Shown: piece after piece, positions 1 to 56,318 of the stretch | Layout of the letters: each line of letters opens with the position of its first letter | Position numbering within the stretch: position 1 is the stretch's first letter | IMG/VR virus record: IMGVR_UViG_3300048834_000044 | Location: 1-56,318 of that record | From: a virus | Lineage: Duplodnaviria > Caudoviricetes | Direction: 5' to 3' (one strand) | DNA: 56,318 nt | The notes under the pieces: model-generated | Databases searched by the model: none | Seen by the model: only the letters and a program-made list of their open reading frames with translations | What the model was told of the DNA's origin: nothing | Translations under genes and position numbers: made by a program

Positions 1-127
1 AACCGGGCCGCGGCAGAGAAGACCAACGGACACAAGGAGAACCGCGACACCGCGAGCGCCGCGACCGCGACCGGCCGAACCGCCAAGGAGCACAAGGGAA
101 AGCAGGCACGCGCCGAGGAACCGAAGG
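1..127. repeat. Terminal direct repeat (identical to 56192..56318): assembly overlap of a circular or circularly permuted phage genome
   Basis: The first 127 nt equal the last 127 nt; 127 is a common assembler k-mer size. Confidence 0.93.
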
Positions 128-614
128 CAGAGAAGAACAACCGCGACCGCACCGCGAGCACCACGAGCCAGAAGCAGAGCACCGCGACGACCGCGAGCCA
201 GGGGCAGAGCGCAAGCGCAGAGGCAGAGGCGCAAAAGCCCAAGGGACACAAGGGGAAGCAGGAGAGGCAAGGAGAAAGCAAGGGAGAGAAGGGAAAGCAA
301 GAGAGGCAAGAAAGCAAGAGGAGCAAGAGCACAAAGCGCAAGGGGCACAAGGGAAAGCAAGAGAGGCAAGAAGGCAAGGGAGACAAGGGGAAGCAGGCGC
401 GACCCCGCAGCACAGAGGCAGAGGCCCAAAGCGCAAGGGGCACAAGGGAAAGCGCAGGGGCAGAGAAGGCAAGGGGCACAAGGGAAAGCGCAAGGGCAGA
501 GAAAGCCAAGGGACACAAGGGAAAGCGGGGAGCGCCGAAACCCCAAGGGGCACAAGGGAAAGCGGGAGGCACGGGGGGAGGGCGGCGGACCCGACGCGAC
601 AGGGCAGGGGGGCC
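1..614 (+). repeat. T-free, purine-rich repeat tract with CACAAGG-core repeats (continues from 56156 across the junction)
   Basis: No T on the + strand from 56156 through the junction to 614. CACAAGG occurs at 31, 91, 247, 346, 441, 477, 514 and 551 (also 55132, 55892, 56183). Confidence 0.9.
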
Positions 615-738
615 TATGCCTTACGTCCCTGCCACAGCGAGCACTCCTACCGAAGCAGATAAGACACACAGCACTCCCAAGACCCGTGGTACACTGACCT
701 CGCGCGCGCGCACGGAAGCAGATAAGGGGTTCTCATGA
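1..738 (+). CDS. 3' part of a possible junction-spanning low-complexity Lys/Gly/Ala/Glu/Arg-rich ORF (55850..56191 joined to 1..738, 359 aa)
   Basis: Frame 1 is open to TGA 736-738, which overlaps the terL ATG (ATGA). GHKG/HKE and TEADK repeats are in frame. Openness of the T-free part is trivially expected. Confidence 0.35.
   Translation, partial: NRAAAEKTNGHKENRDTASAATATGRTAKEHKGKQARAEEPKAEKNNRDRTASTTSQKQSTATTASQGQSASAEAEAQKPKGHKGKQERQGESKGEKGKQERQESKRSKSTKRKGHKGKQERQEGKGDKGKQARPRSTEAEAQSARGTRESAGAEKARGTRESARAEKAKGHKGKRGAPKPQGAQGKAGGTGGGRRTRRDRAGGPMPYVPATASTPTEADKTHSTPKTRGTLTSRARTEADKGFS
687..695 (+). promoter_or_regulatory. Putative extended -10 promoter (TGGTACACT) upstream of terL
   Basis: TGnTAnnnT pattern 40 nt upstream of ATG 735; the same TGGTAnnnT pattern recurs upstream of other genes. 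Confidence 0.5.
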
Positions 739-2249
739 CGACCGACTGGATCACTGCCCTAGAGGAGAAGGTCAAGACTGGCCTTGCCTCCCATCAGAAG
801 TACGGATCCACCCTCGAACTTGCCCAGGCGATCGACCCCTCCTACGTCGTGCGCGAGCATCTGCGGCTCATCAGTGACCGGCTGACGCAGGCCGTCCACG
901 ACGTCGAGCAGGGCCAGTCCCGCTACCTGATCATCTCACTACCCCCACGGGCCGGGAAGTCCTACACCACATCGATCTACTTCCCTCTGTGGCTGCTCTC
1001 CTGCCACCCCGACTGGCCGATCATGCTCCTGTCCCACGACCCCTCCCTCGCGAGCGGCTGGGGTCGCCAGGTCCGCCGACTGGTCGAGGAAGAGGGCGCG
1101 CGTCTCGGCCTCCACCTGTCCCCGGACGCCGGAGCCGCAAAGGAGTGGGAGACGACCCAGGGCGGCTCCCTGCTCTCAAGGTCCATCCGTGAGTCGGTCA
1201 CTGGCCGGGGTGCCAAGGTCATGATCCTGGACGATCTCGTCAAGGACTTCGCCGAGGCGCACTCCCCCACGACGCGCGACTTCACCTGGGACTGGTGGCT
1301 CGCCAACTCGCGTACTCGTCTCCACCCACCGTCCCTCGTCGTCGTCATCGGCACCCGGTGGCACGAGGACGACTTCATCGGTCGGCTTCTCTCCCCTGAG
1401 TACGAAGGCAACCCGGACCAGTGGGAGGTCATCACGATCCCGGCGCTGGCCGAGGACCCTGACGCGACCGACCCCAACACTAAGCGCCCGTTCGGCGAAG
1501 ATGCCCTGGGGCGGTTCCCCGGTGAGCCGCTCCTGTCCCCGCTCGTTCCCCATGAGACCGTTCAGGACGCTCTGCTCCGCTGGGAGGACATTCGCTCGGC
1601 GGTCGGGGAGTATGCGTGGGCGGGCCTGTTCCAGCAGCGCCCCGCCCCAGCCGCAGGGTCCATCTTCCTCAACGACTGGTGGCAGTTCTACGACCCCCAG
1701 AGCATCGACGAGATCGTCTTCGACAGGAAGATCACCAGTTGGGACGCCGCGTTCAAGAGCACCAAGGACTCTGACTGGGTCGTCGGCCAGGTCTGGGGCA
1801 CGGTCGGCTCGCGCCGCTACCTGCTGCGGCAGGTCCGCAAGCGCATGTCCTTCACGGAGACTCTCGCCATGATGGACGAGGTCATCGCAACCTCCGGCGC
1901 GTACGAACACATCGTCGAGGACAAGGCGAACGGCTCGGCGATCATCGACGTCCTCCGCGAGCGCATCCCTGGCATGATCCCCATCAACCCGACCACGAGC
2001 AAGGAGGCTCGCGCCCGCGCCGTCACGCCAGAGGTCGAGGCCGGGAACGTCTACCTCCCCGCCAGCGCTCCCTGGCTGGCAGACTTCCTGGGAGAGATGG
2101 GGCAGTTCCCGCATGGCGCGCACGACGACCAGGTGGACTGCACCACCCAGGCGCTCACTCGCCTTCGGTCCCTTGGAGTCGTGACGCCCCTGATCCCCCA
2201 GGCGACCATCAACCGCTCGACCGCCACGGTCGGACGGCGGCGGGCGTGA
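735..2249 (+). CDS. terL: Terminase large subunit
   Basis: Walker A-like PPRAGKS, Walker B ILDD, GTRWHEDD, and an RNase H-like C-terminus (SWDAAFK, HDDQVD). Confidence 0.95.
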   Translation: MTTDWITALEEKVKTGLASHQKYGSTLELAQAIDPSYVVREHLRLISDRLTQAVHDVEQGQSRYLIISLPPRAGKSYTTSIYFPLWLLSCHPDWPIMLLSHDPSLASGWGRQVRRLVEEEGARLGLHLSPDAGAAKEWETTQGGSLLSRSIRESVTGRGAKVMILDDLVKDFAEAHSPTTRDFTWDWWLANSRTRLHPPSLVVVIGTRWHEDDFIGRLLSPEYEGNPDQWEVITIPALAEDPDATDPNTKRPFGEDALGRFPGEPLLSPLVPHETVQDALLRWEDIRSAVGEYAWAGLFQQRPAPAAGSIFLNDWWQFYDPQSIDEIVFDRKITSWDAAFKSTKDSDWVVGQVWGTVGSRRYLLRQVRKRMSFTETLAMMDEVIATSGAYEHIVEDKANGSAIIDVLRERIPGMIPINPTTSKEARARAVTPEVEAGNVYLPASAPWLADFLGEMGQFPHGAHDDQVDCTTQALTRLRSLGVVTPLIPQATINRSTATVGRRRA

Positions 2250-2272
2250 CGCACCGGGGGAGCCACCAGTCC

Positions 2273-2302
2273 TTGCGCGTCACCCACGTTTCAGGGTAGG
2301 AT
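2273..2302 (+). promoter_or_regulatory. Putative sigmaA-type promoter (TTGCGC-N18-TAGGAT), probably leaderless for the portal gene
   Basis: The -10 ends 6 nt before GTG 2309 and no SD is visible. Confidence 0.55.
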
Positions 2303-2308
2303 GCCCTC

Positions 2309-3847
2309 GTGGCAGGCGAGCGCAGGCGTTGGGGTCGTCGCAAGGCGTCCGCAACCCCAGTTCAGGCATGGGCTTTCAACGGCCCGACGACCGACGCTGC
2401 CCTCACGGCGGCAGCCGCCAGCGTCCAGAAGATCAAGCGCGAGACCAAGACCTCGCTCGACGAGTCGTGGCAGCCAGAAGCCTGGCAGTACTACGATCAG
2501 GTCGGCGAGTTGCGCTTCGTCAGCAACGCCTTGGCCTCCCGCATGTCGGAGGCGAAGATCGAGGTCTGGCTCGACGGGGAGCAGATCGAGGACGACGAGA
2601 TCCTCCCGCTCGTCACCCGAGCCTTGGTCCGGCGTCTCGGCCTGAACCTGTACGTCGCGGGTAGCGCCTACTGGGTCGGCATCCCCACCGAGGACAAGAG
2701 CGACATCGACTGGCAGGTCTGCTCGACGCAGGAACTCAAGGTAGCCGACAACAGGGTCACCATCGGCCAGAAGGAGTACCGGCTCGACGAGATCTACCTG
2801 GACCGCATCTGGGACCCGCACCCCGCGAACTGGCTTGCGGCTGACTCCCCGGTTCGCTCTGCCCTTCCGACGCTTCGAGAACTCGTCGGCCTCACGCAGC
2901 ACGTCTCGGCCCAGATCGACTCTCGCCTTGCGGGCGCTGGCATCCTGTGGGTGCCGAACTCGATCCTGCAGTCCGGCCAGGCTCCCGCCAGCCAGCCGTC
3001 CCCGTCGTACAGCGAGAACCCGATCCTCAACGCGATCATGACCGCGATGCTGACGCCCATCGAGGATCGGGAGTCCGCCAGCGCCGTCGTCCCGCTGCTG
3101 CTCGGTGCGCCGGACGACGCGATCGGCAAGATCCGCTACGACACCTTCAGCACTCCCTTCGACAAGGAGACCAAGAGCCTCCGCGACGAGGCAATCCGGC
3201 GGCTAGCGCTCTCCCTGGACGCTCCGCCAGAACTCCTGTCCGGCATGGGCGACGCGAACCACTGGACCGGCTGGCTCATCGCCGACGAGGTCATCCAGGC
3301 ACACGTCGTTCCGCGCCTGTCCCTGATCTGCGAGGGTCTCGGCCACTGGTACAACGCCGTCAAGGAGACTCAGAAGGACGACCGCGCCGGGGACTACGAA
3401 CTCCGCGCCGACGTCTCGCACCTGACCCAGCGCCCCAACAGGTTCGCCGACGCCAACACGCTCTACGCGGCCGGGGTCCTCTCCGACGAGGCGTACATGG
3501 AGGCCGGAGGCTTCAACGCCGAGATGGACAAGCCGGACTCGCAGGAGTCGGCGATCCGGTACGCGATCCAGGTTGCCCTTGGGAACCCTCAACTCGTGGA
3601 CAACCTGCCCGAACTGTTCGCCGCGTTCCAGGCGCTGCTCGACGGCACCCCGGAGACCGGACCCGTTGTGGCAGAGCCGGTCCCGGCCGTGCCCGACGTC
3701 GCAGCCCCGCCGCCCAAGGGCGTCCCTGCCCCCACGGAGCAAGGCGGCAACGCGCGACCCGGTGAGGCACCGATCCGCCGGGCCGTCCCCGCGCCAGAGC
3801 AGGGCGGGCCACCGGCCAAGCCGACGGGCGTGGGAGCCGGGGCATGA
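2309..3847 (+). CDS. Portal protein
   Basis: 512 aa directly after terL, with WQPEAWQYYDQVGELRF, SRLAGAGILWVP and GMGDANHW motifs typical of actinophage portals; Pro-rich tail. Confidence 0.9.
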   Translation: MAGERRRWGRRKASATPVQAWAFNGPTTDAALTAAAASVQKIKRETKTSLDESWQPEAWQYYDQVGELRFVSNALASRMSEAKIEVWLDGEQIEDDEILPLVTRALVRRLGLNLYVAGSAYWVGIPTEDKSDIDWQVCSTQELKVADNRVTIGQKEYRLDEIYLDRIWDPHPANWLAADSPVRSALPTLRELVGLTQHVSAQIDSRLAGAGILWVPNSILQSGQAPASQPSPSYSENPILNAIMTAMLTPIEDRESASAVVPLLLGAPDDAIGKIRYDTFSTPFDKETKSLRDEAIRRLALSLDAPPELLSGMGDANHWTGWLIADEVIQAHVVPRLSLICEGLGHWYNAVKETQKDDRAGDYELRADVSHLTQRPNRFADANTLYAAGVLSDEAYMEAGGFNAEMDKPDSQESAIRYAIQVALGNPQLVDNLPELFAAFQALLDGTPETGPVVAEPVPAVPDVAAPPPKGVPAPTEQGGNARPGEAPIRRAVPAPEQGGPPAKPTGVGAGA

Positions 3848-4203
3848 CGAACGACATCCGTGTCCTCGGCGCGGCCTGCGATCTCGCCGTTGTGCGCGCT
3901 TTGGAACTCATCGGGAAGCGCGTCGTCCGCGCCGAGCGCGCCAGGTATGGCACCCTCGCCCGCGCCGGGCTCACCTGGCACGAGGCGCACACCGTCTGGG
4001 CACCGGACGAGGCCGCGATCGACGCAGCGCTCTCTGGCGCATGGACAGTCCTGCCGCGCCTGGTCAACGAGCACGGCTGCTGCCGCGTGGCCGAGCCAGC
4101 CCTCCAGGCGCTACTCGATGAGTACGTTCGGGATCTCGTGACGTCCCGAGCGCCGCATCGCTACGCCGACCTGGAGGGCCGTCTCCGTGTCCTCGCCGAC
4201 TGA
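3844..4203 (+). CDS. Hypothetical head-module protein
   Basis: 119 aa; ATGA overlap with portal; phage-like codon usage. Confidence 0.75.
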   Translation: MTNDIRVLGAACDLAVVRALELIGKRVVRAERARYGTLARAGLTWHEAHTVWAPDEAAIDAALSGAWTVLPRLVNEHGCCRVAEPALQALLDEYVRDLVTSRAPHRYADLEGRLRVLAD

Positions 4204-6478
4204 GTTCGAGAGCCAGGTCTCCAAGGCGGTCAAGGGCTACCTCGGTCGCCTGATCGACGAGGTCTGGCAGGCGCTCGCAGACGGCAAGGGCTCCTTCGCC
4301 AACCCGGTCTTCTCCCTCGGCACGCTGCTCGGTTGGTACATCGCCGACGTCGCCGACCCCCTGGTCAACGAGATCGAGGCCATGTGGGACAAGGAGTTCC
4401 CGGTCAACGAGGCTCGCGCCAGGCACATCGCAGCCGTCCGCGACCGGCTCGCCACGGACATCGAGCCGGAGATCCCCATCGGGGCCTTCGACTCTGTGCG
4501 CCTGTCCCAGTCGCTCGCCGCAACGCAGGGCTGGACGCCGCAGCAGATGGCCCGTGACATCGCGGAGCGGCTGTCCTGGGAGCCGAACAAGGACTTCTGG
4601 AAGCGGCAGAAGGACGACGCCGAGGCCGAGATCGACGCGATCCTGGACCCGCTCGGCCCGCCTGGCACCCCGGCACGGACGATCGTCCACAAGTCCGACC
4701 CGCGCATCAAGGAACTGCAGGCGCTCCGTGCCGAGGCCGTCACCGCGCTTCGTGCCGACGAGAGCGTCTGGAAGGACCGCGCGCAGCGCATCGCGCGCAC
4801 GGAGTTCACGGCGATGCAGGCGGCCGGTTCCCTGGCTGCCCTTGTGGCCGAGGGCGTTACGCACAAGCGCTGGCTGTCCACCCGTGACGGCCGGACCCGG
4901 CACTCGCACGCCGAGGCCAACGGGCAGGTCGTGGACATCCTAGGAGCCTTCGACGTCGGCGGCTTCCTTATGCAGATCCCCGGCGACCCGACCGCACCGC
5001 CCGAAGAGACCGTCAACTGCCGCTGCACGATCGTCGGTGCGACCGAGGACGACTACAAGCGCTCCATGCTGACCGCCGGAGCCACGAGCAAGCAGCCCTG
5101 GGAGTACCAGGTCCGCGTGCCGAAGGGCAACGGCAAGCGCTCCGGGCGCTGGATCGACATGCCTGGTAAGGTCCTCATGGAGATGTTCAGCGAGGAAGCG
5201 CTGTCGTACTACAGCGACGAGGACGAGGACCTGCTGCTGCAGGCGATCCAGCAGGCGATCTACTGGCACCCGGAAACCGTTGGGGCAGAGCGCTTCCTGG
5301 AGCGTGCCGACGAGTACCTGGAGCAGGTCGAGCGGGACAGCGACCCCGCGATCGCCGAGGCGCGCAAGTACATCGACGACTTCATCACCGGCATGGACTG
5401 GAGCCTCTACAACCCGGCGACAGACATGGAGCAGGACGAGGACATCGGTTACGGCGACGAGGACGACTGGTACGACGACGACCCCGAGCCGAGCCAGGGG
5501 TACTCGGGCGACCCCTACGAGGAGTACTTGCGCCTGTTGCAGAACGGCGGAGTGCCGAGCAACAAGGCACTGAGCCAGGCCGTCAGCGGGATGCTGGAAG
5601 ACGATGAGATTGCTGGAGTCTCGGCAGAGGCCGCGCTCCTGTGGACCTCCGCCTTGCAGGAGGCGCTTGCGGGGACCGGCGTCACGCTTCGCCTGGACCA
5701 GTTGGAGAACGACGGTCGTGAACTCCGGCTGTCGTGGTCGCTCACGGACGACGACGGCCACGAGATCGGCACGATGAACCGCTGGGCTACGGAATACGAA
5801 GTCCACCATGACTACTTCACGCTGGAGCCGGAGTACCAGGGCAAGGGTATCGCGCAGCGGCTGAACACGGCTGCCGAGGATCTGTACCGTGCCAACGGCA
5901 TCCAGTACATCACCCTCGACGCGAACATCGACGTCGGTGGCTACGCCTGGGCGAAGCAGGGCTACACGCTCGACGTGGACAAGGGCGGCCGTGACGCCAT
6001 GAAGGACGTTCTGCGGCGGCTCGCGATGGAGATCACCATGTCCTCCAAGGTCTTTGACCTTGTCGAGGCCTTCTCGACGCACATGGTCTACCACGGTGAC
6101 TACCCTGCCAATCTCGTGTACTTCATCGAGGAGTTGCGGTCTCTCGGGGTTGAGGTAGACTTCAGCGACGGTGACGAGTTCGACTACGAGTGGCGAGCGC
6201 AGGTGCTTCTCCAGGCGTACCTTGACCACTTCGGCGAGAGGGACAGCGAGGACGCGATCTTCCGGCTGCTTGACCTGGCGGCTGATGCCTTTGGCAACAG
6301 CGAGATTCAGATGTGGGACATCGCTTCCTTCGGACAGGGTGACCCGAAGTGGGAGCGTACCGTCGAGATCACGCAGTGGGACTCGACCGGGCGGACGATG
6401 ACCCGCACCCCCAAGGTCACCTGGCCCGGCAAGGAAGCACTGCTCGGAGCCCGCTGGCCGGGACGGAAGGACCTCTGA
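4187..6478 (+). CDS. MuF-like minor head protein with shared module and C-terminal GNAT acetyltransferase-like domain
   Basis: MuF motifs RIARTE, KRWLSTRDGRTRHSH and PGDP..PPEETVNCRC. C-terminal HDYFTLEPEYQGKGIA (acetyl-CoA motif A) and GGYAWAKQGY. Confidence 0.85.
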   Translation: MSSPTEFESQVSKAVKGYLGRLIDEVWQALADGKGSFANPVFSLGTLLGWYIADVADPLVNEIEAMWDKEFPVNEARARHIAAVRDRLATDIEPEIPIGAFDSVRLSQSLAATQGWTPQQMARDIAERLSWEPNKDFWKRQKDDAEAEIDAILDPLGPPGTPARTIVHKSDPRIKELQALRAEAVTALRADESVWKDRAQRIARTEFTAMQAAGSLAALVAEGVTHKRWLSTRDGRTRHSHAEANGQVVDILGAFDVGGFLMQIPGDPTAPPEETVNCRCTIVGATEDDYKRSMLTAGATSKQPWEYQVRVPKGNGKRSGRWIDMPGKVLMEMFSEEALSYYSDEDEDLLLQAIQQAIYWHPETVGAERFLERADEYLEQVERDSDPAIAEARKYIDDFITGMDWSLYNPATDMEQDEDIGYGDEDDWYDDDPEPSQGYSGDPYEEYLRLLQNGGVPSNKALSQAVSGMLEDDEIAGVSAEAALLWTSALQEALAGTGVTLRLDQLENDGRELRLSWSLTDDDGHEIGTMNRWATEYEVHHDYFTLEPEYQGKGIAQRLNTAAEDLYRANGIQYITLDANIDVGGYAWAKQGYTLDVDKGGRDAMKDVLRRLAMEITMSSKVFDLVEAFSTHMVYHGDYPANLVYFIEELRSLGVEVDFSDGDEFDYEWRAQVLLQAYLDHFGERDSEDAIFRLLDLAADAFGNSEIQMWDIASFGQGDPKWERTVEITQWDSTGRTMTRTPKVTWPGKEALLGARWPGRKDL

Positions 6479-9400
6479 TGATGACGCCGTCGCAGGCTCT
6501 CGCTGCAGCCTACGCCGAGTGGCTGACCACGCTGTCGCCAGTCACGCCGGAGATGCCTTACGCCACCAACGATCCCAGCCAGTACGCCGAGGGCTGCGAG
6601 GTCGTGTCAGCGACCGACGAGGACCAGCGCCGTCTGTTCGAGATGCAGAAGGCGGCCTTGCTCGACCTGGAGACTGCTCTGGTCGCATCGGCTCTCGGCT
6701 GGAAGGACCAGTTGCGTATCCCGCAGGGCAACGGGAAGCGCTCGGGCCGGTGGACGTTCACGCCGTGGGCGCATCTCGACGAACTCATCAGCCTCATCGG
6801 GAACCAGCCGGAGATCGTCGTCGCGCAGGACCGGCTGAACGGCTACAACCGGAACAACTTCGATGTGCGCGATGCAGACTTCAACGCTGCCGTCGCGCAA
6901 GCCGCCAAGGACCTCGACGGCGTGGCCGGAGCCGAGGACGTCCAGCAGGCGCTCCGTGACTGGGCCGAGACCGACTGGAGCCTGTTCGCCGAGGACTCCG
7001 ACATCGGACGGTACGACGACACCATCATCACCAAGAAGCGCGGGCGCTGGCAGTGGAACGAGGCGCTGCCGCCGGAGACGCCGGTCAACCCCGCGTACGC
7101 CGACTGGACGAGCCAGCGTCTCGTTGACCGCCTTGACGAGATTGCGAACCACCACACGGCTCCCAGCCCGAAGATGCGCCGCGACCGCACCGAGATCATG
7201 CAGGAGTTGAACGACCGCAAGGCCGGTGGCGAGACGACGACCAACTGGGACTCGCGCGTCGCAGCCCTCGAACCGTACGCTGAGACAGGACCGAACTACA
7301 TCCGCTCGGTTGCCGACGAACTGAACACCGCCAAGCGGCTGAAGCGTGATGGGAGGGATGAGGAAGCAGAGCACTTCCTCAAGAACGCTGAGACAGCGCT
7401 GCAGCGAGCCAAGCCAACGCCCGCGCCGACGCCAACCCCTGATGCCCCGACGTCGATCGTCGTGATGAAGCACCCCGATGCGGTCAATCCTTCAACGGCC
7501 ACAAGGAATCCTGACGGTTCAATCACGGTCGTCCTTCCAAACGGGAGGGCAGAGACGATCTCCGGCCGGAAGGGGATGACACACGCGCTCATCCGTCGCA
7601 ACGGTGGTCCCGGCAAGCCGAACAAGTACACCCCGCCTGCCGGGGGTTACTTCATCAGTCTCGCTGGCAGCGAGGAGAAGGCGCTCAAGGAGGGACAGGT
7701 CCAGGTCTACGACCGCACGCACATCGAGGTCGTGCCGATCCTGGACCCGGCGGCATCGACACCAGAGCCGAAGCCGACACCCGACCCCGTCAAGCAGGTT
7801 CGTCAGAAGGCGTTGAGCCGCATCGTCCCTGTTGATCGAGCCCTCGCTGACCCCGATCTGACCGACGACCAGCGTGCGGCTCTTGAACTGCTCGCGCAGT
7901 CCCCGGACGGGCTGTCGGAGAGCGATCTCAGTGAGCGTCTGCACGGTGGCGACGGCACGCTCGCCAAGTTGGACGCCGTCATGAAGCCGTTGGAGGGCAA
8001 GAGTTACGTCGTTCCGCAGCGCTGGGGCGACAGCAAGACCTACCTGGCTCGACCGGCTGAGGGACCCCCGCTCACGTCTCCGCGCCCGCCGGAGATCCCG
8101 CTCGCAACCGAGGACGAGGACCGTCTTCGCGAGAAGGATCTGAAGTGGGACAAGGGCTGGCGTCCGACGATGAAGAACCCGCACGACCCCGAGGACATCA
8201 ACGGGTGGGGCGACGCAGCGTACGACAAGCCGTCTTCGGAGTACATCGCTCTCGCAGAACTGTTCCAGAGCATGCGGAATGGCAACCCGCAGGGTGCGGT
8301 TTCGATGGAGACAACGCTCCAGAAGGCTGCCGATCTGGCTCGGGCTGCTGGAGAACCGGGGATCGGCGAACTGCTCGACATCGCCAAGTGGGGCGTGGAG
8401 AACGGCGACCCGACCACCGTGCGGACGGCGTTCGAGCAGGTGCTCTGGCAGGGTCGCACGACGCCGGTCGTCGCGACGAAGGCTGACGCCAACTGGATCA
8501 GCGGATTCGGCATGGGCGCGACTTCCTATGCAAATCAAGTAAAGATCAAGCGCTTCAATGAGTGGGCGTCGTACCAGGCACAGGGCTTGGAGACCCAGGC
8601 CGACCTGCACCGGCTCCTGAAGGACATGGAGGCCAACGTTCCTACGGCCTACCCCAACGACCCGCAGATGGCCCGGCGCTTCAAGAGCATGCAGCAGAAG
8701 GACATCGAGGCCGCACTGGTCGCGAGTGAGCCGGACGCCGCGCCGACAGCGGCGATCAGCAGGGCCTACGGCATCGTGGACACGCCCGAGTGGCACGAGG
8801 CGATCAACGCCTTGGGAGACAAGATCCTCCCGGACGCCGAGTCGCCCCTCTACGAGCGCTACGGGACCGTCCCCGAGGAGCGCCGGACGCCGCAGGCTGT
8901 CATCAAGGACATCGGAAAGTTCTACTCGATCCGTGCCCTCGGCAACAACTGCGTGCTGGCCAGCAACGCCTACGAACTCCGGCGGCGCGGCATCGACGCG
9001 GAGCCCAAGCAGGCTGCCAAGGGACGCAACGCAGAGTACTCGCAGCGCCTCTGGTACCGCAACCCCGAGTTCAAGACTGTCGAGGGGCTCAAGGGGTTGC
9101 AGAAGAAGAACCGCTCGAAGACGGTCTACAAGCACGTCGCCGACCACTACCCTCCCGGCTCGCGCGGGACGATCCGCTGCGGCTGGAAGGGACGCTCCTT
9201 CGGGCACATCTGGAACTGGGAGGTCCACGAGGACGGTGAGGTCGTGTTCTACGACGCGCAGACGGGCAAGATCGTCCCGCCGGACTCGTCCTACTGGTTC
9301 GACATGGAGTGGGACGGCGTGAAGACGGCGCGGCTCGACAACCTCCGGCTGTTGGAGGACATCGAGGTTCTGATCGAGCCCTCGGTGAAGGAGATGTCGG

Positions 9401-9609
9401 CCGAGGAGCGCGTGCTGGCCGAGAAGTACGCGGAACTCCGAGAGCGCATGGGCGTCTTGGCAAGGTCCGGTCAGTACAACAGCGAGTACGAGGCGCTGGC
9501 TGCCCAGGCCGACGAGATCCGCAAGCGGCTCAAGACGATCGCGGACTCGTACGAGATCCTGCACCCCGAGGTCAACACGCTCGCCGCGCTGAAGGGAGGC
9601 AAGAAGTGA
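6478..9609 (+). CDS. Large polyvalent protein (1043 aa): shared module, winged-helix-like region, C-terminal papain-like toxin (Tox-PL / glutamine deamidase-like) domain
   Basis: ATG 6478 overlaps the MuF stop (TGATG). NNCVLASNAYELRRRG, GHIWNW and YDAQTG give a Cys-His-Asp triad; wHTH-like segment at ~7858-8052. Confidence 0.78.
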   Translation: MMTPSQALAAAYAEWLTTLSPVTPEMPYATNDPSQYAEGCEVVSATDEDQRRLFEMQKAALLDLETALVASALGWKDQLRIPQGNGKRSGRWTFTPWAHLDELISLIGNQPEIVVAQDRLNGYNRNNFDVRDADFNAAVAQAAKDLDGVAGAEDVQQALRDWAETDWSLFAEDSDIGRYDDTIITKKRGRWQWNEALPPETPVNPAYADWTSQRLVDRLDEIANHHTAPSPKMRRDRTEIMQELNDRKAGGETTTNWDSRVAALEPYAETGPNYIRSVADELNTAKRLKRDGRDEEAEHFLKNAETALQRAKPTPAPTPTPDAPTSIVVMKHPDAVNPSTATRNPDGSITVVLPNGRAETISGRKGMTHALIRRNGGPGKPNKYTPPAGGYFISLAGSEEKALKEGQVQVYDRTHIEVVPILDPAASTPEPKPTPDPVKQVRQKALSRIVPVDRALADPDLTDDQRAALELLAQSPDGLSESDLSERLHGGDGTLAKLDAVMKPLEGKSYVVPQRWGDSKTYLARPAEGPPLTSPRPPEIPLATEDEDRLREKDLKWDKGWRPTMKNPHDPEDINGWGDAAYDKPSSEYIALAELFQSMRNGNPQGAVSMETTLQKAADLARAAGEPGIGELLDIAKWGVENGDPTTVRTAFEQVLWQGRTTPVVATKADANWISGFGMGATSYANQVKIKRFNEWASYQAQGLETQADLHRLLKDMEANVPTAYPNDPQMARRFKSMQQKDIEAALVASEPDAAPTAAISRAYGIVDTPEWHEAINALGDKILPDAESPLYERYGTVPEERRTPQAVIKDIGKFYSIRALGNNCVLASNAYELRRRGIDAEPKQAAKGRNAEYSQRLWYRNPEFKTVEGLKGLQKKNRSKTVYKHVADHYPPGSRGTIRCGWKGRSFGHIWNWEVHEDGEVVFYDAQTGKIVPPDSSYWFDMEWDGVKTARLDNLRLLEDIEVLIEPSVKEMSAEERVLAEKYAELRERMGVLARSGQYNSEYEALAAQADEIRKRLKTIADSYEILHPEVNTLAALKGGKK

Positions 9610-9896
9610 TCGACTACATGGAGGCCCGGAAGCGGGCTGAGGAGTTCTACGGCGGCCCCGTCACCGACGACCCGATCGTCAACCCTGGCCAGAAGATCTG
9701 GCTGTTCATCCCGGTCGCCGAGGCATCCGCAGACGGCGAGAGCCTGATCGCCGTCTCCGAGGACTCCGTGTGGCAGATCGGTTCCTCGCCGGACGCGCTC
9801 GAACTGATCGGCGCTGAGATGCCGCTCGACCCCGAGACCGAGGACGAAATCGCCGGTCTCGTTGCTAGCCTTTCTGAGACCGAGGGGGTAGGATGA
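9606..9896 (+). CDS. Putative immunity protein (YrhB/Imm35-like) of the papain-like toxin
   Basis: GTGA-coupled 96-aa acidic ORF right after the toxin domain. Its IDYMEARKRAE..WLF..G..LIAV..VWQIGS pattern resembles YrhB/Imm35. Confidence 0.55.
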   Translation: MIDYMEARKRAEEFYGGPVTDDPIVNPGQKIWLFIPVAEASADGESLIAVSEDSVWQIGSSPDALELIGAEMPLDPETEDEIAGLVASLSETEGVG

Positions 9897-12800
9897 CCTC
9901 CGTGGACGCAACCTGGTGGGGGCCGATCGGCCTCGAAGGTCAGAAGACCGGCGACGGTCGTACGATCGAACTGAACGCGCTCACCTGGGGCGAGTTCCCG
10001 CTCCCGCTGCGGTGGGCTCCCGAGGACTACGGTGCCCACGACGGGGCCAAGGTGGTCGGTCGCATCCTCGGCATCAGCCGGGACAAGGACGGTCGGCTCA
10101 TCGGCTTCGGCGACTTCGACATGGACAGCGAGCACGGTCGCGAGGCTCAGCGCCACGTCACGAAGGGCCTGACGCCCGGAGTCTCGATGGACCTCGACGA
10201 CATCCTGCTCACCGAGAGCGAGGACGGCCAGGACCTCACCATCACCCAGGGCCGCGTCCGAGGCGCGACTCTCGTTGCGATCCCTGCGTTCGCGGACGCC
10301 CGGCTGTCCAGCATCGACGTCTCGACGCTGGCCGACGAGCCGACCGACCCCACCCAGGAGACGCCGGAAGCCGATGTGGCTGAGGCAGTCTCACTGGCCG
10401 TCGCCGACAGCGCGGAGACGGCGACCTTCAACTGGGTCGAGGACGCGGGCGGTCTCCCCAAGTACGTCAAGCGGATCGCCACGCACCTGAAGGCGAAGGG
10501 CATGGACGAGAGCCACGCGATCGCCGTGGCTGTCAACGTGGTCAAGAAGATGTGCGCCTCCGGCGACGTCAACTTCCCCGGTGCCCAGCAGGTCAACGCC
10601 AAGAGCCGCGCCGAGGCGTGCGCCGCCGTGGCCGAGTGGGAGGCGAAGAAGGCCAAGGCGAAGGTGAGCGGCGCGGACACCGAGCCGTTCAGCCTCACGG
10701 CTGCTGCGTACCCGCGCTCGTTCTTCGACAACCCCGGCCTGTCCGCGCCAACGCCGCTGACGGTGGACGACGACGGGCACGTCTACGGCCACATCGCCCT
10801 GTGGGGCACCTGCCACATCGGCTTCAAGGGCTGCACGCAGCCCCCCAACAGCCCCAGCAACTACGCGTACTTCAACACGCACGAGGTCACAACCGACGAC
10901 GGCCGCCGCGTCGCCGTCGGTCGCCTCACGATGAACACTCTCCATGCAGGACAGCGCCTTTCGGCGAACGACACCGTGTACCACTACGAGCACACGGGCG
11001 CTGTTGGCGCGTACGTCCGCGCTGGCGAGGACCAGCACGGCATCTGGGTTTCCGGTGTGGCGCATCCGAAGGCGGACATCGACGCCCTCCGGGCCGCCCC
11101 GGTCTCTGGCGACTGGCGGCGCATCGGCTCCGGCCTCGAACTCGTCGGGCTGCTCTCTGTCAACGTGCCGGGCTTCCCGGTGCCTCGTCCGCAAGCCCTT
11201 GTGGCGTCTGGAGAAGTCATGAGCCTGGTCGCAGGTGGGATGAACACGACGGAGCGTCGCACGACGCTCGCGATCGAGCGCGTCAAGGCGATGGTCTTCG
11301 GCTACAACAAGGACCAGTGGCGCGTCCCGAAGGGCAACGGGGAGATCAGCGGTCGCTGGGTGGACATGCCCGACGTCAGCCTGACGGCGCTGATGGACAC
11401 GCTGATGGACCTCGCCGACCGTGGCGTGATCGGCGAGGACCGCGCGCCCGACATCGGCGAGGCGATGGACAAGGCGCAGGAGGCCAGCAGCCGCATCACC
11501 GCTGCGATCGAGGCGGCTGACGGTGACGGCGCGCGAGCGGCTGCCGAGGAGGCCAGCGAGCACCTGAGTCTCGTTGAGGCGCAACTGCAGGACCTCGCCG
11601 ACAACGGCGACGGCCTGAGCGAGGACGAGATGACGAACCTGGGTGAGCGGCTCACCGAGGCTCGCGACTCCGTGGATCTCGTCAAGGACAGCGACCTCTC
11701 GCTCCTGGGCGACGAGGGCATCGGCGGCGACGACCCGACCGGCGACATCGGTGCCGACGAGCCCGAGATCGGCGACGTGGACACCCCGGCACCCGGCGAC
11801 GACGACTCCGGCAAGGAGGCGATCTGGAAGGGCTTCGAGGACTCGTACCTCCAGAACGCTGACCCCGAGGAGGACGTCAACCCCGACACCCTGCGGGAGC
11901 AGTACGACGCCGACATCGCGGCGGGCAGTACGCCCGAGGAAGCGATCGCCAACGTCGCAAAGACCGTGCAGGACAACAGGAACCCCGGAACGCCGGATGC
12001 CCGAGAGGCGGCTCGGGAGGCGATCTCTCAGGACTCCGAGGGTCCGATCGACATCGAGAACGTCTCGGGCGACATCATCGACTTCGCCAAGGACGCCGAC
12101 CTCTCCCCAGCACAGGTTCTCGATGAGGCCCTTGACCTCTGGATCGGCGGCGAGTCGTCCGGCTGGAAGGACCTGGACCGCGTCTTCGACATGGCGGAGG
12201 CCAACGAGTTGTCTCCCCAGGAGTTGAAGGACGCCTTGGGCCTCAGCGACTCTCCGGCGACCCCCGACGTCCCGGATGCCGACGTCCCCGACGTGCCCAA
12301 GGGCTCCATCGACTTCGAGGGTGTCAACCCGGACGGCACCATCCCCGAGAGCGACAACGAGAACGACTGGCCGGAGGCGGAAGTCCTTCACACCCTTCCT
12401 GTCGGCTCCGTGGTCTCCGACGACTCCGGCTACGAGTTCACCAAGACCGCCTTGGGGGAGTGGGAGGTCTCGAAGGAGGGACCGTCTGCGGCTGAAGACG
12501 ATCTCCCTCTTGGCACCCCGATCACGGAGCAGGACGTCCTGGCGGGTGGCGACTCGGTGCTGGCTGTCAAGAGCGTTGGCCCCGATCAGCGCTCGGCCGA
12601 CGCGCCCAACTCCGATGCGCCAGAAGCACCTTCGAACGGCGACATCCTTCCGCTGGGGCATGGCGAGCCCGCCCCGGACGACGACGGGCCGAAGGGGGGA
12701 GAGCGGCCTGCAACTCCGCAGGAGAAGGAGGCTGCTGCCAGCGCGTCCAAGGCCGTGAAGGCGCTGGATCGCTTGGTGGACAAGATCGACATGAGCCGGG

Positions 12801-13075
12801 ACGAGCGCTTCACGCTCTACCGCATCATCGGTGCCGTGGGCGGCCTGGCGGACGGTCTCAAGTACGACTTCCCGGTCGAGCGTGACACCGAGATGATCCA
12901 GGAAGCGTGGGCAGCCATGCAGAGTGTGGACATCCAGGACCCCAAGGTACAGAAGGCGTTTGACAAGGTCATGGACGAGGCCAGGAACATGCTGTCGTTG
13001 TACGACATCGAACTGGCCGACCCGCGCGCTCTCACCGAGCCGCCCTTCCACGGCGAGATCGTCATCACGCTCTGA
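9893..13075 (+). CDS. Capsid maturation protease with helical insert, second protease-like domain, shared module and acidic C-terminal extension
   Basis: EGQKTGDGR..ATLVAIPAF N-domain and FFDNPGLSAPTPLTV..GHIALWGTCH..SGDWR..LELVGLLSVNVPGFP domain; located just before the capsid gene. Confidence 0.82.
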   Translation: MTSVDATWWGPIGLEGQKTGDGRTIELNALTWGEFPLPLRWAPEDYGAHDGAKVVGRILGISRDKDGRLIGFGDFDMDSEHGREAQRHVTKGLTPGVSMDLDDILLTESEDGQDLTITQGRVRGATLVAIPAFADARLSSIDVSTLADEPTDPTQETPEADVAEAVSLAVADSAETATFNWVEDAGGLPKYVKRIATHLKAKGMDESHAIAVAVNVVKKMCASGDVNFPGAQQVNAKSRAEACAAVAEWEAKKAKAKVSGADTEPFSLTAAAYPRSFFDNPGLSAPTPLTVDDDGHVYGHIALWGTCHIGFKGCTQPPNSPSNYAYFNTHEVTTDDGRRVAVGRLTMNTLHAGQRLSANDTVYHYEHTGAVGAYVRAGEDQHGIWVSGVAHPKADIDALRAAPVSGDWRRIGSGLELVGLLSVNVPGFPVPRPQALVASGEVMSLVAGGMNTTERRTTLAIERVKAMVFGYNKDQWRVPKGNGEISGRWVDMPDVSLTALMDTLMDLADRGVIGEDRAPDIGEAMDKAQEASSRITAAIEAADGDGARAAAEEASEHLSLVEAQLQDLADNGDGLSEDEMTNLGERLTEARDSVDLVKDSDLSLLGDEGIGGDDPTGDIGADEPEIGDVDTPAPGDDDSGKEAIWKGFEDSYLQNADPEEDVNPDTLREQYDADIAAGSTPEEAIANVAKTVQDNRNPGTPDAREAAREAISQDSEGPIDIENVSGDIIDFAKDADLSPAQVLDEALDLWIGGESSGWKDLDRVFDMAEANELSPQELKDALGLSDSPATPDVPDADVPDVPKGSIDFEGVNPDGTIPESDNENDWPEAEVLHTLPVGSVVSDDSGYEFTKTALGEWEVSKEGPSAAEDDLPLGTPITEQDVLAGGDSVLAVKSVGPDQRSADAPNSDAPEAPSNGDILPLGHGEPAPDDDGPKGGERPATPQEKEAAASASKAVKALDRLVDKIDMSRDERFTLYRIIGAVGGLADGLKYDFPVERDTEMIQEAWAAMQSVDIQDPKVQKAFDKVMDEARNMLSLYDIELADPRALTEPPFHGEIVITL

Positions 13076-13092
13076 CGCACCGACGCAGATCC

Positions 13093-13121
13093 TTGCGTTT
13101 CCAACAACTTCATGATACGAT
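13093..13121 (+). promoter_or_regulatory. Putative capsid promoter TTGCGT-N17-(TGA)TACGAT
   Basis: Canonical spacing with an extended -10; intergenic; SD AAGGAGG at 13165-13171. Confidence 0.65.
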
Positions 13122-13178
13122 CGCAGTGAACGCCGCTGGCGCATGGGCCGGGCAGACCACTTCCAAGGAGGAAGTCTG

Positions 13179-14915
13179 ATGTCCGGCAAGAAGAATCAGA
13201 TCGTGATCCCCGAGGACCTGGCGACGCTCAGCGACCAGGACCTCACCGCGCTGCACGACCAGGCCGTCGAGGTCTTCAAGACCCTCATCCCTTCCGAGGG
13301 CGAGGCTCCGACCGACGAGGGCCTGCAGGCGCTCAACGTCCTCGCCGAGGGCATCGAGGCGCTGAAGGCCGAGGTCTCCACCCGCGAGGCCGCTGCCCTG
13401 GCGCGCAAGGAGTCCGTGGCGGCCCTGGCGCAGCGCGTCATGCCGACCCCGGCCGACACCGGCGAGGCCGAGGCCGAGCCGGACCCCGAGGACCCCGAGG
13501 AGGACAAGGAGAAGGAGGACGACGCGGCCGAGGCCGTCGTCGCTGCCGCCTCCCGTCCCGTCCGGCGTCGTCGCCGCCCCCCGATCAACATCGACGTCGC
13601 CAGCCTGGCGAAGAAGGACGTGACCCCCGTGTCCGAGACCCAGGAGCCCAAGGCTCCCAAGACCATCGGCTTCGCGGCGCAGGGAGCCACCGGCTTCGAC
13701 GTCGGCAAGCCGCTCACCACGCTCGACATGGCCAAGGCGATCAACAGCCGTCTCGCGGGCTTCAACCCGGCGGCCTACTCGCTCGCGGCTCAGCGCGGCG
13801 TCCGGCAGTCGGAGCGCTTCGCGATCGCGCGCCTGGTCCGCGAGTTCCCCGAGGACATGATCGTCCAGTCCGAGGACCCGCGCACCGCGATCGACGCGGC
13901 GATCGACCAGAGCCGTCTCCAGGGCCAGTCTCTCGTCGCCTCCGGCGGCTGGTGCAGCCCGTCCGAGACGCTCTACGACCTGATCGACATCTCCGAGGCC
14001 GCGAACCTGCTCTCGCTGCCGGAGATCCAGGTCAACCGTGGCGGCGTCCGTCACGCGCTCGGGCCGGACTACGCGTCCATCTTCACCGACACCGGCTTCT
14101 GCTACACCGAGGCCGAGGACATCGCGGGCGACTACGACGGCGAGGGTGCGGGCTCGAAGCCCTGCTTCCACGTCGAGTGCTTCGACTTCACCGACGTCCG
14201 GCTCGGCTACTGCGGCGTGTGCGTCACGGCGGGCATGCTGCAGCAGCGCGGCTACCCCGAGGCGATCGAGGTCACCATCGGCGCGGTTCTCAACGCGCAC
14301 ATGCACCGCGTGTCGGCGTTGGTCATCAACGACGTCGTCGCCGGTTCGACCGCGATCACCTGGGGAGGCACCCCGCAGGCCGGTGCGACCGCGCCGCTCC
14401 TGACCGCGATCGACATGCAGGCCATGCACCTGCGGGCGTCGAACCGCATGCGGGACGACGCGGTCCTGGAGGTCGTGCTCCCGACGTGGAGCAAGGCCGT
14501 CATCCGCGCCGACCTCGCGCGCCGTCTCGGCGTGGACCTGCTGTCGGTCTCCGACGCTCGCATCGCGGGCTTCTTCGCCGACCGCAACGTCAACGTCCAG
14601 TACGTCGTGGACTGGCAGGACATCGCGGCCACGGCCAAGGCGTCGTTCGTCGCCCCGCCGACCTCGGTCAAGTTCCTGCTGTACCCGGCGGGCACCTGGG
14701 TCAAGGGCGTCACGGACTCGATCACGCTGGAGAACATCTACGACTCCACGCTGCTTGGGACCAACGACTACACCGCGCTGTTCACCGAGGACCCGTACCT
14801 CGTCCTCAAGCGCATCGCCGACTCGCGCGTCGTGACCGTCGCCGTCGAGGCGACCGGCAACACGCACATCGGTTCGGAGATCGCGGCGAACGGCACCTAC
14901 ACCCCCGCCGCCTGA
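13179..14915 (+). CDS. Major capsid (hexamer-type) protein with N-terminal scaffold/delta-like region
   Basis: Strong SD before ATG 13179. A helical acidic N-terminus precedes SLVASGGWCSPSETLYD and LSLPEIQVNRGGV, as in cluster-B-like actinophage capsids; very strong codon bias. Confidence 0.88.
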   Translation: MSGKKNQIVIPEDLATLSDQDLTALHDQAVEVFKTLIPSEGEAPTDEGLQALNVLAEGIEALKAEVSTREAAALARKESVAALAQRVMPTPADTGEAEAEPDPEDPEEDKEKEDDAAEAVVAAASRPVRRRRRPPINIDVASLAKKDVTPVSETQEPKAPKTIGFAAQGATGFDVGKPLTTLDMAKAINSRLAGFNPAAYSLAAQRGVRQSERFAIARLVREFPEDMIVQSEDPRTAIDAAIDQSRLQGQSLVASGGWCSPSETLYDLIDISEAANLLSLPEIQVNRGGVRHALGPDYASIFTDTGFCYTEAEDIAGDYDGEGAGSKPCFHVECFDFTDVRLGYCGVCVTAGMLQQRGYPEAIEVTIGAVLNAHMHRVSALVINDVVAGSTAITWGGTPQAGATAPLLTAIDMQAMHLRASNRMRDDAVLEVVLPTWSKAVIRADLARRLGVDLLSVSDARIAGFFADRNVNVQYVVDWQDIAATAKASFVAPPTSVKFLLYPAGTWVKGVTDSITLENIYDSTLLGTNDYTALFTEDPYLVLKRIADSRVVTVAVEATGNTHIGSEIAANGTYTPAA

Positions 14916-14923
14916 CCCACACC

Positions 14924-14960
14924 GGCTGGGGTGGCGGCTGACTCAGTCGCCACCCCAGCC
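14924..14960 (+). terminator. Strong hairpin after the major capsid gene (attenuator or terminator, no U-tract)
   Basis: GGCTGGGGTGGCGGCTG-act-CAGTCGCCACCCCAGCC forms a 17-bp stem with one G-U pair. Confidence 0.7.
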
Positions 14961-14977
14961 CGAACCGGAAGGTAGAC

Positions 14978-15736
14978 ATGGCAACCTACGCACCGCCTCA
15001 GGCGGTTGACGGCCCGCCGAGGGAGGCACTGCCCTTCGGGCTGTTCTCGACCTTCTCCTTCCGGCCGCCCACGGTCATGGAGCGGTGGGAGAACGGCGTT
15101 GAGTGGGAAGCGATCTCGTGCGACCCCGCCTACGTCCTGGAGCCCGACTGCGAGGACCCGCCCAGCAACTCATACACCACATGCCTTCGCGGCGAGGCGG
15201 CAGGCTTCCTCGTCGTCTCCGGCCAGCGCTCCGGCCTCCCCGGCGGCCGGGCCGACCTGCGCACCGAGGAGCAGGCAGTCGCCCGTCTCCTTGCAACCGA
15301 GGAAGTCTCGGTCGAGGGCCAGATCTGGAGCGCGCTGGTCGCCACGCCGGTCCCCGACATCGACGACCTCACGGCCACGGATCTCCATGACGCTCTTGCC
15401 CAAGCGGAGCAGTACATGGCTGACACCTACGGCTCGCGTGGGACGATCCACATGAGCCGTAGGGCTGCATCGCTTCTCGGCGGTGACAAGGTGACTCCGT
15501 CCGGCTCGCGGCTGCTCACTCTGCTCGGGACGCCGGTCGCGGCCGGTGGAGGGTACGGCTCGGACGATCCGTTGAAGATCATGGTGTCTCCGCCGGTCTT
15601 CGGCTACCGGGGCGCGGTGCAGACCGTGAACCTCATCGACCCCAAGACCAACGACGCCTACTCCCTCGCGCAGCGGGCGTACACGATCGGCTGGGACCCC
15701 TGTCCCATCGCCTCCATCACCATCGACACACCGTAA
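14978..15736 (+). CDS. Second capsid protein (pentamer-type)
   Basis: 252 aa following the major capsid gene, with GLFS, RWENGVEW and GTPVAAGGGY motifs as in cluster-B-like phages. Confidence 0.72.
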   Translation: MATYAPPQAVDGPPREALPFGLFSTFSFRPPTVMERWENGVEWEAISCDPAYVLEPDCEDPPSNSYTTCLRGEAAGFLVVSGQRSGLPGGRADLRTEEQAVARLLATEEVSVEGQIWSALVATPVPDIDDLTATDLHDALAQAEQYMADTYGSRGTIHMSRRAASLLGGDKVTPSGSRLLTLLGTPVAAGGGYGSDDPLKIMVSPPVFGYRGAVQTVNLIDPKTNDAYSLAQRAYTIGWDPCPIASITIDTP

Positions 15737-15752
15737 GGGAAAGGATCCAGCA

Positions 15753-16454
15753 ATGGCAACGACCTGCTTCAAGCCGGTCTTCGGCAAGCGTGTCCGGCTG
15801 ACCAGGCTCGACGCCTGCGGCGTGCCGGTGGCGGTCGGCGACACCACCGAGTGCATCGAGGTCGTCAGCGACGGCTTCATCACTCTCACGCTGTCCTCGG
15901 AGACCGAGGAGGGCACCGAGATCACGCAGAAGAACGCGTCCGGCGCAGTCTGCATCTCGCAGAAGGCCCCCGACTCGTTCAAGCGGTTCACGCTGGAGAT
16001 GGAGTTCTGCGGGGTGGACCCGTACCTCCTGTCCTTCATGACCAACATGGACCCCTACCTGGACGGCACCGACGTCATCGGCGCGGTCGCCTACGAGGGC
16101 GTCGTGGACGACAAGTTCGCGCTCGAACTCTGGACCGGCCTGGCCGGGCAGGCGTGCGAGGCCGGTGCCGAGGAGGCCAGCGGCTACCTCCTGCTGCCCT
16201 TCGTCAACGCGGGCGTCCTGGGGGACATCGAGGTCACCGGGGAGGACGCGGTGACGTTCTCGGTCCAGGGTGCCTACACGGTGTCCGGCCACGCCTGGGG
16301 CGTCGGCCCGTACGACGTGGTCCTGGACGAGACCGATGCTCCGGCTCCGCTCCCGACTCCGCTGGAGCCGGACCAGCCGCTGCTCATCATCGAGACCGGC
16401 ATGGCCCCGCCCCCGGCCGCGTGCGGCTGCTCGACGATGGGCTCGATGGGCTGA
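15753..16454 (+). CDS. Major tail protein
   Basis: RVRLTRLDACG, FCGVDP, FALELW and GYLLLPFV motifs; strong codon bias; followed by a hairpin. Confidence 0.85.
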   Translation: MATTCFKPVFGKRVRLTRLDACGVPVAVGDTTECIEVVSDGFITLTLSSETEEGTEITQKNASGAVCISQKAPDSFKRFTLEMEFCGVDPYLLSFMTNMDPYLDGTDVIGAVAYEGVVDDKFALELWTGLAGQACEAGAEEASGYLLLPFVNAGVLGDIEVTGEDAVTFSVQGAYTVSGHAWGVGPYDVVLDETDAPAPLPTPLEPDQPLLIIETGMAPPPAACGCSTMGSMG

Positions 16455-16489
16455 CGAACGTTCCCTTCGGAGCGAAGCGGATCGGAAGG

Positions 16490-16524
16490 ACAGCGGTCCC
16501 AGGTCTGGGACCTGGGACCGCTGT
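16490..16524 (+). terminator. Perfect 16-bp hairpin after the major tail gene
   Basis: ACAGCGGTCCCAGGTC-tgg-GACCTGGGACCGCTGT. Confidence 0.72.
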
Positions 16525-16547
16525 TCTGATCAGAGGGAAGGGAAGAC

Positions 16548-17294
16548 ATGGACTGCGACTGGCCGGTCTCGTACGCGGCTTGCGACGAGGAGTCGCTGCC
16601 GGACGACATGACCACCTTCGAGGACATGGCGATCGAGTTCCTCTGGCGCTGGACCGGCAAGCAGTTCGGCGAGTGCCCTGTCACCTTCCGGCCGTGCCGC
16701 CAGGACTGCCTCGGCGGCACGAAGATCGACGTGCCCTTTGGCGGCGGCCGGTGGATCATCGGCACGGTCGCATGCGGCACCTGCCGTGACGCCTGCGGCT
16801 GCACGACCGGCTCGATCCTCCGGCTCGACAAGCGTGCGACCTCCATCACGGAGATCGAGATCGACGGAGAGATCCTGGACCCGGACGCCTACCGGCTGGA
16901 CGACGGCTGGCTCCTGGTGCGGCAGGACGGTGGCCAGTGGCCCTACTGCCAGGACCTCGGACTCCCGGCCGGAGAGCCCGGAACGTGGTCTGTCACAGCC
17001 ACTTACGGCTCCCCCGTGCCGATCGGCGGCCAGGTCGCGGCGGGCAAGTTGGCCCTCGAACTCCAGAAGGCCGCATGCGGCGCATCGGGTTGCGAACTGC
17101 CGAAGCGCTGGACCAACATCGCTCGCCAGGGCGTCACGATCTCGGCTGCCCTGGACACCTACGACGACATCGAGAAGGGTCGCACCGGAATCTGGATCGT
17201 GGACTCTTGGGTCACGTCAGTCACCAAGGCGGACATCGGCTTCTCGGTCGCGAGCCCTGACCTCCGGCCGGTGGGGCGTACGACGTGGACGTGA
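16548..17294 (+). CDS. Head-to-tail adaptor
   Basis: LWRWTGKQFGECPVTFRPC, YRLDDG, WPYCQD and RQGVT motifs typical of actinophage adaptors. Confidence 0.78.
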   Translation: MDCDWPVSYAACDEESLPDDMTTFEDMAIEFLWRWTGKQFGECPVTFRPCRQDCLGGTKIDVPFGGGRWIIGTVACGTCRDACGCTTGSILRLDKRATSITEIEIDGEILDPDAYRLDDGWLLVRQDGGQWPYCQDLGLPAGEPGTWSVTATYGSPVPIGGQVAAGKLALELQKAACGASGCELPKRWTNIARQGVTISAALDTYDDIEKGRTGIWIVDSWVTSVTKADIGFSVASPDLRPVGRTTWT

Positions 17295-17764
17295 TCAAGG
17301 CCGCCCTGCAGGCCGTTCTCGATGCGGCAGAAGCACGACTCGACGAGTGCTCAGAGCCGGTCGGGCAGACCGGCATCCTGCCGGGTGCCTCGATTGCCTG
17401 GGACAACTGCTGCGACGGCCAACTGTGGGTGCGCGTCATCGACATCACGCCGATCGCGACCACCAACGCGGCCGGTGTGCCCTGCGTCACGTACCTGAAG
17501 ATCCAAGCGGCTCTTGGCCTTGTGCGCTGCTGGGCGATCGTGGACGACGACGGTGTCCCGCCGAGCGCGGCTGAGATGGAGGCTGATGCGACCAGCATGC
17601 TCGTTGACGCTGATGCACTCATGGCCGCGCTGCAGGACGTCGGTGCCACGGTCTCGCGCGGTGTACCCCTTGGGCCGCAGGGCAACTGTGGCGGTTGGGA
17701 GTGGACCTTCACCTTCCTGAAGACGCCGTGCGTCGGCTGCGAGTCACCGGGCGGGCCGTCGTGA
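17285..17764 (+). CDS. Putative tail terminator or head-tail joining protein
   Basis: 159 aa; WDNCCDGQLWVR and GPQGNCGGW; synteny. Confidence 0.6.
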   Translation: MDVIKAALQAVLDAAEARLDECSEPVGQTGILPGASIAWDNCCDGQLWVRVIDITPIATTNAAGVPCVTYLKIQAALGLVRCWAIVDDDGVPPSAAEMEADATSMLVDADALMAALQDVGATVSRGVPLGPQGNCGGWEWTFTFLKTPCVGCESPGGPS

Positions 17765-18147
17765 GGGTTCGCATCAACGACACGGAACTTCGGGCGATGT
17801 TCCTGCCGACCGGCGAGATCGGCCGGGCCGCCGAGCGCGCTGCTGGCCGGATCCGCGACCGGGCCAAGGAGAACGCGCCGGTCAACACGGGTGCGCTGCG
17901 CGGCTCGATCACGGCGACTCTGGCCGTCCAGGGCAAGGACTCGATCGTCTACAAGATCGGCTCGCCGCTGGCCTACGCGATCTACCAGGAGAGCGGCGTC
18001 GGCCCGATCTTCGCGCGCCGGGCTCCCATGCTGCACTTCAAGTCTCGGTCGGGTCGCTGGGTCAAGGTGTTCTCGACCTCGGGCGTCCCGGCGGTTCACT
18101 ACCTCGAACGCGCGATCGACTCGGTCACGGAAGCAGACTTTCTGTGA
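17761..18147 (+). CDS. HK97 gp10-like head-tail component
   Basis: GTGA-coupled start at 17761; APVNTGALRGSI and YAIYQESG motifs. Confidence 0.72.
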   Translation: MRVRINDTELRAMFLPTGEIGRAAERAAGRIRDRAKENAPVNTGALRGSITATLAVQGKDSIVYKIGSPLAYAIYQESGVGPIFARRAPMLHFKSRSGRWVKVFSTSGVPAVHYLERAIDSVTEADFL

Positions 18148-18154
18148 CGCTGCA

Positions 18155-18163
18155 TGGTAGGAT
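18155..18163 (+). promoter_or_regulatory. Putative extended -10 promoter TGGTAGGAT
   Basis: Intergenic; upstream of SD GAAGGGAG and a small ORF. Confidence 0.5.
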
Positions 18164-18189
18164 GACGGCAATCGGAAGGGAGCAGTGCG

Positions 18190-18330
18190 GTGGGATGCAA
18201 CTGCGGTAAGGGAAGGGCGGCGCGGATCGCCGCTGCAGCACAGGAGAAGTTGGCCACTCAGACGGCCAACGCCCAGCCGACTCCGGCAGACATGGGCAAC
18301 GACTCGACCACTACCAAGGAGACCTCATGA
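18190..18330 (+). CDS. Small Cys-motif protein (46 aa, MGCNCGKGR...), absent from the ORF track
   Basis: SD GAAGGGAG, GTG start, ATGA overlap with the next gene. Confidence 0.65.
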   Translation: MGCNCGKGRAARIAAAAQEKLATQTANAQPTPADMGNDSTTTKETS

Positions 18331-18641
18331 CCGACCTCACGTTCAAGGTGGCCAAGCGCCGCCAGGAGCCGATCACCTTCGAGATCGAGGGTGACGACCA
18401 CGTCTACGCCTTTACCGCGCCGAAGCAGGCCGCGATGGTGCTGCCGATGATGGAGCAGGCGGAGAACGGCCTCATGGCCACCAGGGCTGCCTTCGAGTGG
18501 CTCGACAAGGGCCTCTCGACGGAGGACCAGGACCGCATCACCAACCGGCTGAAGGACCCGGACGACGACTTCGACGTGGACTCCCTGGAGGAGATCGTCG
18601 TCGGTCTGGTCGAGGCCGTGGGAGCACGCCCTACTACGTAG
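18327..18641 (+). CDS. Tail assembly chaperone (G-like)
   Basis: 104 aa, two genes upstream of the tape measure gene, ending ...GARPTT; SD AAGGAG. Confidence 0.8.
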   Translation: MTDLTFKVAKRRQEPITFEIEGDDHVYAFTAPKQAAMVLPMMEQAENGLMATRAAFEWLDKGLSTEDQDRITNRLKDPDDDFDVDSLEEIVVGLVEAVGARPTT

Positions 18642-18934
18642 CGATGCGCCTCATCGGCATCGCAGAAACCAACTGGGACAGGCTGGACGGAGACATGGCG
18701 GCGAAGGGAGTGGACCCGATGGAACTGCCGTTCGATCGGTTCCTGAACCTGATCTACGCCTTCGCCGTCTCGTCGTTCAGCGACGAGAAGGACCTCAACC
18801 GCTTCGAGGCGCGGCTGAACCTTCCCATCCCTGGCATCAGGAGCAAGATCGCTGAGACCGCGTCGCCGTGGGCTCCTGAGCGCGAGACGGCCGCCCTCGG
18901 CGGTCTCGCGGCTGCTCTGCGAGGGGGTGCCTGA
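18623..18934 (+). CDS. Tail assembly chaperone second ORF (T-like), reached by a -1 frameshift or by ATG 18644
   Basis: The -1 frame overlaps the end of the previous ORF and ends at the tape measure start (TGATG). Confidence 0.65.
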   Translation, partial: STPYYVAMRLIGIAETNWDRLDGDMAAKGVDPMELPFDRFLNLIYAFAVSSFSDEKDLNRFEARLNLPIPGIRSKIAETASPWAPERETAALGGLAAALRGGA

Positions 18935-21900
18935 TGAGCATCGCCGACGCGTACGTCGATCTCCATGTCGATGGGGACGGCTTCGCCGCTGAGGTCCGTC
19001 GCACGGTCAAGTCTACCAACGTAGACAACGACTCTTCGACCCTCGGCGACCGCATCGGCGAGCGTATCGGCTCGCGGCTGCTGGCCTCCATGCGGAAGCA
19101 GTTCAAGGGCTTTCCCAACGCGCTCAACGACTTGTTCCTCGACGTCGGTGACATCGTGGGCAAGATCCCCTCGAAGATCGTGCTCATCGGCGGGGCGATC
19201 GTGGCGGTCATCCCGCTCATCACGTCCCTGCTCTCGGCGCTGACGGGAGCGGCGACAGCACTCGTTGGGGCTCTTGCCCAGGCGACTGCTGCTGCCCTCC
19301 CGTTGGCGGCGGGCCTCGGCGCGATCATCCAGGCGGCCGTGGTCGGCAAGATCGCCTTCGCCAACTTCGGCAAGGCCGTTGGCGGGGATGAGAAGGCGCT
19401 GAAGGCGCTGTCGCCGGTCGCCCGTGAGGCTGCCAAAGCGGCTCAGGGGCTTTCGAAGGAGTGGGGCGGCGTCCAGAAGGCGATCCAGAACAACGTCTTC
19501 GCCGGACTGGCTGGGCCGATCAAGAGTCTCGGCGAGACGCTGTTTCCCGTCTTGCAGAAGGGGCTTTCGGGGACTGGGACGCAGATCAACCTGCTGCTGA
19601 AGGACCTCGCGGGGTTCGCGACGAGCACCGGCTTCGTCACCAAGTTCGGCCAGATCTTGAAGGGTAACAACGCGATCTTCGGCCAGTTGCGGAAGGCCGC
19701 CGTGCCGATCCTTGACGGCCTGCTGACGCTGTTCCGTGGCCTGCAGCCGTCCGCGCTCGGGCTCGCGAAGTCCATCGGCGGCATCGCCCAGCGGTTCCAG
19801 GGGTGGGCCGTGGGCATCACGACGTCGGGACGGCTCAACGCGATCGTGGAGCGCGGGCTCGCGATCTTCAAGGACCTGTGGGCGCTTGCCAGGAACCTCG
19901 GCGGTGTCCTGGCCAACGTCTTCGGAGCCGCAGCCGGTCCTGGCGCTGGCCTGCTGAAGACCCTGGCCGACTCGGCCGGTGCGCTGAAGACCTTGACCTC
20001 CAAGGCGAGCGTCAAGAACGGCATCGCCCAGTGGGCCACGGACTCCATCAACGCCTTGAAGTCTGTGGGCGAGTTCTTCGGCAAGGTCCTCGGCCCGCTC
20101 GGTGGCGTCGTCGGGAAGTTGTTCGACCCCAACACTCTCACGACCTACATGAAGGTCTTCGGGCAGATCTTCGACGCGATCATGCCCATCGTCGGCGTTA
20201 TCCGCGACGTCCTCGGGCCAGTGATCGAGATGATCGGCCAGGCATTCGCCGACCTCGGGCCGAAGATCCAGCCGCTGTTCGTGGCGCTCGCTCCGCTGCT
20301 GAAGGGCATCGGAGCCGTCATCGGCAACATCGTCAAGCAGGTCTTCGAGTTTGTGGGGATCATCGCTCAGGTGATCACGCCGGTCATCGGGTTCATCAGC
20401 AACCTGATCGGCCCGGTCATCGAGCGCTTCGCACCCATCATCGCGACCATCATCCTGGCCTTCACCAACTGGGGTAGCGCGCTCGTCCGGCTGATCCCGA
20501 TCGTCGGAAAGTTCATCTCTCCCATCGTATCCTTCGCGCAGTGGCTCATCCAGAGGCTGGGACCCGTCCTCGGTTTCATCGGCGGACTCGTCGGAAGGGT
20601 CTTCAGCCTCATCGGGAGGGTGATCGGGACCTACATGCGGGCCGTGTCCACGGTCGTCTCGAAGGTCTGGGGCGCAGTCAAGTCGGCGTTCTCGACGGCC
20701 GTGAACTTCATCTGGGGCTTGATCAAGGGCTACGTCAGCCTGTGGCTCGGCGTCTTCCGCAAGATCGGCGAGATCGCAGGCATCGTCGGACGCGCGTTCT
20801 CGGCAGTCTTCAACGCGGTCAAGACGAAGGGCGCGGAGATCCTGACGAACATCAAGACGTTCGTCGGCAACATGATCAAGCCGTTCAGCGAGGCGGTCGG
20901 CAAGATGCTGACCATCGGCCGCAACATCGTGACCGGCATCTGGAACGGTATCTCCGGCGCGGCCGGGTGGCTAAAGGACAAGATCACCCAGTGGGTCAAG
21001 GACACGCTGCCCGGCCCGGTCGCCAAGTTGCTGGGGATCTCCAGCCCTTCCAAGGTCTTTGCAGAGATCGGCAAGTGGGTCGTCCTCGGTCTCGGCGAGG
21101 GCGTCGAGAAGAACCTGGGTGGACTCAAGAAGGCCGCCAACAAGTTGGTGGCCACCCTGGAGAAGTGGAAGGAGCGCCTGCGGACTCTGCGCGAGGACTC
21201 GAAGGCGTACGCGGCAGGCGTCGCGGACTCCTTCCGGCGCATCGGAGACGTAGCGTCGTTCTCCTTCACCAACGACAAGGGTGAGACGATCGCGCCGACC
21301 TTCGCGCTCATCAAGGACGAGTTGACGGCCGCCGTCACGCGGGCCGAGACGTTCCAGAAGACCATGAAGCGGTTGCAGAACCTCGGCCTCAACAAGACGA
21401 CCTTGGACCAGTTGTACCAGGCCGGGCCGGAGGCGCTGGAGAACGCTGTTGCCCTTGCGTCTGCTGGGAAGGACGGCGTCCAGGAGGTCAACAAGTTGCA
21501 GGCTGCACTGAACGCCTCCGGCAAGAAGGCGGGCGACCAGGCGGCACAGAAGTTCTACGGCGCGGGCATCGCGGCGGCCGAGGGCATGATCAAGGGTCTC
21601 CAGAAGTTGAAGCCGCAGATGGTGAAGGTGGCCGAGGGTCTCGGCGACGCCGTCGCCAAGGCGGTCAAGAAGGCTCTGGGGATCAAGAGCCCCAGCAAGG
21701 TCATGGAGGCGGCGGGCATCAACACGGTGCGCGGCTTCCAGAAGGGTGTCGAGGGCAACGCGGCGCTGGCCACGAACGCTATGGCGGGCATCGTGCTTCC
21801 GCCTAAGACCGCCGGAACTGCTACCGGCGCATCGGGTTACGGCGACATCTACGTCACCTTCGACGTGGACGACCTCGACAAGATCAACAAGGTCAAGGAC

Positions 21901-21972
21901 TTCCTCGACATGGTGGACGGTGCTCGCGTGAGGCAACGGCAGACGTACCGCTCGGGACAGGTGGCGGTGTAG
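18934..21972 (+). CDS. Tape measure protein
   Basis: 1012 aa, Ala/Gly/Ile-rich amphipathic repeats, LGISSPSKV and LGIKSPSKV motifs. Confidence 0.93.
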   Translation: MSIADAYVDLHVDGDGFAAEVRRTVKSTNVDNDSSTLGDRIGERIGSRLLASMRKQFKGFPNALNDLFLDVGDIVGKIPSKIVLIGGAIVAVIPLITSLLSALTGAATALVGALAQATAAALPLAAGLGAIIQAAVVGKIAFANFGKAVGGDEKALKALSPVAREAAKAAQGLSKEWGGVQKAIQNNVFAGLAGPIKSLGETLFPVLQKGLSGTGTQINLLLKDLAGFATSTGFVTKFGQILKGNNAIFGQLRKAAVPILDGLLTLFRGLQPSALGLAKSIGGIAQRFQGWAVGITTSGRLNAIVERGLAIFKDLWALARNLGGVLANVFGAAAGPGAGLLKTLADSAGALKTLTSKASVKNGIAQWATDSINALKSVGEFFGKVLGPLGGVVGKLFDPNTLTTYMKVFGQIFDAIMPIVGVIRDVLGPVIEMIGQAFADLGPKIQPLFVALAPLLKGIGAVIGNIVKQVFEFVGIIAQVITPVIGFISNLIGPVIERFAPIIATIILAFTNWGSALVRLIPIVGKFISPIVSFAQWLIQRLGPVLGFIGGLVGRVFSLIGRVIGTYMRAVSTVVSKVWGAVKSAFSTAVNFIWGLIKGYVSLWLGVFRKIGEIAGIVGRAFSAVFNAVKTKGAEILTNIKTFVGNMIKPFSEAVGKMLTIGRNIVTGIWNGISGAAGWLKDKITQWVKDTLPGPVAKLLGISSPSKVFAEIGKWVVLGLGEGVEKNLGGLKKAANKLVATLEKWKERLRTLREDSKAYAAGVADSFRRIGDVASFSFTNDKGETIAPTFALIKDELTAAVTRAETFQKTMKRLQNLGLNKTTLDQLYQAGPEALENAVALASAGKDGVQEVNKLQAALNASGKKAGDQAAQKFYGAGIAAAEGMIKGLQKLKPQMVKVAEGLGDAVAKAVKKALGIKSPSKVMEAAGINTVRGFQKGVEGNAALATNAMAGIVLPPKTAGTATGASGYGDIYVTFDVDDLDKINKVKDFLDMVDGARVRQRQTYRSGQVAV

Positions 21973-21975
21973 CAC

Positions 21976-24720
21976 ATGGCGATCCAGTGGGGTGCGTGGG
22001 AGTACAGCGGTGGCAACGGCATGCGCGTCGGCATCGAGGTCCTGACCTCGGCCGTCACCACGTCGTCTCCCTCGGTCACCTTCACCTTCAAGGTCTACAC
22101 GCAGAACCAGTACTCCTACTCGGACAGCCAGACGCTGAACTACGGCGGCTCGTGCGGCTCGGGCTCGGACGGCTTCACCAACAGCAGCGGCTCGTCGGCG
22201 GTCTTGCGCGCGACCGAGACGTGTACCTACAACTATACGACGTACGGATCCTCTCCAGGCACAAGGACTTTCAGCGCGACGATCTCCGGCGCGTACAACG
22301 GCGTCACGCCGACCAAGAGCGTCACGGTCACCATCCCGGCTCGGCCGTACGCGGCACCCCTCGCACCGAGCGGCGTTTCTGCATCGCGCACATCGGATAC
22401 TACCGCCACGGTGACGTGGACCAACAACACCACGGCTCAGAAGCCCTACACGTCCAAGACGTTGCAGATGCGGACCTACACGGGTTCGACGTGGAGCGCG
22501 TGGACGACGATCGCGACTCCTTCCGCCGCATCGACGTCGCAGGCCGTGACGGGTCTCTCGGCAAACCGCAAGTACCAGTTCCAGATCCGTTCCAACAACT
22601 CCATCGGATCCTCGTCCTACGTGGCGTCCGGCGAGGTCAAGATGACCCCTGCCGCGCCGTCCGCCGTGACGGCCGCCCGGTCGGGTGCAAACATCGCGGT
22701 CAACTGGACGAACGCGGCGTACACGGATGCAGGCATCACATGGACGATCGAGCGGTCGGTCGCGGGCGGGGCGTACGCCGCGCTGGCCTCCGGCATCGCC
22801 CAGGGCACCCTGACGTACACCGACGCCTCTCCTGGCGTCGGCACGAATCAGTACAGGGTCAAGGCTGTTCAGGCGACCGGCTCCCTGTCGTCGGCGTGGA
22901 CGACCTCGAACGTCGTCTCGACGGTGGTCGCGCCGCTCGCTCCCTCGGGACTGATCCCCAACGGCCTCGCGGCAGACTTCCTCAACGACCTCAACGCAGT
23001 GATCTGGACGCACAACCCCGGCGGGGACGGCGCGGCTCAGACGGCCTATCAGGTCCAGTTCTCCAATAACGGCGGGGCGACGTGGACGGCGCTGGACACC
23101 GGCACCGTCACGGCCGGAGCGCCTGGCAACACGGGCTTCCACAACATCGCGCCGGGGACGCTGGCCAACGGCGTGACCTACCAGTGGCGCGTTCGGACGC
23201 AGGGTGTTGCCTCTGCTGGCTGGGGACCCTACTCGGCCGCCGCCACGGTTATCGGGTCGGCCCGCCCGACCGCGACCATCGATGCGCCGACCGCGATGAC
23301 GTCGGTTCTCCCTCTCTCCCTTGCCTGGTCGTACAACCAGGACGAGAGCAGCCCGCAGGCGGCCTGGGAGGCTGAACTCGTCGATGGGGACGGCGCGGTC
23401 GTCGAGACCACTTCCGGCACAACGGAAAGCACCGCCGTCTTCGCCTGGCCGGTCGTAGAGGGAGAGACGTACACGCTCCGCCTGCGCGTGCAGTCCGCCG
23501 CAGGGCTTTGGAGCGCATGGGAAAGCGTCGATACAGAGGTCGATCTGCTGCCTCCGGCTCCTTCGGATCTCGATGCAGAGTACGACGTCTGCTCCGGTTC
23601 GGTCCTGCTCACGGTCACGCCAGAGGATCCGACGCCGGGCGTCAACGTCTCCGTGGATCACGTCTACGTCGAGCGCAAGATCGGCGACGGGCCGTGGATG
23701 ATGATCGCCGAGAACCTGCCGGTCCCCATCTCCTTCATCGACACCATCCCATCGACGACGAAGCCGAACGAGTACCGCGTCACGTCCGTGAGCGACCTGC
23801 CGTCGTACTACGTCAACCCGGTCGTCGTGGTGCAGAACACGGAGGGCCATCCGGGAGATCCCCTTTGGTCGTTCCTGTCCTACGGCGACGGCTTCACCAA
23901 GACGCTGCGGCTGCGTGGCTCGCTCGCCACGTCGGCGACGAGCAGTCGCGCCCGCGCGGCTCAGCACTTCATGGGTCGCGGGCTGCCAACGCTCCTTGTG
24001 GGAGAAGCGATCGACCGGGTCGTGACCGTGGCCGGGACGTCGTACTACGACGACCGCTGCGCCTGGCGCGGCGAGTGCGACTACGATTCTCCAAGGGACG
24101 ACTGGGAGTCTGCTGCCTGGGAGGCTGAGGTCGTCTGCTACCGGGACCACACCGGCCGTCGCCTGTTCGGCATGCTCGGTGACGTCGCGACCGACGACGT
24201 GTTCCCCGGCGTTGCGAGCGTTGGCTTCTCGGTGACGCAGACCGGCTACATGGAGTTGCCAGGGATCGCACCGACCGCAGGCGAGAACCTGGCCGACCCG
24301 GACTGGCTCACGTCCAACACCTACTGGGGCTCGCTGGCCTTCGGCTACCAGTTCCCCGTTGGCTCGTTCGTGCCCGAGGCGGGAGGCATGCGACTCAACT
24401 GGAACCTCAGCCCGAGTCAGGCGGGCAACGGCTACCAGTTGGGCGCGATCAACGGCCCGGTGAACCTCGACCCGATCCTGGAGGTCGGCAAGCGCTACCG
24501 CTTCACCTTCCGGTGCGTGCTCGCGTCCGGCTCGACGCAGGTCCGGGCGTCGATCGGCTTCGTCGGGTCTGGCTCGTGGGTGACGGTTACCGATGTCCCT
24601 GTTGACGTCTCGGTGGACTACACCTGGACCGCTGGCAAGTGGGTCGGGCTGGAGTCCGGTCCCAATCCGGTCGGGTCGGTGCTGGTGCAGTCCATCAGCA
24701 TCAAGGAGAGGCTGACCTGA
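21976..24720 (+). CDS. Minor tail protein with fibronectin type III-like repeats
   Basis: Ser/Thr-rich beta repeats (VTWT, YQFQIRS, YQWRVRT); immediately after the tape measure gene. Confidence 0.82.
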   Translation: MAIQWGAWEYSGGNGMRVGIEVLTSAVTTSSPSVTFTFKVYTQNQYSYSDSQTLNYGGSCGSGSDGFTNSSGSSAVLRATETCTYNYTTYGSSPGTRTFSATISGAYNGVTPTKSVTVTIPARPYAAPLAPSGVSASRTSDTTATVTWTNNTTAQKPYTSKTLQMRTYTGSTWSAWTTIATPSAASTSQAVTGLSANRKYQFQIRSNNSIGSSSYVASGEVKMTPAAPSAVTAARSGANIAVNWTNAAYTDAGITWTIERSVAGGAYAALASGIAQGTLTYTDASPGVGTNQYRVKAVQATGSLSSAWTTSNVVSTVVAPLAPSGLIPNGLAADFLNDLNAVIWTHNPGGDGAAQTAYQVQFSNNGGATWTALDTGTVTAGAPGNTGFHNIAPGTLANGVTYQWRVRTQGVASAGWGPYSAAATVIGSARPTATIDAPTAMTSVLPLSLAWSYNQDESSPQAAWEAELVDGDGAVVETTSGTTESTAVFAWPVVEGETYTLRLRVQSAAGLWSAWESVDTEVDLLPPAPSDLDAEYDVCSGSVLLTVTPEDPTPGVNVSVDHVYVERKIGDGPWMMIAENLPVPISFIDTIPSTTKPNEYRVTSVSDLPSYYVNPVVVVQNTEGHPGDPLWSFLSYGDGFTKTLRLRGSLATSATSSRARAAQHFMGRGLPTLLVGEAIDRVVTVAGTSYYDDRCAWRGECDYDSPRDDWESAAWEAEVVCYRDHTGRRLFGMLGDVATDDVFPGVASVGFSVTQTGYMELPGIAPTAGENLADPDWLTSNTYWGSLAFGYQFPVGSFVPEAGGMRLNWNLSPSQAGNGYQLGAINGPVNLDPILEVGKRYRFTFRCVLASGSTQVRASIGFVGSGSWVTVTDVPVDVSVDYTWTAGKWVGLESGPNPVGSVLVQSISIKERLT

Positions 24721-25961
24721 TGCCGGTCAACTTCCCTCCTGGCACTCTGCTCGCGCCGCGCATCCCCGGCGTGGACTTCGTGCTGCTGGGAACGCGCGTC
24801 ACGACGTACCGCTTCGATCTCCTTGACTCCGATGACAACCTGATCGGCACGCTCGACGGCGTGCAGGCGGGTGGCTCGGTGTCGTGGGACGCCTACGCCT
24901 CAGTCAAGAGCGGCGGGTCGATTCCGGTTACCGATGTGGCGCAAGACGTTGACTGGATGCACGTCCGCATCCGGCCGGTCGCCGTCCTCTCCCTCGCGGG
25001 CGGCGGCGACGACCCGGCAGGCCGCGAGATCCCGCTCGGCGTCTACCTCCCGGCCGCGCCTAAGCAGAACTGGACGGAGGCCGGGCGGTCTTGGTCCGTT
25101 GAGATGCTTGACAAGTTGAGCGTTCTCGACCAGGACGTCTACACAAACGTCTCTGGCGACGCGGTCGCTTACGGAGCGCCAGCGGGCTCGAACGTCCTTG
25201 ATCTCGTTCGAGATCTGATCAACGGTGCCGGGGAGGCGACGCCTGCGATCGGCACCGGGACGGAAGTCCTTGCGGCCGATCAGGTCTGGGACGCTGGCAC
25301 GACGAGGCTGAAGATCGTCAACGACTTGCTGACGTCGGCTGGCTACTTCAGCCTCTACTGCGATGGTGCCGGGCAGTTCCGTGCCACGCCGTACGTCGAG
25401 CCGAGCGACCGCACGCCCGTCTACACGGGGCAGTACACGCTGATGGAAGACTTCGACCCTGGTGGAGACCCCGAGGCGACGATCCCCGGCACGGCCCGAC
25501 AGTTCATCAGCGCCAACCCCTTCCAGAAGGGCATCACGTCCCTCATGGCTCCCGAGTGGACGCTGGACGAGGACATCTACGGCATCCCGAACCGCTATGT
25601 CGTTGTGGGACAAGGGAGTGAGGACACACCGCCTCTCGTCGCCACGGCCGAGAACATCAACCCGGCCAGTCCGTTCTCCTACGCGAACCGTGGCCGGTGG
25701 ATCACTCAGGTCGAGACAGGCGTTGAGGCTGTTGACCAGGCGGCACTCGACCAGTACGCGCGACGTCAACTCTCCAACGCCACGAGCGTCAACCAGGCGA
25801 TCGACGTCCGGCACATGCTGCTCCCCGAGGTCACGATCAACAGCGTGGTGCGCTTCGTCCACCCTGAAGCCGGAGTGGACTCCCTGTTCACGGTGCTGAA
25901 GACCACGGTCACCTTTGACCCGTTGGAACTTGCTGCCTCGTCGTTGCAGGAGGTCCTGTGA
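24720..25961 (+). CDS. Minor tail protein (baseplate hub-like)
   Basis: ATG 24720 overlaps the previous stop; PLGVYL, IPNRYVVVG and SPFSYANRGRWI motifs. Confidence 0.78.
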   Translation: MPVNFPPGTLLAPRIPGVDFVLLGTRVTTYRFDLLDSDDNLIGTLDGVQAGGSVSWDAYASVKSGGSIPVTDVAQDVDWMHVRIRPVAVLSLAGGGDDPAGREIPLGVYLPAAPKQNWTEAGRSWSVEMLDKLSVLDQDVYTNVSGDAVAYGAPAGSNVLDLVRDLINGAGEATPAIGTGTEVLAADQVWDAGTTRLKIVNDLLTSAGYFSLYCDGAGQFRATPYVEPSDRTPVYTGQYTLMEDFDPGGDPEATIPGTARQFISANPFQKGITSLMAPEWTLDEDIYGIPNRYVVVGQGSEDTPPLVATAENINPASPFSYANRGRWITQVETGVEAVDQAALDQYARRQLSNATSVNQAIDVRHMLLPEVTINSVVRFVHPEAGVDSLFTVLKTTVTFDPLELAASSLQEVL

Positions 25962-27166
25962 CCGAGACCCCGTTCTTCAACGCCCCCATGCAGATCGGGG
26001 CGTTGCAGATCCCCCGTGGCCCCCAGGAGGGTGAGAACACCTTCCGATGGGCAACTGTCGCATCGACTTCCCCGCTTCGAGTACGCCTCGACGGTGAGCC
26101 GGACGTGCTCCCCGTCCGGCCGGACAGTCTGGTCGATCCAATGTCCTTGGCGTATGGCTCGCGCGTCTGGGTGCAGATGTTCGGCCGCCGAGTTCTGATC
26201 CTGGGCATGGCAACTGGTGCGGGGGTCACGGTTCCAGACTTCGGCGTCGAGGCCGCCTGGCCGATCGAAGACCACTCCGTCTCTCCAGCCGACCGCTGGC
26301 GCGTCGCCTCTACGTCAGGAGCCGACGTTGCAGGCTATCGAGATACTGATCCTACGCGGGTCCACTCCGGTGCGCAGAGCCTCCGGCTGCACGTCGGTAC
26401 GACCGGGCAGGGCATCAGCATCTACTCCCCGACCGTGGCAGTGGAGGAGGGCAAGACCTACGCCTTCTCGGTCTGGATGTCCAAGAGCAACGCAACGGTC
26501 GCCAAGTCCTACGTCCGGGTCGCGGGCGGCTCGACGGACGCGCTGGCCGAGTACACTGCTGCCGCTCCTGGTAACGAGATCCCGGTGATCAGCGGCGGGG
26601 CGACCTGGGAGAACGTAGACCTGCCGCTCTACACGGCGGTCTGGAAGAAGGTGACGCTCGTCGTCACGATCCCGGCCGGAGTCACCCGCGCGGCACTCCG
26701 CATCTTCAACTGGTCGGCGGCGGCTCCTCTGGCGCTCTACGCCGACGACATGGAGGTCAAGGAGATCACCGACCCGACGTTGGTGACTGGCTGGATGCCC
26801 GCGACGCTGAACAACTCGTGGATCAACTACGGCACGCCATACCAGCAGGCCGAGTACCGCCGCGTCGGTGACGAAGTGCAGGTGCGAGGGCTGATCAAGT
26901 CCGGTTCGTCCGGCGTCTCGGTGCTGACGCTGCCGGTCGGCTTCCGTCCGCCTGCTGAGATGCTCTACGCTGGCATCGCAAACCTCAACTACACCTGGGC
27001 GACCGGCCCAGCCAGTGCGGGCACGGCGCACACGCACTCGCAGGGCAACCCGCCGAACAACGCGCTGCGGCTCAACGTCCAGCCCAACGGCAACATCACC
27101 GTGAACAGCGGCACGCCCAACGGCTACATCGACCTGTCGATGGTGCGGTTCAGTGTGACTCCGTGA
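25958..27166 (+). CDS. Minor tail or receptor-binding protein with a carbohydrate-binding-like domain
   Basis: WATVASTSPLRVRLDG N-terminus, HSGAQSLRL..GKTYAFSVW CBM-like region, TLPVGFRP C-terminus. Confidence 0.75.
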   Translation: MTETPFFNAPMQIGALQIPRGPQEGENTFRWATVASTSPLRVRLDGEPDVLPVRPDSLVDPMSLAYGSRVWVQMFGRRVLILGMATGAGVTVPDFGVEAAWPIEDHSVSPADRWRVASTSGADVAGYRDTDPTRVHSGAQSLRLHVGTTGQGISIYSPTVAVEEGKTYAFSVWMSKSNATVAKSYVRVAGGSTDALAEYTAAAPGNEIPVISGGATWENVDLPLYTAVWKKVTLVVTIPAGVTRAALRIFNWSAAAPLALYADDMEVKEITDPTLVTGWMPATLNNSWINYGTPYQQAEYRRVGDEVQVRGLIKSGSSGVSVLTLPVGFRPPAEMLYAGIANLNYTWATGPASAGTAHTHSQGNPPNNALRLNVQPNGNITVNSGTPNGYIDLSMVRFSVTP

Positions 27167-27172
27167 TAGTAT
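27164..27172 (+). promoter_or_regulatory. Putative extended -10 promoter (TGATAGTAT) for the lysis genes
   Basis: TGnTAnnnT overlapping the upstream stop; SD GGGAGG before GTG 27198. Confidence 0.45.
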
Positions 27173-27197
27173 GACCAACAAGGAGAGGGAGGCAACC

Positions 27198-27398
27198 GTG
27201 GCCGAGATCGAGGAGCCGATCGAGATCCTGGACGACCAGGACGCAGAGGTCGCGCGCATCGTCGCGGACTCCAACGACCCCATCGACATCGACGCGCTGT
27301 CGGAGGACCAGAACTCGCCGGACGCTGCTGAAGGTGCCGACGAGTCCGGTGCGCCTGTCGTGAGCGAGTGGGGTTCCGAGGAAGGATTGGGAACGTGA
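27198..27398 (+). CDS. Small highly acidic protein (66 aa) coupled to the endolysin gene
   Basis: SD GGGAGG, GTG start, GTGA overlap with endolysin. Confidence 0.6.
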   Translation: MAEIEEPIEILDDQDAEVARIVADSNDPIDIDALSEDQNSPDAAEGADESGAPVVSEWGSEEGLGT

Positions 27399-28582
27399 CC
27401 ACGTACCCCAACCCGACGAAGAAGCAGATCCTCGCTGCCTTCGACGCGCACGGCGTTCGCTACAAGGTCGAGCCTGTCAAGGCGTCTGCCGAGGGTCGCG
27501 GCGGCTGGCCAAACGGTCTCCGGGCTCTCATCGACCACCACACGGCCGGTCGCAACAGCCTCGCGTACCTGATGAACGCGGGTGGGACGTACCCTCTCGT
27601 CAACACGCTCATCGACAGGGACGGCCTGGTCCACATCCTCTCGACGCAGAGTTGCTGGGGCACCGGCAGTGGTGGTCCCTGGCCCGGCATCGCTGCCAAG
27701 GACTCTCTGCACCTTGTCGGCTGGAGCACCGAGGTCGAGGATCTCGGCCAGGGTCGGACGTTCACCGACGCGCAGATCGAAAGCCTGGGTCGGCAGAACG
27801 CTGCCCTTGTCTCCCTTGGCGTTCCGGCCACCAACGAGATCAACCACCGGGACTGGACGGACGGCACCAACGGCGTCGGAGACGTCCGGCTCCCCACGGC
27901 CGGTCGCAAGATCGACACCCGGTACGACACCACATGGCTTCGCGCAAACACCTTGGCCTACAAGGTCGGGAGCCCGACGAAGCCGCCGGAGCCGCCGAAG
28001 CCGAAGCCGCCGACTCCCTCTCCCTCATGGCGACAGGGCAAGAAGGTCTACTCTTCCAAGATGCGCCGGGGCCAGACCAACAGCGACTCGGTCTGGAACA
28101 TCACCGTGGCGCTCAAGGCGAAGCGGTACTGGAGCCGGGCGTTCACGGACGACTACACTGACGCGGTGGTCCAGGCCGTCCGCGCCTTCCAGAAGGCCCA
28201 GGGCTGGTCGGGCTCGGGCGCTGACGGCATCGTCGGCCCGCAGACCGCCAAGCGCCTTGGCGTGGCCTGGGTGGACGACGGCAAGCCGTCCGGCGGTGCC
28301 GGTCCCTCGAAGCCGTCGCACTCGTACCGCCAGGGCGAGAAGGTCTACTCCTCCAAGATGAAGGCGGGACAGCAGGGCTCCGACTCGGTCTGGAACCTGC
28401 AGGTCGCCTTGATCGCCAAGGGGTACTCGATCCCGGACGGGCCGACCGAGTTCTACGGGCCGCAGACTGTCAACGCCTGCAAGAAGTTCCAGCAGGCGCA
28501 GGGCTGGAAGGGCAAGGACGCGGACGGAATCGCCGGGCAGGAGACGGTGCGCCGTCTCGGCCTGCAGTGGGTGAAGGGCTGA
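27395..28582 (+). CDS. Endolysin: N-acetylmuramoyl-L-alanine amidase with two tandem peptidoglycan-binding domains
   Basis: HHTAG, E and HRDW..KID amidase-2 motifs; Pro/Lys linker; two repeats ending FQ.AQGW.G..ADGI.G..T..RLG. Confidence 0.9.
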   Translation: MTTYPNPTKKQILAAFDAHGVRYKVEPVKASAEGRGGWPNGLRALIDHHTAGRNSLAYLMNAGGTYPLVNTLIDRDGLVHILSTQSCWGTGSGGPWPGIAAKDSLHLVGWSTEVEDLGQGRTFTDAQIESLGRQNAALVSLGVPATNEINHRDWTDGTNGVGDVRLPTAGRKIDTRYDTTWLRANTLAYKVGSPTKPPEPPKPKPPTPSPSWRQGKKVYSSKMRRGQTNSDSVWNITVALKAKRYWSRAFTDDYTDAVVQAVRAFQKAQGWSGSGADGIVGPQTAKRLGVAWVDDGKPSGGAGPSKPSHSYRQGEKVYSSKMKAGQQGSDSVWNLQVALIAKGYSIPDGPTEFYGPQTVNACKKFQQAQGWKGKDADGIAGQETVRRLGLQWVKG

Positions 28583-28588
28583 GTTCTC

Positions 28589-28954
28589 ATGGCAACAGTG
28601 CCGTTCGGACCCGCTCGCGCGGACATCAAGGGCGTCCGCGCGGGCGACCTGAACGAGATGCAGGTCACCCTCACGGCCGGTGGCAACGCCTTCGACCTCA
28701 CCGGCCGGACGGTCACGGCACAGGCACGGCAGAAGGCCACCAGCGCGAGCGCTCTGGACGCCGTCGTCACGGTGCTCGGAGATCCCTTGGACGGCATCGT
28801 GACCGTCCGGTGGCCGGGCGATGACGTGCGAAGCCTCTTGGCGGGCAGGCGAGTCTGGAAGGGTGTCTGGGATCTCCAGGTGGGCGATGGGGTTGCGGAC
28901 CCGACCACCGTCATCGCCGGGTCCTTCCAGGCAGAGATGGACGTGACGCGATGA
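28589..28954 (+). CDS. Putative virion accessory (tail-fibre module) protein
   Basis: DLTGRTVTAQAR..WDLQV..GSF beta-sandwich pattern seen in tail-associated proteins. Confidence 0.6.
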   Translation: MATVPFGPARADIKGVRAGDLNEMQVTLTAGGNAFDLTGRTVTAQARQKATSASALDAVVTVLGDPLDGIVTVRWPGDDVRSLLAGRRVWKGVWDLQVGDGVADPTTVIAGSFQAEMDVTR

Positions 28955-29241
28955 CGAGCATCACCGTTGACATCGAGACCGCCACGGTCACGACCGTCGT
29001 GACGATGCCCAACATCGTGGCCGAGATCGGCATCCCTGGCCTGCCGGGCGTCGGCGGGGGTGGCAACGTCCTCTCCGTCAACGGTCACACAGGCACCGTC
29101 GTCCTCGACTTCAGCGACGTCGGTGCTGCGGAAGCCGTTCACGGGCATGACATCGCCGACGTGGCCGGTCTCCAGAGCGCTCTCGATGCCAAGGCGACCG
29201 CCGGAACCGCTGCAGCCCTCGCACTCGTCCTCGGAGGATGA
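28951..29241 (+). CDS. Short tail-fibre-like protein
   Basis: VLSVNGHTGTVVL..DVGA and HGHDIADVAGLQSALDAK phage tail repeats. Confidence 0.68.
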   Translation: MTSITVDIETATVTTVVTMPNIVAEIGIPGLPGVGGGGNVLSVNGHTGTVVLDFSDVGAAEAVHGHDIADVAGLQSALDAKATAGTAAALALVLGG

Positions 29242-29242
29242 C

Positions 29243-29611
29243 ATGGCCAGTCCCAACCTGCTCGCGCTGACCAGTCTCCAGGAAGTCCTTCTCTCCGTTC
29301 ACTGCCCGGCCACGACCGGGGCAGAGGTTGCCTACGTCGTCCCGGCTGGCGAGAGCGTCAAGGTCACAACGGCGATCCTGTGCAACAACAGCGGTGCCGC
29401 CGTAACCGTCAACCTCCACGTCGTCCCGGCTGGCGACAGCCCGGCAGCAGCCAACAAGGTCATCGCCAACTACTCCATCGGCGCGTACGACACGGTGAAC
29501 CTCACCGACACCCTCGGCGGGCTCATGATCGGAGAGGGCGACGGCATCCAGATCCAGATCGGCACGGCCAACGCCGTTGTCCTCACGCTGAGCGGGGCGG
29601 TGGCTGCGTGA
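29243..29611 (+). CDS. Putative virion structural protein
   Basis: SD GGAGG before ATG 29243; all-beta pattern (YVVPAG, ILCN). Confidence 0.62.
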   Translation: MASPNLLALTSLQEVLLSVHCPATTGAEVAYVVPAGESVKVTTAILCNNSGAAVTVNLHVVPAGDSPAAANKVIANYSIGAYDTVNLTDTLGGLMIGEGDGIQIQIGTANAVVLTLSGAVAA

Positions 29612-31020
29612 GCACTCTCCTGCGGAAGCCGACGCTGCTGAGGACCGTTGTCCTCGAAGGAGATCCGCGCCTCACGGATGCTCGAACGCCGACCGCGCAC
29701 GCGCACGACTACGAGGCCACCGGGGCGGTCGCTGCCCATGAGGCAGAAGCAGACCCGCACCCCGACTACCTGCTGGAGTCGGACGCGGCGACAGCCCTGG
29801 CGCTGAAGGCCGATCTCGTTGGTGGAGTTCTGCCGACGTCGCAACTGCCCGCACTGGCCGTCACCGAGTTCCTGGGCTCGGTGGCGAACCAGTCGGCGAT
29901 GCTCGCGCTGTCGGGGCAGAAGGGCGACTGGTGCATCCGGTCGGACGTGGGCCAGGTCTACGTCATCACGGGTGCGGACCCGTCGCTGCTGGCGTCGTGG
30001 ACGGCGCTGGCGTACCCGACGTCGCCGGTGTCGTCGGTGAACGGCGAGACGGGCGTCGTGGTCCTCAGCCCGGGCGATGTGGGCGCGGACCCGGCTGGTA
30101 CGGCTGCGGCTCTGGTCGATGACCTGTCGGGCGTGACGGACGCGGCGGCGGCGCGGACGAACCTGGGCCTGGGGTCGGCGGCGGTCGCGGACTCGGGTGA
30201 CTTCGAGGCCGCTGGTGCGGTGTCGACGCATACGGGTGACACGTCGGACGCGCACGACGCATCGGCGATCAGCGTGGATGCGTCGGGGTTCAACGGGAAC
30301 CTGACGACCTCGGATGACACGGTGCAGAAGGTCGCGCAGAAGGTTGATGACCTGGCGCTGGGCGGGTCGTCGCTGGACGTGCGCGACGAGGGCTCGTCAC
30401 TGACGTCGGCTGCGACGCGACTGGACTTCGTGGGCGCTGGCGTGACAGCGACGGAGCCGGTAGCCGACCAGATCAAGGTCCAGATCGACGGCTTCGCACG
30501 GCGCTCCGCGACCGCGAACGCCTGGCACTGGCCGATCATGAACGGGGACGTGGCGTCCTTCGGGGACTACCAGCGCTGCTACTTCATCCCGTTCGTCGGC
30601 TCTGGCAACACCTTCGATCGGGCATCGGTCTACGCAGACGTGATCCATGCCAGCGGGCTCGTCAGGATCGGGGTGTTCACCGACCCTGGAGACGGGACTC
30701 TAACCAGAGTCCAGGACTTCGGGACTGTGGCCGCCAACGCGTCGCCGGGGATCAAGACCCTGACGATCAGTCCGTGGGCGACCATCGCAGGGGCCAACTA
30801 CTTGATCGCCGTAACGATCCAGGGCAACAGCGCGGTCAAGCTCCGGGGTGGGGACCTCTTGCCACCGGCTCAGTCATTCGACAAGACCACGTATGCCCTC
30901 CCCGCAGCCTTCGCGCTGTACGAGGGCTCGATCTCTGGCGCATACGCCGCCACGTCCTACGCCCCATTCGGGGGACTGACCACCGTTCGCGTCCCATGGG
31001 TCGCGCTGCGGGCGCAGTGA
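29608..31020 (+). CDS. Tail fibre or receptor-binding protein
   Basis: GTGA-coupled start; DPRLTDARTPTAH, HEAEADPHP.Y, VSSVNGETGVVVL and ARTNLGLG fibre motifs. Confidence 0.75.
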   Translation: MSTLLRKPTLLRTVVLEGDPRLTDARTPTAHAHDYEATGAVAAHEAEADPHPDYLLESDAATALALKADLVGGVLPTSQLPALAVTEFLGSVANQSAMLALSGQKGDWCIRSDVGQVYVITGADPSLLASWTALAYPTSPVSSVNGETGVVVLSPGDVGADPAGTAAALVDDLSGVTDAAAARTNLGLGSAAVADSGDFEAAGAVSTHTGDTSDAHDASAISVDASGFNGNLTTSDDTVQKVAQKVDDLALGGSSLDVRDEGSSLTSAATRLDFVGAGVTATEPVADQIKVQIDGFARRSATANAWHWPIMNGDVASFGDYQRCYFIPFVGSGNTFDRASVYADVIHASGLVRIGVFTDPGDGTLTRVQDFGTVAANASPGIKTLTISPWATIAGANYLIAVTIQGNSAVKLRGGDLLPPAQSFDKTTYALPAAFALYEGSISGAYAATSYAPFGGLTTVRVPWVALRAQ

Positions 31021-31030
31021 GGAGGCGACT

Positions 31031-31402
31031 ATGACTGACTACGTCCTGCCCTCCGGGGTCGTGCGAGTCGAGGACGGGATCGCCGTCCGCTGGGACGGGT
31101 CCACAGTCGAGGCCACGCCGGAGGTTGTCTCCTTCTTGGCCACGCAGGCGGAGGCGTTCGCCAACGACCCGACCCGCGCCCACCGCGCCGCTCTCTTCGA
31201 CGCTCGCACCCTCCTCCTCGCCTACGGCACCCCCGACGGCTTGTCCTTCGCCGAGACCTACTCCGCCGTCCAGACCGCCGCGCTCGACTACCGAGACTCC
31301 GGCGTAAAGGACGCGGAGTGCGAGGAGCACCTCCAGTGGATCACGGCCCGCACGGGCCAGATCACCGCCGCCGCGCTGTTCCAGGCTGGCGTGCTCAAGT
31401 GA
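31031..31402 (+). CDS. Hypothetical protein (possible fibre chaperone)
   Basis: SD GGAGG; follows the fibre gene. Confidence 0.6.
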   Translation: MTDYVLPSGVVRVEDGIAVRWDGSTVEATPEVVSFLATQAEAFANDPTRAHRAALFDARTLLLAYGTPDGLSFAETYSAVQTAALDYRDSGVKDAECEEHLQWITARTGQITAAALFQAGVLK

Positions 31403-31644
31403 GCGCCCCAGCGCCACAGCGCAGGTGGCTGCTGTTGTGGCTCATCGGCTTTGGCGGCCTGTTCGTCGTGCTGGAGGTCATCGCGCTGCTCGACCCCGCT
31501 GACGGCGACACCCTGAGTGAGTCGCTGCGCTGGCTCGTCTACTCGGCTCCGTGGGGGCTCGGCTTGGTCGCGTTCCTCGGCTTCTTCGTCTGGTTCATCC
31601 CACACATCCTGAAGCGAAAGGGTGATGGGGGAGATGACGGATGA
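31399..31644 (+). CDS. Membrane protein (2 TM)
   Basis: GTGA-coupled; two hydrophobic segments around GDTLSE. Confidence 0.65.
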   Translation: MSAPAPQRRWLLLWLIGFGGLFVVLEVIALLDPADGDTLSESLRWLVYSAPWGLGLVAFLGFFVWFIPHILKRKGDGGDDG

Positions 31645-31792
31645 CGTGACGGCCGGTGCAGCCTTCATCGGCGGCGCGGTCTTCGGAGCGACGTTTACGC
31701 TTGCGGTTGTTCGACTTACGTTGAGAGCGCTGGGGGTCCCGGTCGGGTTCTTCAAGCGACACAAGGACTCTGAGGGAGAAGACCGTGAGTGA
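31634..31792 (+). CDS. Small membrane protein (52 aa), absent from the ORF track
   Basis: ATG 31634 to TGA 31792; hydrophobic AGAAFIGGAVFGATFTLAVV; fills the gap between neighbours. Confidence 0.5.
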   Translation: MTDDVTAGAAFIGGAVFGATFTLAVVRLTLRALGVPVGFFKRHKDSEGEDRE

Positions 31793-32066
31793 CCCGTGGA
31801 TCCCTGCGCTAACTGCGATCGTTGTCGCGATCGTCTCTGCGCTGACTGCATGGGCCACAAGGAAGGACACGCGCGAGGGTGACTTCCGCGAGGACTACTT
31901 GGAGCGCTTGGACAAGGCTGAGCGCCGTGCCGAGGAAGCCTACTCCAAGTACGAGGCTTTGCTTGCGCGTCTTGCAGACTTGGATGAGGAGAACGCGCGG
32001 CTTCGGGGAGAAGTCGCGACACTGAGGGCGCACGTCGCCCGATTGGAGCGCACCAGTGGAGCGTAA
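31785..32066 (+). CDS. 1-TM coiled-coil membrane protein (lysis cassette)
   Basis: N-terminal TM followed by a heptad-rich C-terminus. Confidence 0.7.
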   Translation: MSDPWIPALTAIVVAIVSALTAWATRKDTREGDFREDYLERLDKAERRAEEAYSKYEALLARLADLDEENARLRGEVATLRAHVARLERTSGA

Positions 32067-32604
32067 GGATGCCGAGGGGCGCACCTACCGGCGGAGGCAT
32101 CTCAACGTCGCCGACCGCTGGCTGCGTTTCGTCGGCTGCGTGAGTCGTCACCCGGTCACTCCCATCCTGGGACTGCTTCTGGGGCTTCAGAACCTCACAC
32201 TCGGACTGATCTACCTGTTCGGCGTCATCGACGACCCCAACCTCACACTGCTCTCCCGACTGCTCGATGCCGAGGAGCGAGGGCTCTGGATCTGGATCTG
32301 GGGCATCGGACTCACGGCGGCAGGCGTCAGCCAGGTCTACGGCGTCGTCCGTGAGCGGTGGTGGTGCGTGGTCGCAGGCTCGAACCTTGCCTTGGCCTGC
32401 ATGACTTTCGCCTCAACCGTCTACGCGTTGAACTTCAGCCAGGCGTGGGTCGCGCTCATCTCTCCCGCGCTGTTCGCCTTGGCGCTCAACGGATATCTGA
32501 TGATCCTCGCTTCGATCGAGTCGCTGAAGCACCCGCACCAGCGGGATCGTTCGCACTTCTCCCATCACCGTGATGAGGAGCAGAAGGAAGAAGGGACCGA
32601 CTGA
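32056..32604 (+). CDS. 4-TM membrane protein (lysis cassette)
   Basis: Four hydrophobic segments. Confidence 0.68.
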   Translation: MERKDAEGRTYRRRHLNVADRWLRFVGCVSRHPVTPILGLLLGLQNLTLGLIYLFGVIDDPNLTLLSRLLDAEERGLWIWIWGIGLTAAGVSQVYGVVRERWWCVVAGSNLALACMTFASTVYALNFSQAWVALISPALFALALNGYLMILASIESLKHPHQRDRSHFSHHRDEEQKEEGTD

Positions 32605-32975
32605 TGCACCTGACTCTCGTTCCGGCGCTGGCCGTGGCCACGCCGGTCACTGAGACGGGGGTGGGCACCGCCGATCTCGTGGAGGTCCTCGTCGCCGTCA
32701 TCCTCCCGATCCTGGTCGGTCTGGTCACCAAGGCCAGCACCGACGCCCGCGTCAAGGCGCTGCTCCTGGCCGCCCTCTCGGCCCTCTCTGGGCTTGCTCA
32801 GGGCTTCCTGGACACGGCCCCTGGAACGGTCTGGGACTGGCAGCAGGCGATCCTCTCGGCCGTCACGACGTTCGTGATCGCGGCAGCGTCCTACTACGGG
32901 CTCTGGAAGCCGACCGGCGTGGCTGCGACGGCGCAGGCGACACTGATCAAGGACCGCCCCGCCGAGGCAGCCTGA
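32604..32975 (+). CDS. Putative holin
   Basis: LPILVGLVTK..KALLLAAL..YYGLWKP; 3 TM; last gene of the rightward operon. Confidence 0.7.
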   Translation: MHLTLVPALAVATPVTETGVGTADLVEVLVAVILPILVGLVTKASTDARVKALLLAALSALSGLAQGFLDTAPGTVWDWQQAILSAVTTFVIAAASYYGLWKPTGVAATAQATLIKDRPAEAA

Positions 32976-33009
32976 CTCCCCAGGCGTCCCACCCGCCTTG
33001 GGGCACATG

Positions 33010-33048
33010 GCGAAGCCCCCGCCCTGTCTGAGAGGGCGGGGGCTTCGC
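33010..33048. terminator. Hairpin between the convergent arms (probably a bidirectional terminator)
   Basis: GCGAAGCCCCCGCCCT-N7-AGGGCGGGGGCTTCGC, a perfect 16-bp stem. Confidence 0.82.
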
Positions 33049-33052
33049 TGTC

Positions 33053-33367
33053 TCAGTAATCGATCTTGGCGACGACGTGACCGACGATGTACGACAAGGA
33101 GAACGTGCCAGCGAGGACCTGCCACCAGACGGCCGCGTTGCCGGGTCCACCGGCCAGCATGAGCGAGCCGACCCCGGCCAGGCAGATCCAGAAGCCGATG
33201 CAGAACGGGCAGGTCAGCAGACCCTCAATGTACTTCTCGCTCTTGCGGCCGGTCGCCCACACGATCGCAGGCTTGACGAGCCACCACTCCCCAAGGGAGT
33301 CAACGAGAATCAGCCGCGTGACTCGCGCAGACGCGAGGACGAGGAGCAGGATGTCGAACCAGTACAT
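33053..33367 (-). CDS. DUF1360-like membrane protein
   Basis: ASARVTRLILVD and LLTCPFCIGFW; ATG at 33367 after a GAGG SD. Confidence 0.78.
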   Translation of the reverse strand: MYWFDILLLVLASARVTRLILVDSLGEWWLVKPAIVWATGRKSEKYIEGLLTCPFCIGFWICLAGVGSLMLAGGPGNAAVWWQVLAGTFSLSYIVGHVVAKIDY

Positions 33368-33374
33368 CTGAACC

Positions 33375-35177
33375 TCACAACTTGGCGTAGCGGTACAGGG
33401 TGTCGGCTGAGGCGTCCATCGGGAGACCGTCGGCCCAGGTCGGTGCCTGCCGCATGACAGCCTGGACCTCTCGGGGGTCGCCGCCCTCGACAAGTACTTC
33501 GTCGTGGACGTGGGCGACGATCTTGTGACCGGCCGCGTCGAGCCGGACCAGAGCATCAGCCAGGAGGTCCCGAGCGACGGCCTGTGTGACGTTCTCTGTC
33601 AGCCGACCGCCGTAGGTGTCCGCCCGGCCTCCGTGGACGTGAGCGTACGTCAGGCGGCTCCCTGTGGACACCTGGCGGTAGGTCAGGACGCGGCCGGAGG
33701 GCAGCCGGACGAAGCGGTCGTTGCCGACCCGGATGATCCGCAGACGGCCGACGTCGCGACCCTCTCGGAACGCCCGCTCGATCCGCCCCCAGAAGGAGAC
33801 GATGCGCGGGTTGGCCGCGCGCCACGCCTCCACGATGCGCGGAGCGTCAGCCTCCATGTAGCCCATGTTGTTCAGCGACCCGACCGAGCCCTGGTAGCCA
33901 CAGGCGAGCACGGCGATCTTACCCTGGCTGCGAGTGATATTGGGACCCATCATCTTTGCCGTCTCGACGTAGAGGTCACGGCCCTGCTCGAAGGCGTCCA
34001 GGACCCACTGTTCCCCTGCGAGCCATGCCAAGACGCGCGCCTCGATCGCCGAGAAGTCCGACCCGCAGCCGTCCACGATCATGAGCGGCCGGACCAACTT
34101 CTTCAGGACCTTCGGCTCGATGTCTTGCCCCTCAAGAACCTTCGCGATCGCCTCAGCCTCGGCGTCCTCGCGCTCGTCTCCCTCGCCGTCGAAGCCAGCA
34201 CGGGGAAGGTTGTGCAACTGCACGCCCTTCGAACTCCACCGGCCGGTCAGAGCCTCGTGGAAGCGGAACTGCCCCCGCAGCCGAGAGTCCTTGGAGACAC
34301 TGCGAAGCACGGCGTCGAACTTGTTGCTGCTCGCGACGGCCGTGGTCTGCCGGAGTTCGAGGACCCGCCTCGGCTTCTCCGGGAGTCGAGGGTCGTCAAG
34401 CAACTTCGTGACCGTGTCAGCGCGAAGATCCGGCGGCTGGACGCCCTGGACGCCCAGCCAAGCGAGCAACTGGTCGCGGCTGTTGGGGTTCGCGACCCCG
34501 GTGATCTCCTGGATCTCGTCGAGAGCGTCAGTGCTGTTGGTACCGCTGGCCTCTCGACAAGCATGTGCGAGTTCGAGGTCCACACGGATGCCACGGTCGT
34601 TGACACGCTGATCCACGTTCCAGAGCGTCCTCTCGAACGGAGACATCTGCGGCAGCCGCCTGGCGACCTCGCGCAGCGTCTCGACGTCCTGGGCACAGTA
34701 GCGGACAAACTCGGCCCACTGCTCCGGCTTCTCATGAGGCAGAACGCGCCTGCCCTTCACCGGCCGAGAGAACGTGTTCTTCAGCCGCGTCCCAGCCGTG
34801 TCCTTCTCAGCAGTCCCAAGGGCCTTCGCGACGTTCTCCAGCGAGCGCGGGTAGCCAGCCTCAGCGGCGCGAGCCATTGTGTCGTCCCACTGCTCCGGCG
34901 GGAGGTACTGCCCGAAGGGAAGCCGGAGGACGGCCGACATGATGATGCGGTCGAAGCCTGCATTGTGGGCGGAGAACTCGATGTCTGGCATGAGAAGCCA
35001 GTCCGCCATGAGAGCACGTACCTCGTCCTCGTCGGTCGTAACCCGAACGGGGTCATCGTCAACGGCGAAGCCAAGCATCAGCATGCAGAAGGACGGGTCC
35101 TCGATGTACCTGTAGACGTTGGACTTCTTGAGGTCGATGTCGCCATACGTCTCAAAGTCAAGGTACACGGTTGGCAC
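33375..35177 (-). CDS. DNA polymerase, family A (with 3'-5' exonuclease)
   Basis: LDFET ExoI, AHNAGFD ExoII, DFSAIEAR motif A, RSQGKIAVLACGY motif B, HVHDE motif C; GTG 35177 after SD AGGGAG. Confidence 0.95.
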   Translation of the reverse strand: MPTVYLDFETYGDIDLKKSNVYRYIEDPSFCMLMLGFAVDDDPVRVTTDEDEVRALMADWLLMPDIEFSAHNAGFDRIIMSAVLRLPFGQYLPPEQWDDTMARAAEAGYPRSLENVAKALGTAEKDTAGTRLKNTFSRPVKGRRVLPHEKPEQWAEFVRYCAQDVETLREVARRLPQMSPFERTLWNVDQRVNDRGIRVDLELAHACREASGTNSTDALDEIQEITGVANPNSRDQLLAWLGVQGVQPPDLRADTVTKLLDDPRLPEKPRRVLELRQTTAVASSNKFDAVLRSVSKDSRLRGQFRFHEALTGRWSSKGVQLHNLPRAGFDGEGDEREDAEAEAIAKVLEGQDIEPKVLKKLVRPLMIVDGCGSDFSAIEARVLAWLAGEQWVLDAFEQGRDLYVETAKMMGPNITRSQGKIAVLACGYQGSVGSLNNMGYMEADAPRIVEAWRAANPRIVSFWGRIERAFREGRDVGRLRIIRVGNDRFVRLPSGRVLTYRQVSTGSRLTYAHVHGGRADTYGGRLTENVTQAVARDLLADALVRLDAAGHKIVAHVHDEVLVEGGDPREVQAVMRQAPTWADGLPMDASADTLYRYAKL

Positions 35178-35292
35178 TGTCTGCGTCTCCCTGCCAGAGA
35201 TGGGGGGTGTGAGCCGGACGCCGGAGAAGGAGACCTGCCCTTGACCAGAGGGGACCCGCGTCGCCCGACTCACACCCGTCGTCATCGTACCA
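35178..35292 (-). promoter_or_regulatory. Promoter (TGGTACGAT, 35284-35292) and structured ~100-nt 5' leader of the polymerase gene
   Basis: A 16-bp stem (35205-35220 with 35262-35277) whose loop is complementary to the gene's own SD. Confidence 0.55.
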
Positions 35293-35329
35293 TGTCAGTC
35301 ATGCCGGTCGGAGCATGACGGAACCTGCG

Positions 35330-35890
35330 TCAGAGCAGGTCGTCGTCCTCGTCCTCGATCGCGTCGAACTCGTCCTCGGCACGCGGGCCACCGAGCAGAC
35401 GCTCGCCACCCCCGTACATCTGAACGTTGTTGAGACCGAGCGTGACCCCCTTGTTGCCGGAGACGTCGTACGCGTACGCCGTCACGCTCACACGCGCGAA
35501 GGCGCCCGAGTAGACCTCGGACTCATCGAGAACCGGCTGCAACTGCCGGTCCACGACACCGGGCGGGTTCTTGACGTTGGCCGAGACCGTCATGTAGTAG
35601 TGCCCCTTGCGGTCGGGGTACTCCTCGGCCGTCCCGTCTTCGTCGGCGTCGTGGATGATCGACGCCTTGAAGCCTGCGCCGGTCGGCTTCTTGCCGCCGA
35701 ACTTGCTGGCGATGCCCTCCTTGAGAGCCTGGGCCTCAGCGGCACGGAGCGCGTCGATCGTCTCCTTGTCGCTCTTGGGGATCAGGACCATCGTAGAGAA
35801 CTTCGGCTCCTGCCCCTCGACCGCCGCACGCGGCTTGAACAGGTTGGGGAACAGCAGCCGGACCTTGCCGGTGGTCACGCGAGTACTCAT
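35330..35890 (-). CDS. ssDNA-binding protein (DUF2815-like)
   Basis: VRLLFPNLFKP, YSG, GNKGVTLGLNNVQ..GERL; acidic C-terminal tail. Confidence 0.88.
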   Translation of the reverse strand: MSTRVTTGKVRLLFPNLFKPRAAVEGQEPKFSTMVLIPKSDKETIDALRAAEAQALKEGIASKFGGKKPTGAGFKASIIHDADEDGTAEEYPDRKGHYYMTVSANVKNPPGVVDRQLQPVLDESEVYSGAFARVSVTAYAYDVSGNKGVTLGLNNVQMYGGGERLLGGPRAEDEFDAIEDEDDDLL

Positions 35891-35940
35891 TTCTCCATCA
35901 CTCCCATTGCTCCATTGCATGTCTCCATGTAGCAGATGTG

Positions 35941-37059
35941 CTACATGAAGTCTTCCATCGCACTCGTCACCATAGGACGGGGGTCGTCCTCTGGCACGAG
36001 AGACTTGTTGCCGGGCTTCAGTTCCAGGAGATTGCCCAGGACCTCCGGCAACTTCTTCTTGCCGACGACGCGCTCCAGCACCCCGAGAGTCTGCGTCTGC
36101 TTGCGCGAGATCGCATCCTCGTCGTAGCCTGCAGCGACCAGAGTCTCGATCGCCTTGGCGTCGTCTGTGATCGACCGGCGGCCAGCCGCGCGGACGATCT
36201 TGTACCCTGGCATCGTGCCACGGTCGGCACGCGAGAACGCCTCAGCCTGGACGGCGTCACACCAAGAGCGGACGTCCTCCAGTTCTGCAACGGCCTCAGC
36301 CAGTTCCTCGGCTGACAGGGTGGCCGCCTGGACGGTGCGCTCACGGGTGAGCATCAGGTCCGCACGCGGCCGACAGAAGCCACCAGCGGGGCACCAGCGG
36401 CACTGTGCCGGGCCGGGGTTGAAGACCGGCTCCGGCTCCTTGGTAGCCTCGATCGCAGGGATCAGAACCTCGTCGCGCCACGCCAGCAGTTCGGTCACAG
36501 AGAGGGTCTCCGTGCGCACGCTGTTCATGCGCGGCTGGAACACGGTCATCGAGACAGTCTCGATGGTGCCCAAGGCGTACACGGCTTCGAGAGCCCCCAG
36601 TCCGTACAGGCGGAGTTGGGGATTCCCTTGCACGTCAACGGCAACGCCGCGTCCGTACTTCAGGTCAACGACGTGAACGTGCTTTCCGTTGACCAGCAAG
36701 GCGTCTGCCGTGCCCTCGATGTCGCCGACGCCAGCGCCGACGCGGGTCTCGATCCAGACGAAGCCGTCATCGCTCTTGCGCTCCATCAGGAATGCGACGT
36801 ACGCCGCGACGTGCTCCTCCATCTCATCGATGTCGTAGCCCGCGTCGATTGCCTCGGTCTCCCAGGCCATGTACTCCATGCCTGCCGTGACCTCGTCCAT
36901 GAGGCCGAAGGTGACTGACGCGCGGAGGGCAGCCAGCGCGTGCGCGTGCGTGCCCTCCTGCGCCCAGATCGATCCCTCGTCCTCGATGTCTGCACTCAGC
37001 AGAACGGAACCTGGACAGGCGATCCAGCGCTCCGCCGACGAAGGGCGGAGCCGCGTCAC
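35941..37059 (-). CDS. Cas4-like / DUF2800 PD-(D/E)XK exonuclease
   Basis: PSSAERWIACPGS, EGTHAH, GTAD, DLKYG, QLRLY and CRWCPA..C. Confidence 0.88.
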   Translation of the reverse strand: MTRLRPSSAERWIACPGSVLLSADIEDEGSIWAQEGTHAHALAALRASVTFGLMDEVTAGMEYMAWETEAIDAGYDIDEMEEHVAAYVAFLMERKSDDGFVWIETRVGAGVGDIEGTADALLVNGKHVHVVDLKYGRGVAVDVQGNPQLRLYGLGALEAVYALGTIETVSMTVFQPRMNSVRTETLSVTELLAWRDEVLIPAIEATKEPEPVFNPGPAQCRWCPAGGFCRPRADLMLTRERTVQAATLSAEELAEAVAELEDVRSWCDAVQAEAFSRADRGTMPGYKIVRAAGRRSITDDAKAIETLVAAGYDEDAISRKQTQTLGVLERVVGKKKLPEVLGNLLELKPGNKSLVPEDDPRPMVTSAMEDFM

Positions 37060-37535
37060 GCCTGCAGCGCCGTGAGCAGGCGGGGCAGGTCCTCGTCCGA
37101 GACCTCGGAGAGACGACGCGCGCCGACCGTGGCCAGGATCTCGCGGACCTCGGTGCGGGCCTCCGGCCCTCCGGTGCCCAGGCGTGCCAGGAGGGCCGCC
37201 TCGCAGGCCGCGCGGACCTCGGCAGTGTCCGTGTCCACCGGCTCCACGTCGTCGTCAGAGTCGGCAACCTCGGGCGACTCCGGGGCGGTCTCGTCCTCGT
37301 CCACCGGCTCCGGCTCCGGCTCCGACTCCGGCTCCGGCTCCGGCTTGGGCGCGGCCTTCTTGGCGGCACGCTTCTTCGGCGCGGGCTTCTCGGCCTCGGC
37401 CTCCGGCTCCGGCGTGGCCTCGACGACCGGCGGCGTGACGGTCGTGGTCACCGTCGTCGCGCCGGTCATGAGGCTGATGAGCCGGACGTCCTCGGACGTC
37501 AGGGTGGCCGGGTCGAACGTGAGAGTGATCTGCAT
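37056..37535 (-). CDS. Hypothetical protein with Pro/Glu-rich linker
   Basis: SD GAAGGAG before ATG 37535; usual position upstream of a DUF2800 gene. Confidence 0.72.
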   Translation of the reverse strand: MQITLTFDPATLTSEDVRLISLMTGATTVTTTVTPPVVEATPEPEAEAEKPAPKKRAAKKAAPKPEPEPESEPEPEPVDEDETAPESPEVADSDDDVEPVDTDTAEVRAACEAALLARLGTGGPEARTEVREILATVGARRLSEVSDEDLPRLLTALQA

Positions 37536-37540
37536 GATCG

Positions 37541-37606
37541 GGTCTCCTTCGTTGGTCGTGCGGTCGGGAGCGATCCTACCACGGCGGCAGGAGTCGCGCT
37601 TACTGC
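37541..37606 (-). promoter_or_regulatory. Repeated promoter-leader cassette type B, copy 1
   Basis: GCAGTAAGCGC..GGTAGGATCGcTCCCGACCGCACGACC..GAAGGAGAC, near-identical to 47192-47257. Confidence 0.75.
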
Positions 37607-37935
37607 GTGTACTTCTCGATCTGCGACACCAGGCCGGTCGCCGACCGGATGTCACTGAGGGCAGCCGGGTCGGTCTCGAACGCCTCCCGTGCCGATGCCT
37701 CCCATCGCATTGCGACGGTGAGGAGCGTGAGCGTGTCCTCGTCGTTCAGTTCGACGGTGATGGAGCCGTCCTTGCGCGTGGACGGCTCGGCCAGCAGACG
37801 GCTGATGAACGCCGACTCCGGCGTCACGGTTCCGATGCCTGCCTTGCGATGCTTGGCCGTCCGGGCAGGACCCCGCAGGGCCGCCAGCCGCTCGACGGCC
37901 GTCTTGGTGAGACGGATGCTGTTCATGGTGGTCAT
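37600..37935 (-). CDS. Hypothetical protein
   Basis: ATGA-coupled to the VRR-NUC gene; phage-like codon usage. Confidence 0.6.
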   Translation of the reverse strand: MTTMNSIRLTKTAVERLAALRGPARTAKHRKAGIGTVTPESAFISRLLAEPSTRKDGSITVELNDEDTLTLLTVAMRWEASAREAFETDPAALSDIRSATGLVSQIEKYTQ

Positions 37936-38210
37936 CCTACCGCTCGCTCTGCCAGCCAGGCTCGAACCTCGCCGGTCGTGTGGAGAACCGTGACCGGCGC
38001 TCCCAGCCCTTCCAGGTGCGCGAAGACGGCACGCTGGATGGGCCGGAGGGTGCCGGTCGGGCTCTTGGTCTCGATGAAGAAGAAGCGACCTCCGGGGAGC
38101 ACCGCCAGCCGGTCGGGGAGTCCCGCAACGACGGGCATGATCTTGATGCAGACCCCACCCATTCCCTTGACTCCCTTGACAAGCAGCGCCTCGACAGACC
38201 GCTCCTTCAT
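37932..38210 (-). CDS. VRR-NUC domain nuclease
   Basis: E..VE, GLPDRL, FFIETK and LRPIQ. Confidence 0.88.
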   Translation of the reverse strand: MKERSVEALLVKGVKGMGGVCIKIMPVVAGLPDRLAVLPGGRFFFIETKSPTGTLRPIQRAVFAHLEGLGAPVTVLHTTGEVRAWLAERAVG

Positions 38211-38215
38211 GGCTT

Positions 38216-38410
38216 TTACCCCTTCCCTCGGGTCCAGGACTCCATGATGCCCATCGCCTTGTCCCGGCGGTGAGCGTCGTCCAGGTCGGTGCGGCAGTCC
38301 CACAGGGTGTCCAGCACCCAGTCGATGAAGCGACCGCCACCAGCCACGGCCGCCAGCAGCAGTGCGAACAGCAGGCCGATGAACAGCCAGGTCTCGAACG
38401 GCGACATCAC
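38216..38410 (-). CDS. Small membrane protein
   Basis: N-terminal hydrophobic helix. Confidence 0.55.
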   Translation of the reverse strand: MMSPFETWLFIGLLFALLLAAVAGGGRFIDWVLDTLWDCRTDLDDAHRRDKAMGIMESWTRGKG

Positions 38411-38676
38411 AGATCGTCCTCTCCGTGCAGCCAGTCACTCACGACGCGAGGGAGCCGGTGCCCCCAGGCGATGCCACTCTGCTTGTCGCAGATGACAGAC
38501 TCGTCGTCGGCCACAAACGGCCAGAAGGCACCGTCATTGAGCCGGAGCACGCGCTTGCAGTCGATGCAGCGGCCTCGACGACCGACGCGCAGGGAGGCGA
38601 CCGGCGGGGCGTCGAAGTCTCCAAGAGGGACAACGACTCCCGGCAGCGCGGGAGACTCGAACAGGAACTCGGGCAT
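38407..38676 (-). CDS. Hypothetical protein (CxxC)
   Basis: Tiles the operon. Confidence 0.55.
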   Translation of the reverse strand: MPEFLFESPALPGVVVPLGDFDAPPVASLRVGRRGRCIDCKRVLRLNDGAFWPFVADDESVICDKQSGIAWGHRLPRVVSDWLHGEDDL

Positions 38677-38679
38677 GGC

Positions 38680-39066
38680 TCACATCACCTTTCGGAGAGC
38701 AGGGAGCGCGATGTACTTGATGTCCTTCGACCAGTCGGCCGCGTCGGTGACGACGGCCATGCTGAGGACGCTGGCCTCCCCCGCGATGCGCGGGAGCAGT
38801 GCCGCCCGGACGGCCACAGAGAGGTCGAACGTCGGCCTCTCTGCGACCCCCAGGGTGACGACGACGTGCAGGCTGTCATCCCCGTCCACGGCCTGCCTCC
38901 CGTGGTCCCACTGTGCCCAGGAGCCGCTCACGAGAGCCGCCCGCTCACCCTGGCCGGGGAGGGCCAGGGTGAACGAGTGCTCGGTCTCGGGGTCGTCGTG
39001 ACCGGCAACGGCGATGGGCGCGAAGAAGTCCTCGGAGATCACGCCGAAGTGGAGCGCGTACGTCAC
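38680..39066 (-). CDS. Hypothetical protein
   Basis: Tiles the operon with a GTGA overlap. Confidence 0.6.
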   Translation of the reverse strand: MTYALHFGVISEDFFAPIAVAGHDDPETEHSFTLALPGQGERAALVSGSWAQWDHGRQAVDGDDSLHVVVTLGVAERPTFDLSVAVRAALLPRIAGEASVLSMAVVTDAADWSKDIKYIALPALRKVM

Positions 39067-39170
39067 GGGAGTTCGATCCCGTTGATGATCTCGCTGAGAG
39101 CCTCCCGAAGTGCATCGAGGTCAAGGACTTCGCCGTTGCCGCGCACGATGACGGTGTAGTAGGTCTCCAT
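39063..39170 (-). CDS. Small hypothetical protein (35 aa, METYYTVIVRGNG...), absent from the ORF track
   Basis: SD AAGGAG, ATG 39170, stop overlaps the next start. Confidence 0.55.
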   Translation of the reverse strand: METYYTVIVRGNGEVLDLDALREALSEIINGIELP

Positions 39171-39173
39171 GTC

Positions 39174-39680
39174 TCAGATCTCCTTCCGGCAGACGGGGCC
39201 GATGCCGATTTCGCGGCTCTCGGCATCGGTGAGGCGACGGCCGCACACGTAGCAGCACACGGTCTCGTCGGCGAAGGTCTTCTGAGCCTTGGCGGGGTCG
39301 GCCAGGATCGCGGCGTAGACGTCGGCCTGCTCCTGGCGCGTGGGGCGGTCGAGGTCGTCCGAGCGGAAGCGGTTGAGGAACCGGCGGCCGGTCCAGCGTC
39401 CCTGGCCCTCACGGACGCAGTAGAAGCGCAGGACCCCGCGCCACTCGACGGCGTAGTAGCCCGGCTCCGGCGTCGTGGCCTGGTCCGGGGAGACGGCTCC
39501 GGCCTTGCGCGGCTGAGCCAGCAGCCACTCGATCGTCTGGCTCGCCAGGCGGGCGTCCATCGTGGGCAGCCGGTCGGCAAGCCGGGCGTCCACGTCGGCC
39601 GCCAGCACTCTCTCGGAGCGCAGCGACTCGATGAACTTGATCTGTGGCATCGAAGCCGGGAGGGCGGTCCTGGTGGTCAC
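39174..39680 (-). CDS. DUF6011-like zinc-finger protein
   Basis: C-terminal CYVCGRRLTDAESREIGIGPVC; SD GAAGGAG. Confidence 0.78.
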   Translation of the reverse strand: MTTRTALPASMPQIKFIESLRSERVLAADVDARLADRLPTMDARLASQTIEWLLAQPRKAGAVSPDQATTPEPGYYAVEWRGVLRFYCVREGQGRWTGRRFLNRFRSDDLDRPTRQEQADVYAAILADPAKAQKTFADETVCCYVCGRRLTDAESREIGIGPVCRKEI

Positions 39681-39683
39681 AGT

Positions 39684-39751
39684 GGTCTCCTTCGGTGCTG
39701 GGTGGTGCGGTCAAGGTCGATCATACCCCTAACGGTCGCAGAGCGCAACTT
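39684..39751 (-). promoter_or_regulatory. Repeated early promoter type A, copy 1 (TTGCGC-N17-TATGAT)
   Basis: Spacer TCTGCnnCCGTT shared with 41963-42001 and 49977-50020. Confidence 0.78.
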
Positions 39752-39778
39752 TCGTGCTCAGCCGGTGCGCCGTCGTGC

Positions 39779-40099
39779 TCAGCCAGCGTAGTCCAGCCCG
39801 GTCGCCACGCAGAGCGCCAGGTACTCGTCGGCGTCGATCTCGGTGCAGTCCTGCCGCAAGTGCTTGTCGCAGTAGTGAAGCGGGATGTCGGCCTCGATGG
39901 AGGACTGCCACATGTCGCCTTCGCACGGGTCGGGCGTGATGGACGGGTCCGGGCTCCAGCCAGCCTCGCAGTCCTCATGGGTCGCATCGGCGTCCTTGTC
40001 GGCCCAGACCGGGAAGAACTCGGCACCGTTGTAGTGCTCGCGGTCGTCGGCCTCGATCGGCATCTTCATCAGCAGGTCGTGGTTTGTGTTGACGGACAT
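39779..40099 (-). CDS. Hypothetical acidic, Cys-containing protein
   Basis: SD GAGGAG before ATG 40099. Confidence 0.62.
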   Translation of the reverse strand: MSVNTNHDLLMKMPIEADDREHYNGAEFFPVWADKDADATHEDCEAGWSPDPSITPDPCEGDMWQSSIEADIPLHYCDKHLRQDCTEIDADEYLALCVATGLDYAG

Positions 40100-40109
40100 G
40101 GGATTCTCC

Positions 40110-40505
40110 TCAGTGGTTGTAGCAGCAGTCGTGGGTCTGGCCGTGGAAGTGCTGGTGCGTTGGCTCGTCCCAGGAGACGACGCGGACAGCCGGTCGGGAG
40201 CAGCCAGGGTGGCCACAGGTGGGCCTCTGTGCCTCGCTCTGGGCCTGGGAGGGCTCCGGCATACCCTCGGCTCCCTGGGACCAGAGAGGGCCAGAGAGGC
40301 ACCCTCTCGGGCGGCCTTGGGTGGCGGAGTCCAGCCGGTCGGTCAGGGCGGTCGCCTCGGCGATCTGCGCACGGGCGTGGGCACCGTCGGTGTCACTTGC
40401 GCCACTGGTGTAGGGCTTCAGCGAGAGACGATGCGCCGCAAGGCCAGCCTTGAGGATGCCAATCTCCTGCTCGGTGAACGAGAGGATGATCTCCATGCCG
40501 CTCAT
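40110..40505 (-). CDS. Hypothetical protein
   Basis: ATGA-coupled; C-terminal Cys/His cluster. Confidence 0.5.
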   Translation of the reverse strand: MSGMEIILSFTEQEIGILKAGLAAHRLSLKPYTSGASDTDGAHARAQIAEATALTDRLDSATQGRPRGCLSGPLWSQGAEGMPEPSQAQSEAQRPTCGHPGCSRPAVRVVSWDEPTHQHFHGQTHDCCYNH

Positions 40506-40795
40506 GAGGTCACGCCGCAGGTGTGCGGGGTGTTGAACGGTGGGACGACGATCACGCCGCCGTCGTTGTTGACGCGCACGCCGCAGGTGCAGATCTCCTG
40601 GCGCTTCAGCCACTTCTCGGCCTCCTTGCGAGAGGTCGCGACGTCGATCAGGCGCTCGCCGTCCCAGAGGTTCCAAGGGAACACGGGGTCGAAGCCTCTG
40701 TGGTGGTACGCGCCACGGGTGGCCGAGAAGCGCATGCGGCAGAGCATCGTTCCGGCGGCGTCCTGGTGGACCACGCGGATCTTGGTGTCGCTCAT
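40502..40795 (-). CDS. Hypothetical protein
   Basis: SD GAAGGAGAC. Confidence 0.65.
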   Translation of the reverse strand: MSDTKIRVVHQDAAGTMLCRMRFSATRGAYHHRGFDPVFPWNLWDGERLIDVATSRKEAEKWLKRQEICTCGVRVNNDGGVIVVPPFNTPHTCGVTS

Positions 40796-40845
40796 GGTGT
40801 CTGGTCTCCTTCGGGTCGAGCGGTCATCCTCCGGGCGGAGGCGGC

Positions 40846-40872
40846 GCTGGCCGGGTGGTCAGCCCGGCCAGC
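40846..40872 (-). terminator. Hairpin downstream of the DUF932 gene
   Basis: GCTGGCCGGG-N7-CCCGGCCAGC, with an extendable stem. Confidence 0.5.
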
Positions 40873-40882
40873 ACCGTCCACG

Positions 40883-41905
40883 TCAGGAAGTGGCGACGAG
40901 GCGGGCGAGGTCGATCGCGTTGGTGGTCATGCGGTCGCGGTCGAGGTAGGCACGCTTGAACCGGCTCTCGCGGCGAGCGAGGTCGCTGTTGGCGCGGACG
41001 CCACGGACGTGCTGCTGGAACTCGACGCTGGCCTGGACGAGACCGTAGGCCGTGTGGTCGATGCCCTCGCTCGTGATGCCGTTGATGATGCCCCAGAACT
41101 CCGAGCGCGCGGTCTCGATGTTGGTGATGACGCGCTGGGAAACGGTCTTGGTGCTGACCGGCATCGGGATGAACTCGTCCACGAACGCCTGGCGCTGCTC
41201 GTCGGTGACCTTCAGGTTCACCAACTCGTCCATGATGATCTGCCAGTTGGAGATCGAGTCGCGCCACATCTGGATTGCGGCCTGGGCCTCCTCGATGCGG
41301 TCCTTGAGACCGGCCGTGTGGCGGAAGGTGAACTCGTAGCCGTTGTGGCGGGCCTCGACGTCGGCCATCTGGGACGTGTTGTCGCAGATGATGCGCGTCA
41401 TGAGAGCCTGGCCACGGAACGAGCCGGTGCCGTCGTGGCTGTTCTGCAGGGCGAAGTAGGGGATGGTCTCGCCGTGCGGGTCTCCCTTGACGGTCATGGG
41501 CTCTGCGAGACGGAGCAGCATCCAGACCTTGCGACCGCCCTTGAGCGAGCCAGCGGTCTCGACCTTGACCTCGCCGGATCCGATGCCCTCGATGGACTCC
41601 GCGATCTCGGTCAGTTCCTTGTTGGTGGCGTGGACGAAGCCCTCGCCGACCGACCCGAAGAACTCGCCCGTGTCGGAGCGCTCGACGCCGACGATGCCGG
41701 GGACCTCCTCGTAGGACGTCTCCGGGCCGTTCTCGCCGATGATCGGCACGGCGCGGTACAGGGGCGTGGTGACCGGCTCCCACGGGAACGCGAGGGTGCG
41801 AGCCTGCTCCGGCGTGACGTAGTCGTCCAGGACCTCGGCCAGACCGTGCCAGCCAGCGTCGCGGACGGAGATGACGGTGTCGCGCTCGGTGATGTTGTGG
41901 GCCAT
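40883..41905 (-). CDS. DUF932/DUF945-family protein
   Basis: WHGL, ETAGSLKGGRKVW, NSHDGTGS, RIICDNT and RHT motifs. Confidence 0.85.
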   Translation of the reverse strand: MAHNITERDTVISVRDAGWHGLAEVLDDYVTPEQARTLAFPWEPVTTPLYRAVPIIGENGPETSYEEVPGIVGVERSDTGEFFGSVGEGFVHATNKELTEIAESIEGIGSGEVKVETAGSLKGGRKVWMLLRLAEPMTVKGDPHGETIPYFALQNSHDGTGSFRGQALMTRIICDNTSQMADVEARHNGYEFTFRHTAGLKDRIEEAQAAIQMWRDSISNWQIIMDELVNLKVTDEQRQAFVDEFIPMPVSTKTVSQRVITNIETARSEFWGIINGITSEGIDHTAYGLVQASVEFQQHVRGVRANSDLARRESRFKRAYLDRDRMTTNAIDLARLVATS

Positions 41906-41962
41906 GATCTTCGGTCTCCTTGTGGTCGGGCGGGGAGCCTGCCTCCCTGCCGCTCGGGACCA

Positions 41963-42001
41963 ACTATACCTAGAACGGGCGCAGAACGCAACTTCTTAGT
42001 A
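41963..42001 (-). promoter_or_regulatory. Repeated early promoter type A, copy 2 (TTGCGT-N17-TATAGT)
   Basis: Near-consensus sigmaA promoter with upstream TACTAAGAA. Confidence 0.8.
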
Positions 42002-42039
42002 GTTTCAGGTGAGTCGTCTGAGCACGGCTGAGCACGGGG

Positions 42040-42234
42040 TCAGTGGCACTCGGCCCGGATCCGCCGGAGGGTCGAGAGAGCGTTCTTCTCGGCGCGTCTG
42101 TCTGAGGCTGACGCGGGCCACGTCAGCATGTGCCGCCCACACGGGCACTTCGCGACGTGGTGCTTCCGGCATCTGACGGTCCACCTCTCGCGCTCCAGTT
42201 GAGCGCGAAGGAGAACCGTCCACTGCTTGCTCAC
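42040..42234 (-). CDS. HicA-like small basic protein
   Basis: MSKQWTVLLRAQLERERWTVRCRKHHVAKCPCGRHMLTWPASASDRRAEKN matches a W-x-V..KH..P-x-S-x-SD..N pattern; GTGA-coupled. Confidence 0.55.
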   Translation of the reverse strand: MSKQWTVLLRAQLERERWTVRCRKHHVAKCPCGRHMLTWPASASDRRAEKNALSTLRRIRAECH

Positions 42235-42425
42235 GAGACGCACCCACACGCGCCACTCGTGGAGCGCTCCTGGAAGCAGGTACCGCAGATATCTCCTTGT
42301 AGCCCAGGGATTTCGGGGCACTTCTCGTGGACCCACTGCTGGCCGACGCGGCGGATCGGCGTGCCGGGCGTGTAGTGCTCGTCGCACTCGTCGCACGTCC
42401 CGGCGTACATCGCCAGGATGCTCAC
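42231..42425 (-). CDS. Small Cys-rich zinc-ribbon protein
   Basis: CxxC, HxxC and CxxC..CxC. Confidence 0.6.
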   Translation of the reverse strand: MSILAMYAGTCDECDEHYTPGTPIRRVGQQWVHEKCPEIPGLQGDICGTCFQERSTSGACGCVS

Positions 42426-42682
42426 GACGTCACCCACTCGAACAGGACGATGCCGACCTTGGCGATGAGCGCGACCGATCCCATGAGGGTCAAGGAGAGC
42501 AAGACGGCCCAGAAGATCGCACGCGCCGCTCGCAGCGGATCTACGGCGTCTCGAAGGGAGTCATCGTCTTCCTGGGTCCACTCAGCCGGTACGGCGTGGA
42601 GCGGCGGCGACTTCGGCATCTGCCGCTTGGGATCTGCCCAGCCGTCGCCGGGTGCCTGGTCGCGCCAGTTGTCGTCGTTCAT
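42422..42682 (-). CDS. Small membrane protein
   Basis: C-terminal TM. Confidence 0.6.
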   Translation of the reverse strand: MNDDNWRDQAPGDGWADPKRQMPKSPPLHAVPAEWTQEDDDSLRDAVDPLRAARAIFWAVLLSLTLMGSVALIAKVGIVLFEWVTS

Positions 42683-43290
42683 GACTCCCTTGCCTTCCTT
42701 GCCTCGTAGCGGATCTTCCAGAGCCGGTGAACGGCTTCCGATACCTTGGGGCTCATTGCTTCGCCGGGCTTGGTGAAGGCAACGATTACGCGCTCAGCCA
42801 ACAGGTCCTCTGGCTCCTTGCTCCACGCGTGGAACTTGTTGCAGGTCTTGCACTTGCCCCAGTCGCCGTACTCCGGGTCGGGCACGTCGCAGAGACAGGT
42901 GTTGTGCGCCCGCTCGACACTGGAGCAGTCACGGTGGTAGAGACCGTGCTCACCGCGCCACCAGGGGCCGGGTTCGCGGTCCCACTGGTGAGACACGTTG
43001 ACCGGGTTGGTCTTCGTGGACCGGCCGCCGCACCACTCGCAGCGCGTCAGCGCCCAGCGACGCAGGGTGCCGAGAGGGATGATCTGGATGTGCCAGTGCC
43101 AGAAGTGCCAGCGCCAGTGCGAGTCCCGCTTGCACACATCGAAGCAGTCGTAGCCGCCGGGGTCCTGGTGCCACACGGTGATCAGCGCCGGACGGTAGCC
43201 CTTGAGCCGCTCACCGTTGGGACCGAACGGCTTCGGACGCTTGCGCCAAGGGCGCTTGATCTCGAAGGCGACGACGTCGGGGTCGTGCAT
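42679..43290 (-). CDS. Hypothetical Trp/His/Cys-rich protein
   Basis: MHDP.VVAFEI, TVWH.DP and WRWHFWHWHIQ; tiles the operon. Confidence 0.68.
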   Translation of the reverse strand: MHDPDVVAFEIKRPWRKRPKPFGPNGERLKGYRPALITVWHQDPGGYDCFDVCKRDSHWRWHFWHWHIQIIPLGTLRRWALTRCEWCGGRSTKTNPVNVSHQWDREPGPWWRGEHGLYHRDCSSVERAHNTCLCDVPDPEYGDWGKCKTCNKFHAWSKEPEDLLAERVIVAFTKPGEAMSPKVSEAVHRLWKIRYEARKARES

Positions 43291-43529
43291 CAGCGCTTCA
43301 TCCCGACGTACTGGTAGCCACGGTCGCCGCTCTTGGCAGGGCCAGCCAGCAGGCGCTCGACGCGGACGCGGGTCGTCTTCTCCCCACGGGCGCAGATCGC
43401 GTAGGTCGTCTTCTGGCCATGCAGCGCATGGGTCTCCAGCCGGAGGACGGTGAACTCGTCCGTCTTGCTGCGGATGTCGAGGTCCTTGTAGATCTGACCA
43501 GGGCGGACCTCGGTTGGCTGCTTCAGCAT
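43290..43529 (-). CDS. Hypothetical protein
   Basis: SD AAGGAG; VRPGQIYKDLD. Confidence 0.65.
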   Translation of the reverse strand: MLKQPTEVRPGQIYKDLDIRSKTDEFTVLRLETHALHGQKTTYAICARGEKTTRVRVERLLAGPAKSGDRGYQYVGMKR

Positions 43530-43553
43530 TGCTTCTCCTTGTGCGTGTTGGTG

Positions 43554-44009
43554 TTACGTGCCAGGGCAGTGCGTGCCGTGCCAGGGGTACAGCCCGAAGT
43601 TCATGGCCTGGAAGGCAAAGACCTCGGCCTGGACGGGCGGGGGTGCCAGGTCAGCGGAGGCGTACTGCTCGCCGACTCCGGCGCGCTGCGTGTGCGCTTC
43701 CCAGGTTCCCTTGATCCACTGGGCAAAGCCACGCGCCGACGACTCCGGGTTGGCTGCCTTCCACATGGACGGCTCAGCGTTCCAGGACTCGTGCTTGGCG
43801 ATGCAGCGCGCCGACCGCTCGACGCTGACCGGGAACCGATGCCACAGACCGGCTTTCCAGCCCTGGGGCAGTGCTGCAGGTCGTGACCGGCTCGGTCGCT
43901 CCTTGCGCGGCATCGGATCTGGGCGGGCGGAGTCGTCCACGCGCTGCTGGATCTGCCAGTGGAGTGCGTGCGGGGTCGGGCAGACGGGGATGTCGTCGCA
44001 GAGGATCAT
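43554..44009 (-). CDS. Rpf / lytic transglycosylase-like protein
   Basis: CIAKHES (catalytic Glu), SSARGFAQW..TW, ADLAP..Q and G..PW. Confidence 0.68.
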   Translation of the reverse strand: MILCDDIPVCPTPHALHWQIQQRVDDSARPDPMPRKERPSRSRPAALPQGWKAGLWHRFPVSVERSARCIAKHESWNAEPSMWKAANPESSARGFAQWIKGTWEAHTQRAGVGEQYASADLAPPPVQAEVFAFQAMNFGLYPWHGTHCPGT

Positions 44010-44515
44010 GACGTCTTCCCCCCGATCAGGGCTGCCATGCGTCGCGCAGCCTCGCCTACCTTCTGAAGTGACTCAACGAGAGTCGGCAGACCCGGCCCCG
44101 GCTCGTCGAGCCCCAGGTCCTCGGCCCACGCAGCGACGATGCTGCGACCGATCATCCGGCCGGTCACGCGGGGGTCGGTGTACTCCCACTCGTAGTACTC
44201 GCCCTCCCAGGAGACTGTGATGTCTCCGTTGGGAAGGTCGTCGTTGTAGAACAGGTAGTCGTAGTCGCGGAAGGTGTCGGTCAGCACGTCTGCGTTGAGC
44301 CAGTTGCAGATGTTGCAGTTGTCCGGCGTCACCGCGCCGACGCTCATGTGCCGGACGTCTCGGTCGGTGAGCCAGTCCACGGCGTCGTGGCTCCAGCCCT
44401 CGGCGTCCTGCTCCAGCCCGTAGAACGACTCGCAGTCGCACTGCCAGTCGGCACGGCAGAGTGCGGTCTCCGGCTCCCGGCAGACAACACGACCGTCCAG
44501 GATTGCATGTGTCAC
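44006..44515 (-). CDS. Hypothetical protein
   Basis: GTGA-coupled start at 44515. Confidence 0.58.
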   Translation of the reverse strand: MTHAILDGRVVCREPETALCRADWQCDCESFYGLEQDAEGWSHDAVDWLTDRDVRHMSVGAVTPDNCNICNWLNADVLTDTFRDYDYLFYNDDLPNGDITVSWEGEYYEWEYTDPRVTGRMIGRSIVAAWAEDLGLDEPGPGLPTLVESLQKVGEAARRMAALIGGKTS

Positions 44516-44796
44516 AGGAAGTCTCCCAACATGATCTCGGTGGCGCAGTCCCAGTGAACGGCTGTCCACGGGGTCTCGGGCTGCAGGATCTCGTTGCAGA
44601 CGATGCACTTTCCAGGGGTGTTGCGGGACGGCGGCATCTGCTGGCCGTTGGGCGTCGAGCGAGGGAGGCACTGGAAGTGGATGGTCTTCATCAGCGTTCC
44701 AGCCGTGGCAGGCTCCTCGCAGTGCGGGCAGACCACGTTGGGGATCGTCACGACGTACGTCTCACGCGGCCGGATCTCGAAGGAGGCGAGGCTCAT
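44512..44796 (-). CDS. Double zinc-ribbon protein
   Basis: Two CxxC..HxxC units. Confidence 0.58.
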   Translation of the reverse strand: MSLASFEIRPRETYVVTIPNVVCPHCEEPATAGTLMKTIHFQCLPRSTPNGQQMPPSRNTPGKCIVCNEILQPETPWTAVHWDCATEIMLGDFL

Positions 44797-45395
44797 CGGT
44801 ACAGCCCTTCCGGGTTGCGGTCGGTCAGCATGCCGAGCCGGTCGATCGGCACCAGGGCGCGCGTGGCTTCCGTGTCGTCCATCGCTGCCAAGAACTCTCC
44901 GGCAGGGAAGCCGATCATCGTGCCGTTGGCGAGGTTGGCCCAGAAGCGCTGGTCGAGACGTCCGGCGGTACTCCTGAACATGTCGAGCCAGAACAGAGCC
45001 TCGCGCGACCAGGGCTCCTTGGGAGTCAAGACGATCTCGTCGCCGCCACCACTGGCCGGGCAGCCGAACTCCATGAGCGGAGGGCCGTAGCCGTGCGGCT
45101 TGTGCATCGAGTTCTTCATGCGCGTGATCAAGACCCGCGAGAACTTGTCGTTGTACGACCAGGCTGTCACGTCGATGATCGGTGCCTCGACGTCGTAGCA
45201 GTCGCCGATGACGGCCCAGGAGTGCTGGCCGCCGACACCGAAGCACGCGCCGCGCGCTACGCGAGCCTTGTCGCCCAGGAGACCAGACCGCACAAGGGCG
45301 AGCGAAGCCGCGTGGCACTGGTGTGCCCAGGTGTCGAGAGGGCCGATCGCATCCTCGACCTGCTTGACGGTGAACGCAGGCAGTGGGATCATCAC
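44793..45395 (-). CDS. Hypothetical protein (possible Cys-His-Asp transglutaminase/papain-like)
   Basis: QCHAAS..QHSWAV..IIDVT arrangement. Confidence 0.55.
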   Translation of the reverse strand: MMIPLPAFTVKQVEDAIGPLDTWAHQCHAASLALVRSGLLGDKARVARGACFGVGGQHSWAVIGDCYDVEAPIIDVTAWSYNDKFSRVLITRMKNSMHKPHGYGPPLMEFGCPASGGGDEIVLTPKEPWSREALFWLDMFRSTAGRLDQRFWANLANGTMIGFPAGEFLAAMDDTEATRALVPIDRLGMLTDRNPEGLYR

Positions 45396-45910
45396 AGGGT
45401 CCTCTCTCCGTGCAGCGTAGTGACCATGAGGCGCAAGAGATCCGCCACGGTGCTGTCCAGGGCCGGGTCGTTGACGTGCGTGTGTCCCACCGGCTCCAGG
45501 AGCGGCTGCGAGTAGGACTGAACGACGAGCCTGTCCGGCGACGCGATCGTCACGACGACGACCTCACGCACACGCTCGTCACCGTTCTTGAAGCGCTCCT
45601 GCAGGTCTTGATGGAACAGATCGGCGAACCGGGCATCGACGATCTCGTACGCGCCGCCAGCGTGCGCGATCCACTGCGGCGGGGTCGGCTCAGACACCAA
45701 GTGCCCCATCAGGTGATCGCACTGTGCCACGAGAGCAGCGCCGGTCTCGACGTAGGCCGAGCAGATGGCGGTGTCCTCGCCGTCCTCAGTGCCATCCTGC
45801 ACCAGGAGGATGCTGATCTCGATGCCCCGGTTGGGAAACTCGGCCTCGATGCGGTGCTGGGCGGCTGACCAGGCGGCCAGGACGTCCTCGGGCTTGGGCA
45901 TGGGCATCAT
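45392..45910 (-). CDS. Hypothetical protein
   Basis: ATGA-coupled; phage-like codon usage. Confidence 0.6.
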   Translation of the reverse strand: MMPMPKPEDVLAAWSAAQHRIEAEFPNRGIEISILLVQDGTEDGEDTAICSAYVETGAALVAQCDHLMGHLVSEPTPPQWIAHAGGAYEIVDARFADLFHQDLQERFKNGDERVREVVVVTIASPDRLVVQSYSQPLLEPVGHTHVNDPALDSTVADLLRLMVTTLHGERTL

Positions 45911-46323
45911 CGGGTCTCGTCCTTCCACACGACTCGCAGGTTGAAGGGCTGCAGGTACTCAGCGCAGCGCTCGCAGGGCTCCTTGGTGAGGTACAGCGTC
46001 GATCCGGGCTCAACGATGATCCCACGGTCGGTTGCGTTGGTGAGGCAGTTGACCTCGGCGTGGATCGCGATGCAGGACCCAGGACCCTCGTAGAGGGTGC
46101 CGCGCTCGACGTCGTTGAGCGCTCGCGGGCACGCGCCGTCCAGGCAGGATCGCTCGCCTGCCATGACACCGTTGTAGCCGGTCGAGACGATCTGGCGCTT
46201 GGTCACCAGGACAGCGCCGACGCGCGAGCGCACGCACTCGCCACGAGCCGATACGGCAGAGGCGATTCCCAGGAAGTAGTCGTCCCAGCCAGGGCGGATG
46301 TTGTCGGAGTCGATGGGGCTCAT
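45907..46323 (-). CDS. Deoxycytidylate (dCMP) deaminase
   Basis: WDDYFL, VGAVLV, STGYNG, HAE and PCERC. Confidence 0.9.
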   Translation of the reverse strand: MSPIDSDNIRPGWDDYFLGIASAVSARGECVRSRVGAVLVTKRQIVSTGYNGVMAGERSCLDGACPRALNDVERGTLYEGPGSCIAIHAEVNCLTNATDRGIIVEPGSTLYLTKEPCERCAEYLQPFNLRVVWKDETR

Positions 46324-46841
46324 GCTGCGCTCTCCATGATCTTGATGCCCTTCTGCTGGTTGCACGACAGGTGCATCAGCGTCACGTTGTCGAGTGTGTC
46401 GGTGCCGCCGCGTGCGAGCGGGATCGTGTGGTCTACGGACGGGCGAGTCCTGCGATCGGTCTCAAGGAGATCGACAGTCTTGCCGCAGAACGAGCAGTCG
46501 GTCCTGTCGCGATCTACGATGTCTTGCATCGTGTACGGCTCGGAGACGGCGCCAGCACGCAGCGCACGGTTCGCGCGGACGCCAGCACGGTGCTTCTCGG
46601 TCTGGTTCCTACGAGCGTAGTTGTCCTTCTGACACAACGAGCATCGACGCACGCCGGTCGAGGGGTCGATGTAGCCGTGGACTGTGAGGTCGTGAAGGTT
46701 CTTGCGGCAGAAGTTCTCTCGGATCTTGCGTGGCTTGTTGGCCTTGTCGTAGGCTCGCTTGCAGGGCACGCAGACACGAGTACCGTCTGAGCGGGTCCGC
46801 CCGTCTGTGGCCAGGTCGTGAAGACCCTTGCGACACATCAT
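46320..46841 (-). CDS. HNH endonuclease with two N-terminal CxKxLH..RxCxxC zinc fingers
   Basis: CSFCG, SVDHTIPLARGG..DN..H..CN..KG. Confidence 0.88.
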   Translation of the reverse strand: MMCRKGLHDLATDGRTRSDGTRVCVPCKRAYDKANKPRKIRENFCRKNLHDLTVHGYIDPSTGVRRCSLCQKDNYARRNQTEKHRAGVRANRALRAGAVSEPYTMQDIVDRDRTDCSFCGKTVDLLETDRRTRPSVDHTIPLARGGTDTLDNVTLMHLSCNQQKGIKIMESAA

Positions 46842-47188
46842 GACCGTGCATCCAAGGCTTCGATCCAGGACACGGCTACGGCGGCAACCTGGACGAGTTC
46901 GGTTCGGAGGCATGAGGTCTCGGAGCAGGCGAACGCCTCAGCGATCTCCTCACGGAGCAGGTTGAGCCACGTCACCTTCGTCGGGTCGGGATCGCGGTCC
47001 CAGTCCCACGCCTCTCGGATGACGGTCTCGATCGTCGCAGCGTCGTAGTGCAGGCCAGGCATCCAGGCCACGTCCGGGCCGGTGCCGTCAGGCATGCCGA
47101 TGTTGGTCTCCCAGTAGCGCTCGGCCTGCCAGGCGCGGTGCTCCCGGACTTCTCGAAGCACTGCATCGGTTCTCTGAGGGTCGTACAC
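46838..47188 (-). CDS. MazG-like nucleotide pyrophosphatase fold protein
   Basis: W..LLREEIAEA..LRTELVQVAAVAV.WIE. Confidence 0.7.
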   Translation of the reverse strand: MYDPQRTDAVLREVREHRAWQAERYWETNIGMPDGTGPDVAWMPGLHYDAATIETVIREAWDWDRDPDPTKVTWLNLLREEIAEAFACSETSCLRTELVQVAAVAVSWIEALDARS

Positions 47189-47191
47189 GGT

Positions 47192-47257
47192 GTCTCCTTC
47201 GGTCGGTCGTGCGGTCGGGATCGATCCTACCCTGTTCGGTTGTAGTGCGCTTACTGC
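47192..47257 (-). promoter_or_regulatory. Repeated promoter-leader cassette type B, copy 2
   Basis: GCAGTAAGCGC..GGTAGGATCGaTCCCGACCGCACGACC..GAAGGAGAC, with the same spacing as copy 1. Confidence 0.75.
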
Positions 47258-47266
47258 CTTGAGTTG

Positions 47267-48619
47267 TCAGAGGAAGTCGTGGTACTTACTGGCCTCGACG
47301 TCGGGCTGCAGGTAGCGCATGAGCGCGGTCTGCACGTCCTCCTTGTCCTGCAACGCCTTCCAGACGACGCGGTCCTCCTTGACAGCCGAGAGCGTGTAGA
47401 CGAGCACGGCGTTGGTCTGGCCCTGCCGCGCGAGACGGCCGAGAGACTGGCCGTACAGTTCGAGACTCCAAGGGAGAGAAGTGTAGACGAGCGTGTGGCC
47501 GCCGTGCTGCAGGTTCAGGCCGTGACCGGCTGACTTCGGGTGCGCGATGAGCGCCTTGACCTTTCCGGCGTTCCACGCCTCGATGACACCAGGCTCGTCG
47601 ATCGCGCGGGCTCCGGGGATCTCGGCCAGCAGCCGGTCACGCTCGGGGATGAAGTTGTAGAAGATCAGCGTGCCTCGGTGTGCCTGCTCCACGATGTCCT
47701 TGGCCGCCATGATCTTCTCGTCGTGCAGCCAGTGCGAGACGCGGAGGTCGTCGTACAGGAAGCCAGCGCTGACCTGTAGCAACTTGTTGCCCAGCACGGC
47801 AGAGTTGGCCGCCGTGAGGACGGTGCCGTCGCCCAGGGTCGTGACGAGGTTGGCCTTGAGGTCGTCGTACGCCGTCTTCGCATGGCGCGGAAGGTCAACC
47901 TGGACGTCGATGAACGTCGGTGCGGTCTGCGTCTCCAGGAAGTCCTCGGCGCGCATGGAGATGCAGAGGTCGGCCAAGAGAGCGTTGATCGCGTCGATCG
48001 CGCCGGGCTTGGGCGTCCACTCGATCGCGATGTTCGTGACCGGCAGGCGCTTGGTGACGTAGAAGTACCGCTCCCGGTAGGCCGTGAGGGTCGTCCCCAG
48101 CCGCTTCCCGTTGTCCAGCAGGAAGACCTGCGCCCACAGGTCGAGGTAGCCGTTCGGGGTCGGCGTGCCGGTGAGACCCCAGACGTGATCTGCCCCTCGG
48201 GCGATCGGCTTGGTCTTCTTCCAGCGCTCGGTTGTCTTTGTCTTGTACGCCGAGAGTTCATCCAGCACAACGGTCTTGAAGCGGTGGTTCTTCGGCACGT
48301 CCCCCACGGTGTCGTGGGTCATGACCGTGACGTCGCCAAGGAACCGAAGGGCAGTGGCGCGCTGCTGCGGCGTTCCTAGGGCTGGGACGACCTGCAGGTC
48401 CGGCCGCCACAGTCTGCCCTCGGCAGGCCAGACGTGCCGCGCGACACGCTTGGGCGCGAGGACCAGGGCAGGCAGGTGCTCGGGCGTCAGGGCAGAGAGG
48501 ACGGTGGCCGTCTTGCCCAACCCCATGTCCAGGAAGAGACCTGCCCCGCGCTCGCCGGTCGAGTGCAGGTGCGAGACGGCCTTCTCCTGGTAGCCGTGGA
48601 GCGTGAGACGCACGGTCAC
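47267..48619 (-). CDS. SNF2-family DNA helicase
   Basis: LFLDMGLGKT, VLDELS, LTGTP, GHGLNLQ and Q..GRLARQGQ. Confidence 0.92.
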   Translation of the reverse strand: MTVRLTLHGYQEKAVSHLHSTGERGAGLFLDMGLGKTATVLSALTPEHLPALVLAPKRVARHVWPAEGRLWRPDLQVVPALGTPQQRATALRFLGDVTVMTHDTVGDVPKNHRFKTVVLDELSAYKTKTTERWKKTKPIARGADHVWGLTGTPTPNGYLDLWAQVFLLDNGKRLGTTLTAYRERYFYVTKRLPVTNIAIEWTPKPGAIDAINALLADLCISMRAEDFLETQTAPTFIDVQVDLPRHAKTAYDDLKANLVTTLGDGTVLTAANSAVLGNKLLQVSAGFLYDDLRVSHWLHDEKIMAAKDIVEQAHRGTLIFYNFIPERDRLLAEIPGARAIDEPGVIEAWNAGKVKALIAHPKSAGHGLNLQHGGHTLVYTSLPWSLELYGQSLGRLARQGQTNAVLVYTLSAVKEDRVVWKALQDKEDVQTALMRYLQPDVEASKYHDFL

Positions 48620-48864
48620 TCCCCGTGGCAGGAGCACGGGCACGGGCCGATGATCCCAGCGCAGCACGGTCCCTCACTGTCGATCTGCGGCCTGCGCTTC
48701 ACGGTGACCGTGGGGTGCTCCACGAGGAGCGCGTTGACGGCCAAGAGGTCCAGGCCGCCCGGAAGGTCCATGTCTGCCAAGGAGACCAGGATGGTCACCT
48801 CACCAGTCACGGGGTCGGTCTCGACGTTCACCGGGGCGATCGTGGAGAAGACGATGCGGCTCAT
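48616..48864 (-). CDS. Hypothetical protein
   Basis: Tiles the operon. Confidence 0.55.
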   Translation of the reverse strand: MSRIVFSTIAPVNVETDPVTGEVTILVSLADMDLPGGLDLLAVNALLVEHPTVTVKRRPQIDSEGPCCAGIIGPCPCSCHGE

Positions 48865-49064
48865 GACGGCTCCAGGGATGCGGTGTTGCTGGTCACCTTG
48901 GCGAAGTGCTGAAGTGCTTCTTCAGCAAGGTGATCGGGCACGACGATCCTGGCGACCGCCGGACGGCCGGGGGTCGTCGTGATGGTGCCCTCGACCTCCA
49001 AGGCGCGCATGGCGTCTTGGAAGCCGAAGTAGTCCTTGGGCTCTCCCTGGATGAATCGCATCAC
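48861..49064 (-). CDS. Hypothetical protein
   Basis: Tiles the operon. Confidence 0.55.
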   Translation of the reverse strand: MMRFIQGEPKDYFGFQDAMRALEVEGTITTTPGRPAVARIVVPDHLAEEALQHFAKVTSNTASLEPS

Positions 49065-49300
49065 GACACCGTCAGCATCTTGGCGAGACGACGACGCTGG
49101 CGCGGGGTCAGCGGCGTGTACGGTGCCTCGGGGTTCAGCGCCTCGAAGATCGCGCGCTCCAGCCGGGCGGCCAGCAGGTCGTCACGGGCGTCGGCGAGCG
49201 TCTCAGGCTTGGTCGCCCGGTCGGGACGGCTCAGGGTTGCCAGGCGGGCAGCCGCAGCGCGAACCTTGTCGTCCTCACGGAAGGCAACGGGGGTGGGCAT
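49061..49300 (-). CDS. Hypothetical protein
   Basis: SD AAGGAG. Confidence 0.6.
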   Translation of the reverse strand: MPTPVAFREDDKVRAAAARLATLSRPDRATKPETLADARDDLLAARLERAIFEALNPEAPYTPLTPRQRRRLAKMLTVS

Positions 49301-49315
49301 CGGCAGATCTCCTTG

Positions 49316-49939
49316 TCAGCGAAGGTCTCCGGCCGTGGTCGGCCGGTGCAGGGGGTTGGAGTCCTTGGACTGGGCGCAGTACTTCGCCATGTGCGGCAAG
49401 ACGTTCTCGCGGATCGGCTCCTCCCAGTCCAGGCCGGTCCAGGTGAGAGTGGCGTAGCAGTCGCCGCACTGGGCCTTGGTGCCAGGACCGGCGTAGTCGC
49501 AGCCGGAGCGCGCACCCTCGGGGTGGTGGGTCGTCCAGGGCTGGCGGCAGCGGGCGCAGGTCCCGATGAGCCAGTTCTCGACCGGGAAGATCGGCATCCC
49601 GACGGCGCGGGCCGTGTCGGTCTCCAGCCGCGCGCCACGGGAGCGCTCCCAGCCGTCGAGGGTCGCAACGCCGTTGCAGGACAACAGCATCGCGGCGAGG
49701 TCGGCACGCAGGAAGCAGTTCCACGAGTGAACGTTGTCCTGGGCACCGGGCTCCGGCGTGCCGAAGCGGCAGACGTCGGGCTCGTCGCAGGCGGCGGGCA
49801 CGTCGAACGGGTTGATGACGGCGTAGCCCATGTCCCGCAACGTGTCCGCGTTGCTGGCGAACCGGGCGCGCTTCTCCTCGATGGGGCGCGGGTCACTGCT
49901 GATGGGGCCGCTGAGGTACAGCGTCGGCTTGAGGGTCAT
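49316..49939 (-). CDS. DUF4406 / nucleoside 2-deoxyribosyltransferase-like protein with Cys-rich C-terminus
   Basis: YLSGPIS, VINP, DL..LL.C..V..LDGWERSRGARLE..A. Confidence 0.78.
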   Translation of the reverse strand: MTLKPTLYLSGPISSDPRPIEEKRARFASNADTLRDMGYAVINPFDVPAACDEPDVCRFGTPEPGAQDNVHSWNCFLRADLAAMLLSCNGVATLDGWERSRGARLETDTARAVGMPIFPVENWLIGTCARCRQPWTTHHPEGARSGCDYAGPGTKAQCGDCYATLTWTGLDWEEPIRENVLPHMAKYCAQSKDSNPLHRPTTAGDLR

Positions 49940-49943
49940 GCTA

Positions 49944-50020
49944 GGTCTCCTTTGGTGCAGTGGTGCGGTCAGGTGAAGCATACCATGAACGGTGGCAGAA
50001 GGCAACTACCGTTCTTAGTA
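49944..50020 (-). promoter_or_regulatory. Repeated early promoter type A, copy 3 (TTGCCT-N17-TATGCT) with leader
   Basis: TACTAAGAA, TCTGCnnCCGTT spacer, TGACCGCACCAC leader and AAGGAGAC SD. Confidence 0.78.
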
Positions 50021-50028
50021 CTTGGGGC

Positions 50029-50229
50029 TTAGAGATCCAGGAAGGGGACGACGGTCGCCGGTTCGGCGCCCTTTGCAAGTGTCCGAACGGCATGCCAGAG
50101 GTCGCAGAAGACCAGGGTCTCCATGCCGGAGCCGGGGTGGACGACGATCCAGTCCTCGGTGAACTGGCCCTCCTCGGCCCAGGTGTCGCACTCGGCGTCG
50201 TCGCAGTGCAGGGTCACCTTGACGCCCAT
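50029..50229 (-). CDS. Small zinc-binding hypothetical protein
   Basis: CD..C..W..FC..H. Confidence 0.6.
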   Translation of the reverse strand: MGVKVTLHCDDAECDTWAEEGQFTEDWIVVHPGSGMETLVFCDLWHAVRTLAKGAEPATVVPFLDL

Positions 50230-50327
50230 CAGCGAGTCACGACCTCGGTGACGGCGACGACCAGGATGATCGACGACAGCGCGCCGATGACGGCGGCGAG
50301 CAGGATCTGCTTCGTGTTCTTGCTCAT
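50229..50327 (-). CDS. Small membrane peptide (32 aa)
   Basis: MSKNTKQILLAAVIGALSSIILVVAV; coupled on both sides. Confidence 0.55.
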   Translation of the reverse strand: MSKNTKQILLAAVIGALSSIILVVAVTEVVTR

Positions 50328-50674
50328 GACTTTCCCTTCGTGGAGTGGTCTCCCATGTGACTCATCGGGAGTGTGCAGCGGCGTCCGCTGGCAAGGATGG
50401 TGACGCCGCACTTCGGCGGAACGTCAACGGAGACAAGGCGAGCGAGCCCCTGGTCCTGGGCGAACAGCACGCGCGGCACGACGTACGCGAGGATCTCGCG
50501 CGTGTGGCAGGTCTCGCAGCCGCAGAACGGCTCGCCGGAGAGCGTCTCGACTGGCTCCGTGTTGTCGATCGAGCCGTGCAGAGAAGCCATGTAGGCGTTG
50601 AGACCCTGCTCCATCTCGACGCTGAGGTCGGTCGAGATGTCGATCGTGAACTGCCCGAAGGTCTGGTGCCCCAT
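50324..50674 (-). CDS. Hypothetical protein
   Basis: FCGCETC; C-terminal RCTL..H.GDH. Confidence 0.6.
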   Translation of the reverse strand: MGHQTFGQFTIDISTDLSVEMEQGLNAYMASLHGSIDNTEPVETLSGEPFCGCETCHTREILAYVVPRVLFAQDQGLARLVSVDVPPKCGVTILASGRRCTLPMSHMGDHSTKGKS

Positions 50675-51009
50675 CAGTTCTCCGAGATGATCAGGTCGGC
50701 CGGGGAGTACGTGGCTTCGAAGATGTCGGGCTTGCAGGGGTAGAACTCGCCCTGGACGCCCCGGATGATCCAGTCGCCGGGGTTGGCCAGCATCGGACCT
50801 TCGAGCGTGTCGATCGTCAGGCCGAACGGTGCGCGGTCTCCCGTGACGTGGAAGTCCCGGAAGCCGTTGCCCAGCATCCACCCTGCGATCTCGGCGTGCG
50901 CGCGGGTGTTGGGGTCGATCGGGTCGTCGGCGCTGGCCGGGAAGACCGACTCGTCGAGACGCCGGGCCTCGACGACGACGGGCTTCTTGACGAACTTCTT
51001 GACGCTCAT
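50674..51009 (-). CDS. Conserved phage protein (KKPVVVEA..GDWIIRGVQGEFYPCKPDIF family)
   Basis: Recognisable, widespread phage protein signature. Confidence 0.78.
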   Translation of the reverse strand: MSVKKFVKKPVVVEARRLDESVFPASADDPIDPNTRAHAEIAGWMLGNGFRDFHVTGDRAPFGLTIDTLEGPMLANPGDWIIRGVQGEFYPCKPDIFEATYSPADLIISEN

Positions 51010-51230
51010 GACGTGGCTCCCTTCTTGGGGGCGGGCACCGCGATCAGGTCGGCGCGTCCGAGCGCGACACGGAGTGACTGGCCCTTGGAGACGACCTTGC
51101 CCTTGATCCAGACCTGCCAGAGACCGCTCTTGGTGCGGCAGGCAGTCCCGACCTCGGCGCCGCGCGTACCGGTCAGGTCGAACGCGGGCATGCCCTCGAC
51201 CCGCTTGGGGGTTGCGATGACCTTCTTCAT
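51006..51230 (-). CDS. Small basic hypothetical protein
   Basis: Tiles the operon with ATGA overlaps. Confidence 0.58.
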   Translation of the reverse strand: MKKVIATPKRVEGMPAFDLTGTRGAEVGTACRTKSGLWQVWIKGKVVSKGQSLRVALGRADLIAVPAPKKGATS

Positions 51231-51583
51231 GACTGCACGTCCAGGTCACCCATGACGAGCGCGATCCGCGACTGCGCCGTCTTCAGCCGGTCCACCGCGT
51301 TGTAGAGCCTTGCGGCGTAAGGGCTTCCGAACTCGTAGGGGATGCGGGCCAGCATCGCCTCGGCCTGCAGCGCCTTCTCCGGGCCGGGCTCGTGCCGGAC
51401 GGGCTCCAGCATCTTCATGAGTTCGTTGACCATCTGCAGCGTCTTCTCGCTCAGCATGGTCACGTCCTCGATGACGTCGCTGAGCCGCTTGACGTCGGAC
51501 TCAGCCACCATCGTCATCTCACGGGGGTCGCGCAGCATCGCCCGAGGGTCGGTGCTGCCGGTCAGGGACTCGTTCTCGTACAT
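51227..51583 (-). CDS. Hypothetical helical protein
   Basis: SD AAGGAGGAGACC before ATG 51583. Confidence 0.68.
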   Translation of the reverse strand: MYENESLTGSTDPRAMLRDPREMTMVAESDVKRLSDVIEDVTMLSEKTLQMVNELMKMLEPVRHEPGPEKALQAEAMLARIPYEFGSPYAARLYNAVDRLKTAQSRIALVMGDLDVQS

Positions 51584-51662
51584 GGTCTCCTCCTTGCTGG
51601 TCGGTGGTTCGGAGCGGACCCGCTGGCCCTCTCCCGTGCGACTGCTGTTCCAGGACATCGGC

Positions 51663-51926
51663 TTACAAGAACTCCTCGGCGTCCGCGATCTCCTGTGCCG
51701 CCTGGCGACGGCGACGGCAGTCGTTGCAGGTGCCGTCCTTGCGCCGGTCGATCGAGCCGCAGCGCTTGCAGGGTCCCTTGGGGCGCTTGCGGTACTCGAC
51801 CATCTGAGCACGGTGGCAGTGGAGGCACTGCCGCACGCCGTTGCTCGGCTGGATGTACTGGTTCGCCGGATCGTTGATGTCGTGCAAGCCCTTCTTGCAC
51901 ATCTTCGGCTCGGGCTTCTCGGTCAC
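51663..51926 (-). CDS. Small zinc-finger protein (CKKGLH..RQCLHC; CxxC..CxxC)
   Basis: SD GAAGGAGAC before GTG 51926. Confidence 0.68.
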   Translation of the reverse strand: MTEKPEPKMCKKGLHDINDPANQYIQPSNGVRQCLHCHRAQMVEYRKRPKGPCKRCGSIDRRKDGTCNDCRRRRQAAQEIADAEEFL

Positions 51927-51943
51927 TGACTGGTCTCCTTCTC

Positions 51944-54340
51944 TCAGACGAACTCTGACGGGGCGACGGCTTCGTCGTTGAGGACGATGCCCTTGAAGTA
52001 CCGGGTGCCCTTGACTCGCACTTCCTTGATGTGGCTCATGCCTTCCAGGGCGCGGTAGAACTGGTTCTTGGTGACGGTGGTCCGCACGTTGTCGAGCAGG
52101 CACGCGTCCTGGTACGCCTGCCACGCCTGCGGCTTCTCGATGCGGCCGTCGGGCTCCGGGACGGTGTAGGCGTGCAGCCACTCGCGTACGCTGCCGCCCA
52201 TCGCGGCGGCGTACTCGTTGCGGTCGTCCAGCATCTCCTGGGAGAGATCGAACCTGCCACGCTCCAGCAGCCGGTCCAGGGCGTCAAGCGCACGGGCCAG
52301 GATGCCCTGCAACTCGGCAGGGGCGGTCAGCCGGTCGCCGAGGGTTGGGTCCTCGACGCCGTAGAACGTCCGCTCGAACTCGAAGATCACGAAGCGGTCG
52401 GCCAGAGCCTCGCTGTGGTCGTTGGACGTGATGTTCGAGTTGGTCGCAACTACCTGCAGCGCATGGGGAGTGAAGGAGATGAACGCCTTGTTCTTGCGGT
52501 CAGCCTGCAGCGGGTCGCCCGAGATCAGTTGCTTCAGAAGGGCAGTCGGCATCTTGCCCGCGTCCTGCTCGCCCGCGCTGTTGAGCAACTTGCCGCGCAA
52601 CTGCTCCAGCGCGAACCGGCCGGTGCTCGGATTCGTCAGCGTCGAGAAGGAGACGTTGCTCACGTTCTCTTTGCCCACCAAGGCAGAGAGGACCTTCAGC
52701 AGCGTTGACTTGCCGTTGCGGCCGGTCGAGCCGTGCAGCAGGACGGCGCGGTGCAGGTGGTTGCGCGGGAACAGCGTGTAGCCGATGACCTCCCACATCA
52801 CGGGGATCTGATCGGGCCGAAGGACTTCCGCGAGCCACGAGTCGAACAGCGGGCACTCGGCGTCGGGGTCGTACGCGACCGGGATCTGGTTGCGGGAGAA
52901 GAACGTCGGGTCGTGCGGCGCGAGCGCACCGAACTCGATGTCGTACATGCCGTTCGCGACGTTGATCAGGTACGGGTCGGGCGTCTCGATCGGCACCTGT
53001 GGCAGAGTCGATGTGGCAGAAAGGAACCTGAGCGTCGTGTCCTCGATGCTCGGCTTCCAGTCGTTGCCGAAGATGCGGATCAGCGCCGCGCGCACGAGGT
53101 CCACGCCGTCTTCGCGCCAGCAGCCCGCGTAGAAAGTCATGAGGTCCTTGCGATCCGGGGACCCCTGGTACTCGGCGACGGCGAGGTTGAGGAAGCGGGC
53201 GAGGTCGGCGGCGAGGATGTTGAACTGGATCGGTCCCCGCGTGCCGTTGTTGTTGAGCGGCCGGTACGTGTTGGGGCTGAAGACGATCCCGGCGTCGTCG
53301 AGCCGCTCGGTCAGGGTCAGCCGACGCGGGGTCAGCAGGCTCACGAGGGCCTCAGTCGGCCGGGGAGGCAAGGTGAGGTCGTCGTCGTCGTCGGCGTCGT
53401 CGGGCAGCGGGACGTCGGTGAAGTCGTTGGCGACGGTCGGCTTCCCAGGGCCGTCCGTCGTGGCGTAGGCCAGCGCGCGACGCACGACGGTCCTGAACTC
53501 CTGCTCCGAGAAGTCGTGGTCGCCAGGCGCACGCTGGACGGCCGCCCACATCGACTCGTAGACGAGGCGCTCGGAGAGGCAGTCGGCCAGGACGAAGCGG
53601 TAGAGGGTCGGGAGCCGGGAGATCAGCGCGACGTTGCGGCCGTCGAGGCGTGAGCCGGTCGCCTTGTCCTTGAGGTTGGAGACCTCCCACTCGTACTTCC
53701 GCAGGATCGAGACTGCCTTGTCCTTCTGGGTCGGGGTCGGCGGGGCGTCGTCGGTCTCCAGCGCGAGCGAGAAACGGGCGGTCTCGTCGTCGTCGGCGTC
53801 GTGCAGCCAGTGATCGGGGTCAAGGAGAACGCCGTCGTGGACGCCGCTCTCGTAGAACCGGGGGTCGGAAGTCGATGCGAGCCACGAGAACTGCGCGGGC
53901 TGGGTGCTGGTCGTCAGGTCGAAGGAAGCCGCGCCGAGGAACCGAACGAGCGCACGGGAAACCTTGACGTACTCGGCCGGGGTGACCTCGCGCGAGAAGG
54001 GGATGTGGACCCGGTAGCGCGGGTCGGCCGGGGAGTGCCGCCAGGTCGTGTGCCAGGCGAAGCGCACGTCGGGGAGCGCGTCCAGAAGCCGCTCGGGGAG
54101 ATCGAGATCGGCGGAGTCGGCGTCGAGCGTCGCGACGTAGCGGGCGAGCACGTCGTCGTTGGTCCTGCTGGTGTTTCGGAGGGCGGCCGGGAGCAGGCCG
54201 CCGCACTCCTTGTGGTCGCTGGGATCCTGGAGCCGGATCGCCCGGAGGTAGCCGGGCCAGTCCGTCTGCTGCTGCTTCCAGGTGCGGCTGTCGGCGCGCG
54301 GAGCCACGGAGACGATGATCGGCGGTTCAACTGGAGACAC
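51944..54340 (-). CDS. DNA primase/polymerase fused to a D5-like SF3 helicase
   Basis: N-terminal TLDAD..HTTWRH..RYRV prim-pol motifs; INVANG, GRNGKST Walker A, LKQLISGD and TN. Confidence 0.9.
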   Translation of the reverse strand: MSPVEPPIIVSVAPRADSRTWKQQQTDWPGYLRAIRLQDPSDHKECGGLLPAALRNTSRTNDDVLARYVATLDADSADLDLPERLLDALPDVRFAWHTTWRHSPADPRYRVHIPFSREVTPAEYVKVSRALVRFLGAASFDLTTSTQPAQFSWLASTSDPRFYESGVHDGVLLDPDHWLHDADDDETARFSLALETDDAPPTPTQKDKAVSILRKYEWEVSNLKDKATGSRLDGRNVALISRLPTLYRFVLADCLSERLVYESMWAAVQRAPGDHDFSEQEFRTVVRRALAYATTDGPGKPTVANDFTDVPLPDDADDDDDLTLPPRPTEALVSLLTPRRLTLTERLDDAGIVFSPNTYRPLNNNGTRGPIQFNILAADLARFLNLAVAEYQGSPDRKDLMTFYAGCWREDGVDLVRAALIRIFGNDWKPSIEDTTLRFLSATSTLPQVPIETPDPYLINVANGMYDIEFGALAPHDPTFFSRNQIPVAYDPDAECPLFDSWLAEVLRPDQIPVMWEVIGYTLFPRNHLHRAVLLHGSTGRNGKSTLLKVLSALVGKENVSNVSFSTLTNPSTGRFALEQLRGKLLNSAGEQDAGKMPTALLKQLISGDPLQADRKNKAFISFTPHALQVVATNSNITSNDHSEALADRFVIFEFERTFYGVEDPTLGDRLTAPAELQGILARALDALDRLLERGRFDLSQEMLDDRNEYAAAMGGSVREWLHAYTVPEPDGRIEKPQAWQAYQDACLLDNVRTTVTKNQFYRALEGMSHIKEVRVKGTRYFKGIVLNDEAVAPSEFV

Positions 54341-54358
54341 TGGTCGAGACTCCTTCTC

Positions 54359-54551
54359 TGGGTTGGTCTTTCAGTCTTCGGTCGTTCTTCGTTGGTGAGG
54401 CTGGTGTCGGTGGAGGACCGGCGCTGGTGTCGGAGCACCAACGCCGGTCCCGACCGAAGGGACCAACCCACCACAGACCGGACCCGGCCGGTGGTGCTGA
54501 CCGGTGGTCTGCCGTCGCCCTCCGTCGAGCGCGACGGGGGAGAGTCTACCA
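54359..54551 (-). promoter_or_regulatory. Promoter (TGGTAGACT, 54543-54551) and nested-hairpin leader of the primase gene
   Basis: Outer stem TGGGTTGGTC..CTTCGGTCG / CGACCGAAG..GACCAACCCA and inner stem GGACCGGCG.TGGTG / CACCA.CGCCGGTCC. Confidence 0.55.
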
Positions 54552-54609
54552 CGTCTCGGCCGCGAGCGCTTAGAGCCTGGTCTTCGGCGCGTCGGCGGAG
54601 AAAGCGAAG

Positions 54610-54905
54610 GGGTGCAAGGGGTGCCGTTGGGTTGCCGTTGGGGGTTGCCGTTTCGGGGTGCGACGGGGCGGCACGGCGGCAGCAGGGGGAGAAGGGGGTT
54701 GCCGGGGGTGCGTCTAGGTGCCGCTGGCTCGGCACCCCACTGGGAGCACGGTTGTTGTGCTCTGGGTTGCCAGGTTGCCTCTTCTTCTTAGGTGAGAGAG
54801 AGAACAGAAGAAGAAGAAGGGAAAGTGGAGAAAAAGAGAAGGGATGGAAGGAGAGGGAGGAAAGTAGGAAGTGGTGGCAACCGCCACCCCCGAAAGAGAA
54901 AGAGA
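54610..54905. other. Candidate replication origin: GGTTGCC iterons flanking a polypurine tract
   Basis: GGTTGCC at 54630, 54643, 54697, 54765 and 54773; inverted GGCAACC at 54876; A/G tract at ~54794-54870; next to the primase gene. Confidence 0.45.
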
Positions 54906-55185
54906 GCCGACAGCCCACGGGCCGGGTGGCAGAGAAGGCAGGCAGTTGGCCGGTGCGGCGAGTTGCAGTTCGGCGGAAGATGAGGTAGGTTGGGGAGCGA
55001 CTCGGTGAGCACGGCGAAGGAAGTGGAACAGGGAGAACGGGACACAACAGCCCCCTGCTGCACGCCTCGCCCGCCACGCGAGGGAACCGATGCACCGCAA
55101 GAGAAAGCGACGACGGCGAAACCGCAAGGGACACAAGGGGAACCGGGCACCGCCGGAACCCCAAGACACGGAAGGAGAACCGGCG

Positions 55186-55746
55186 ATGCCCGCTTCCCTT
55201 GAGGCGCAAGCGGTTGCCCGCGAGCGTGAGGCGCTGTGCCTCCGCGAGCGGCTGACCGGGAAGTCCTTGGAGCAGATCGGAAAGGAGCAGGGCTGGAGCA
55301 ACCCGCACCGGATCTTCGAGCGGGCGATCAAGCGTCCCGAGAACCGCTTGCTGGCCAACGAGGTCTCGGTGTACCTGGAGTCGATGCGGCTCGACGCGCT
55401 GAACTCCGCGATCTGGCCGCGCGCGATGAACGGCGACCCGCGAGCGATCGAGGTCGCGCTGAAGTTGCTGGAGCGCCGAAGCCGCATGCTGGGCTTGGAC
55501 TTTCAGGACAAGATGTCCGCGCGGATGGTGGACCTGGAGGCCGCCAAGGTGGACCTGATCTCCCGCGCTTTGCTTGGGGCGCTTGAAGACGCGCGGCTGC
55601 AGGGTGCGGCGGCGCAGGCCGTCACGGCGGCGTTCTTCAGCCGTCTCCGCGAGGCCGAGGCAATCACAGCGACCGCCGAGCGGCTCGACGGGGACGATGA
55701 CGACGACCACGCCGTCCTGGCGGCCGAGTTCGAGGACCTCCTGTGA
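55186..55746 (+). CDS. terS: Putative terminase small subunit (HTH protein)
   Basis: SD GAAGGAG; ALCLRE..GKSLEQIGKEQGW HTH; RLDAL..W..A..GD.RAI..L..RR..LGLD; upstream of terL on the circle. Confidence 0.68.
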   Translation: MPASLEAQAVAREREALCLRERLTGKSLEQIGKEQGWSNPHRIFERAIKRPENRLLANEVSVYLESMRLDALNSAIWPRAMNGDPRAIEVALKLLERRSRMLGLDFQDKMSARMVDLEAAKVDLISRALLGALEDARLQGAAAQAVTAAFFSRLREAEAITATAERLDGDDDDDHAVLAAEFEDLL

Positions 55747-55853
55747 CCGGCCGCCCGCTTGCCTTGTCGCTGTTGGGCTCTGCCGCCCTGGTCGTCGGCG
55801 GCTCTGCCGTGGCGGTGCTCTGCTTCCGTGCTCTCGTGCGGCGGCCGTCGTGA
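55743..55853 (+). CDS. Possible small hydrophobic peptide (36 aa)
   Basis: GTGA overlap with the terS stop. It lies in an A-free block, so its openness and hydrophobicity may be compositional. Confidence 0.3.
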   Translation: MTGRPLALSLLGSAALVVGGSAVAVLCFRALVRRPS

Positions 55854-56318
55854 GTCTGTGGGTCGGGCTCTGGTCGCGAGAGGCCAACGGGCACAAGGGA
55901 AACCGGGCCGCGGCAGAGAAAGCCAAGGCAGAGAAGGGAAGCCGCGACCGCGTCGAAGAAGCCAAGGCGGGGAAGAAGATCCGCCGAGCGACCGGCGACG
56001 ACGGCACCAGCGCGGCACGAGAGCGGCCCGAGAGGGACCACAACGGGACAGGGCAGCCGGACGGGACACGGGCACCGGCCCAGGGCCAGAGCGGGGCAGA
56101 GTGGCCGCCGGTCGTGTTCTGCCGCCTCTGCCTGTGCGGGCTGCTCGTCGCCGGTCGGCCGCCGGGCGCGGAGGCCAACGGGCACAAGGAGAACCGGGCC
56201 GCGGCAGAGAAGACCAACGGACACAAGGAGAACCGCGACACCGCGAGCGCCGCGACCGCGACCGGCCGAACCGCCAAGGAGCACAAGGGAAAGCAGGCAC
56301 GCGCCGAGGAACCGAAGG
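55850..56318 (+). CDS. 5' part of the possible junction-spanning 359-aa low-complexity ORF (continues to 738)
   Basis: GTG 55850 overlaps TGA 55851-55853; in frame with position 1 (=56192); no stops. Confidence 0.35.
   Translation, partial: MSLWVGLWSREANGHKGNRAAAEKAKAEKGSRDRVEEAKAGKKIRRATGDDGTSAARERPERDHNGTGQPDGTRAPAQGQSGAEWPPVVFCRLCLCGLLVAGRPPGAEANGHKENRAAAEKTNGHKENRDTASAATATGRTAKEHKGKQARAEEPK
55880..56211 (+). repeat. 41-nt near-perfect direct repeat (55880-55920 and 56171-56211)
   Basis: GAGGCCAACGGGCACAAGG(GA/AG)AACCGGGCCGCGGCAGAGAA. Confidence 0.85.
56192..56318. repeat. Terminal direct repeat (copy of 1..127)
   Basis: Exact identity. Confidence 0.93.

Follow-up and report, generated by a model that had tools for sequence, protein, structure and literature searches.

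A 650-base tract without T between the terminase genes of a high-GC phage, possibly the body of a young repeat-built gene

By large terminase (TerL), the nearest named relatives of the phage analysed here are the Microbacterium phages of Mementomorivirus (MementoMori, Kozie, and MO526), which are of siphovirus type and similar size. Amino-acid identity of TerL is 52-53% for Cressida, Kozie, Cinna, and Terij, and the terL genes of these four, as well as those of MementoMori and MO526, are 67-71% identical at the nucleotide level over most of the gene. In the Mementomorivirus phages, the annotated terS abuts terL and the tract described below is absent; terS of MementoMori (gp3) has no detectable relation to the terS of our phage (BLASTP E 5.1). 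Repeated boxes for the small terminase, to which the motif found here beside terS can be likened, are present in SPP1 (pacL/pacR), P1 (the pac hexamers), and lambda (the R sites of cosB). Such pac-type arrays consist of a few boxes over tens to ~200 bp, and we know of none described as base-exclusive. To our knowledge, no T-free tract of the present kind is in print, and no description of a comparable one was found in the literature on T- or U-less tracts, terminase disorder, and stop-free or strand-asymmetric phage genomes.

The window, that is, the whole analysed stretch of 56,318 nucleotides, contains a circular phage assembly of 56,191 bases, the terminal 127 bases repeating the initial 127. 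Its two longest runs without T (614 bases, and 163 bases of which 127 belong to the overlap) join across the junction, after removal of the overlap, into 36 + 614 = 650 unique consecutive bases, as the first-pass annotation had claimed. At the genome T frequency of 0.163, the probability of no T in 650 bases is ~5e-51. The annotation was also right that all six frames are stop-free, because the tract has no T, which stops need on the coding strand, and its complement has no A. The tract consists of A (0.338), C (0.258), and G (0.403), with 74% purine, in a genome of 66% GC; the copy number of its repeats is that given by the assembly alone. The next-longest T-free runs are all nearby (121 bases at 55981-56101, 95 at 55092-55186, and 78 at 55875-55952), except for another of 95 bases at 13442, within a gene of the capsid region.

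We compared the junction of terS and terL with 88 related loci, comprising 80 loci from an alignment scan (TerL at most 65% identical) and eight metagenome loci (TerL at most 71% identical). Closer relatives were found neither in viral contigs scanned with TerL as the only protein nor in genome contigs. The same terS family occurs in five of the 88 (L085, L087, L005, L073, and L090). In L085 and L087, whose TerL proteins are 68% and 71% identical, the stop of the terS homologue overlaps the terL start as GTGA. No T-free run longer than 113 bases was found near terS-terL in any of the 88 loci, where isolated CACAAGG words are about as frequent as expected by chance, and the proposed check for equivalent skewed tracts in related phages therefore gave none. 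The separation of terS from terL, which had been called unusual, is so by comparison with these two closest relatives, but not with L090 (TerL 58% identical), where the same junction is filled by ~1.9 kb of foreign small ORFs. The inserted DNA of L090 is of the usual coding kind, with T and free of repeats, and the longest T-free run of that locus (82 bases) lies elsewhere in it; the junction tolerates insertions. By these comparisons, the tract lies in an insertion of ~1.18 kb (55747..734) between terS and terL.

The operon that holds the tract is on the + strand, where terminator-like sites are lacking (Table 1). Its genes form, by sequence, an overlap chain, terS-GTGA-ORF36-GTGA-ORF359-ATGA-terL. 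ORF36 is almost A-free over 55747-55852 and its peptide reaches a Kyte-Doolittle 19-residue maximum of 2.19, with a weak coding signal (66 of 500 shuffles score equally well). ORF359 is the frame open from GTG 55850 to TGA 738, an openness that is weak by itself, as every frame is open within the T-free tract; GTG 55850 is our choice of start, the ORF listing beginning the same frame at TTG 55574. The 5' part of ORF359 includes module A, which is hydrophilic and has only two T among its 226 bases, as well as another hydrophobic segment (56101-56155), and near its 3' end the second copy of GAAGCAGATAAG (715) forms part of the terL ribosome-binding region. An identical TerS protein was found on eight contigs and an identical TerL on three, the longest of 56,415 bases. 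Two other gene models were rejected. A terS fused to a charged tail is not seen among the best 150 of its 3265 protein homologues, which measure 107-250 aa and include none with a long tail and some with basic N-terminal extensions. An N-terminal extension of TerS beginning at ATG 55090 shows no sign of coding, and the gene callers chose ATG 55186; in the terS frame, the leader likewise lacks a coding signal (196 of 500 shuffles score equally).

Table 1. Coordinates of the T-free tract, its repeats, and the flanking genes.
Feature	Coordinates	Strand	Remarks
T-free tract, start	56156..56318	+	56156-56191 unique; 56192-56318 = assembly overlap with 1-127
T-free tract, main body	1..614	+	no T; bases 1-127 recur as 56192-56318
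T-free terS leader	55092..55186	+	one motif copy (55129-55144); terS ribosome-binding site GGAAGGAGAA at 55170
terS-like gene, 186 aa	55186..55746	+	phrog_645, E 2e-14; homologues directly before terL in L085, L087
36-codon ORF (ORF36), small hydrophobic TM-like peptide	55743..55853	+	GTG start overlaps terS stop (GTGA)
359-codon ORF (ORF359), 5' part	55850..56318	+	candidate GTG start at 55850 overlaps ORF36 stop (GTGA)
359-codon ORF (ORF359), 3' part	1..738	+	stop TGA (736-738) overlaps terL ATG (ATGA)
Higher-order tandem repeat, period 95	213..489	+	2.9 copies, 77% matches; nested 9-, 17-, 30-nt repeats nearby
37-nt unit tandem array	428..564	+	3.7 copies, 83% matches; holds last four motif copies
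T-containing ORF tail	615..738	+	two copies of GAAGCAGATAAG (652, 715; direct-repeat family D8)
terL, large terminase, 504 aa	735..2249	+	Pfam Terminase_6N/6C; phrog_38, E 8e-100

The count of 11 CACAAGG copies given in the first-pass annotation was reproduced (all within 55132..551), as were the positions of the final four (441, 477, 514, and 551) and their spacings of 36, 37, and 37. Extended to GGRCACAAGGRRAASC with at most one mismatch, the motif yields 14 matches that represent 12 distinct copies, all on the + strand and all inside 55129..563; the 16-20-nt motif was not found elsewhere in the 56-kb genome, and shuffles give 0. Six successive spacings (291, 39, 60, 156, 99, and 36) are multiples of three, followed by 59, 36, 37, and 37, and the last four copies fall in three reading frames with the core perfectly kept. 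Within the 20-nt core, five of seven third codon positions vary, compared to three of 14 first and second positions. Tandem repeats with periods of 95, 37, 30, 17, and 9 were detected in the tract by TRF, together with direct-repeat families; modules A and B have a common core of ~100 nt, and the terS leader (55100-55186) aligns to the tract end (495-566) with 46 of 59 columns identical. Tandem duplications nested within one another make up the tract, and its final units are paralogous to the terS leader.

In the ORF359 frame, GC3 is 0.83-0.97 from ~55830 to ~270. The codon-usage score of this frame over 56156-234 is 0.27 bits per codon, compared to -1.43 and -0.79 in the other two frames and to 0.31 and 0.43 for terL and terS. 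No shuffle among 500 reached the ORF-frame score in each of the segments 55850-56100, 56156-234, and 235-434. In contrast, the last 180 bases (435-614) are coding-like in no frame, with 500 of 500 shuffles scoring equally, and 615-738 are weakly coding-like. Lysine is encoded by 29 AAG and three AAA codons, whereas the codon choice over 235-614 is atypical of the genome (GGA/GGG over GGC, AGG for Arg, CAA for Gln, and GCA for Ala). Codon usage, GC3, spacings, and third-position variation all favour the ORF359 frame up to ~434. Of the four options that the first-pass annotation gave without choosing among them, the one in which the region encodes a disordered protein is thus the best supported for ~470 of the 650 bases, where the overlap chain agrees with it as well, but not for 435-614. 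The concentration of variation at third positions and the spacings in threes point to a constraint that would act on the peptide. The predicted ORF359 protein has a net positive charge, is rich in Lys, Arg, Glu, Gly, Ala, and Gln, and has a repeated [K/N]-G-H-K-[G/E]-[K/N] peptide. An identical 245-residue partial translation is present in the ESM Atlas, which shows no more than that the sequence is listed there as a protein, probably from the same record or sample. A collagen-like protein was rejected, as none of the three + frames has continuous Gly-X-Y and only short GAQGKA-like pieces occur.

None of the 291 hydrophilic codons ends in T, compared to 684 of 7587 codons (9.0%) in 22 genes of the phage; directly after 614, T ends 10 of 41 codons. 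Given the protein sequence and the genome codon usage, the probability of no T is 10^-16.6. Across nine paralogous pairs, which give 322 aligned positions with some overlap, the 46 differences comprise 27 A/G, 12 C/G, and 7 A/C changes and none that involves T, in copies that are 9-18% diverged. Since these diverged copies lack a single change to T, the constraint appears to be ongoing. In a sequence with this much purine, only ~65% of the possible T introductions would make a stop, or a start of the NTG type, in one frame or another. Nothing at the protein level accounts for the lack of T at synonymous sites, which counts against the explanation preferred below. T is excluded from the tract; that it is actively kept out, and why, we infer.

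The explanation that we prefer, with middling confidence, is that the tract forms the main part, hydrophilic and of low complexity, of a young repeat-built gene for a highly charged, disordered protein, within a lineage-specific insertion chained to terS and terL. Counting against it are the 180 terminal bases that look coding in no frame, the atypical codons of 235-614, the lack of homologues of the product, and the motif copy in the terS leader. Ribosomes starting at terS would run, or re-start, through ORF36 and ORF359 to terL, and the tract would thus be translated and coupled to terL. ORF359 would have grown as purine-rich units, with paralogues in the terS leader and ribosome-binding region, were duplicated in tandem, one duplication nested in another. 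The lack of T would then have three causes: the codons of hydrophilic residues need no T at positions 1 and 2; the seed units were probably already without T and were then amplified; and T may be kept out, since new T's often make stops or starts in some frame. Avoidance of stops and starts would matter where repeat indels move the sequence from one frame to another; the terminal 180 bases have already left the frame and are still open. In a high-GC phage, a run of this kind can stem from the structure of the genetic code and repeat amplification. Even so, the barring of T at synonymous sites and in diverged copies and the abrupt change to T-rich third positions at 615 are unusual.

Unlikely, in our estimate, is the further proposal that the absence of T is itself selected, the tract acting as a frameshift-proof translated bridge with a U-free mRNA devoid of starts, stops, promoter -10 elements, and terminators. 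Ribosomes and RNA polymerase coming from terS would then always reach terL across a 1.2-kb, indel-prone insertion in any frame, and actinobacterial RNase E would not meet in this RNA the cleavage context with U that it favours. What selection acts on, in maintaining the exclusion of a whole base, would be gene expression and not the protein. If selection does keep all frames free of stops and starts, the tract would exemplify a simple, so far undescribed way to render a repeat-prone insertion harmless to a coupled operon and would give a view of a new gene growing from leader sequence.

A role of the RNA alone, as a U-free, unstructured terS-terL mRNA without terminators, starts, or stops and with few RNase E sites of the kind favoured in actinobacteria, that protects or tunes terL expression, is improbable. 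Consistent with it are the barring of T at synonymous sites and among paralogous copies, the equally T-free terS leader (95 bases) paralogous to the tract end, and the location in an operon without a terminator-like site on the + strand. The predicted fold is no better than that of shuffles (-0.27 kcal/mol per base, MFE z-score 0.16), suggesting a largely open RNA. According to PMC10641625, mycobacterial RNase E prefers RN|CNU, with U three bases past the cut; a U-free tract lacks the U of this preference, which may not be that of the host, but the cytidines named there as the main determinant of cleavage account for 26% of the bases in the tract. The relatives, moreover, manage without such a spacer. 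Binding to the anti-Shine-Dalgarno sequence is not above that expected from composition: windows at or below -6 kcal/mol number 150 versus 172 +/- 18 in shuffles, and those at or below -8 kcal/mol number 49 versus 78 +/- 14, ordinary genes having 33-47 Shine-Dalgarno-like windows. A CsrA-type or Shine-Dalgarno sponge was rejected as a specific signal on this lack of enrichment. In Rfam, nothing was found at E <= 1 in 1-900, and 54300-56318 gave only two sub-threshold chance matches. Long-range pairing of A-free segments with the tract was also rejected, the best exact inverted matches being of 15, 13, and 11 bases, which are too few.

A packaging signal, with the 20-nt motif, in its 12 copies of one orientation to both sides of terS, providing assembly sites for TerS (a pac region) and the T-free composition as a by-product of multiplying a purine-rich site, is likewise doubtful. 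The motif's restriction to 55129..563, always on the + strand, agrees with this proposal, as does its distribution, one copy (55129) being upstream of terS and the remainder downstream. Copies on either side of terS resemble the flanking arrangement of pacL and pacR in SPP1, and pac sites of headful phages are usually in or beside terS. The perfect core of the last four copies despite their differing frames, and the copy in the terS leader where a coding signal is absent, also suggest a role at the nucleic-acid level. However, core variation tracks third codon positions, the earlier spacings are multiples of three, the closest relatives sharing the terS family have neither motif nor tract, and a binding array leaves the avoidance of T across 650 bases, spacers included, unexplained. 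If the motif is the site of the small terminase, it would define how packaging is signalled in a phage group so far uncharacterised.

We regard as quite unlikely that the tract is a neutral, recently expanded minisatellite, a leader fragment enlarged by slippage or unequal recombination that is functionless and tolerated as unable to stop translation. The nested repeats, of which several have periods not divisible by three (95, 37, and 17), the lack of the tract in all 88 relatives examined, and the last 180 bases that are not coding-like would fit such an origin. Protein homologues were also not found: searches for the ORF359 product in Pfam (all three + frames), in PHROGs, and by features in the ESM Atlas gave none. 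Among 5.8 billion proteins, the tract translation had no match of 134-429 residues and the N-terminal part of ORF359 had none of 274-2000 residues, both weak blanks in which the query's own sequence was also unscored. Against neutrality, the first ~470 bases have genome-like codon usage and GC3, which need time or selection, and copies diverged by 9-18% have zero changes to T; besides, phage genomes seldom retain 1.2 kb of ballast.

An assembly or sequencing artefact is very improbable, for although the contig ends fall within the tract and a short-read assembler can collapse or expand 37- and 95-base repeats, circularity is established across the tract by the overlap of 127 bases, the internal coding-like order runs on into both flanks, recurrence of the identical TerS and TerL implies that the same or a near-identical phage recurs, and known artefacts such as poly-G do not yield structured A/C/G repeats. 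Hardly credible, too, is a non-B DNA or R-loop element (G-quadruplex, triplex, or R-loop-primed replication or recombination), an option of the first-pass annotation that found little support: the + strand is G-rich and 74% purine, with two non-overlapping G4 candidates (437-476 and 547-578; 11 on the whole + strand and six on the - strand) and a C-free polypurine run of 72 bases nearby (54806-54877), but these candidates require loops of 5-12 bases, 26% C breaks any polypurine mirror repeat, and neither T exclusion nor coding-like periodicity is accounted for. The idea of a thymidine-hypermodifying phage with the tract as an unmodified island was rejected, as searches for T-modification genes in PHROGs (42 proteins) and Pfam (30) gave only a dCMP deaminase and a DUF4406/deoxyribosyltransferase-like protein.

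Runs of hundreds of bases that lack a single base are easily mistaken for exotic nucleic-acid elements, and the tests used here tell the coding from the non-coding parts of such runs. Nine other T-free runs of 48-113 nt from the window and its relatives each translate in one frame into an acidic or proline/alanine-rich linker. A search with a motif-pair pattern matched 19 loci in viral contigs and 45 in genome contigs, all unrelated and serving as baseline only, such as low-GC giant-virus or Bacillales repeat genes. The collagen-like repeat ORFs of two Bacillales genomes contain T-free runs of 403 nt (L121) and 341 nt (L124), and a KHKEK-repeat ORF of Streptomyces (L145) has an A-free run of 147 nt. 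Like our tract, the Bacillales genes are formed by tandem duplication and miss a base as the encoded residues need no T, and the Streptomyces ORF uses the same CACAAGG(A/G)GAAG words. For primate genomes, a preprint (bioRxiv 10.64898/2026.02.27.708503) describes regions free of stop codons as reservoirs of proto-genes, and it has in common with our reading the idea that an ORF can arise or be extended from skewed, repeat-rich sequence of this kind. In contrast to the Bacillales and Streptomyces repeat genes, the tract extends over 650 bases in a phage of 66% GC, has no Gly-X-Y pattern, and lies inside a terminase operon; its 3' third is out of frame, and T is barred even among its diverged copies.

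The first 127 bases of the window recur as its last 127 and IMG/VR classes the record under direct terminal repeats, so we take the assembly to be circular, with a length of 56,191 bases (CheckV completeness, 100%). The longest T-free runs of the window, 1..614 and 56156..56318, join into one run of 650 bases once the 127-base overlap is removed, which upholds the uninterrupted stretch without T described in the first-pass annotation; the CACAAGG positions listed there and their 36/37/37-nt spacing were both correct on recount. The tract consists of A (0.34), C (0.26), and G (0.40), with 74% purine, and at a genomic T frequency of 0.163 the probability of a 650-base T-free run is ~5e-51.

The genome is of the siphovirus type, with structural genes on the + strand from 735 to ~33,000, and its host is probably an actinobacterium, to judge by a GC content of 66% and by its relatives among Microbacterium phages. 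The terS-like protein belongs to a family with 3265 small proteins, phrog_645, labeled 'RNase E' (nucleotide metabolism) in PHROGs. This label looks like a mis-annotation of a small terminase, because of the gene order and size in relatives. By tblastn, the family lies upstream of terL in 5 of the 88 related loci. In the two closest relatives, L087 (TerL 71% identical) and L085 (68%), the stop of the terS homologue and the terL start share GTGA, whereas here the two genes lie 1,180 bases apart (55747..734), so that this segment is an insertion relative to both loci. The related locus L090 (TerL 58% identical) has ~1.9 kb (4096-5989) between the terS homologue and terL, with at least four ordinary small ORFs, one of them HTH-like, and in loci L005 and L073 the gaps are roughly 160-400 bases, as extrapolated from tblastn matches. 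We take the terS-terL junction to be a recurrent insertion site where insertions are tolerated. The check for skewed tracts in relatives, proposed with the initial observation, revealed no single-base-free run longer than 113 bases among 80 IMG/VR and 8 metagenome loci, the closest relative compared having 71% TerL identity. The named relatives, Microbacterium phages of Mementomorivirus, have no tract, and their terminase genes are adjacent.

Two side observations concern the structural genes. Two successive ORFs that overlap each other both match the portal profile phrog_776, the first at profile positions 18-497 and the second at 523-618; the portal gene is either split or equipped with a separate C-terminal piece. 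A long ORF in the head-morphogenesis block has no PHROG match; near its C-terminus (residues 866-974) it matches the Pfam family 'papain fold toxin 1, glutamine deamidase' (E 1.8e-7), and its product could be a virion-borne ejected enzyme.

Positions of the genes and of the parts of the 359-codon frame
Feature	Position	Strand	Description
terL	735-2249	+	large terminase
Portal ORF, first	2309-3847	+	phrog_776 match
Portal ORF, second	3844-4203	+	phrog_776 match
ORF in head-morphogenesis block	6349-9609	+	1086 residues
Replication block	33,375-54,340	-	family A DNA polymerase, gp2.5-like SSB, exonuclease, SNF2 helicase, D5-type primase, dCMP deaminase
terS-like gene	55186-55746	+	186 residues; phrog_645
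359-codon frame, part 1	from 55850	+	short hydrophobic start
359-codon frame, part 2	55875-56100	+	hydrophilic module A, only two T's
359-codon frame, part 3	56101-56155	+	second hydrophobic segment
359-codon frame, part 4	56156..614 across junction	+	T-free tract
359-codon frame, part 5	615-738	+	T-containing tail

The stop of terS overlaps the GTG start of a 36-codon ORF encoding a hydrophobic peptide (Kyte-Doolittle maximum, 2.19), and the stop of this ORF in turn overlaps GTG 55850, the candidate start of the 359-codon frame. The long frame is open as far as TGA 736-738, which overlaps the terL ATG at 735. Its modules A and B share a ~100-base core, duplicated in frame 291 bases apart. Nested tandem repeats were found by TRF, with period 95 at 213-489, period 37 at 428-564, and also 30, 17, and 9, the copy number being that of one short-read assembly. 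The 16-nt motif GGRCACAAGGRRAASC (conserved core, 20 nt) has 12 distinct copies from 55129 to 563, all on the + strand, and none elsewhere in the genome or in shuffles. The terS leader (55100-55186) lies inside a 95-base T-free run with the terS ribosome-binding site at its end, and it is identical to the tract end (495-566) in 46 of 59 columns; by this alignment and the direct-repeat families D3 and D4, the tract units and the leader are paralogous. Just 5' of the tract, further T-free runs (121, 95, and 78 bases) alternate with A-free runs at 55747-55852 (106 bases) and 56101-56171 (71 bases). Both A-free runs code for hydrophobic, TM-like segments and mirror the T-free rule, as hydrophobic residues need no A; they also have exact inverted matches of 10-15 bases with the tract (55812-55826/171-185; 56123-56133/221-231). 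There are two copies of the ribosome-binding region of terL (GAAGCAGATAAG), at 652 and at 715, so duplication reached the terL 5' flank too.

The primase-terS spacer at 54786-54880 is 87% purine on the + strand and contains a C-free polypurine run of 72 bases (54806-54877). G-free polypyrimidine runs lie upstream of terS in L085 (1155-1207, 53 bases), also within the primase-terS spacer, and in L087 (3-73, 71 bases), whose contig starts inside the run. A purine/pyrimidine tract upstream of terS thus seems to be conserved across the group, and it is possibly part of an origin or divergent promoter region. Just upstream of the primase start, 5 of the 21 genome copies of GTTGCC fall within 144 bases (54625-54780), in GGTTGCCGTT-type direct repeats that look like iterons.

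The explanation we favor, to which we give an even chance, is that the tract belongs to an ORF built from repeats, which would be translated as a bridge from terS to terL and kept T-free by selection. From ~55830 to ~270, the long frame has a GC3 of 0.83-0.97, resembling that of real genes of this phage. A codon-usage log-likelihood test was restricted to T-free codons, and each segment was compared with 500 shuffles; the long frame scored 0.27 bits per codon over 56156-234, compared to 0.31 for terL, and -0.76 over 235-434, compared to -1.82 and -2.05 for the other frames; no shuffle reached its scores in these two segments or in 55850-56100. Six motif spacings in a row are divisible by three, the variable positions within the motif core are mostly third codon positions, and 29 of the 32 Lys codons are AAG. 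Codon choice is atypical beyond ~235, no frame is favored over 435-614 (500/500 shuffles score equally well), and the four 36/37-nt units at the tract end are spread over three frames. In our reading, the first ~470 tract bases are under protein-level constraint now or were so recently, and the last 180 would be a younger out-of-frame expansion, still read through because no stop can occur there. No homologue of the 359-codon product was found in Pfam or PHROGs, nor in a 5.8-billion-protein collection, in which the query itself did not score, indicating low power on such biased sequence. A 245-residue partial translation is present letter for letter as a protein record in the ESM Atlas, an entry that probably stems from the same record or sample.

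The residues whose codons need no T in the first two positions are precisely those that are hydrophilic, and in all nine other translated T-free runs of the window and relatives (48-113 bases) one frame is an acidic or Pro/Ala-rich linker. Amplification of T-free seed units contributes to the absence of T as well, without fully explaining it. Given the encoded residues and phage codon usage, the probability of finding no T is 10^-16.6. T-ending codons number 0/291 in the hydrophilic parts, non-repetitive module A included, compared to 684/7587 (9.0%) in 22 genes of the phage and 10/41 directly 3' of base 614 (615-738). Nine paralogous, partly overlapping pairs (6-18% diverged) differ by 27 A/G, 12 C/G, and 7 A/C changes and none with T, whereas by our estimate ~nine C/T differences would be expected from 27 purine transitions by strand symmetry. 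The probability, the codon counts, and the paralogue differences thus argue that T is kept out or never produced at protein-neutral sites. By our arithmetic from tract composition, ~39% of new T's would be followed by AA, AG, or GA and form a stop triplet in some frame, ~40% would be followed by G and form an NTG start triplet behind Shine-Dalgarno-like words, and ~65% would do one or the other; because the repeats keep moving the frame, all three frames would matter. We infer stop/start selection as the cause, but it would not cover every T, and an additional constraint at the level of RNA or DNA may exist. Searches of the phage proteins with PHROGs and Pfam detected no thymidine-modification genes, and no thymidylate-synthase-like gene was detected among the phage proteins searched. 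The only nucleotide-metabolism genes found are those for the dCMP deaminase and a DUF4406/nucleoside 2-deoxyribosyltransferase-like protein (45907-46365 and 49316-50005, - strand).

A putative small-terminase binding array, one of the options raised initially, has a small chance of being correct; as a pac array it failed the conservation test, since neither motif nor tract is kept among related phages. An equally small chance is given to a U-free RNA element, for example an element with few RN|CNU sites, the context preferred by mycobacterial RNase E (PMC10641625). RNA structure of the tract was not above shuffles (z = 0.16), the tract region matched no Rfam family, and anti-Shine-Dalgarno binding equals the composition-based expectation. 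A neutral minisatellite is improbable. The tract has only two G4 candidates, both long-loop, and a non-B DNA or R-loop element is very improbable, as is an artefact.

In its mode and its single-base-free signature, the tract resembles coding regions in which hydrophilic residues are encoded by tandem repeats. Among the motif-pattern loci, T does not occur over 403 and 341 bases, respectively, in two collagen-like repeat ORFs of Bacillales; the tract itself is not collagen-like, as it lacks Gly-X-Y periodicity. A Streptomyces KHKEK-repeat ORF has an A-free run of 147 bases on the opposite strand. The literature searched contained no description of a phage packaging operon with a base-exclusive tract. 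This tract is unusual for how long it is, for lying between terminase genes that are coupled, for being derived from the terS leader, and for the apparently active exclusion of T.

Follow-up and report, generated by a model that had tools for sequence, protein, structure and literature searches.

In an uncultured, actinophage-like virus of a siphovirus lineage, three proteins encoded by head genes were found to have a small conserved domain in common at the carrier-cargo boundary, and comparison with relatives supports the view that this module is a recurrent, selected unit lying ahead of exchangeable cargo on several carriers. The relatives further suggest that the domain may mark effector units which are loaded into the phage head. 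The genes concerned lie on the plus strand of the window, by which we mean the whole 56,318-nt stretch analysed (IMG/VR record IMGVR_UViG_3300048834_000044):

2309..3847, plus strand: portal protein, 512 aa (phrog_776, E 4.1e-96, profile positions 18-497)
4187..6478, plus strand: MuF-module-GNAT protein P0001, 763 aa (translation; Pfam Phage_Mu_F and Acetyltransf_1)
6478..9609, plus strand: orphan module-toxin protein, 1043 aa from the ATG at 6478 (translation; homologues P0008 and P0009 with a similar start)
9618..9896, plus strand: small immunity-like ORF, 92 aa (no family match)
9893..13075, plus strand: prohead protease-module-acidic scaffold-like protein P0003, 1060 aa (phrog_859, E 1.2e-91; phrog_18402, E 8.3e-53)
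13143..14915, plus strand: major capsid protein (MCP), 590 aa (phrog_777, E 6e-151)

The MCP is 47% identical to that of Microbacterium phage Leaf, and the open reading frames of the window include none between the P0003 and MCP genes. The MuF, orphan, immunity-like and protease genes, originally proposed to be translationally coupled, have the corresponding stop/start overlaps: TGATG (6476-6480) between the MuF stop and the orphan ATG, GTGA (9606-9609) between the orphan stop and the start of the small ORF (with an alternative start ATG at 9618), and ATGA (9893-9896) between the small ORF stop and the protease start.

The MuF-GNAT protein, the 1043-aa orphan with its papain-fold Gln_amidase and the prohead protease each carry the motif R-x-P-x-G-N-G-x-x-S-G-R-W, of which the window has three occurrences and no others, against 3.65e-6 expected from composition (regular-expression search of the six-frame translation, 112,632 residues). 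Downstream of all three motifs D[WL]SL[FYL] is followed by [DG][IV]G, so that the elements extend over 98, 112 and 135 residues, and the coordinates predicted for the modules and for the L[TV]A[SG] sites considered below match the translations:

5099..5449, plus strand: module copy 1 (MuF), W305 to G421, with the RVPKGNGKRSGRWIDMP motif, helices and DWSLY...DEDIG; GNAT-associated tree clade
6700..7008, plus strand: module copy 2 (orphan), with the RIPQGNGKRSGRWTFTPW motif, four helices and DWSLF..DSDIG; toxin-associated clade
11303..11725, plus strand: module copy 3 (protease), with the RVPKGNGEISGRWVDMP motif, four long helices and DLSLLGDEGIG; protease clade

In pairwise BLASTP comparisons the MuF module matches those of the orphan (E 2e-9, 26/66 identical) and the protease (E 4e-8, 27/84), and the latter two match one another (E 9e-6, 21/52), all alignments being confined to the N-terminal motif and its flanks. 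Since the core of the window copies is only 68-75% identical at the DNA level over 57 nt, with differing codons at 5-6 of 11-15 identical residues, the motif is conserved at the protein level. After trimming of both conserved ends, the helical middles of 19 protease-class and 21 MuF/orphan-class modules gave an hhalign probability of 3.8% (E 0.011, not significant), so that what had been described as the same ~110-140 aa module in triplicate may instead be two short motifs flanking an unrelated helical spacer; the original description thus stands for the motif count and the conserved ends, which are the only parts detectably similar between these two classes. AF2 folding covered the protease and orphan copies, and these models nevertheless show the predicted module as a beta-hairpin followed by four helices, with pLDDT 73-98 over both (protease: hairpin strands 475-477 and 489-491, helices 493-599, pLDDT 73-95; orphan: strands 78-80 and 92-94, helices 96-164, pLDDT 94-98).

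A profile search of 1.84 billion sequences returned 89 representatives at E<=1e-3 (43 at E<=1e-10), 74 of which bear the motif and 36 the full module. The 117 motif instances have one extended consensus in common, [FY]-N-P-x-Q-x-R-[VIA]-P-[KR]-G-[NT]-x(2-4)-G-[RQ]-W-[IV]-D-[TM]-P-x3-L, and its residues R, P, G, N, G, W and P do not vary even between clades that are otherwise saturated with substitutions. The 15 matches lacking the motif, 13 of them also without MuF or protease similarity and therefore probably spurious or fragments, might be taken to indicate a chance resemblance or low-complexity artefact, since these 13 resemble helical or low-complexity matches or fragments; for the segment as a whole, such an explanation has next to no probability, being already contradicted by the motif counts (3 observed versus 3.7e-6 expected), the common consensus and the profile search, as well as by the confident AF2 models.

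The carriers of the 74 motif-bearing representatives comprise MuF in 24, protease domains in 25, both in one and neither in 24, in agreement with the claim that interchangeable cargo is borne by several carriers beyond MuF, and the cargo domains found (among them Gln_amidase, ADP-ribosyltransferase, Zeta toxin, 2H phosphoesterase, GNAT, DUF7178, DUF3626, HNH and topoisomerase-I-like) include the variable enzymatic domains expected behind the module. One motif copy is present in 50 of these proteins, two in 14, three in nine and five in one (P0039, at 61, 367, 733, 1067 and 1379). The module thus lies between carrier and cargo in MuF proteins, at the head of free-standing effectors, between the protease domains and the acidic tail, or up to five times among the effector domains of polyvalent proteins, and in the polyvalent proteins scanned (P0039, P0045, P0046, P0056, P0048, P0075, P0078 and P0065, among others) the motifs are always between Pfam domains. 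The motif is within 60 residues of the N-terminus in 13 representatives, and in the free-standing genes of loci L027-L029 it lies 28-43 residues past a plausible start codon, a position more in keeping with a tag than with a simple cleavage site.

The expectation that the module is confined to head genes holds for every locus with visible context (the window, L004, L021/L025, L028 and L029), where the motif-bearing genes are situated between the portal and MCP genes. L004 and L021, which represent two further virus lineages with the arrangement seen in the window, have module copies in MuF and protease, L021 with an additional variant copy in a 2H-phosphoesterase protein. In the more distant L028 and L029, MuF and a neighbouring gene bear the motif and the protease does not, indicating that the protease-borne copy is not required. 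Moreover, the motif is accessory, since it is wholly lacking in a number of close relatives whose portal, protease and MCP belong to the same families (L005, L008, L010, L011, L012, Dulem virus 38 and phage Leaf); a tblastn search of 50,697 cultured phage records with two module queries returned nothing significant.

In the module tree the copies cluster by cargo type. The protease clade (86/63) contains all of the protease-borne modules (22/22), and orphan and MuF-fused forms are interleaved among the 17 members of the toxin clade (98/94), whose well-supported branches require at least three changes between the two forms. Read from this tree, the module is shown to be inherited along with its cargo, the link to MuF having been made or broken repeatedly. 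Such a pattern could also be produced by a passive spacer, an inert linker domain, similar to polymorphic-toxin pre-toxin modules, that would insulate its neighbours and provide a constant joint at which cargo cassettes are exchanged, with the protease-gene copy as a by-product of domain shuffling. That the module moves with its cargo, that fusion and fission with MuF recur just upstream of it, the high cargo diversity, the freely varying helical middles and the relatives that manage without a module are all consistent with this explanation. We nevertheless regard it as unlikely: the intragenomic copies, at the DNA identity given above, are a poor substrate for homologous recombination, the protease-clade copy is kept in all 22 protease-borne modules despite the lack of exchangeable cargo behind it, and the invariant residues across saturated clades point to a binding surface rather than a spacer.

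We tentatively favor, at somewhat less than even probability, a model in which the segment common to the three proteins folds as a small adaptor domain, marks the start of each separable internal-head-protein unit and acts through docking, co-assembly and cleavage. The adaptor would consist of the strictly conserved beta-hairpin motif, supplemented in this sublineage by a four-helix bundle closing with D-[WL]-S-L...D-I-G. The face of the hairpin would dock onto a common procapsid partner, candidates being the protease/scaffold core, the inner capsid surface and the portal, and polypeptides starting with the hairpin domain would thereby enter the head during its assembly. Subsequent cleavage by the prohead protease at h-[TV]-A-[SAG] sites, located in flexible linkers immediately ahead of the module, would detach the GNAT and Gln_amidase toxin units, each with its module, from MuF and split the protease from the scaffold, and the freed units would exit together with the DNA at infection. 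Packaging, cleavage and delivery by the module system are thus what we infer, and the original prediction, read as a whole, is partly supported. The sites and domains concerned are as follows:

4748..5032, plus strand: MuF domain of P0001, aa 188-282 (PF04233 Phage_Mu_F, 40.9 bits versus a cut-off of 29.6; phrog_2468, E 2.5e-32)
5069..5080, plus strand: LTAG, putative cleavage site preceding module copy 1 (in relatives, ALTAAG or AVTASA in the equivalent position)
5747..5965, plus strand: GNAT acetyltransferase cargo domain, aa 521-593 (Pfam Acetyltransf_7, _1, _10)
6679..6690, plus strand: LVAS, putative cleavage site preceding module copy 2 (AF2: inside helix aa 47-77, pLDDT ~66-71)
9893..10312, plus strand: ProtN, N-terminal protease-like domain (TIGR01543 proheadase_HK97 at aa 48-139, E 2.3e-4, 21.3 bits, under the cut-off of 59; AF2 beta-rich at 7-128)
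10691..11167, plus strand: ProtC, C-terminal protease-family domain (phrog_18402 'head maturation protease' at aa 267-474; AF2 strands and helices at 296-422)
10694..10705, plus strand: LTAA site before ProtC in a disordered linker (AF2 pLDDT <50 at 259-271)
11195..11239, plus strand: ALVASGEVMSLVAGG double site in a disordered linker (LVAS 11198, LVAG 11225; pLDDT <50 at 424-471)
11723..13072, plus strand: acidic C-terminal region, 450 aa (D+E 24%, pI 4.05)

The GNAT predicted behind the MuF module is confirmed by an Acetyltransf_1 match at aa 523-579 (23.4 bits versus a cut-off of 20.7), and the acidic stretch after the protease module has the ~450-aa extent originally given. This stretch, the last ~100 aa of which are conserved in P0019, P0037 and L004, is probably a scaffolding part. 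An L[TV]A[SG] motif ahead of each copy, likewise predicted, is present in the window (LTAG 5069, LVAS 6679, LVAS 11198 and LVAG 11225), but such a site is found within 25 aa upstream of only 12 of 108 motif instances (background 1.7%), and the looser [LIVM][TV]A[SAG] within the same distance of 35 of the 108 (background 5.3%); these candidate sites are enriched near the motifs, yet not universal. As the orphan LVAS is modelled in a helix, its accessibility is uncertain. Among 16 aligned proteases, h-[TV]-A-[SAG] sites are nearly invariant in two linkers. An [LVM][TVLIS]A[SAG]A-type site is found in 15 of the 16 (P0019 alone differs, its LTAA standing one alignment column later), and the ALVA.G...SLVA.G pattern is invariant, as are residues A435, L436, V437, A438, S444 and L445 of P0003. 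Such near-invariance in linkers that are disordered in the AF2 model lends the cleavage idea no more than indirect support.

The same sites would be expected if the motif served only to be recognised by the prohead protease, directly or as an exosite, and marked the polyprotein junctions at which MuF polyvalent proteins and the protease-scaffold protein itself are cut into pieces, with no role in head entry. Inter-domain junctions recurrently bear the motif, up to five per protein, one copy exactly separates the protease domains from the scaffold-like tail, and the conserved h-[TV]-A-[SAG] sites are located in disordered linkers 9-15 residues upstream. Herpesvirus assemblins, distant relatives of HK97-type prohead proteases, cleave at (V/L)-x-A|S, and a Foldseek search with the P0003 model gave weak matches to herpesvirus proteases (E 0.02-0.1). 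However, in free-standing proteins no more than 10-60 residues precede the retained motif, leaving little to remove, a 35-residue invariant hairpin with a folded bundle far exceeds known prohead-protease sites, and the L028/L029 protease is itself without a copy, for which reasons we consider a pure processing signal improbable.

Even less probable, in our estimation, is a function after ejection, in which the hairpin-bundle would act in the infected cell or during exit rather than in assembly, for example by binding DNA or a host factor or by guiding unfolded cargo via the portal/tail channel. In HK97-type assembly, scaffold and protease are normally gone before DNA packaging, so that the protease/scaffold copy is hard to explain in this manner, and the whole module is acidic (pI 4.05-4.45). 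The motif itself is basic (R, K, R) and is found in proteins expected to accompany the DNA; relatives of MuF, SPP1 gp7 for example, are described as head proteins (PMC5512222), and the variant motif of L021 P0011 is followed by a K/A/P-rich stretch.

Returning to the adaptor model, we rate the finding as falling within the known MuF-toxin and polyvalent-protein theme, the difference being an adaptor shared with free-standing toxins and the protease. The T4 capsid targeting sequence (CTS) is a portable element at the start of internal cargo proteins that directs them to the prohead interior; it comprises ~10 residues, gp21 cleaves it off at L/I-x-E, and the phage lineage is a different one. The proposed module role resembles it in combining a portable cargo-start sequence with cutting by the prohead protease, whereas the element here is a folded domain of ~100-140 residues whose position implies that, unlike the T4 CTS, it would remain on the cargo after an upstream cut.

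The cluster B mycobacteriophage 'capsid maturation protease and MuF-like fusion protein' belongs to the same MuF, ProtN and ProtC families, and phrog_859 spans both. As in protease-scaffold fusions, known from lambda C/Nu3 and P2 gpO, the protease gene is directly upstream of the MCP gene and the acidic C-terminal part occupies the expected scaffold place. ProtC is matched in 875 cultured actinophage records; by contrast, cultured-phage matches to P0003 end at aa 439-468, short of the module, which no cultured record matched.

VENN and PT-TG pre-toxin modules are conserved elements N-terminal to exchangeable toxin cassettes; they mark the cassette boundary and abut the toxin directly, in secreted proteins. 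The module described here is likewise conserved and N-terminal to exchangeable cassettes, but differs from the pre-toxin modules (Zhang et al. 2012) in that 60 to ~700 residues separate it from the toxin, that its carriers are phage head proteins and that one copy has no toxin behind it.

In the main text on MuF polymorphic toxins (Jamet et al. 2017, PMC5576092), a variable toxin at the C-terminus follows a MuF head domain at the N-terminus, the gene adjoins the portal gene and a small downstream ORF is the likely immunity gene; P0001, P0005 and P0010 have the same layout. The terms 'linker', 'motif' and 'cleav' are absent from that main text, and the proteins studied here have a conserved adaptor that separates MuF from its cargo, heads free-standing toxins and recurs in the protease. 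Furthermore, those toxins are encoded by temperate phages and are far commoner in Firmicutes (PMC5576092), whereas the virus studied here resembles lytic cluster-B-type actinophages; no integrase was found among the eight large ORFs of the virus examined. Polyvalent proteins, known from phages and conjugative elements (Iyer et al. 2017, PMC5512222), combine several effector domains (ART, 2H, GNAT, peptidases) per MuF- or portal-fused polypeptide, and multi-effector polypeptides are fused to MuF here too. They are predicted to be packaged and injected, and the main text proposes processing into pieces by autoproteolysis via built-in MPTase domains. 'Linker' and 'conserved motif' are absent from that main text, the supplementary alignments of which might hold the motif; here, units are delimited by a repeated 35-residue motif common to the prohead protease gene.

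Behind its module, the orphan contains two further domains:

7111..7410, plus strand: second helical domain, aa 212-311 (AF2 helices, pLDDT 85-96)
8944..9270, plus strand: papain-fold Gln_amidase toxin domain, PF15644 (Pfam 32.7 bits versus a cut-off of 24.1; aa 866-974 counted from nt 6349)

The papain-like toxin predicted for this protein is therefore present, while the 'wHTH' assigned to it has no family match; the post-module stretch at aa 183-257 gave BLASTP matches in 13 relatives with the same toxin. The role predicted for the small ORF behind the toxin gene is protection of the producing cell. It is homologous to the N-terminus of L021 P0011 (E 2e-6), which likewise follows a Gln_amidase gene, and is unrelated to the ORF after the ART-ending toxin of L004; the small ORF thus co-varies with the type of toxin.

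The viral record is complete (56,318 bp with direct terminal repeats, G+C ~66%), and the genes that matter here lie on the plus strand in the following order:

735-2249, plus strand, large terminase (left arm)
2309-3847, plus strand, portal, 512 aa, matching positions 18-497 of the phrog_776 profile
3844-4203, plus strand, 119-aa ORF overlapping the portal ORF (ATGA) and matching phrog_776 positions 523-618
4187-6478, plus strand, MuF-GNAT gene (left arm)
6478-9609, plus strand, orphan, 1043 aa (left arm)
9618-9896, plus strand, small ORF, 92 aa (left arm)
9893-13075, plus strand, protease protein, 1060 aa (left arm)
13143-14915, plus strand, major capsid protein (MCP), 590 aa
beyond the MCP gene, plus strand, phrog_779 protein, major tail protein and head-tail adaptor (left arm)

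The split of the portal gene looks conserved and not like a sequencing error, because the related viral locus L004 has ORFs of equal size in the same position (2403-3887 and 3884-4243). The stop/start overlaps invoked for translational coupling of the MuF, orphan, small-ORF and protease genes are real. Both the capsid and the protease belong to actinobacteriophage families, with matches in 877 phage records for the MCP and in 875 for the protease. The MCP shares 47% identity with its counterpart in Microbacterium phage Leaf and ~36-39% with those of cluster B mycobacteriophages; no similarity to phage records was found at the DNA level. The window also encodes a DNA polymerase, an exonuclease, a helicase and a primase (33375-35285, 35941-37059, 47267-48667 and 51944-54340; minus strand).

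The original prediction held that three head proteins share one module, and its coordinates are all correct. The signature R.P.GNG..SGRW occurs three times in the 112,632 six-frame residues of the window (expected, 3.65e-6), once each in the MuF-GNAT protein (P0001), the orphan (P0002) and the protease protein (P0003), and every copy is closed by D[WL]SL[FYL] and [DG][IV]G, so that the three extend over 98, 112 and 135 residues. Pairwise BLASTP among the copies yielded E values of 2e-9, 4e-8 and 9e-6. At the DNA level, the segments coding for the core share 68-75% identity and use different codons at 5-6 of 11-15 identical residues, which argues for conservation at the protein level and against a recent duplication. 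As to the cargo proposed to follow each copy, the GNAT and Gln_amidase domains score above Pfam cut-offs and the protease tail is indeed acidic (450 aa, D+E 24%, pI 4.05), whereas the wHTH lacks family support.

To describe the module further we used AF2 models, which cover the protease and orphan copies only. The model of P0003 residues 1-640 (16-sequence alignment) has low overall confidence (mean pLDDT 65.8, pTM 0.30), despite which residues 472-600 score pLDDT 73-95 and form a predicted hairpin (475-477/489-491) followed by helices at 493-509, 518-540, 544-570 and 577-599. In the model of the first 341 orphan residues (21 sequences), a hairpin (78-80/92-94) and four shorter helices (96-164) reach pLDDT 94-98, and a second helical domain follows the module at 212-311. 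Since both models consist of a hairpin and four helices, the protease and orphan classes appear to share an architecture. Similarity beyond GNG..SGRW extends to this predicted architecture and the closing motif but not to the helical middles, for which a profile-profile comparison without the conserved ends detected no similarity (19 versus 21 sequences; hhalign probability 3.8%, E 0.011). On these models, the most fitting description of the module is a variable four-helix bundle framed by a conserved hairpin and a conserved closing motif. Foldseek returned nothing at E<=0.001 for the P0003 1-640 model against the PDB, with only generic four-helix bundles besides weak matches to herpesvirus proteases (E 0.02-0.1), and nothing at E<=0.001 for the orphan model against BFVD; ESM Atlas gave no usable match. 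Co-folding of P0003 468-612 with orphan 44-185 scored 0.13 against a mark of 0.32, which counts neither for nor against a complex.

Using a profile built from seven modules, we searched 1.84 billion proteins and obtained 89 representatives at E<=1e-3 (43 at <=1e-10, 6 at <=1e-30), the full module being present in 36. The motif was found in 74 of the 89 (one copy in 50, two in 14, three in 9, five in 1); by BLAST to the window domains, 24 of these 74 carry MuF, 25 protease domains, one both and 24 neither. Thirteen of the 15 motif-less representatives also lack MuF or protease similarity and are probably spurious or fragments. From 117 instances in all proteins collected we derived the extended consensus [FY]-N-P-x-Q-[AWL]-R-[VAI]-P-[KR]-G-[NT]-x(2-4)-G-[RQ]-W-[IV]-D-[TM]-P-x3-L-x2-L. 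In polyvalent proteins the motif lies between Pfam domains:

Motif positions and domains in four polyvalent relatives
P0039: motif 61, Gln_amidase 127-228, motif 367, motif 733, DUF3626, motif 1067, motif 1379
P0046: protease N-domain, motif 180, DUF7178, motif 553, motif 794, Zeta toxin
P0075: 2H, motif 574, Zeta
P0048: Gln_amidase, motif 608, topoisomerase-I-like domain

Related viral loci repeat the arrangement. L004 encodes a module-bearing protease (45% identical to that of the window) and a 1782-aa protein running from MuF and module to ART, and L021/L025 encode a module-bearing protease together with a 1469-aa protein in which MuF and module precede a homologue of the window orphan, including its Gln_amidase toxin. 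In L021, the 529-aa protein P0011 (4958-6547) combines an immunity-like N-terminus homologous to the window 92-aa ORF (E 2e-6), the variant motif HPRGPAGDPTGGQF, a K/A/P-rich stretch and a 2H phosphoesterase (PF13563). A GGQWIDTP pattern retrieved three further viral loci. Two of these, L028 and L029, show the order portal, MuF polyvalent protein (1-3 motifs), free-standing motif gene with a plausible start 30-43 residues before the motif, and motif-less protease; the 449-aa motif-bearing gene of L028 has no homology to the P0003 tail. In the third, L027, a portal and a MuF polyvalent gene bearing two motifs are accompanied by a pair of free-standing motif genes, in one of which 28 residues separate the motif from a plausible start; the stretch retrieved contains no protease. 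Module queries by tblastn against cultured phages and against plasmids gave nothing significant, and one pattern found nothing in viral contigs. Downstream of the orphan module, aa 183-257 (window ~7024-7248; WQW...PPETPVNP...HHTAPSPKMRRDR...) are conserved in 13 Gln_amidase-toxin relatives, both MuF-fused and free-standing. This stretch has no family match, and the AF2 helical domain (7111-7410) lies downstream of its start.

In a maximum-likelihood tree of 45 full modules, one branch (86/63; recovered in 90% of bootstrap trees) had all 22 protease-borne modules on the same side, the five GNAT-linked modules and P0075 formed a second group, and the 17 toxin-linked modules a third (98/94). As the window's copies fall in three groups, they represent three old subfamilies. 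Free-standing and MuF-fused forms intermingle in the toxin group (for instance, P0026 with P0009, 98/87; P0029 with P0032, 95/96), where the well-supported branches require a minimum of three changes between the two states. Truncated gene calls could account for some of the free-standing representatives, but P0008, P0009, P0018 and P0023 all have an initial M, located at comparable distances from the motif. Judged from the sequences compared, the module stays with its cargo, and fusion to MuF, directly upstream of the module, has repeatedly arisen or been undone. A segment with such a history might be a passive spacer or a recombination joint, which we regard as unlikely. How such arsenals evolve is seen in the way module-cargo units have repeatedly fused with MuF and split from it.

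The original prediction further placed an L[TV]A[SG] site ahead of each module. Such a site is present at all three window copies and enriched in relatives, but the strict form precedes only 12 of 108 motifs within <=25 residues (background 1.7%); the looser [LIVM][TV]A[SAG] precedes 35 of 108 (background 5.3%), most candidate sites lying 9-15 residues ahead of the motif's arginine. Eight strict sites fall within eleven head-region proteins (5,416 aa), the density across all six-frame ORFs of >=200 aa being 0.41 per 1000 aa. The protease itself consists of two separable domains, ProtN (9893-10312) and ProtC (10691-11167). In 16 aligned proteases, ProtC is followed by ALVA[SGA]G.V.SLVA[SAG]G, with A435, L436, V437, A438, S444 and L445 invariant, and a site of the [LV][TV]A[SA]A type precedes ProtC. 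Both linker sites lie in stretches with pLDDT <50 in AF2, as is typical for functional linear motifs; the orphan's candidate site is modelled within a helix. In the MCP, a long, helical and acidic N-terminal part (aa 1-265 of 590) is followed by an R-rich stretch. Residues 259-275 (GSLVA[SA]GGWC[AS]PSE) are invariant and common to phage Leaf, Dulem virus 38, L008 and L011, and the candidate maturation site LVA↓SGGW (aa 264) is invariant in five MCP homologues, but BLAST conservation with cultured-phage MCPs begins as early as aa 148 (148-268, varying by phage). The candidate sites ahead of the modules and around ProtC may resemble the herpesvirus assemblin consensus, (V/L)-x-A↓S. We infer that the protease may cleave at these module and linker sites. 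A site upstream of the toxin domain (ALVASEPDA) was discarded, being common only to the closest homologue, P0008.

The window protease matches PHROG protease families strongly; it has no Pfam match, and TIGR01543 (HK97-family prohead protease) scores 21.3 bits on aa 48-139, below the cut-off of 59. Candidate His and Ser residues of the predicted catalytic pair were read by eye. By hhalign, ProtN and ProtC show no homology (probability 0.08%), and a tandem duplication of one fold was discarded on that ground. In relatives they can sit on different proteins or be parted by one or two modules (P0017, P0049, P0052), and ProtN alone can bear polyvalent cargo (P0046, P0093, P0097). Gene order, the acidic tail and the absence of an ORF between the P0003 and MCP genes may point to a putative protease-scaffold fusion; neither Pfam nor PHROG gave P0003 a scaffold family match. 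Phage Leaf gene 58 (9490-13392), a 1300-aa 'hypothetical protein', has ProtN and ProtC ~2.4 kb apart with AAVTASGGW between; no motif was found in the insert by regex.

Among known systems, P0001 has the domain features of a MuF-effector fusion, with a MuF domain (PF04233) at aa 188-282 (40.9 bits; cut-off 29.6) and a C-terminal effector, which is GNAT here, ART in P0005 and Gln_amidase in P0010. The orphan has no MuF domain. No small ORF (<150 aa) follows P0001, and the 92-aa ORF after the orphan toxin co-varies with toxin type, making it a candidate immunity gene. MuF toxins are encoded by temperate phages or prophages; in the window, no integrase was found among eight large ORFs scanned, and two narrow degenerate patterns found no match in 185,579 species genomes. 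Each window protein carries a single Pfam effector, whereas at least two, as in polyvalent proteins, occur in the relatives P0008 and P0045 (ART and Gln_amidase) and P0075 (2H and Zeta). The T4-type capsid targeting sequence is a short N-terminal peptide; the module is a folded domain of 100-140 aa, and no gp21-type protease (L/I-x-E) is present, the candidate sites being h-[TV]-A-[SAG]. Pre-toxin modules belong to secreted toxins, whereas the window proteins are head-gene products in which module and toxin do not abut (~640 aa apart in P0002, ~100 aa in P0001). The element is neither a T4-type targeting peptide nor a classical pre-toxin motif. MuF toxins (PMC5576092) and polyvalent proteins (PMC5512222) are established, and the main texts of both papers, supplements aside, mention no linker or conserved motif between units. 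A literature search with literal motif strings, which did not cover supplements, found no paper. What appears new, from sequence comparison, is a repeated adaptor that delimits cargo units and is common with the protease gene.

MuF-borne toxins and polyvalent proteins presumably enter the host cell along with the phage DNA. To our knowledge, only for T4 and P1 is it understood by what route free-standing or multi-domain cargo gets into the head and is cut into functional pieces. We tentatively favour, at somewhat less than even confidence, a role of the hairpin-bundle in docking: as an adaptor it would bring units into the procapsid, and protease cuts upstream of the module would release them. 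The module could instead be a processing signal only, a reading that we think improbable: free-standing genes keep the motif near the N-terminus, the motif is invariant across clades saturated with change, and the module starts the scaffold-like part of the protease protein, all of which favours a tag over a cleavage site. Counting against the docking adaptor, relatives without a module exist, and the L028 and L029 proteases lack a copy. Action of the module after ejection seems very improbable. A conserved adaptor at the boundary of each cargo unit, present in the protease/scaffold gene as well, would offer a mutable handle on entry and cutting and, if it is a loading tag, a tool to load chosen proteins into actinophage particles.

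More speculatively, and with considerable doubt, actinophage-like viruses may possess a general, portable cargo-loading system, in which adaptor-led proteins (alone, as a polyprotein behind MuF, or behind a protease domain) would be co-assembled into the procapsid, owing either to the copy of the adaptor on the scaffold/protease protein or to a single site on the HK97-fold shell that binds all copies, and cuts by the prohead protease at assemblin-like h-[TV]-A↓[SG] sites would yield the individual injected effectors. The shell-site option would resemble encapsulin cargo-loading peptides, to which we take the tail L-S-L-L-G-x-x-G-I-G to be loosely similar.

Elsewhere in the window, 30 nt at 35351-35380 match, in the opposite orientation, nt 433-462 of the MuF gene (87% identity, E 7e-4), probably by chance.
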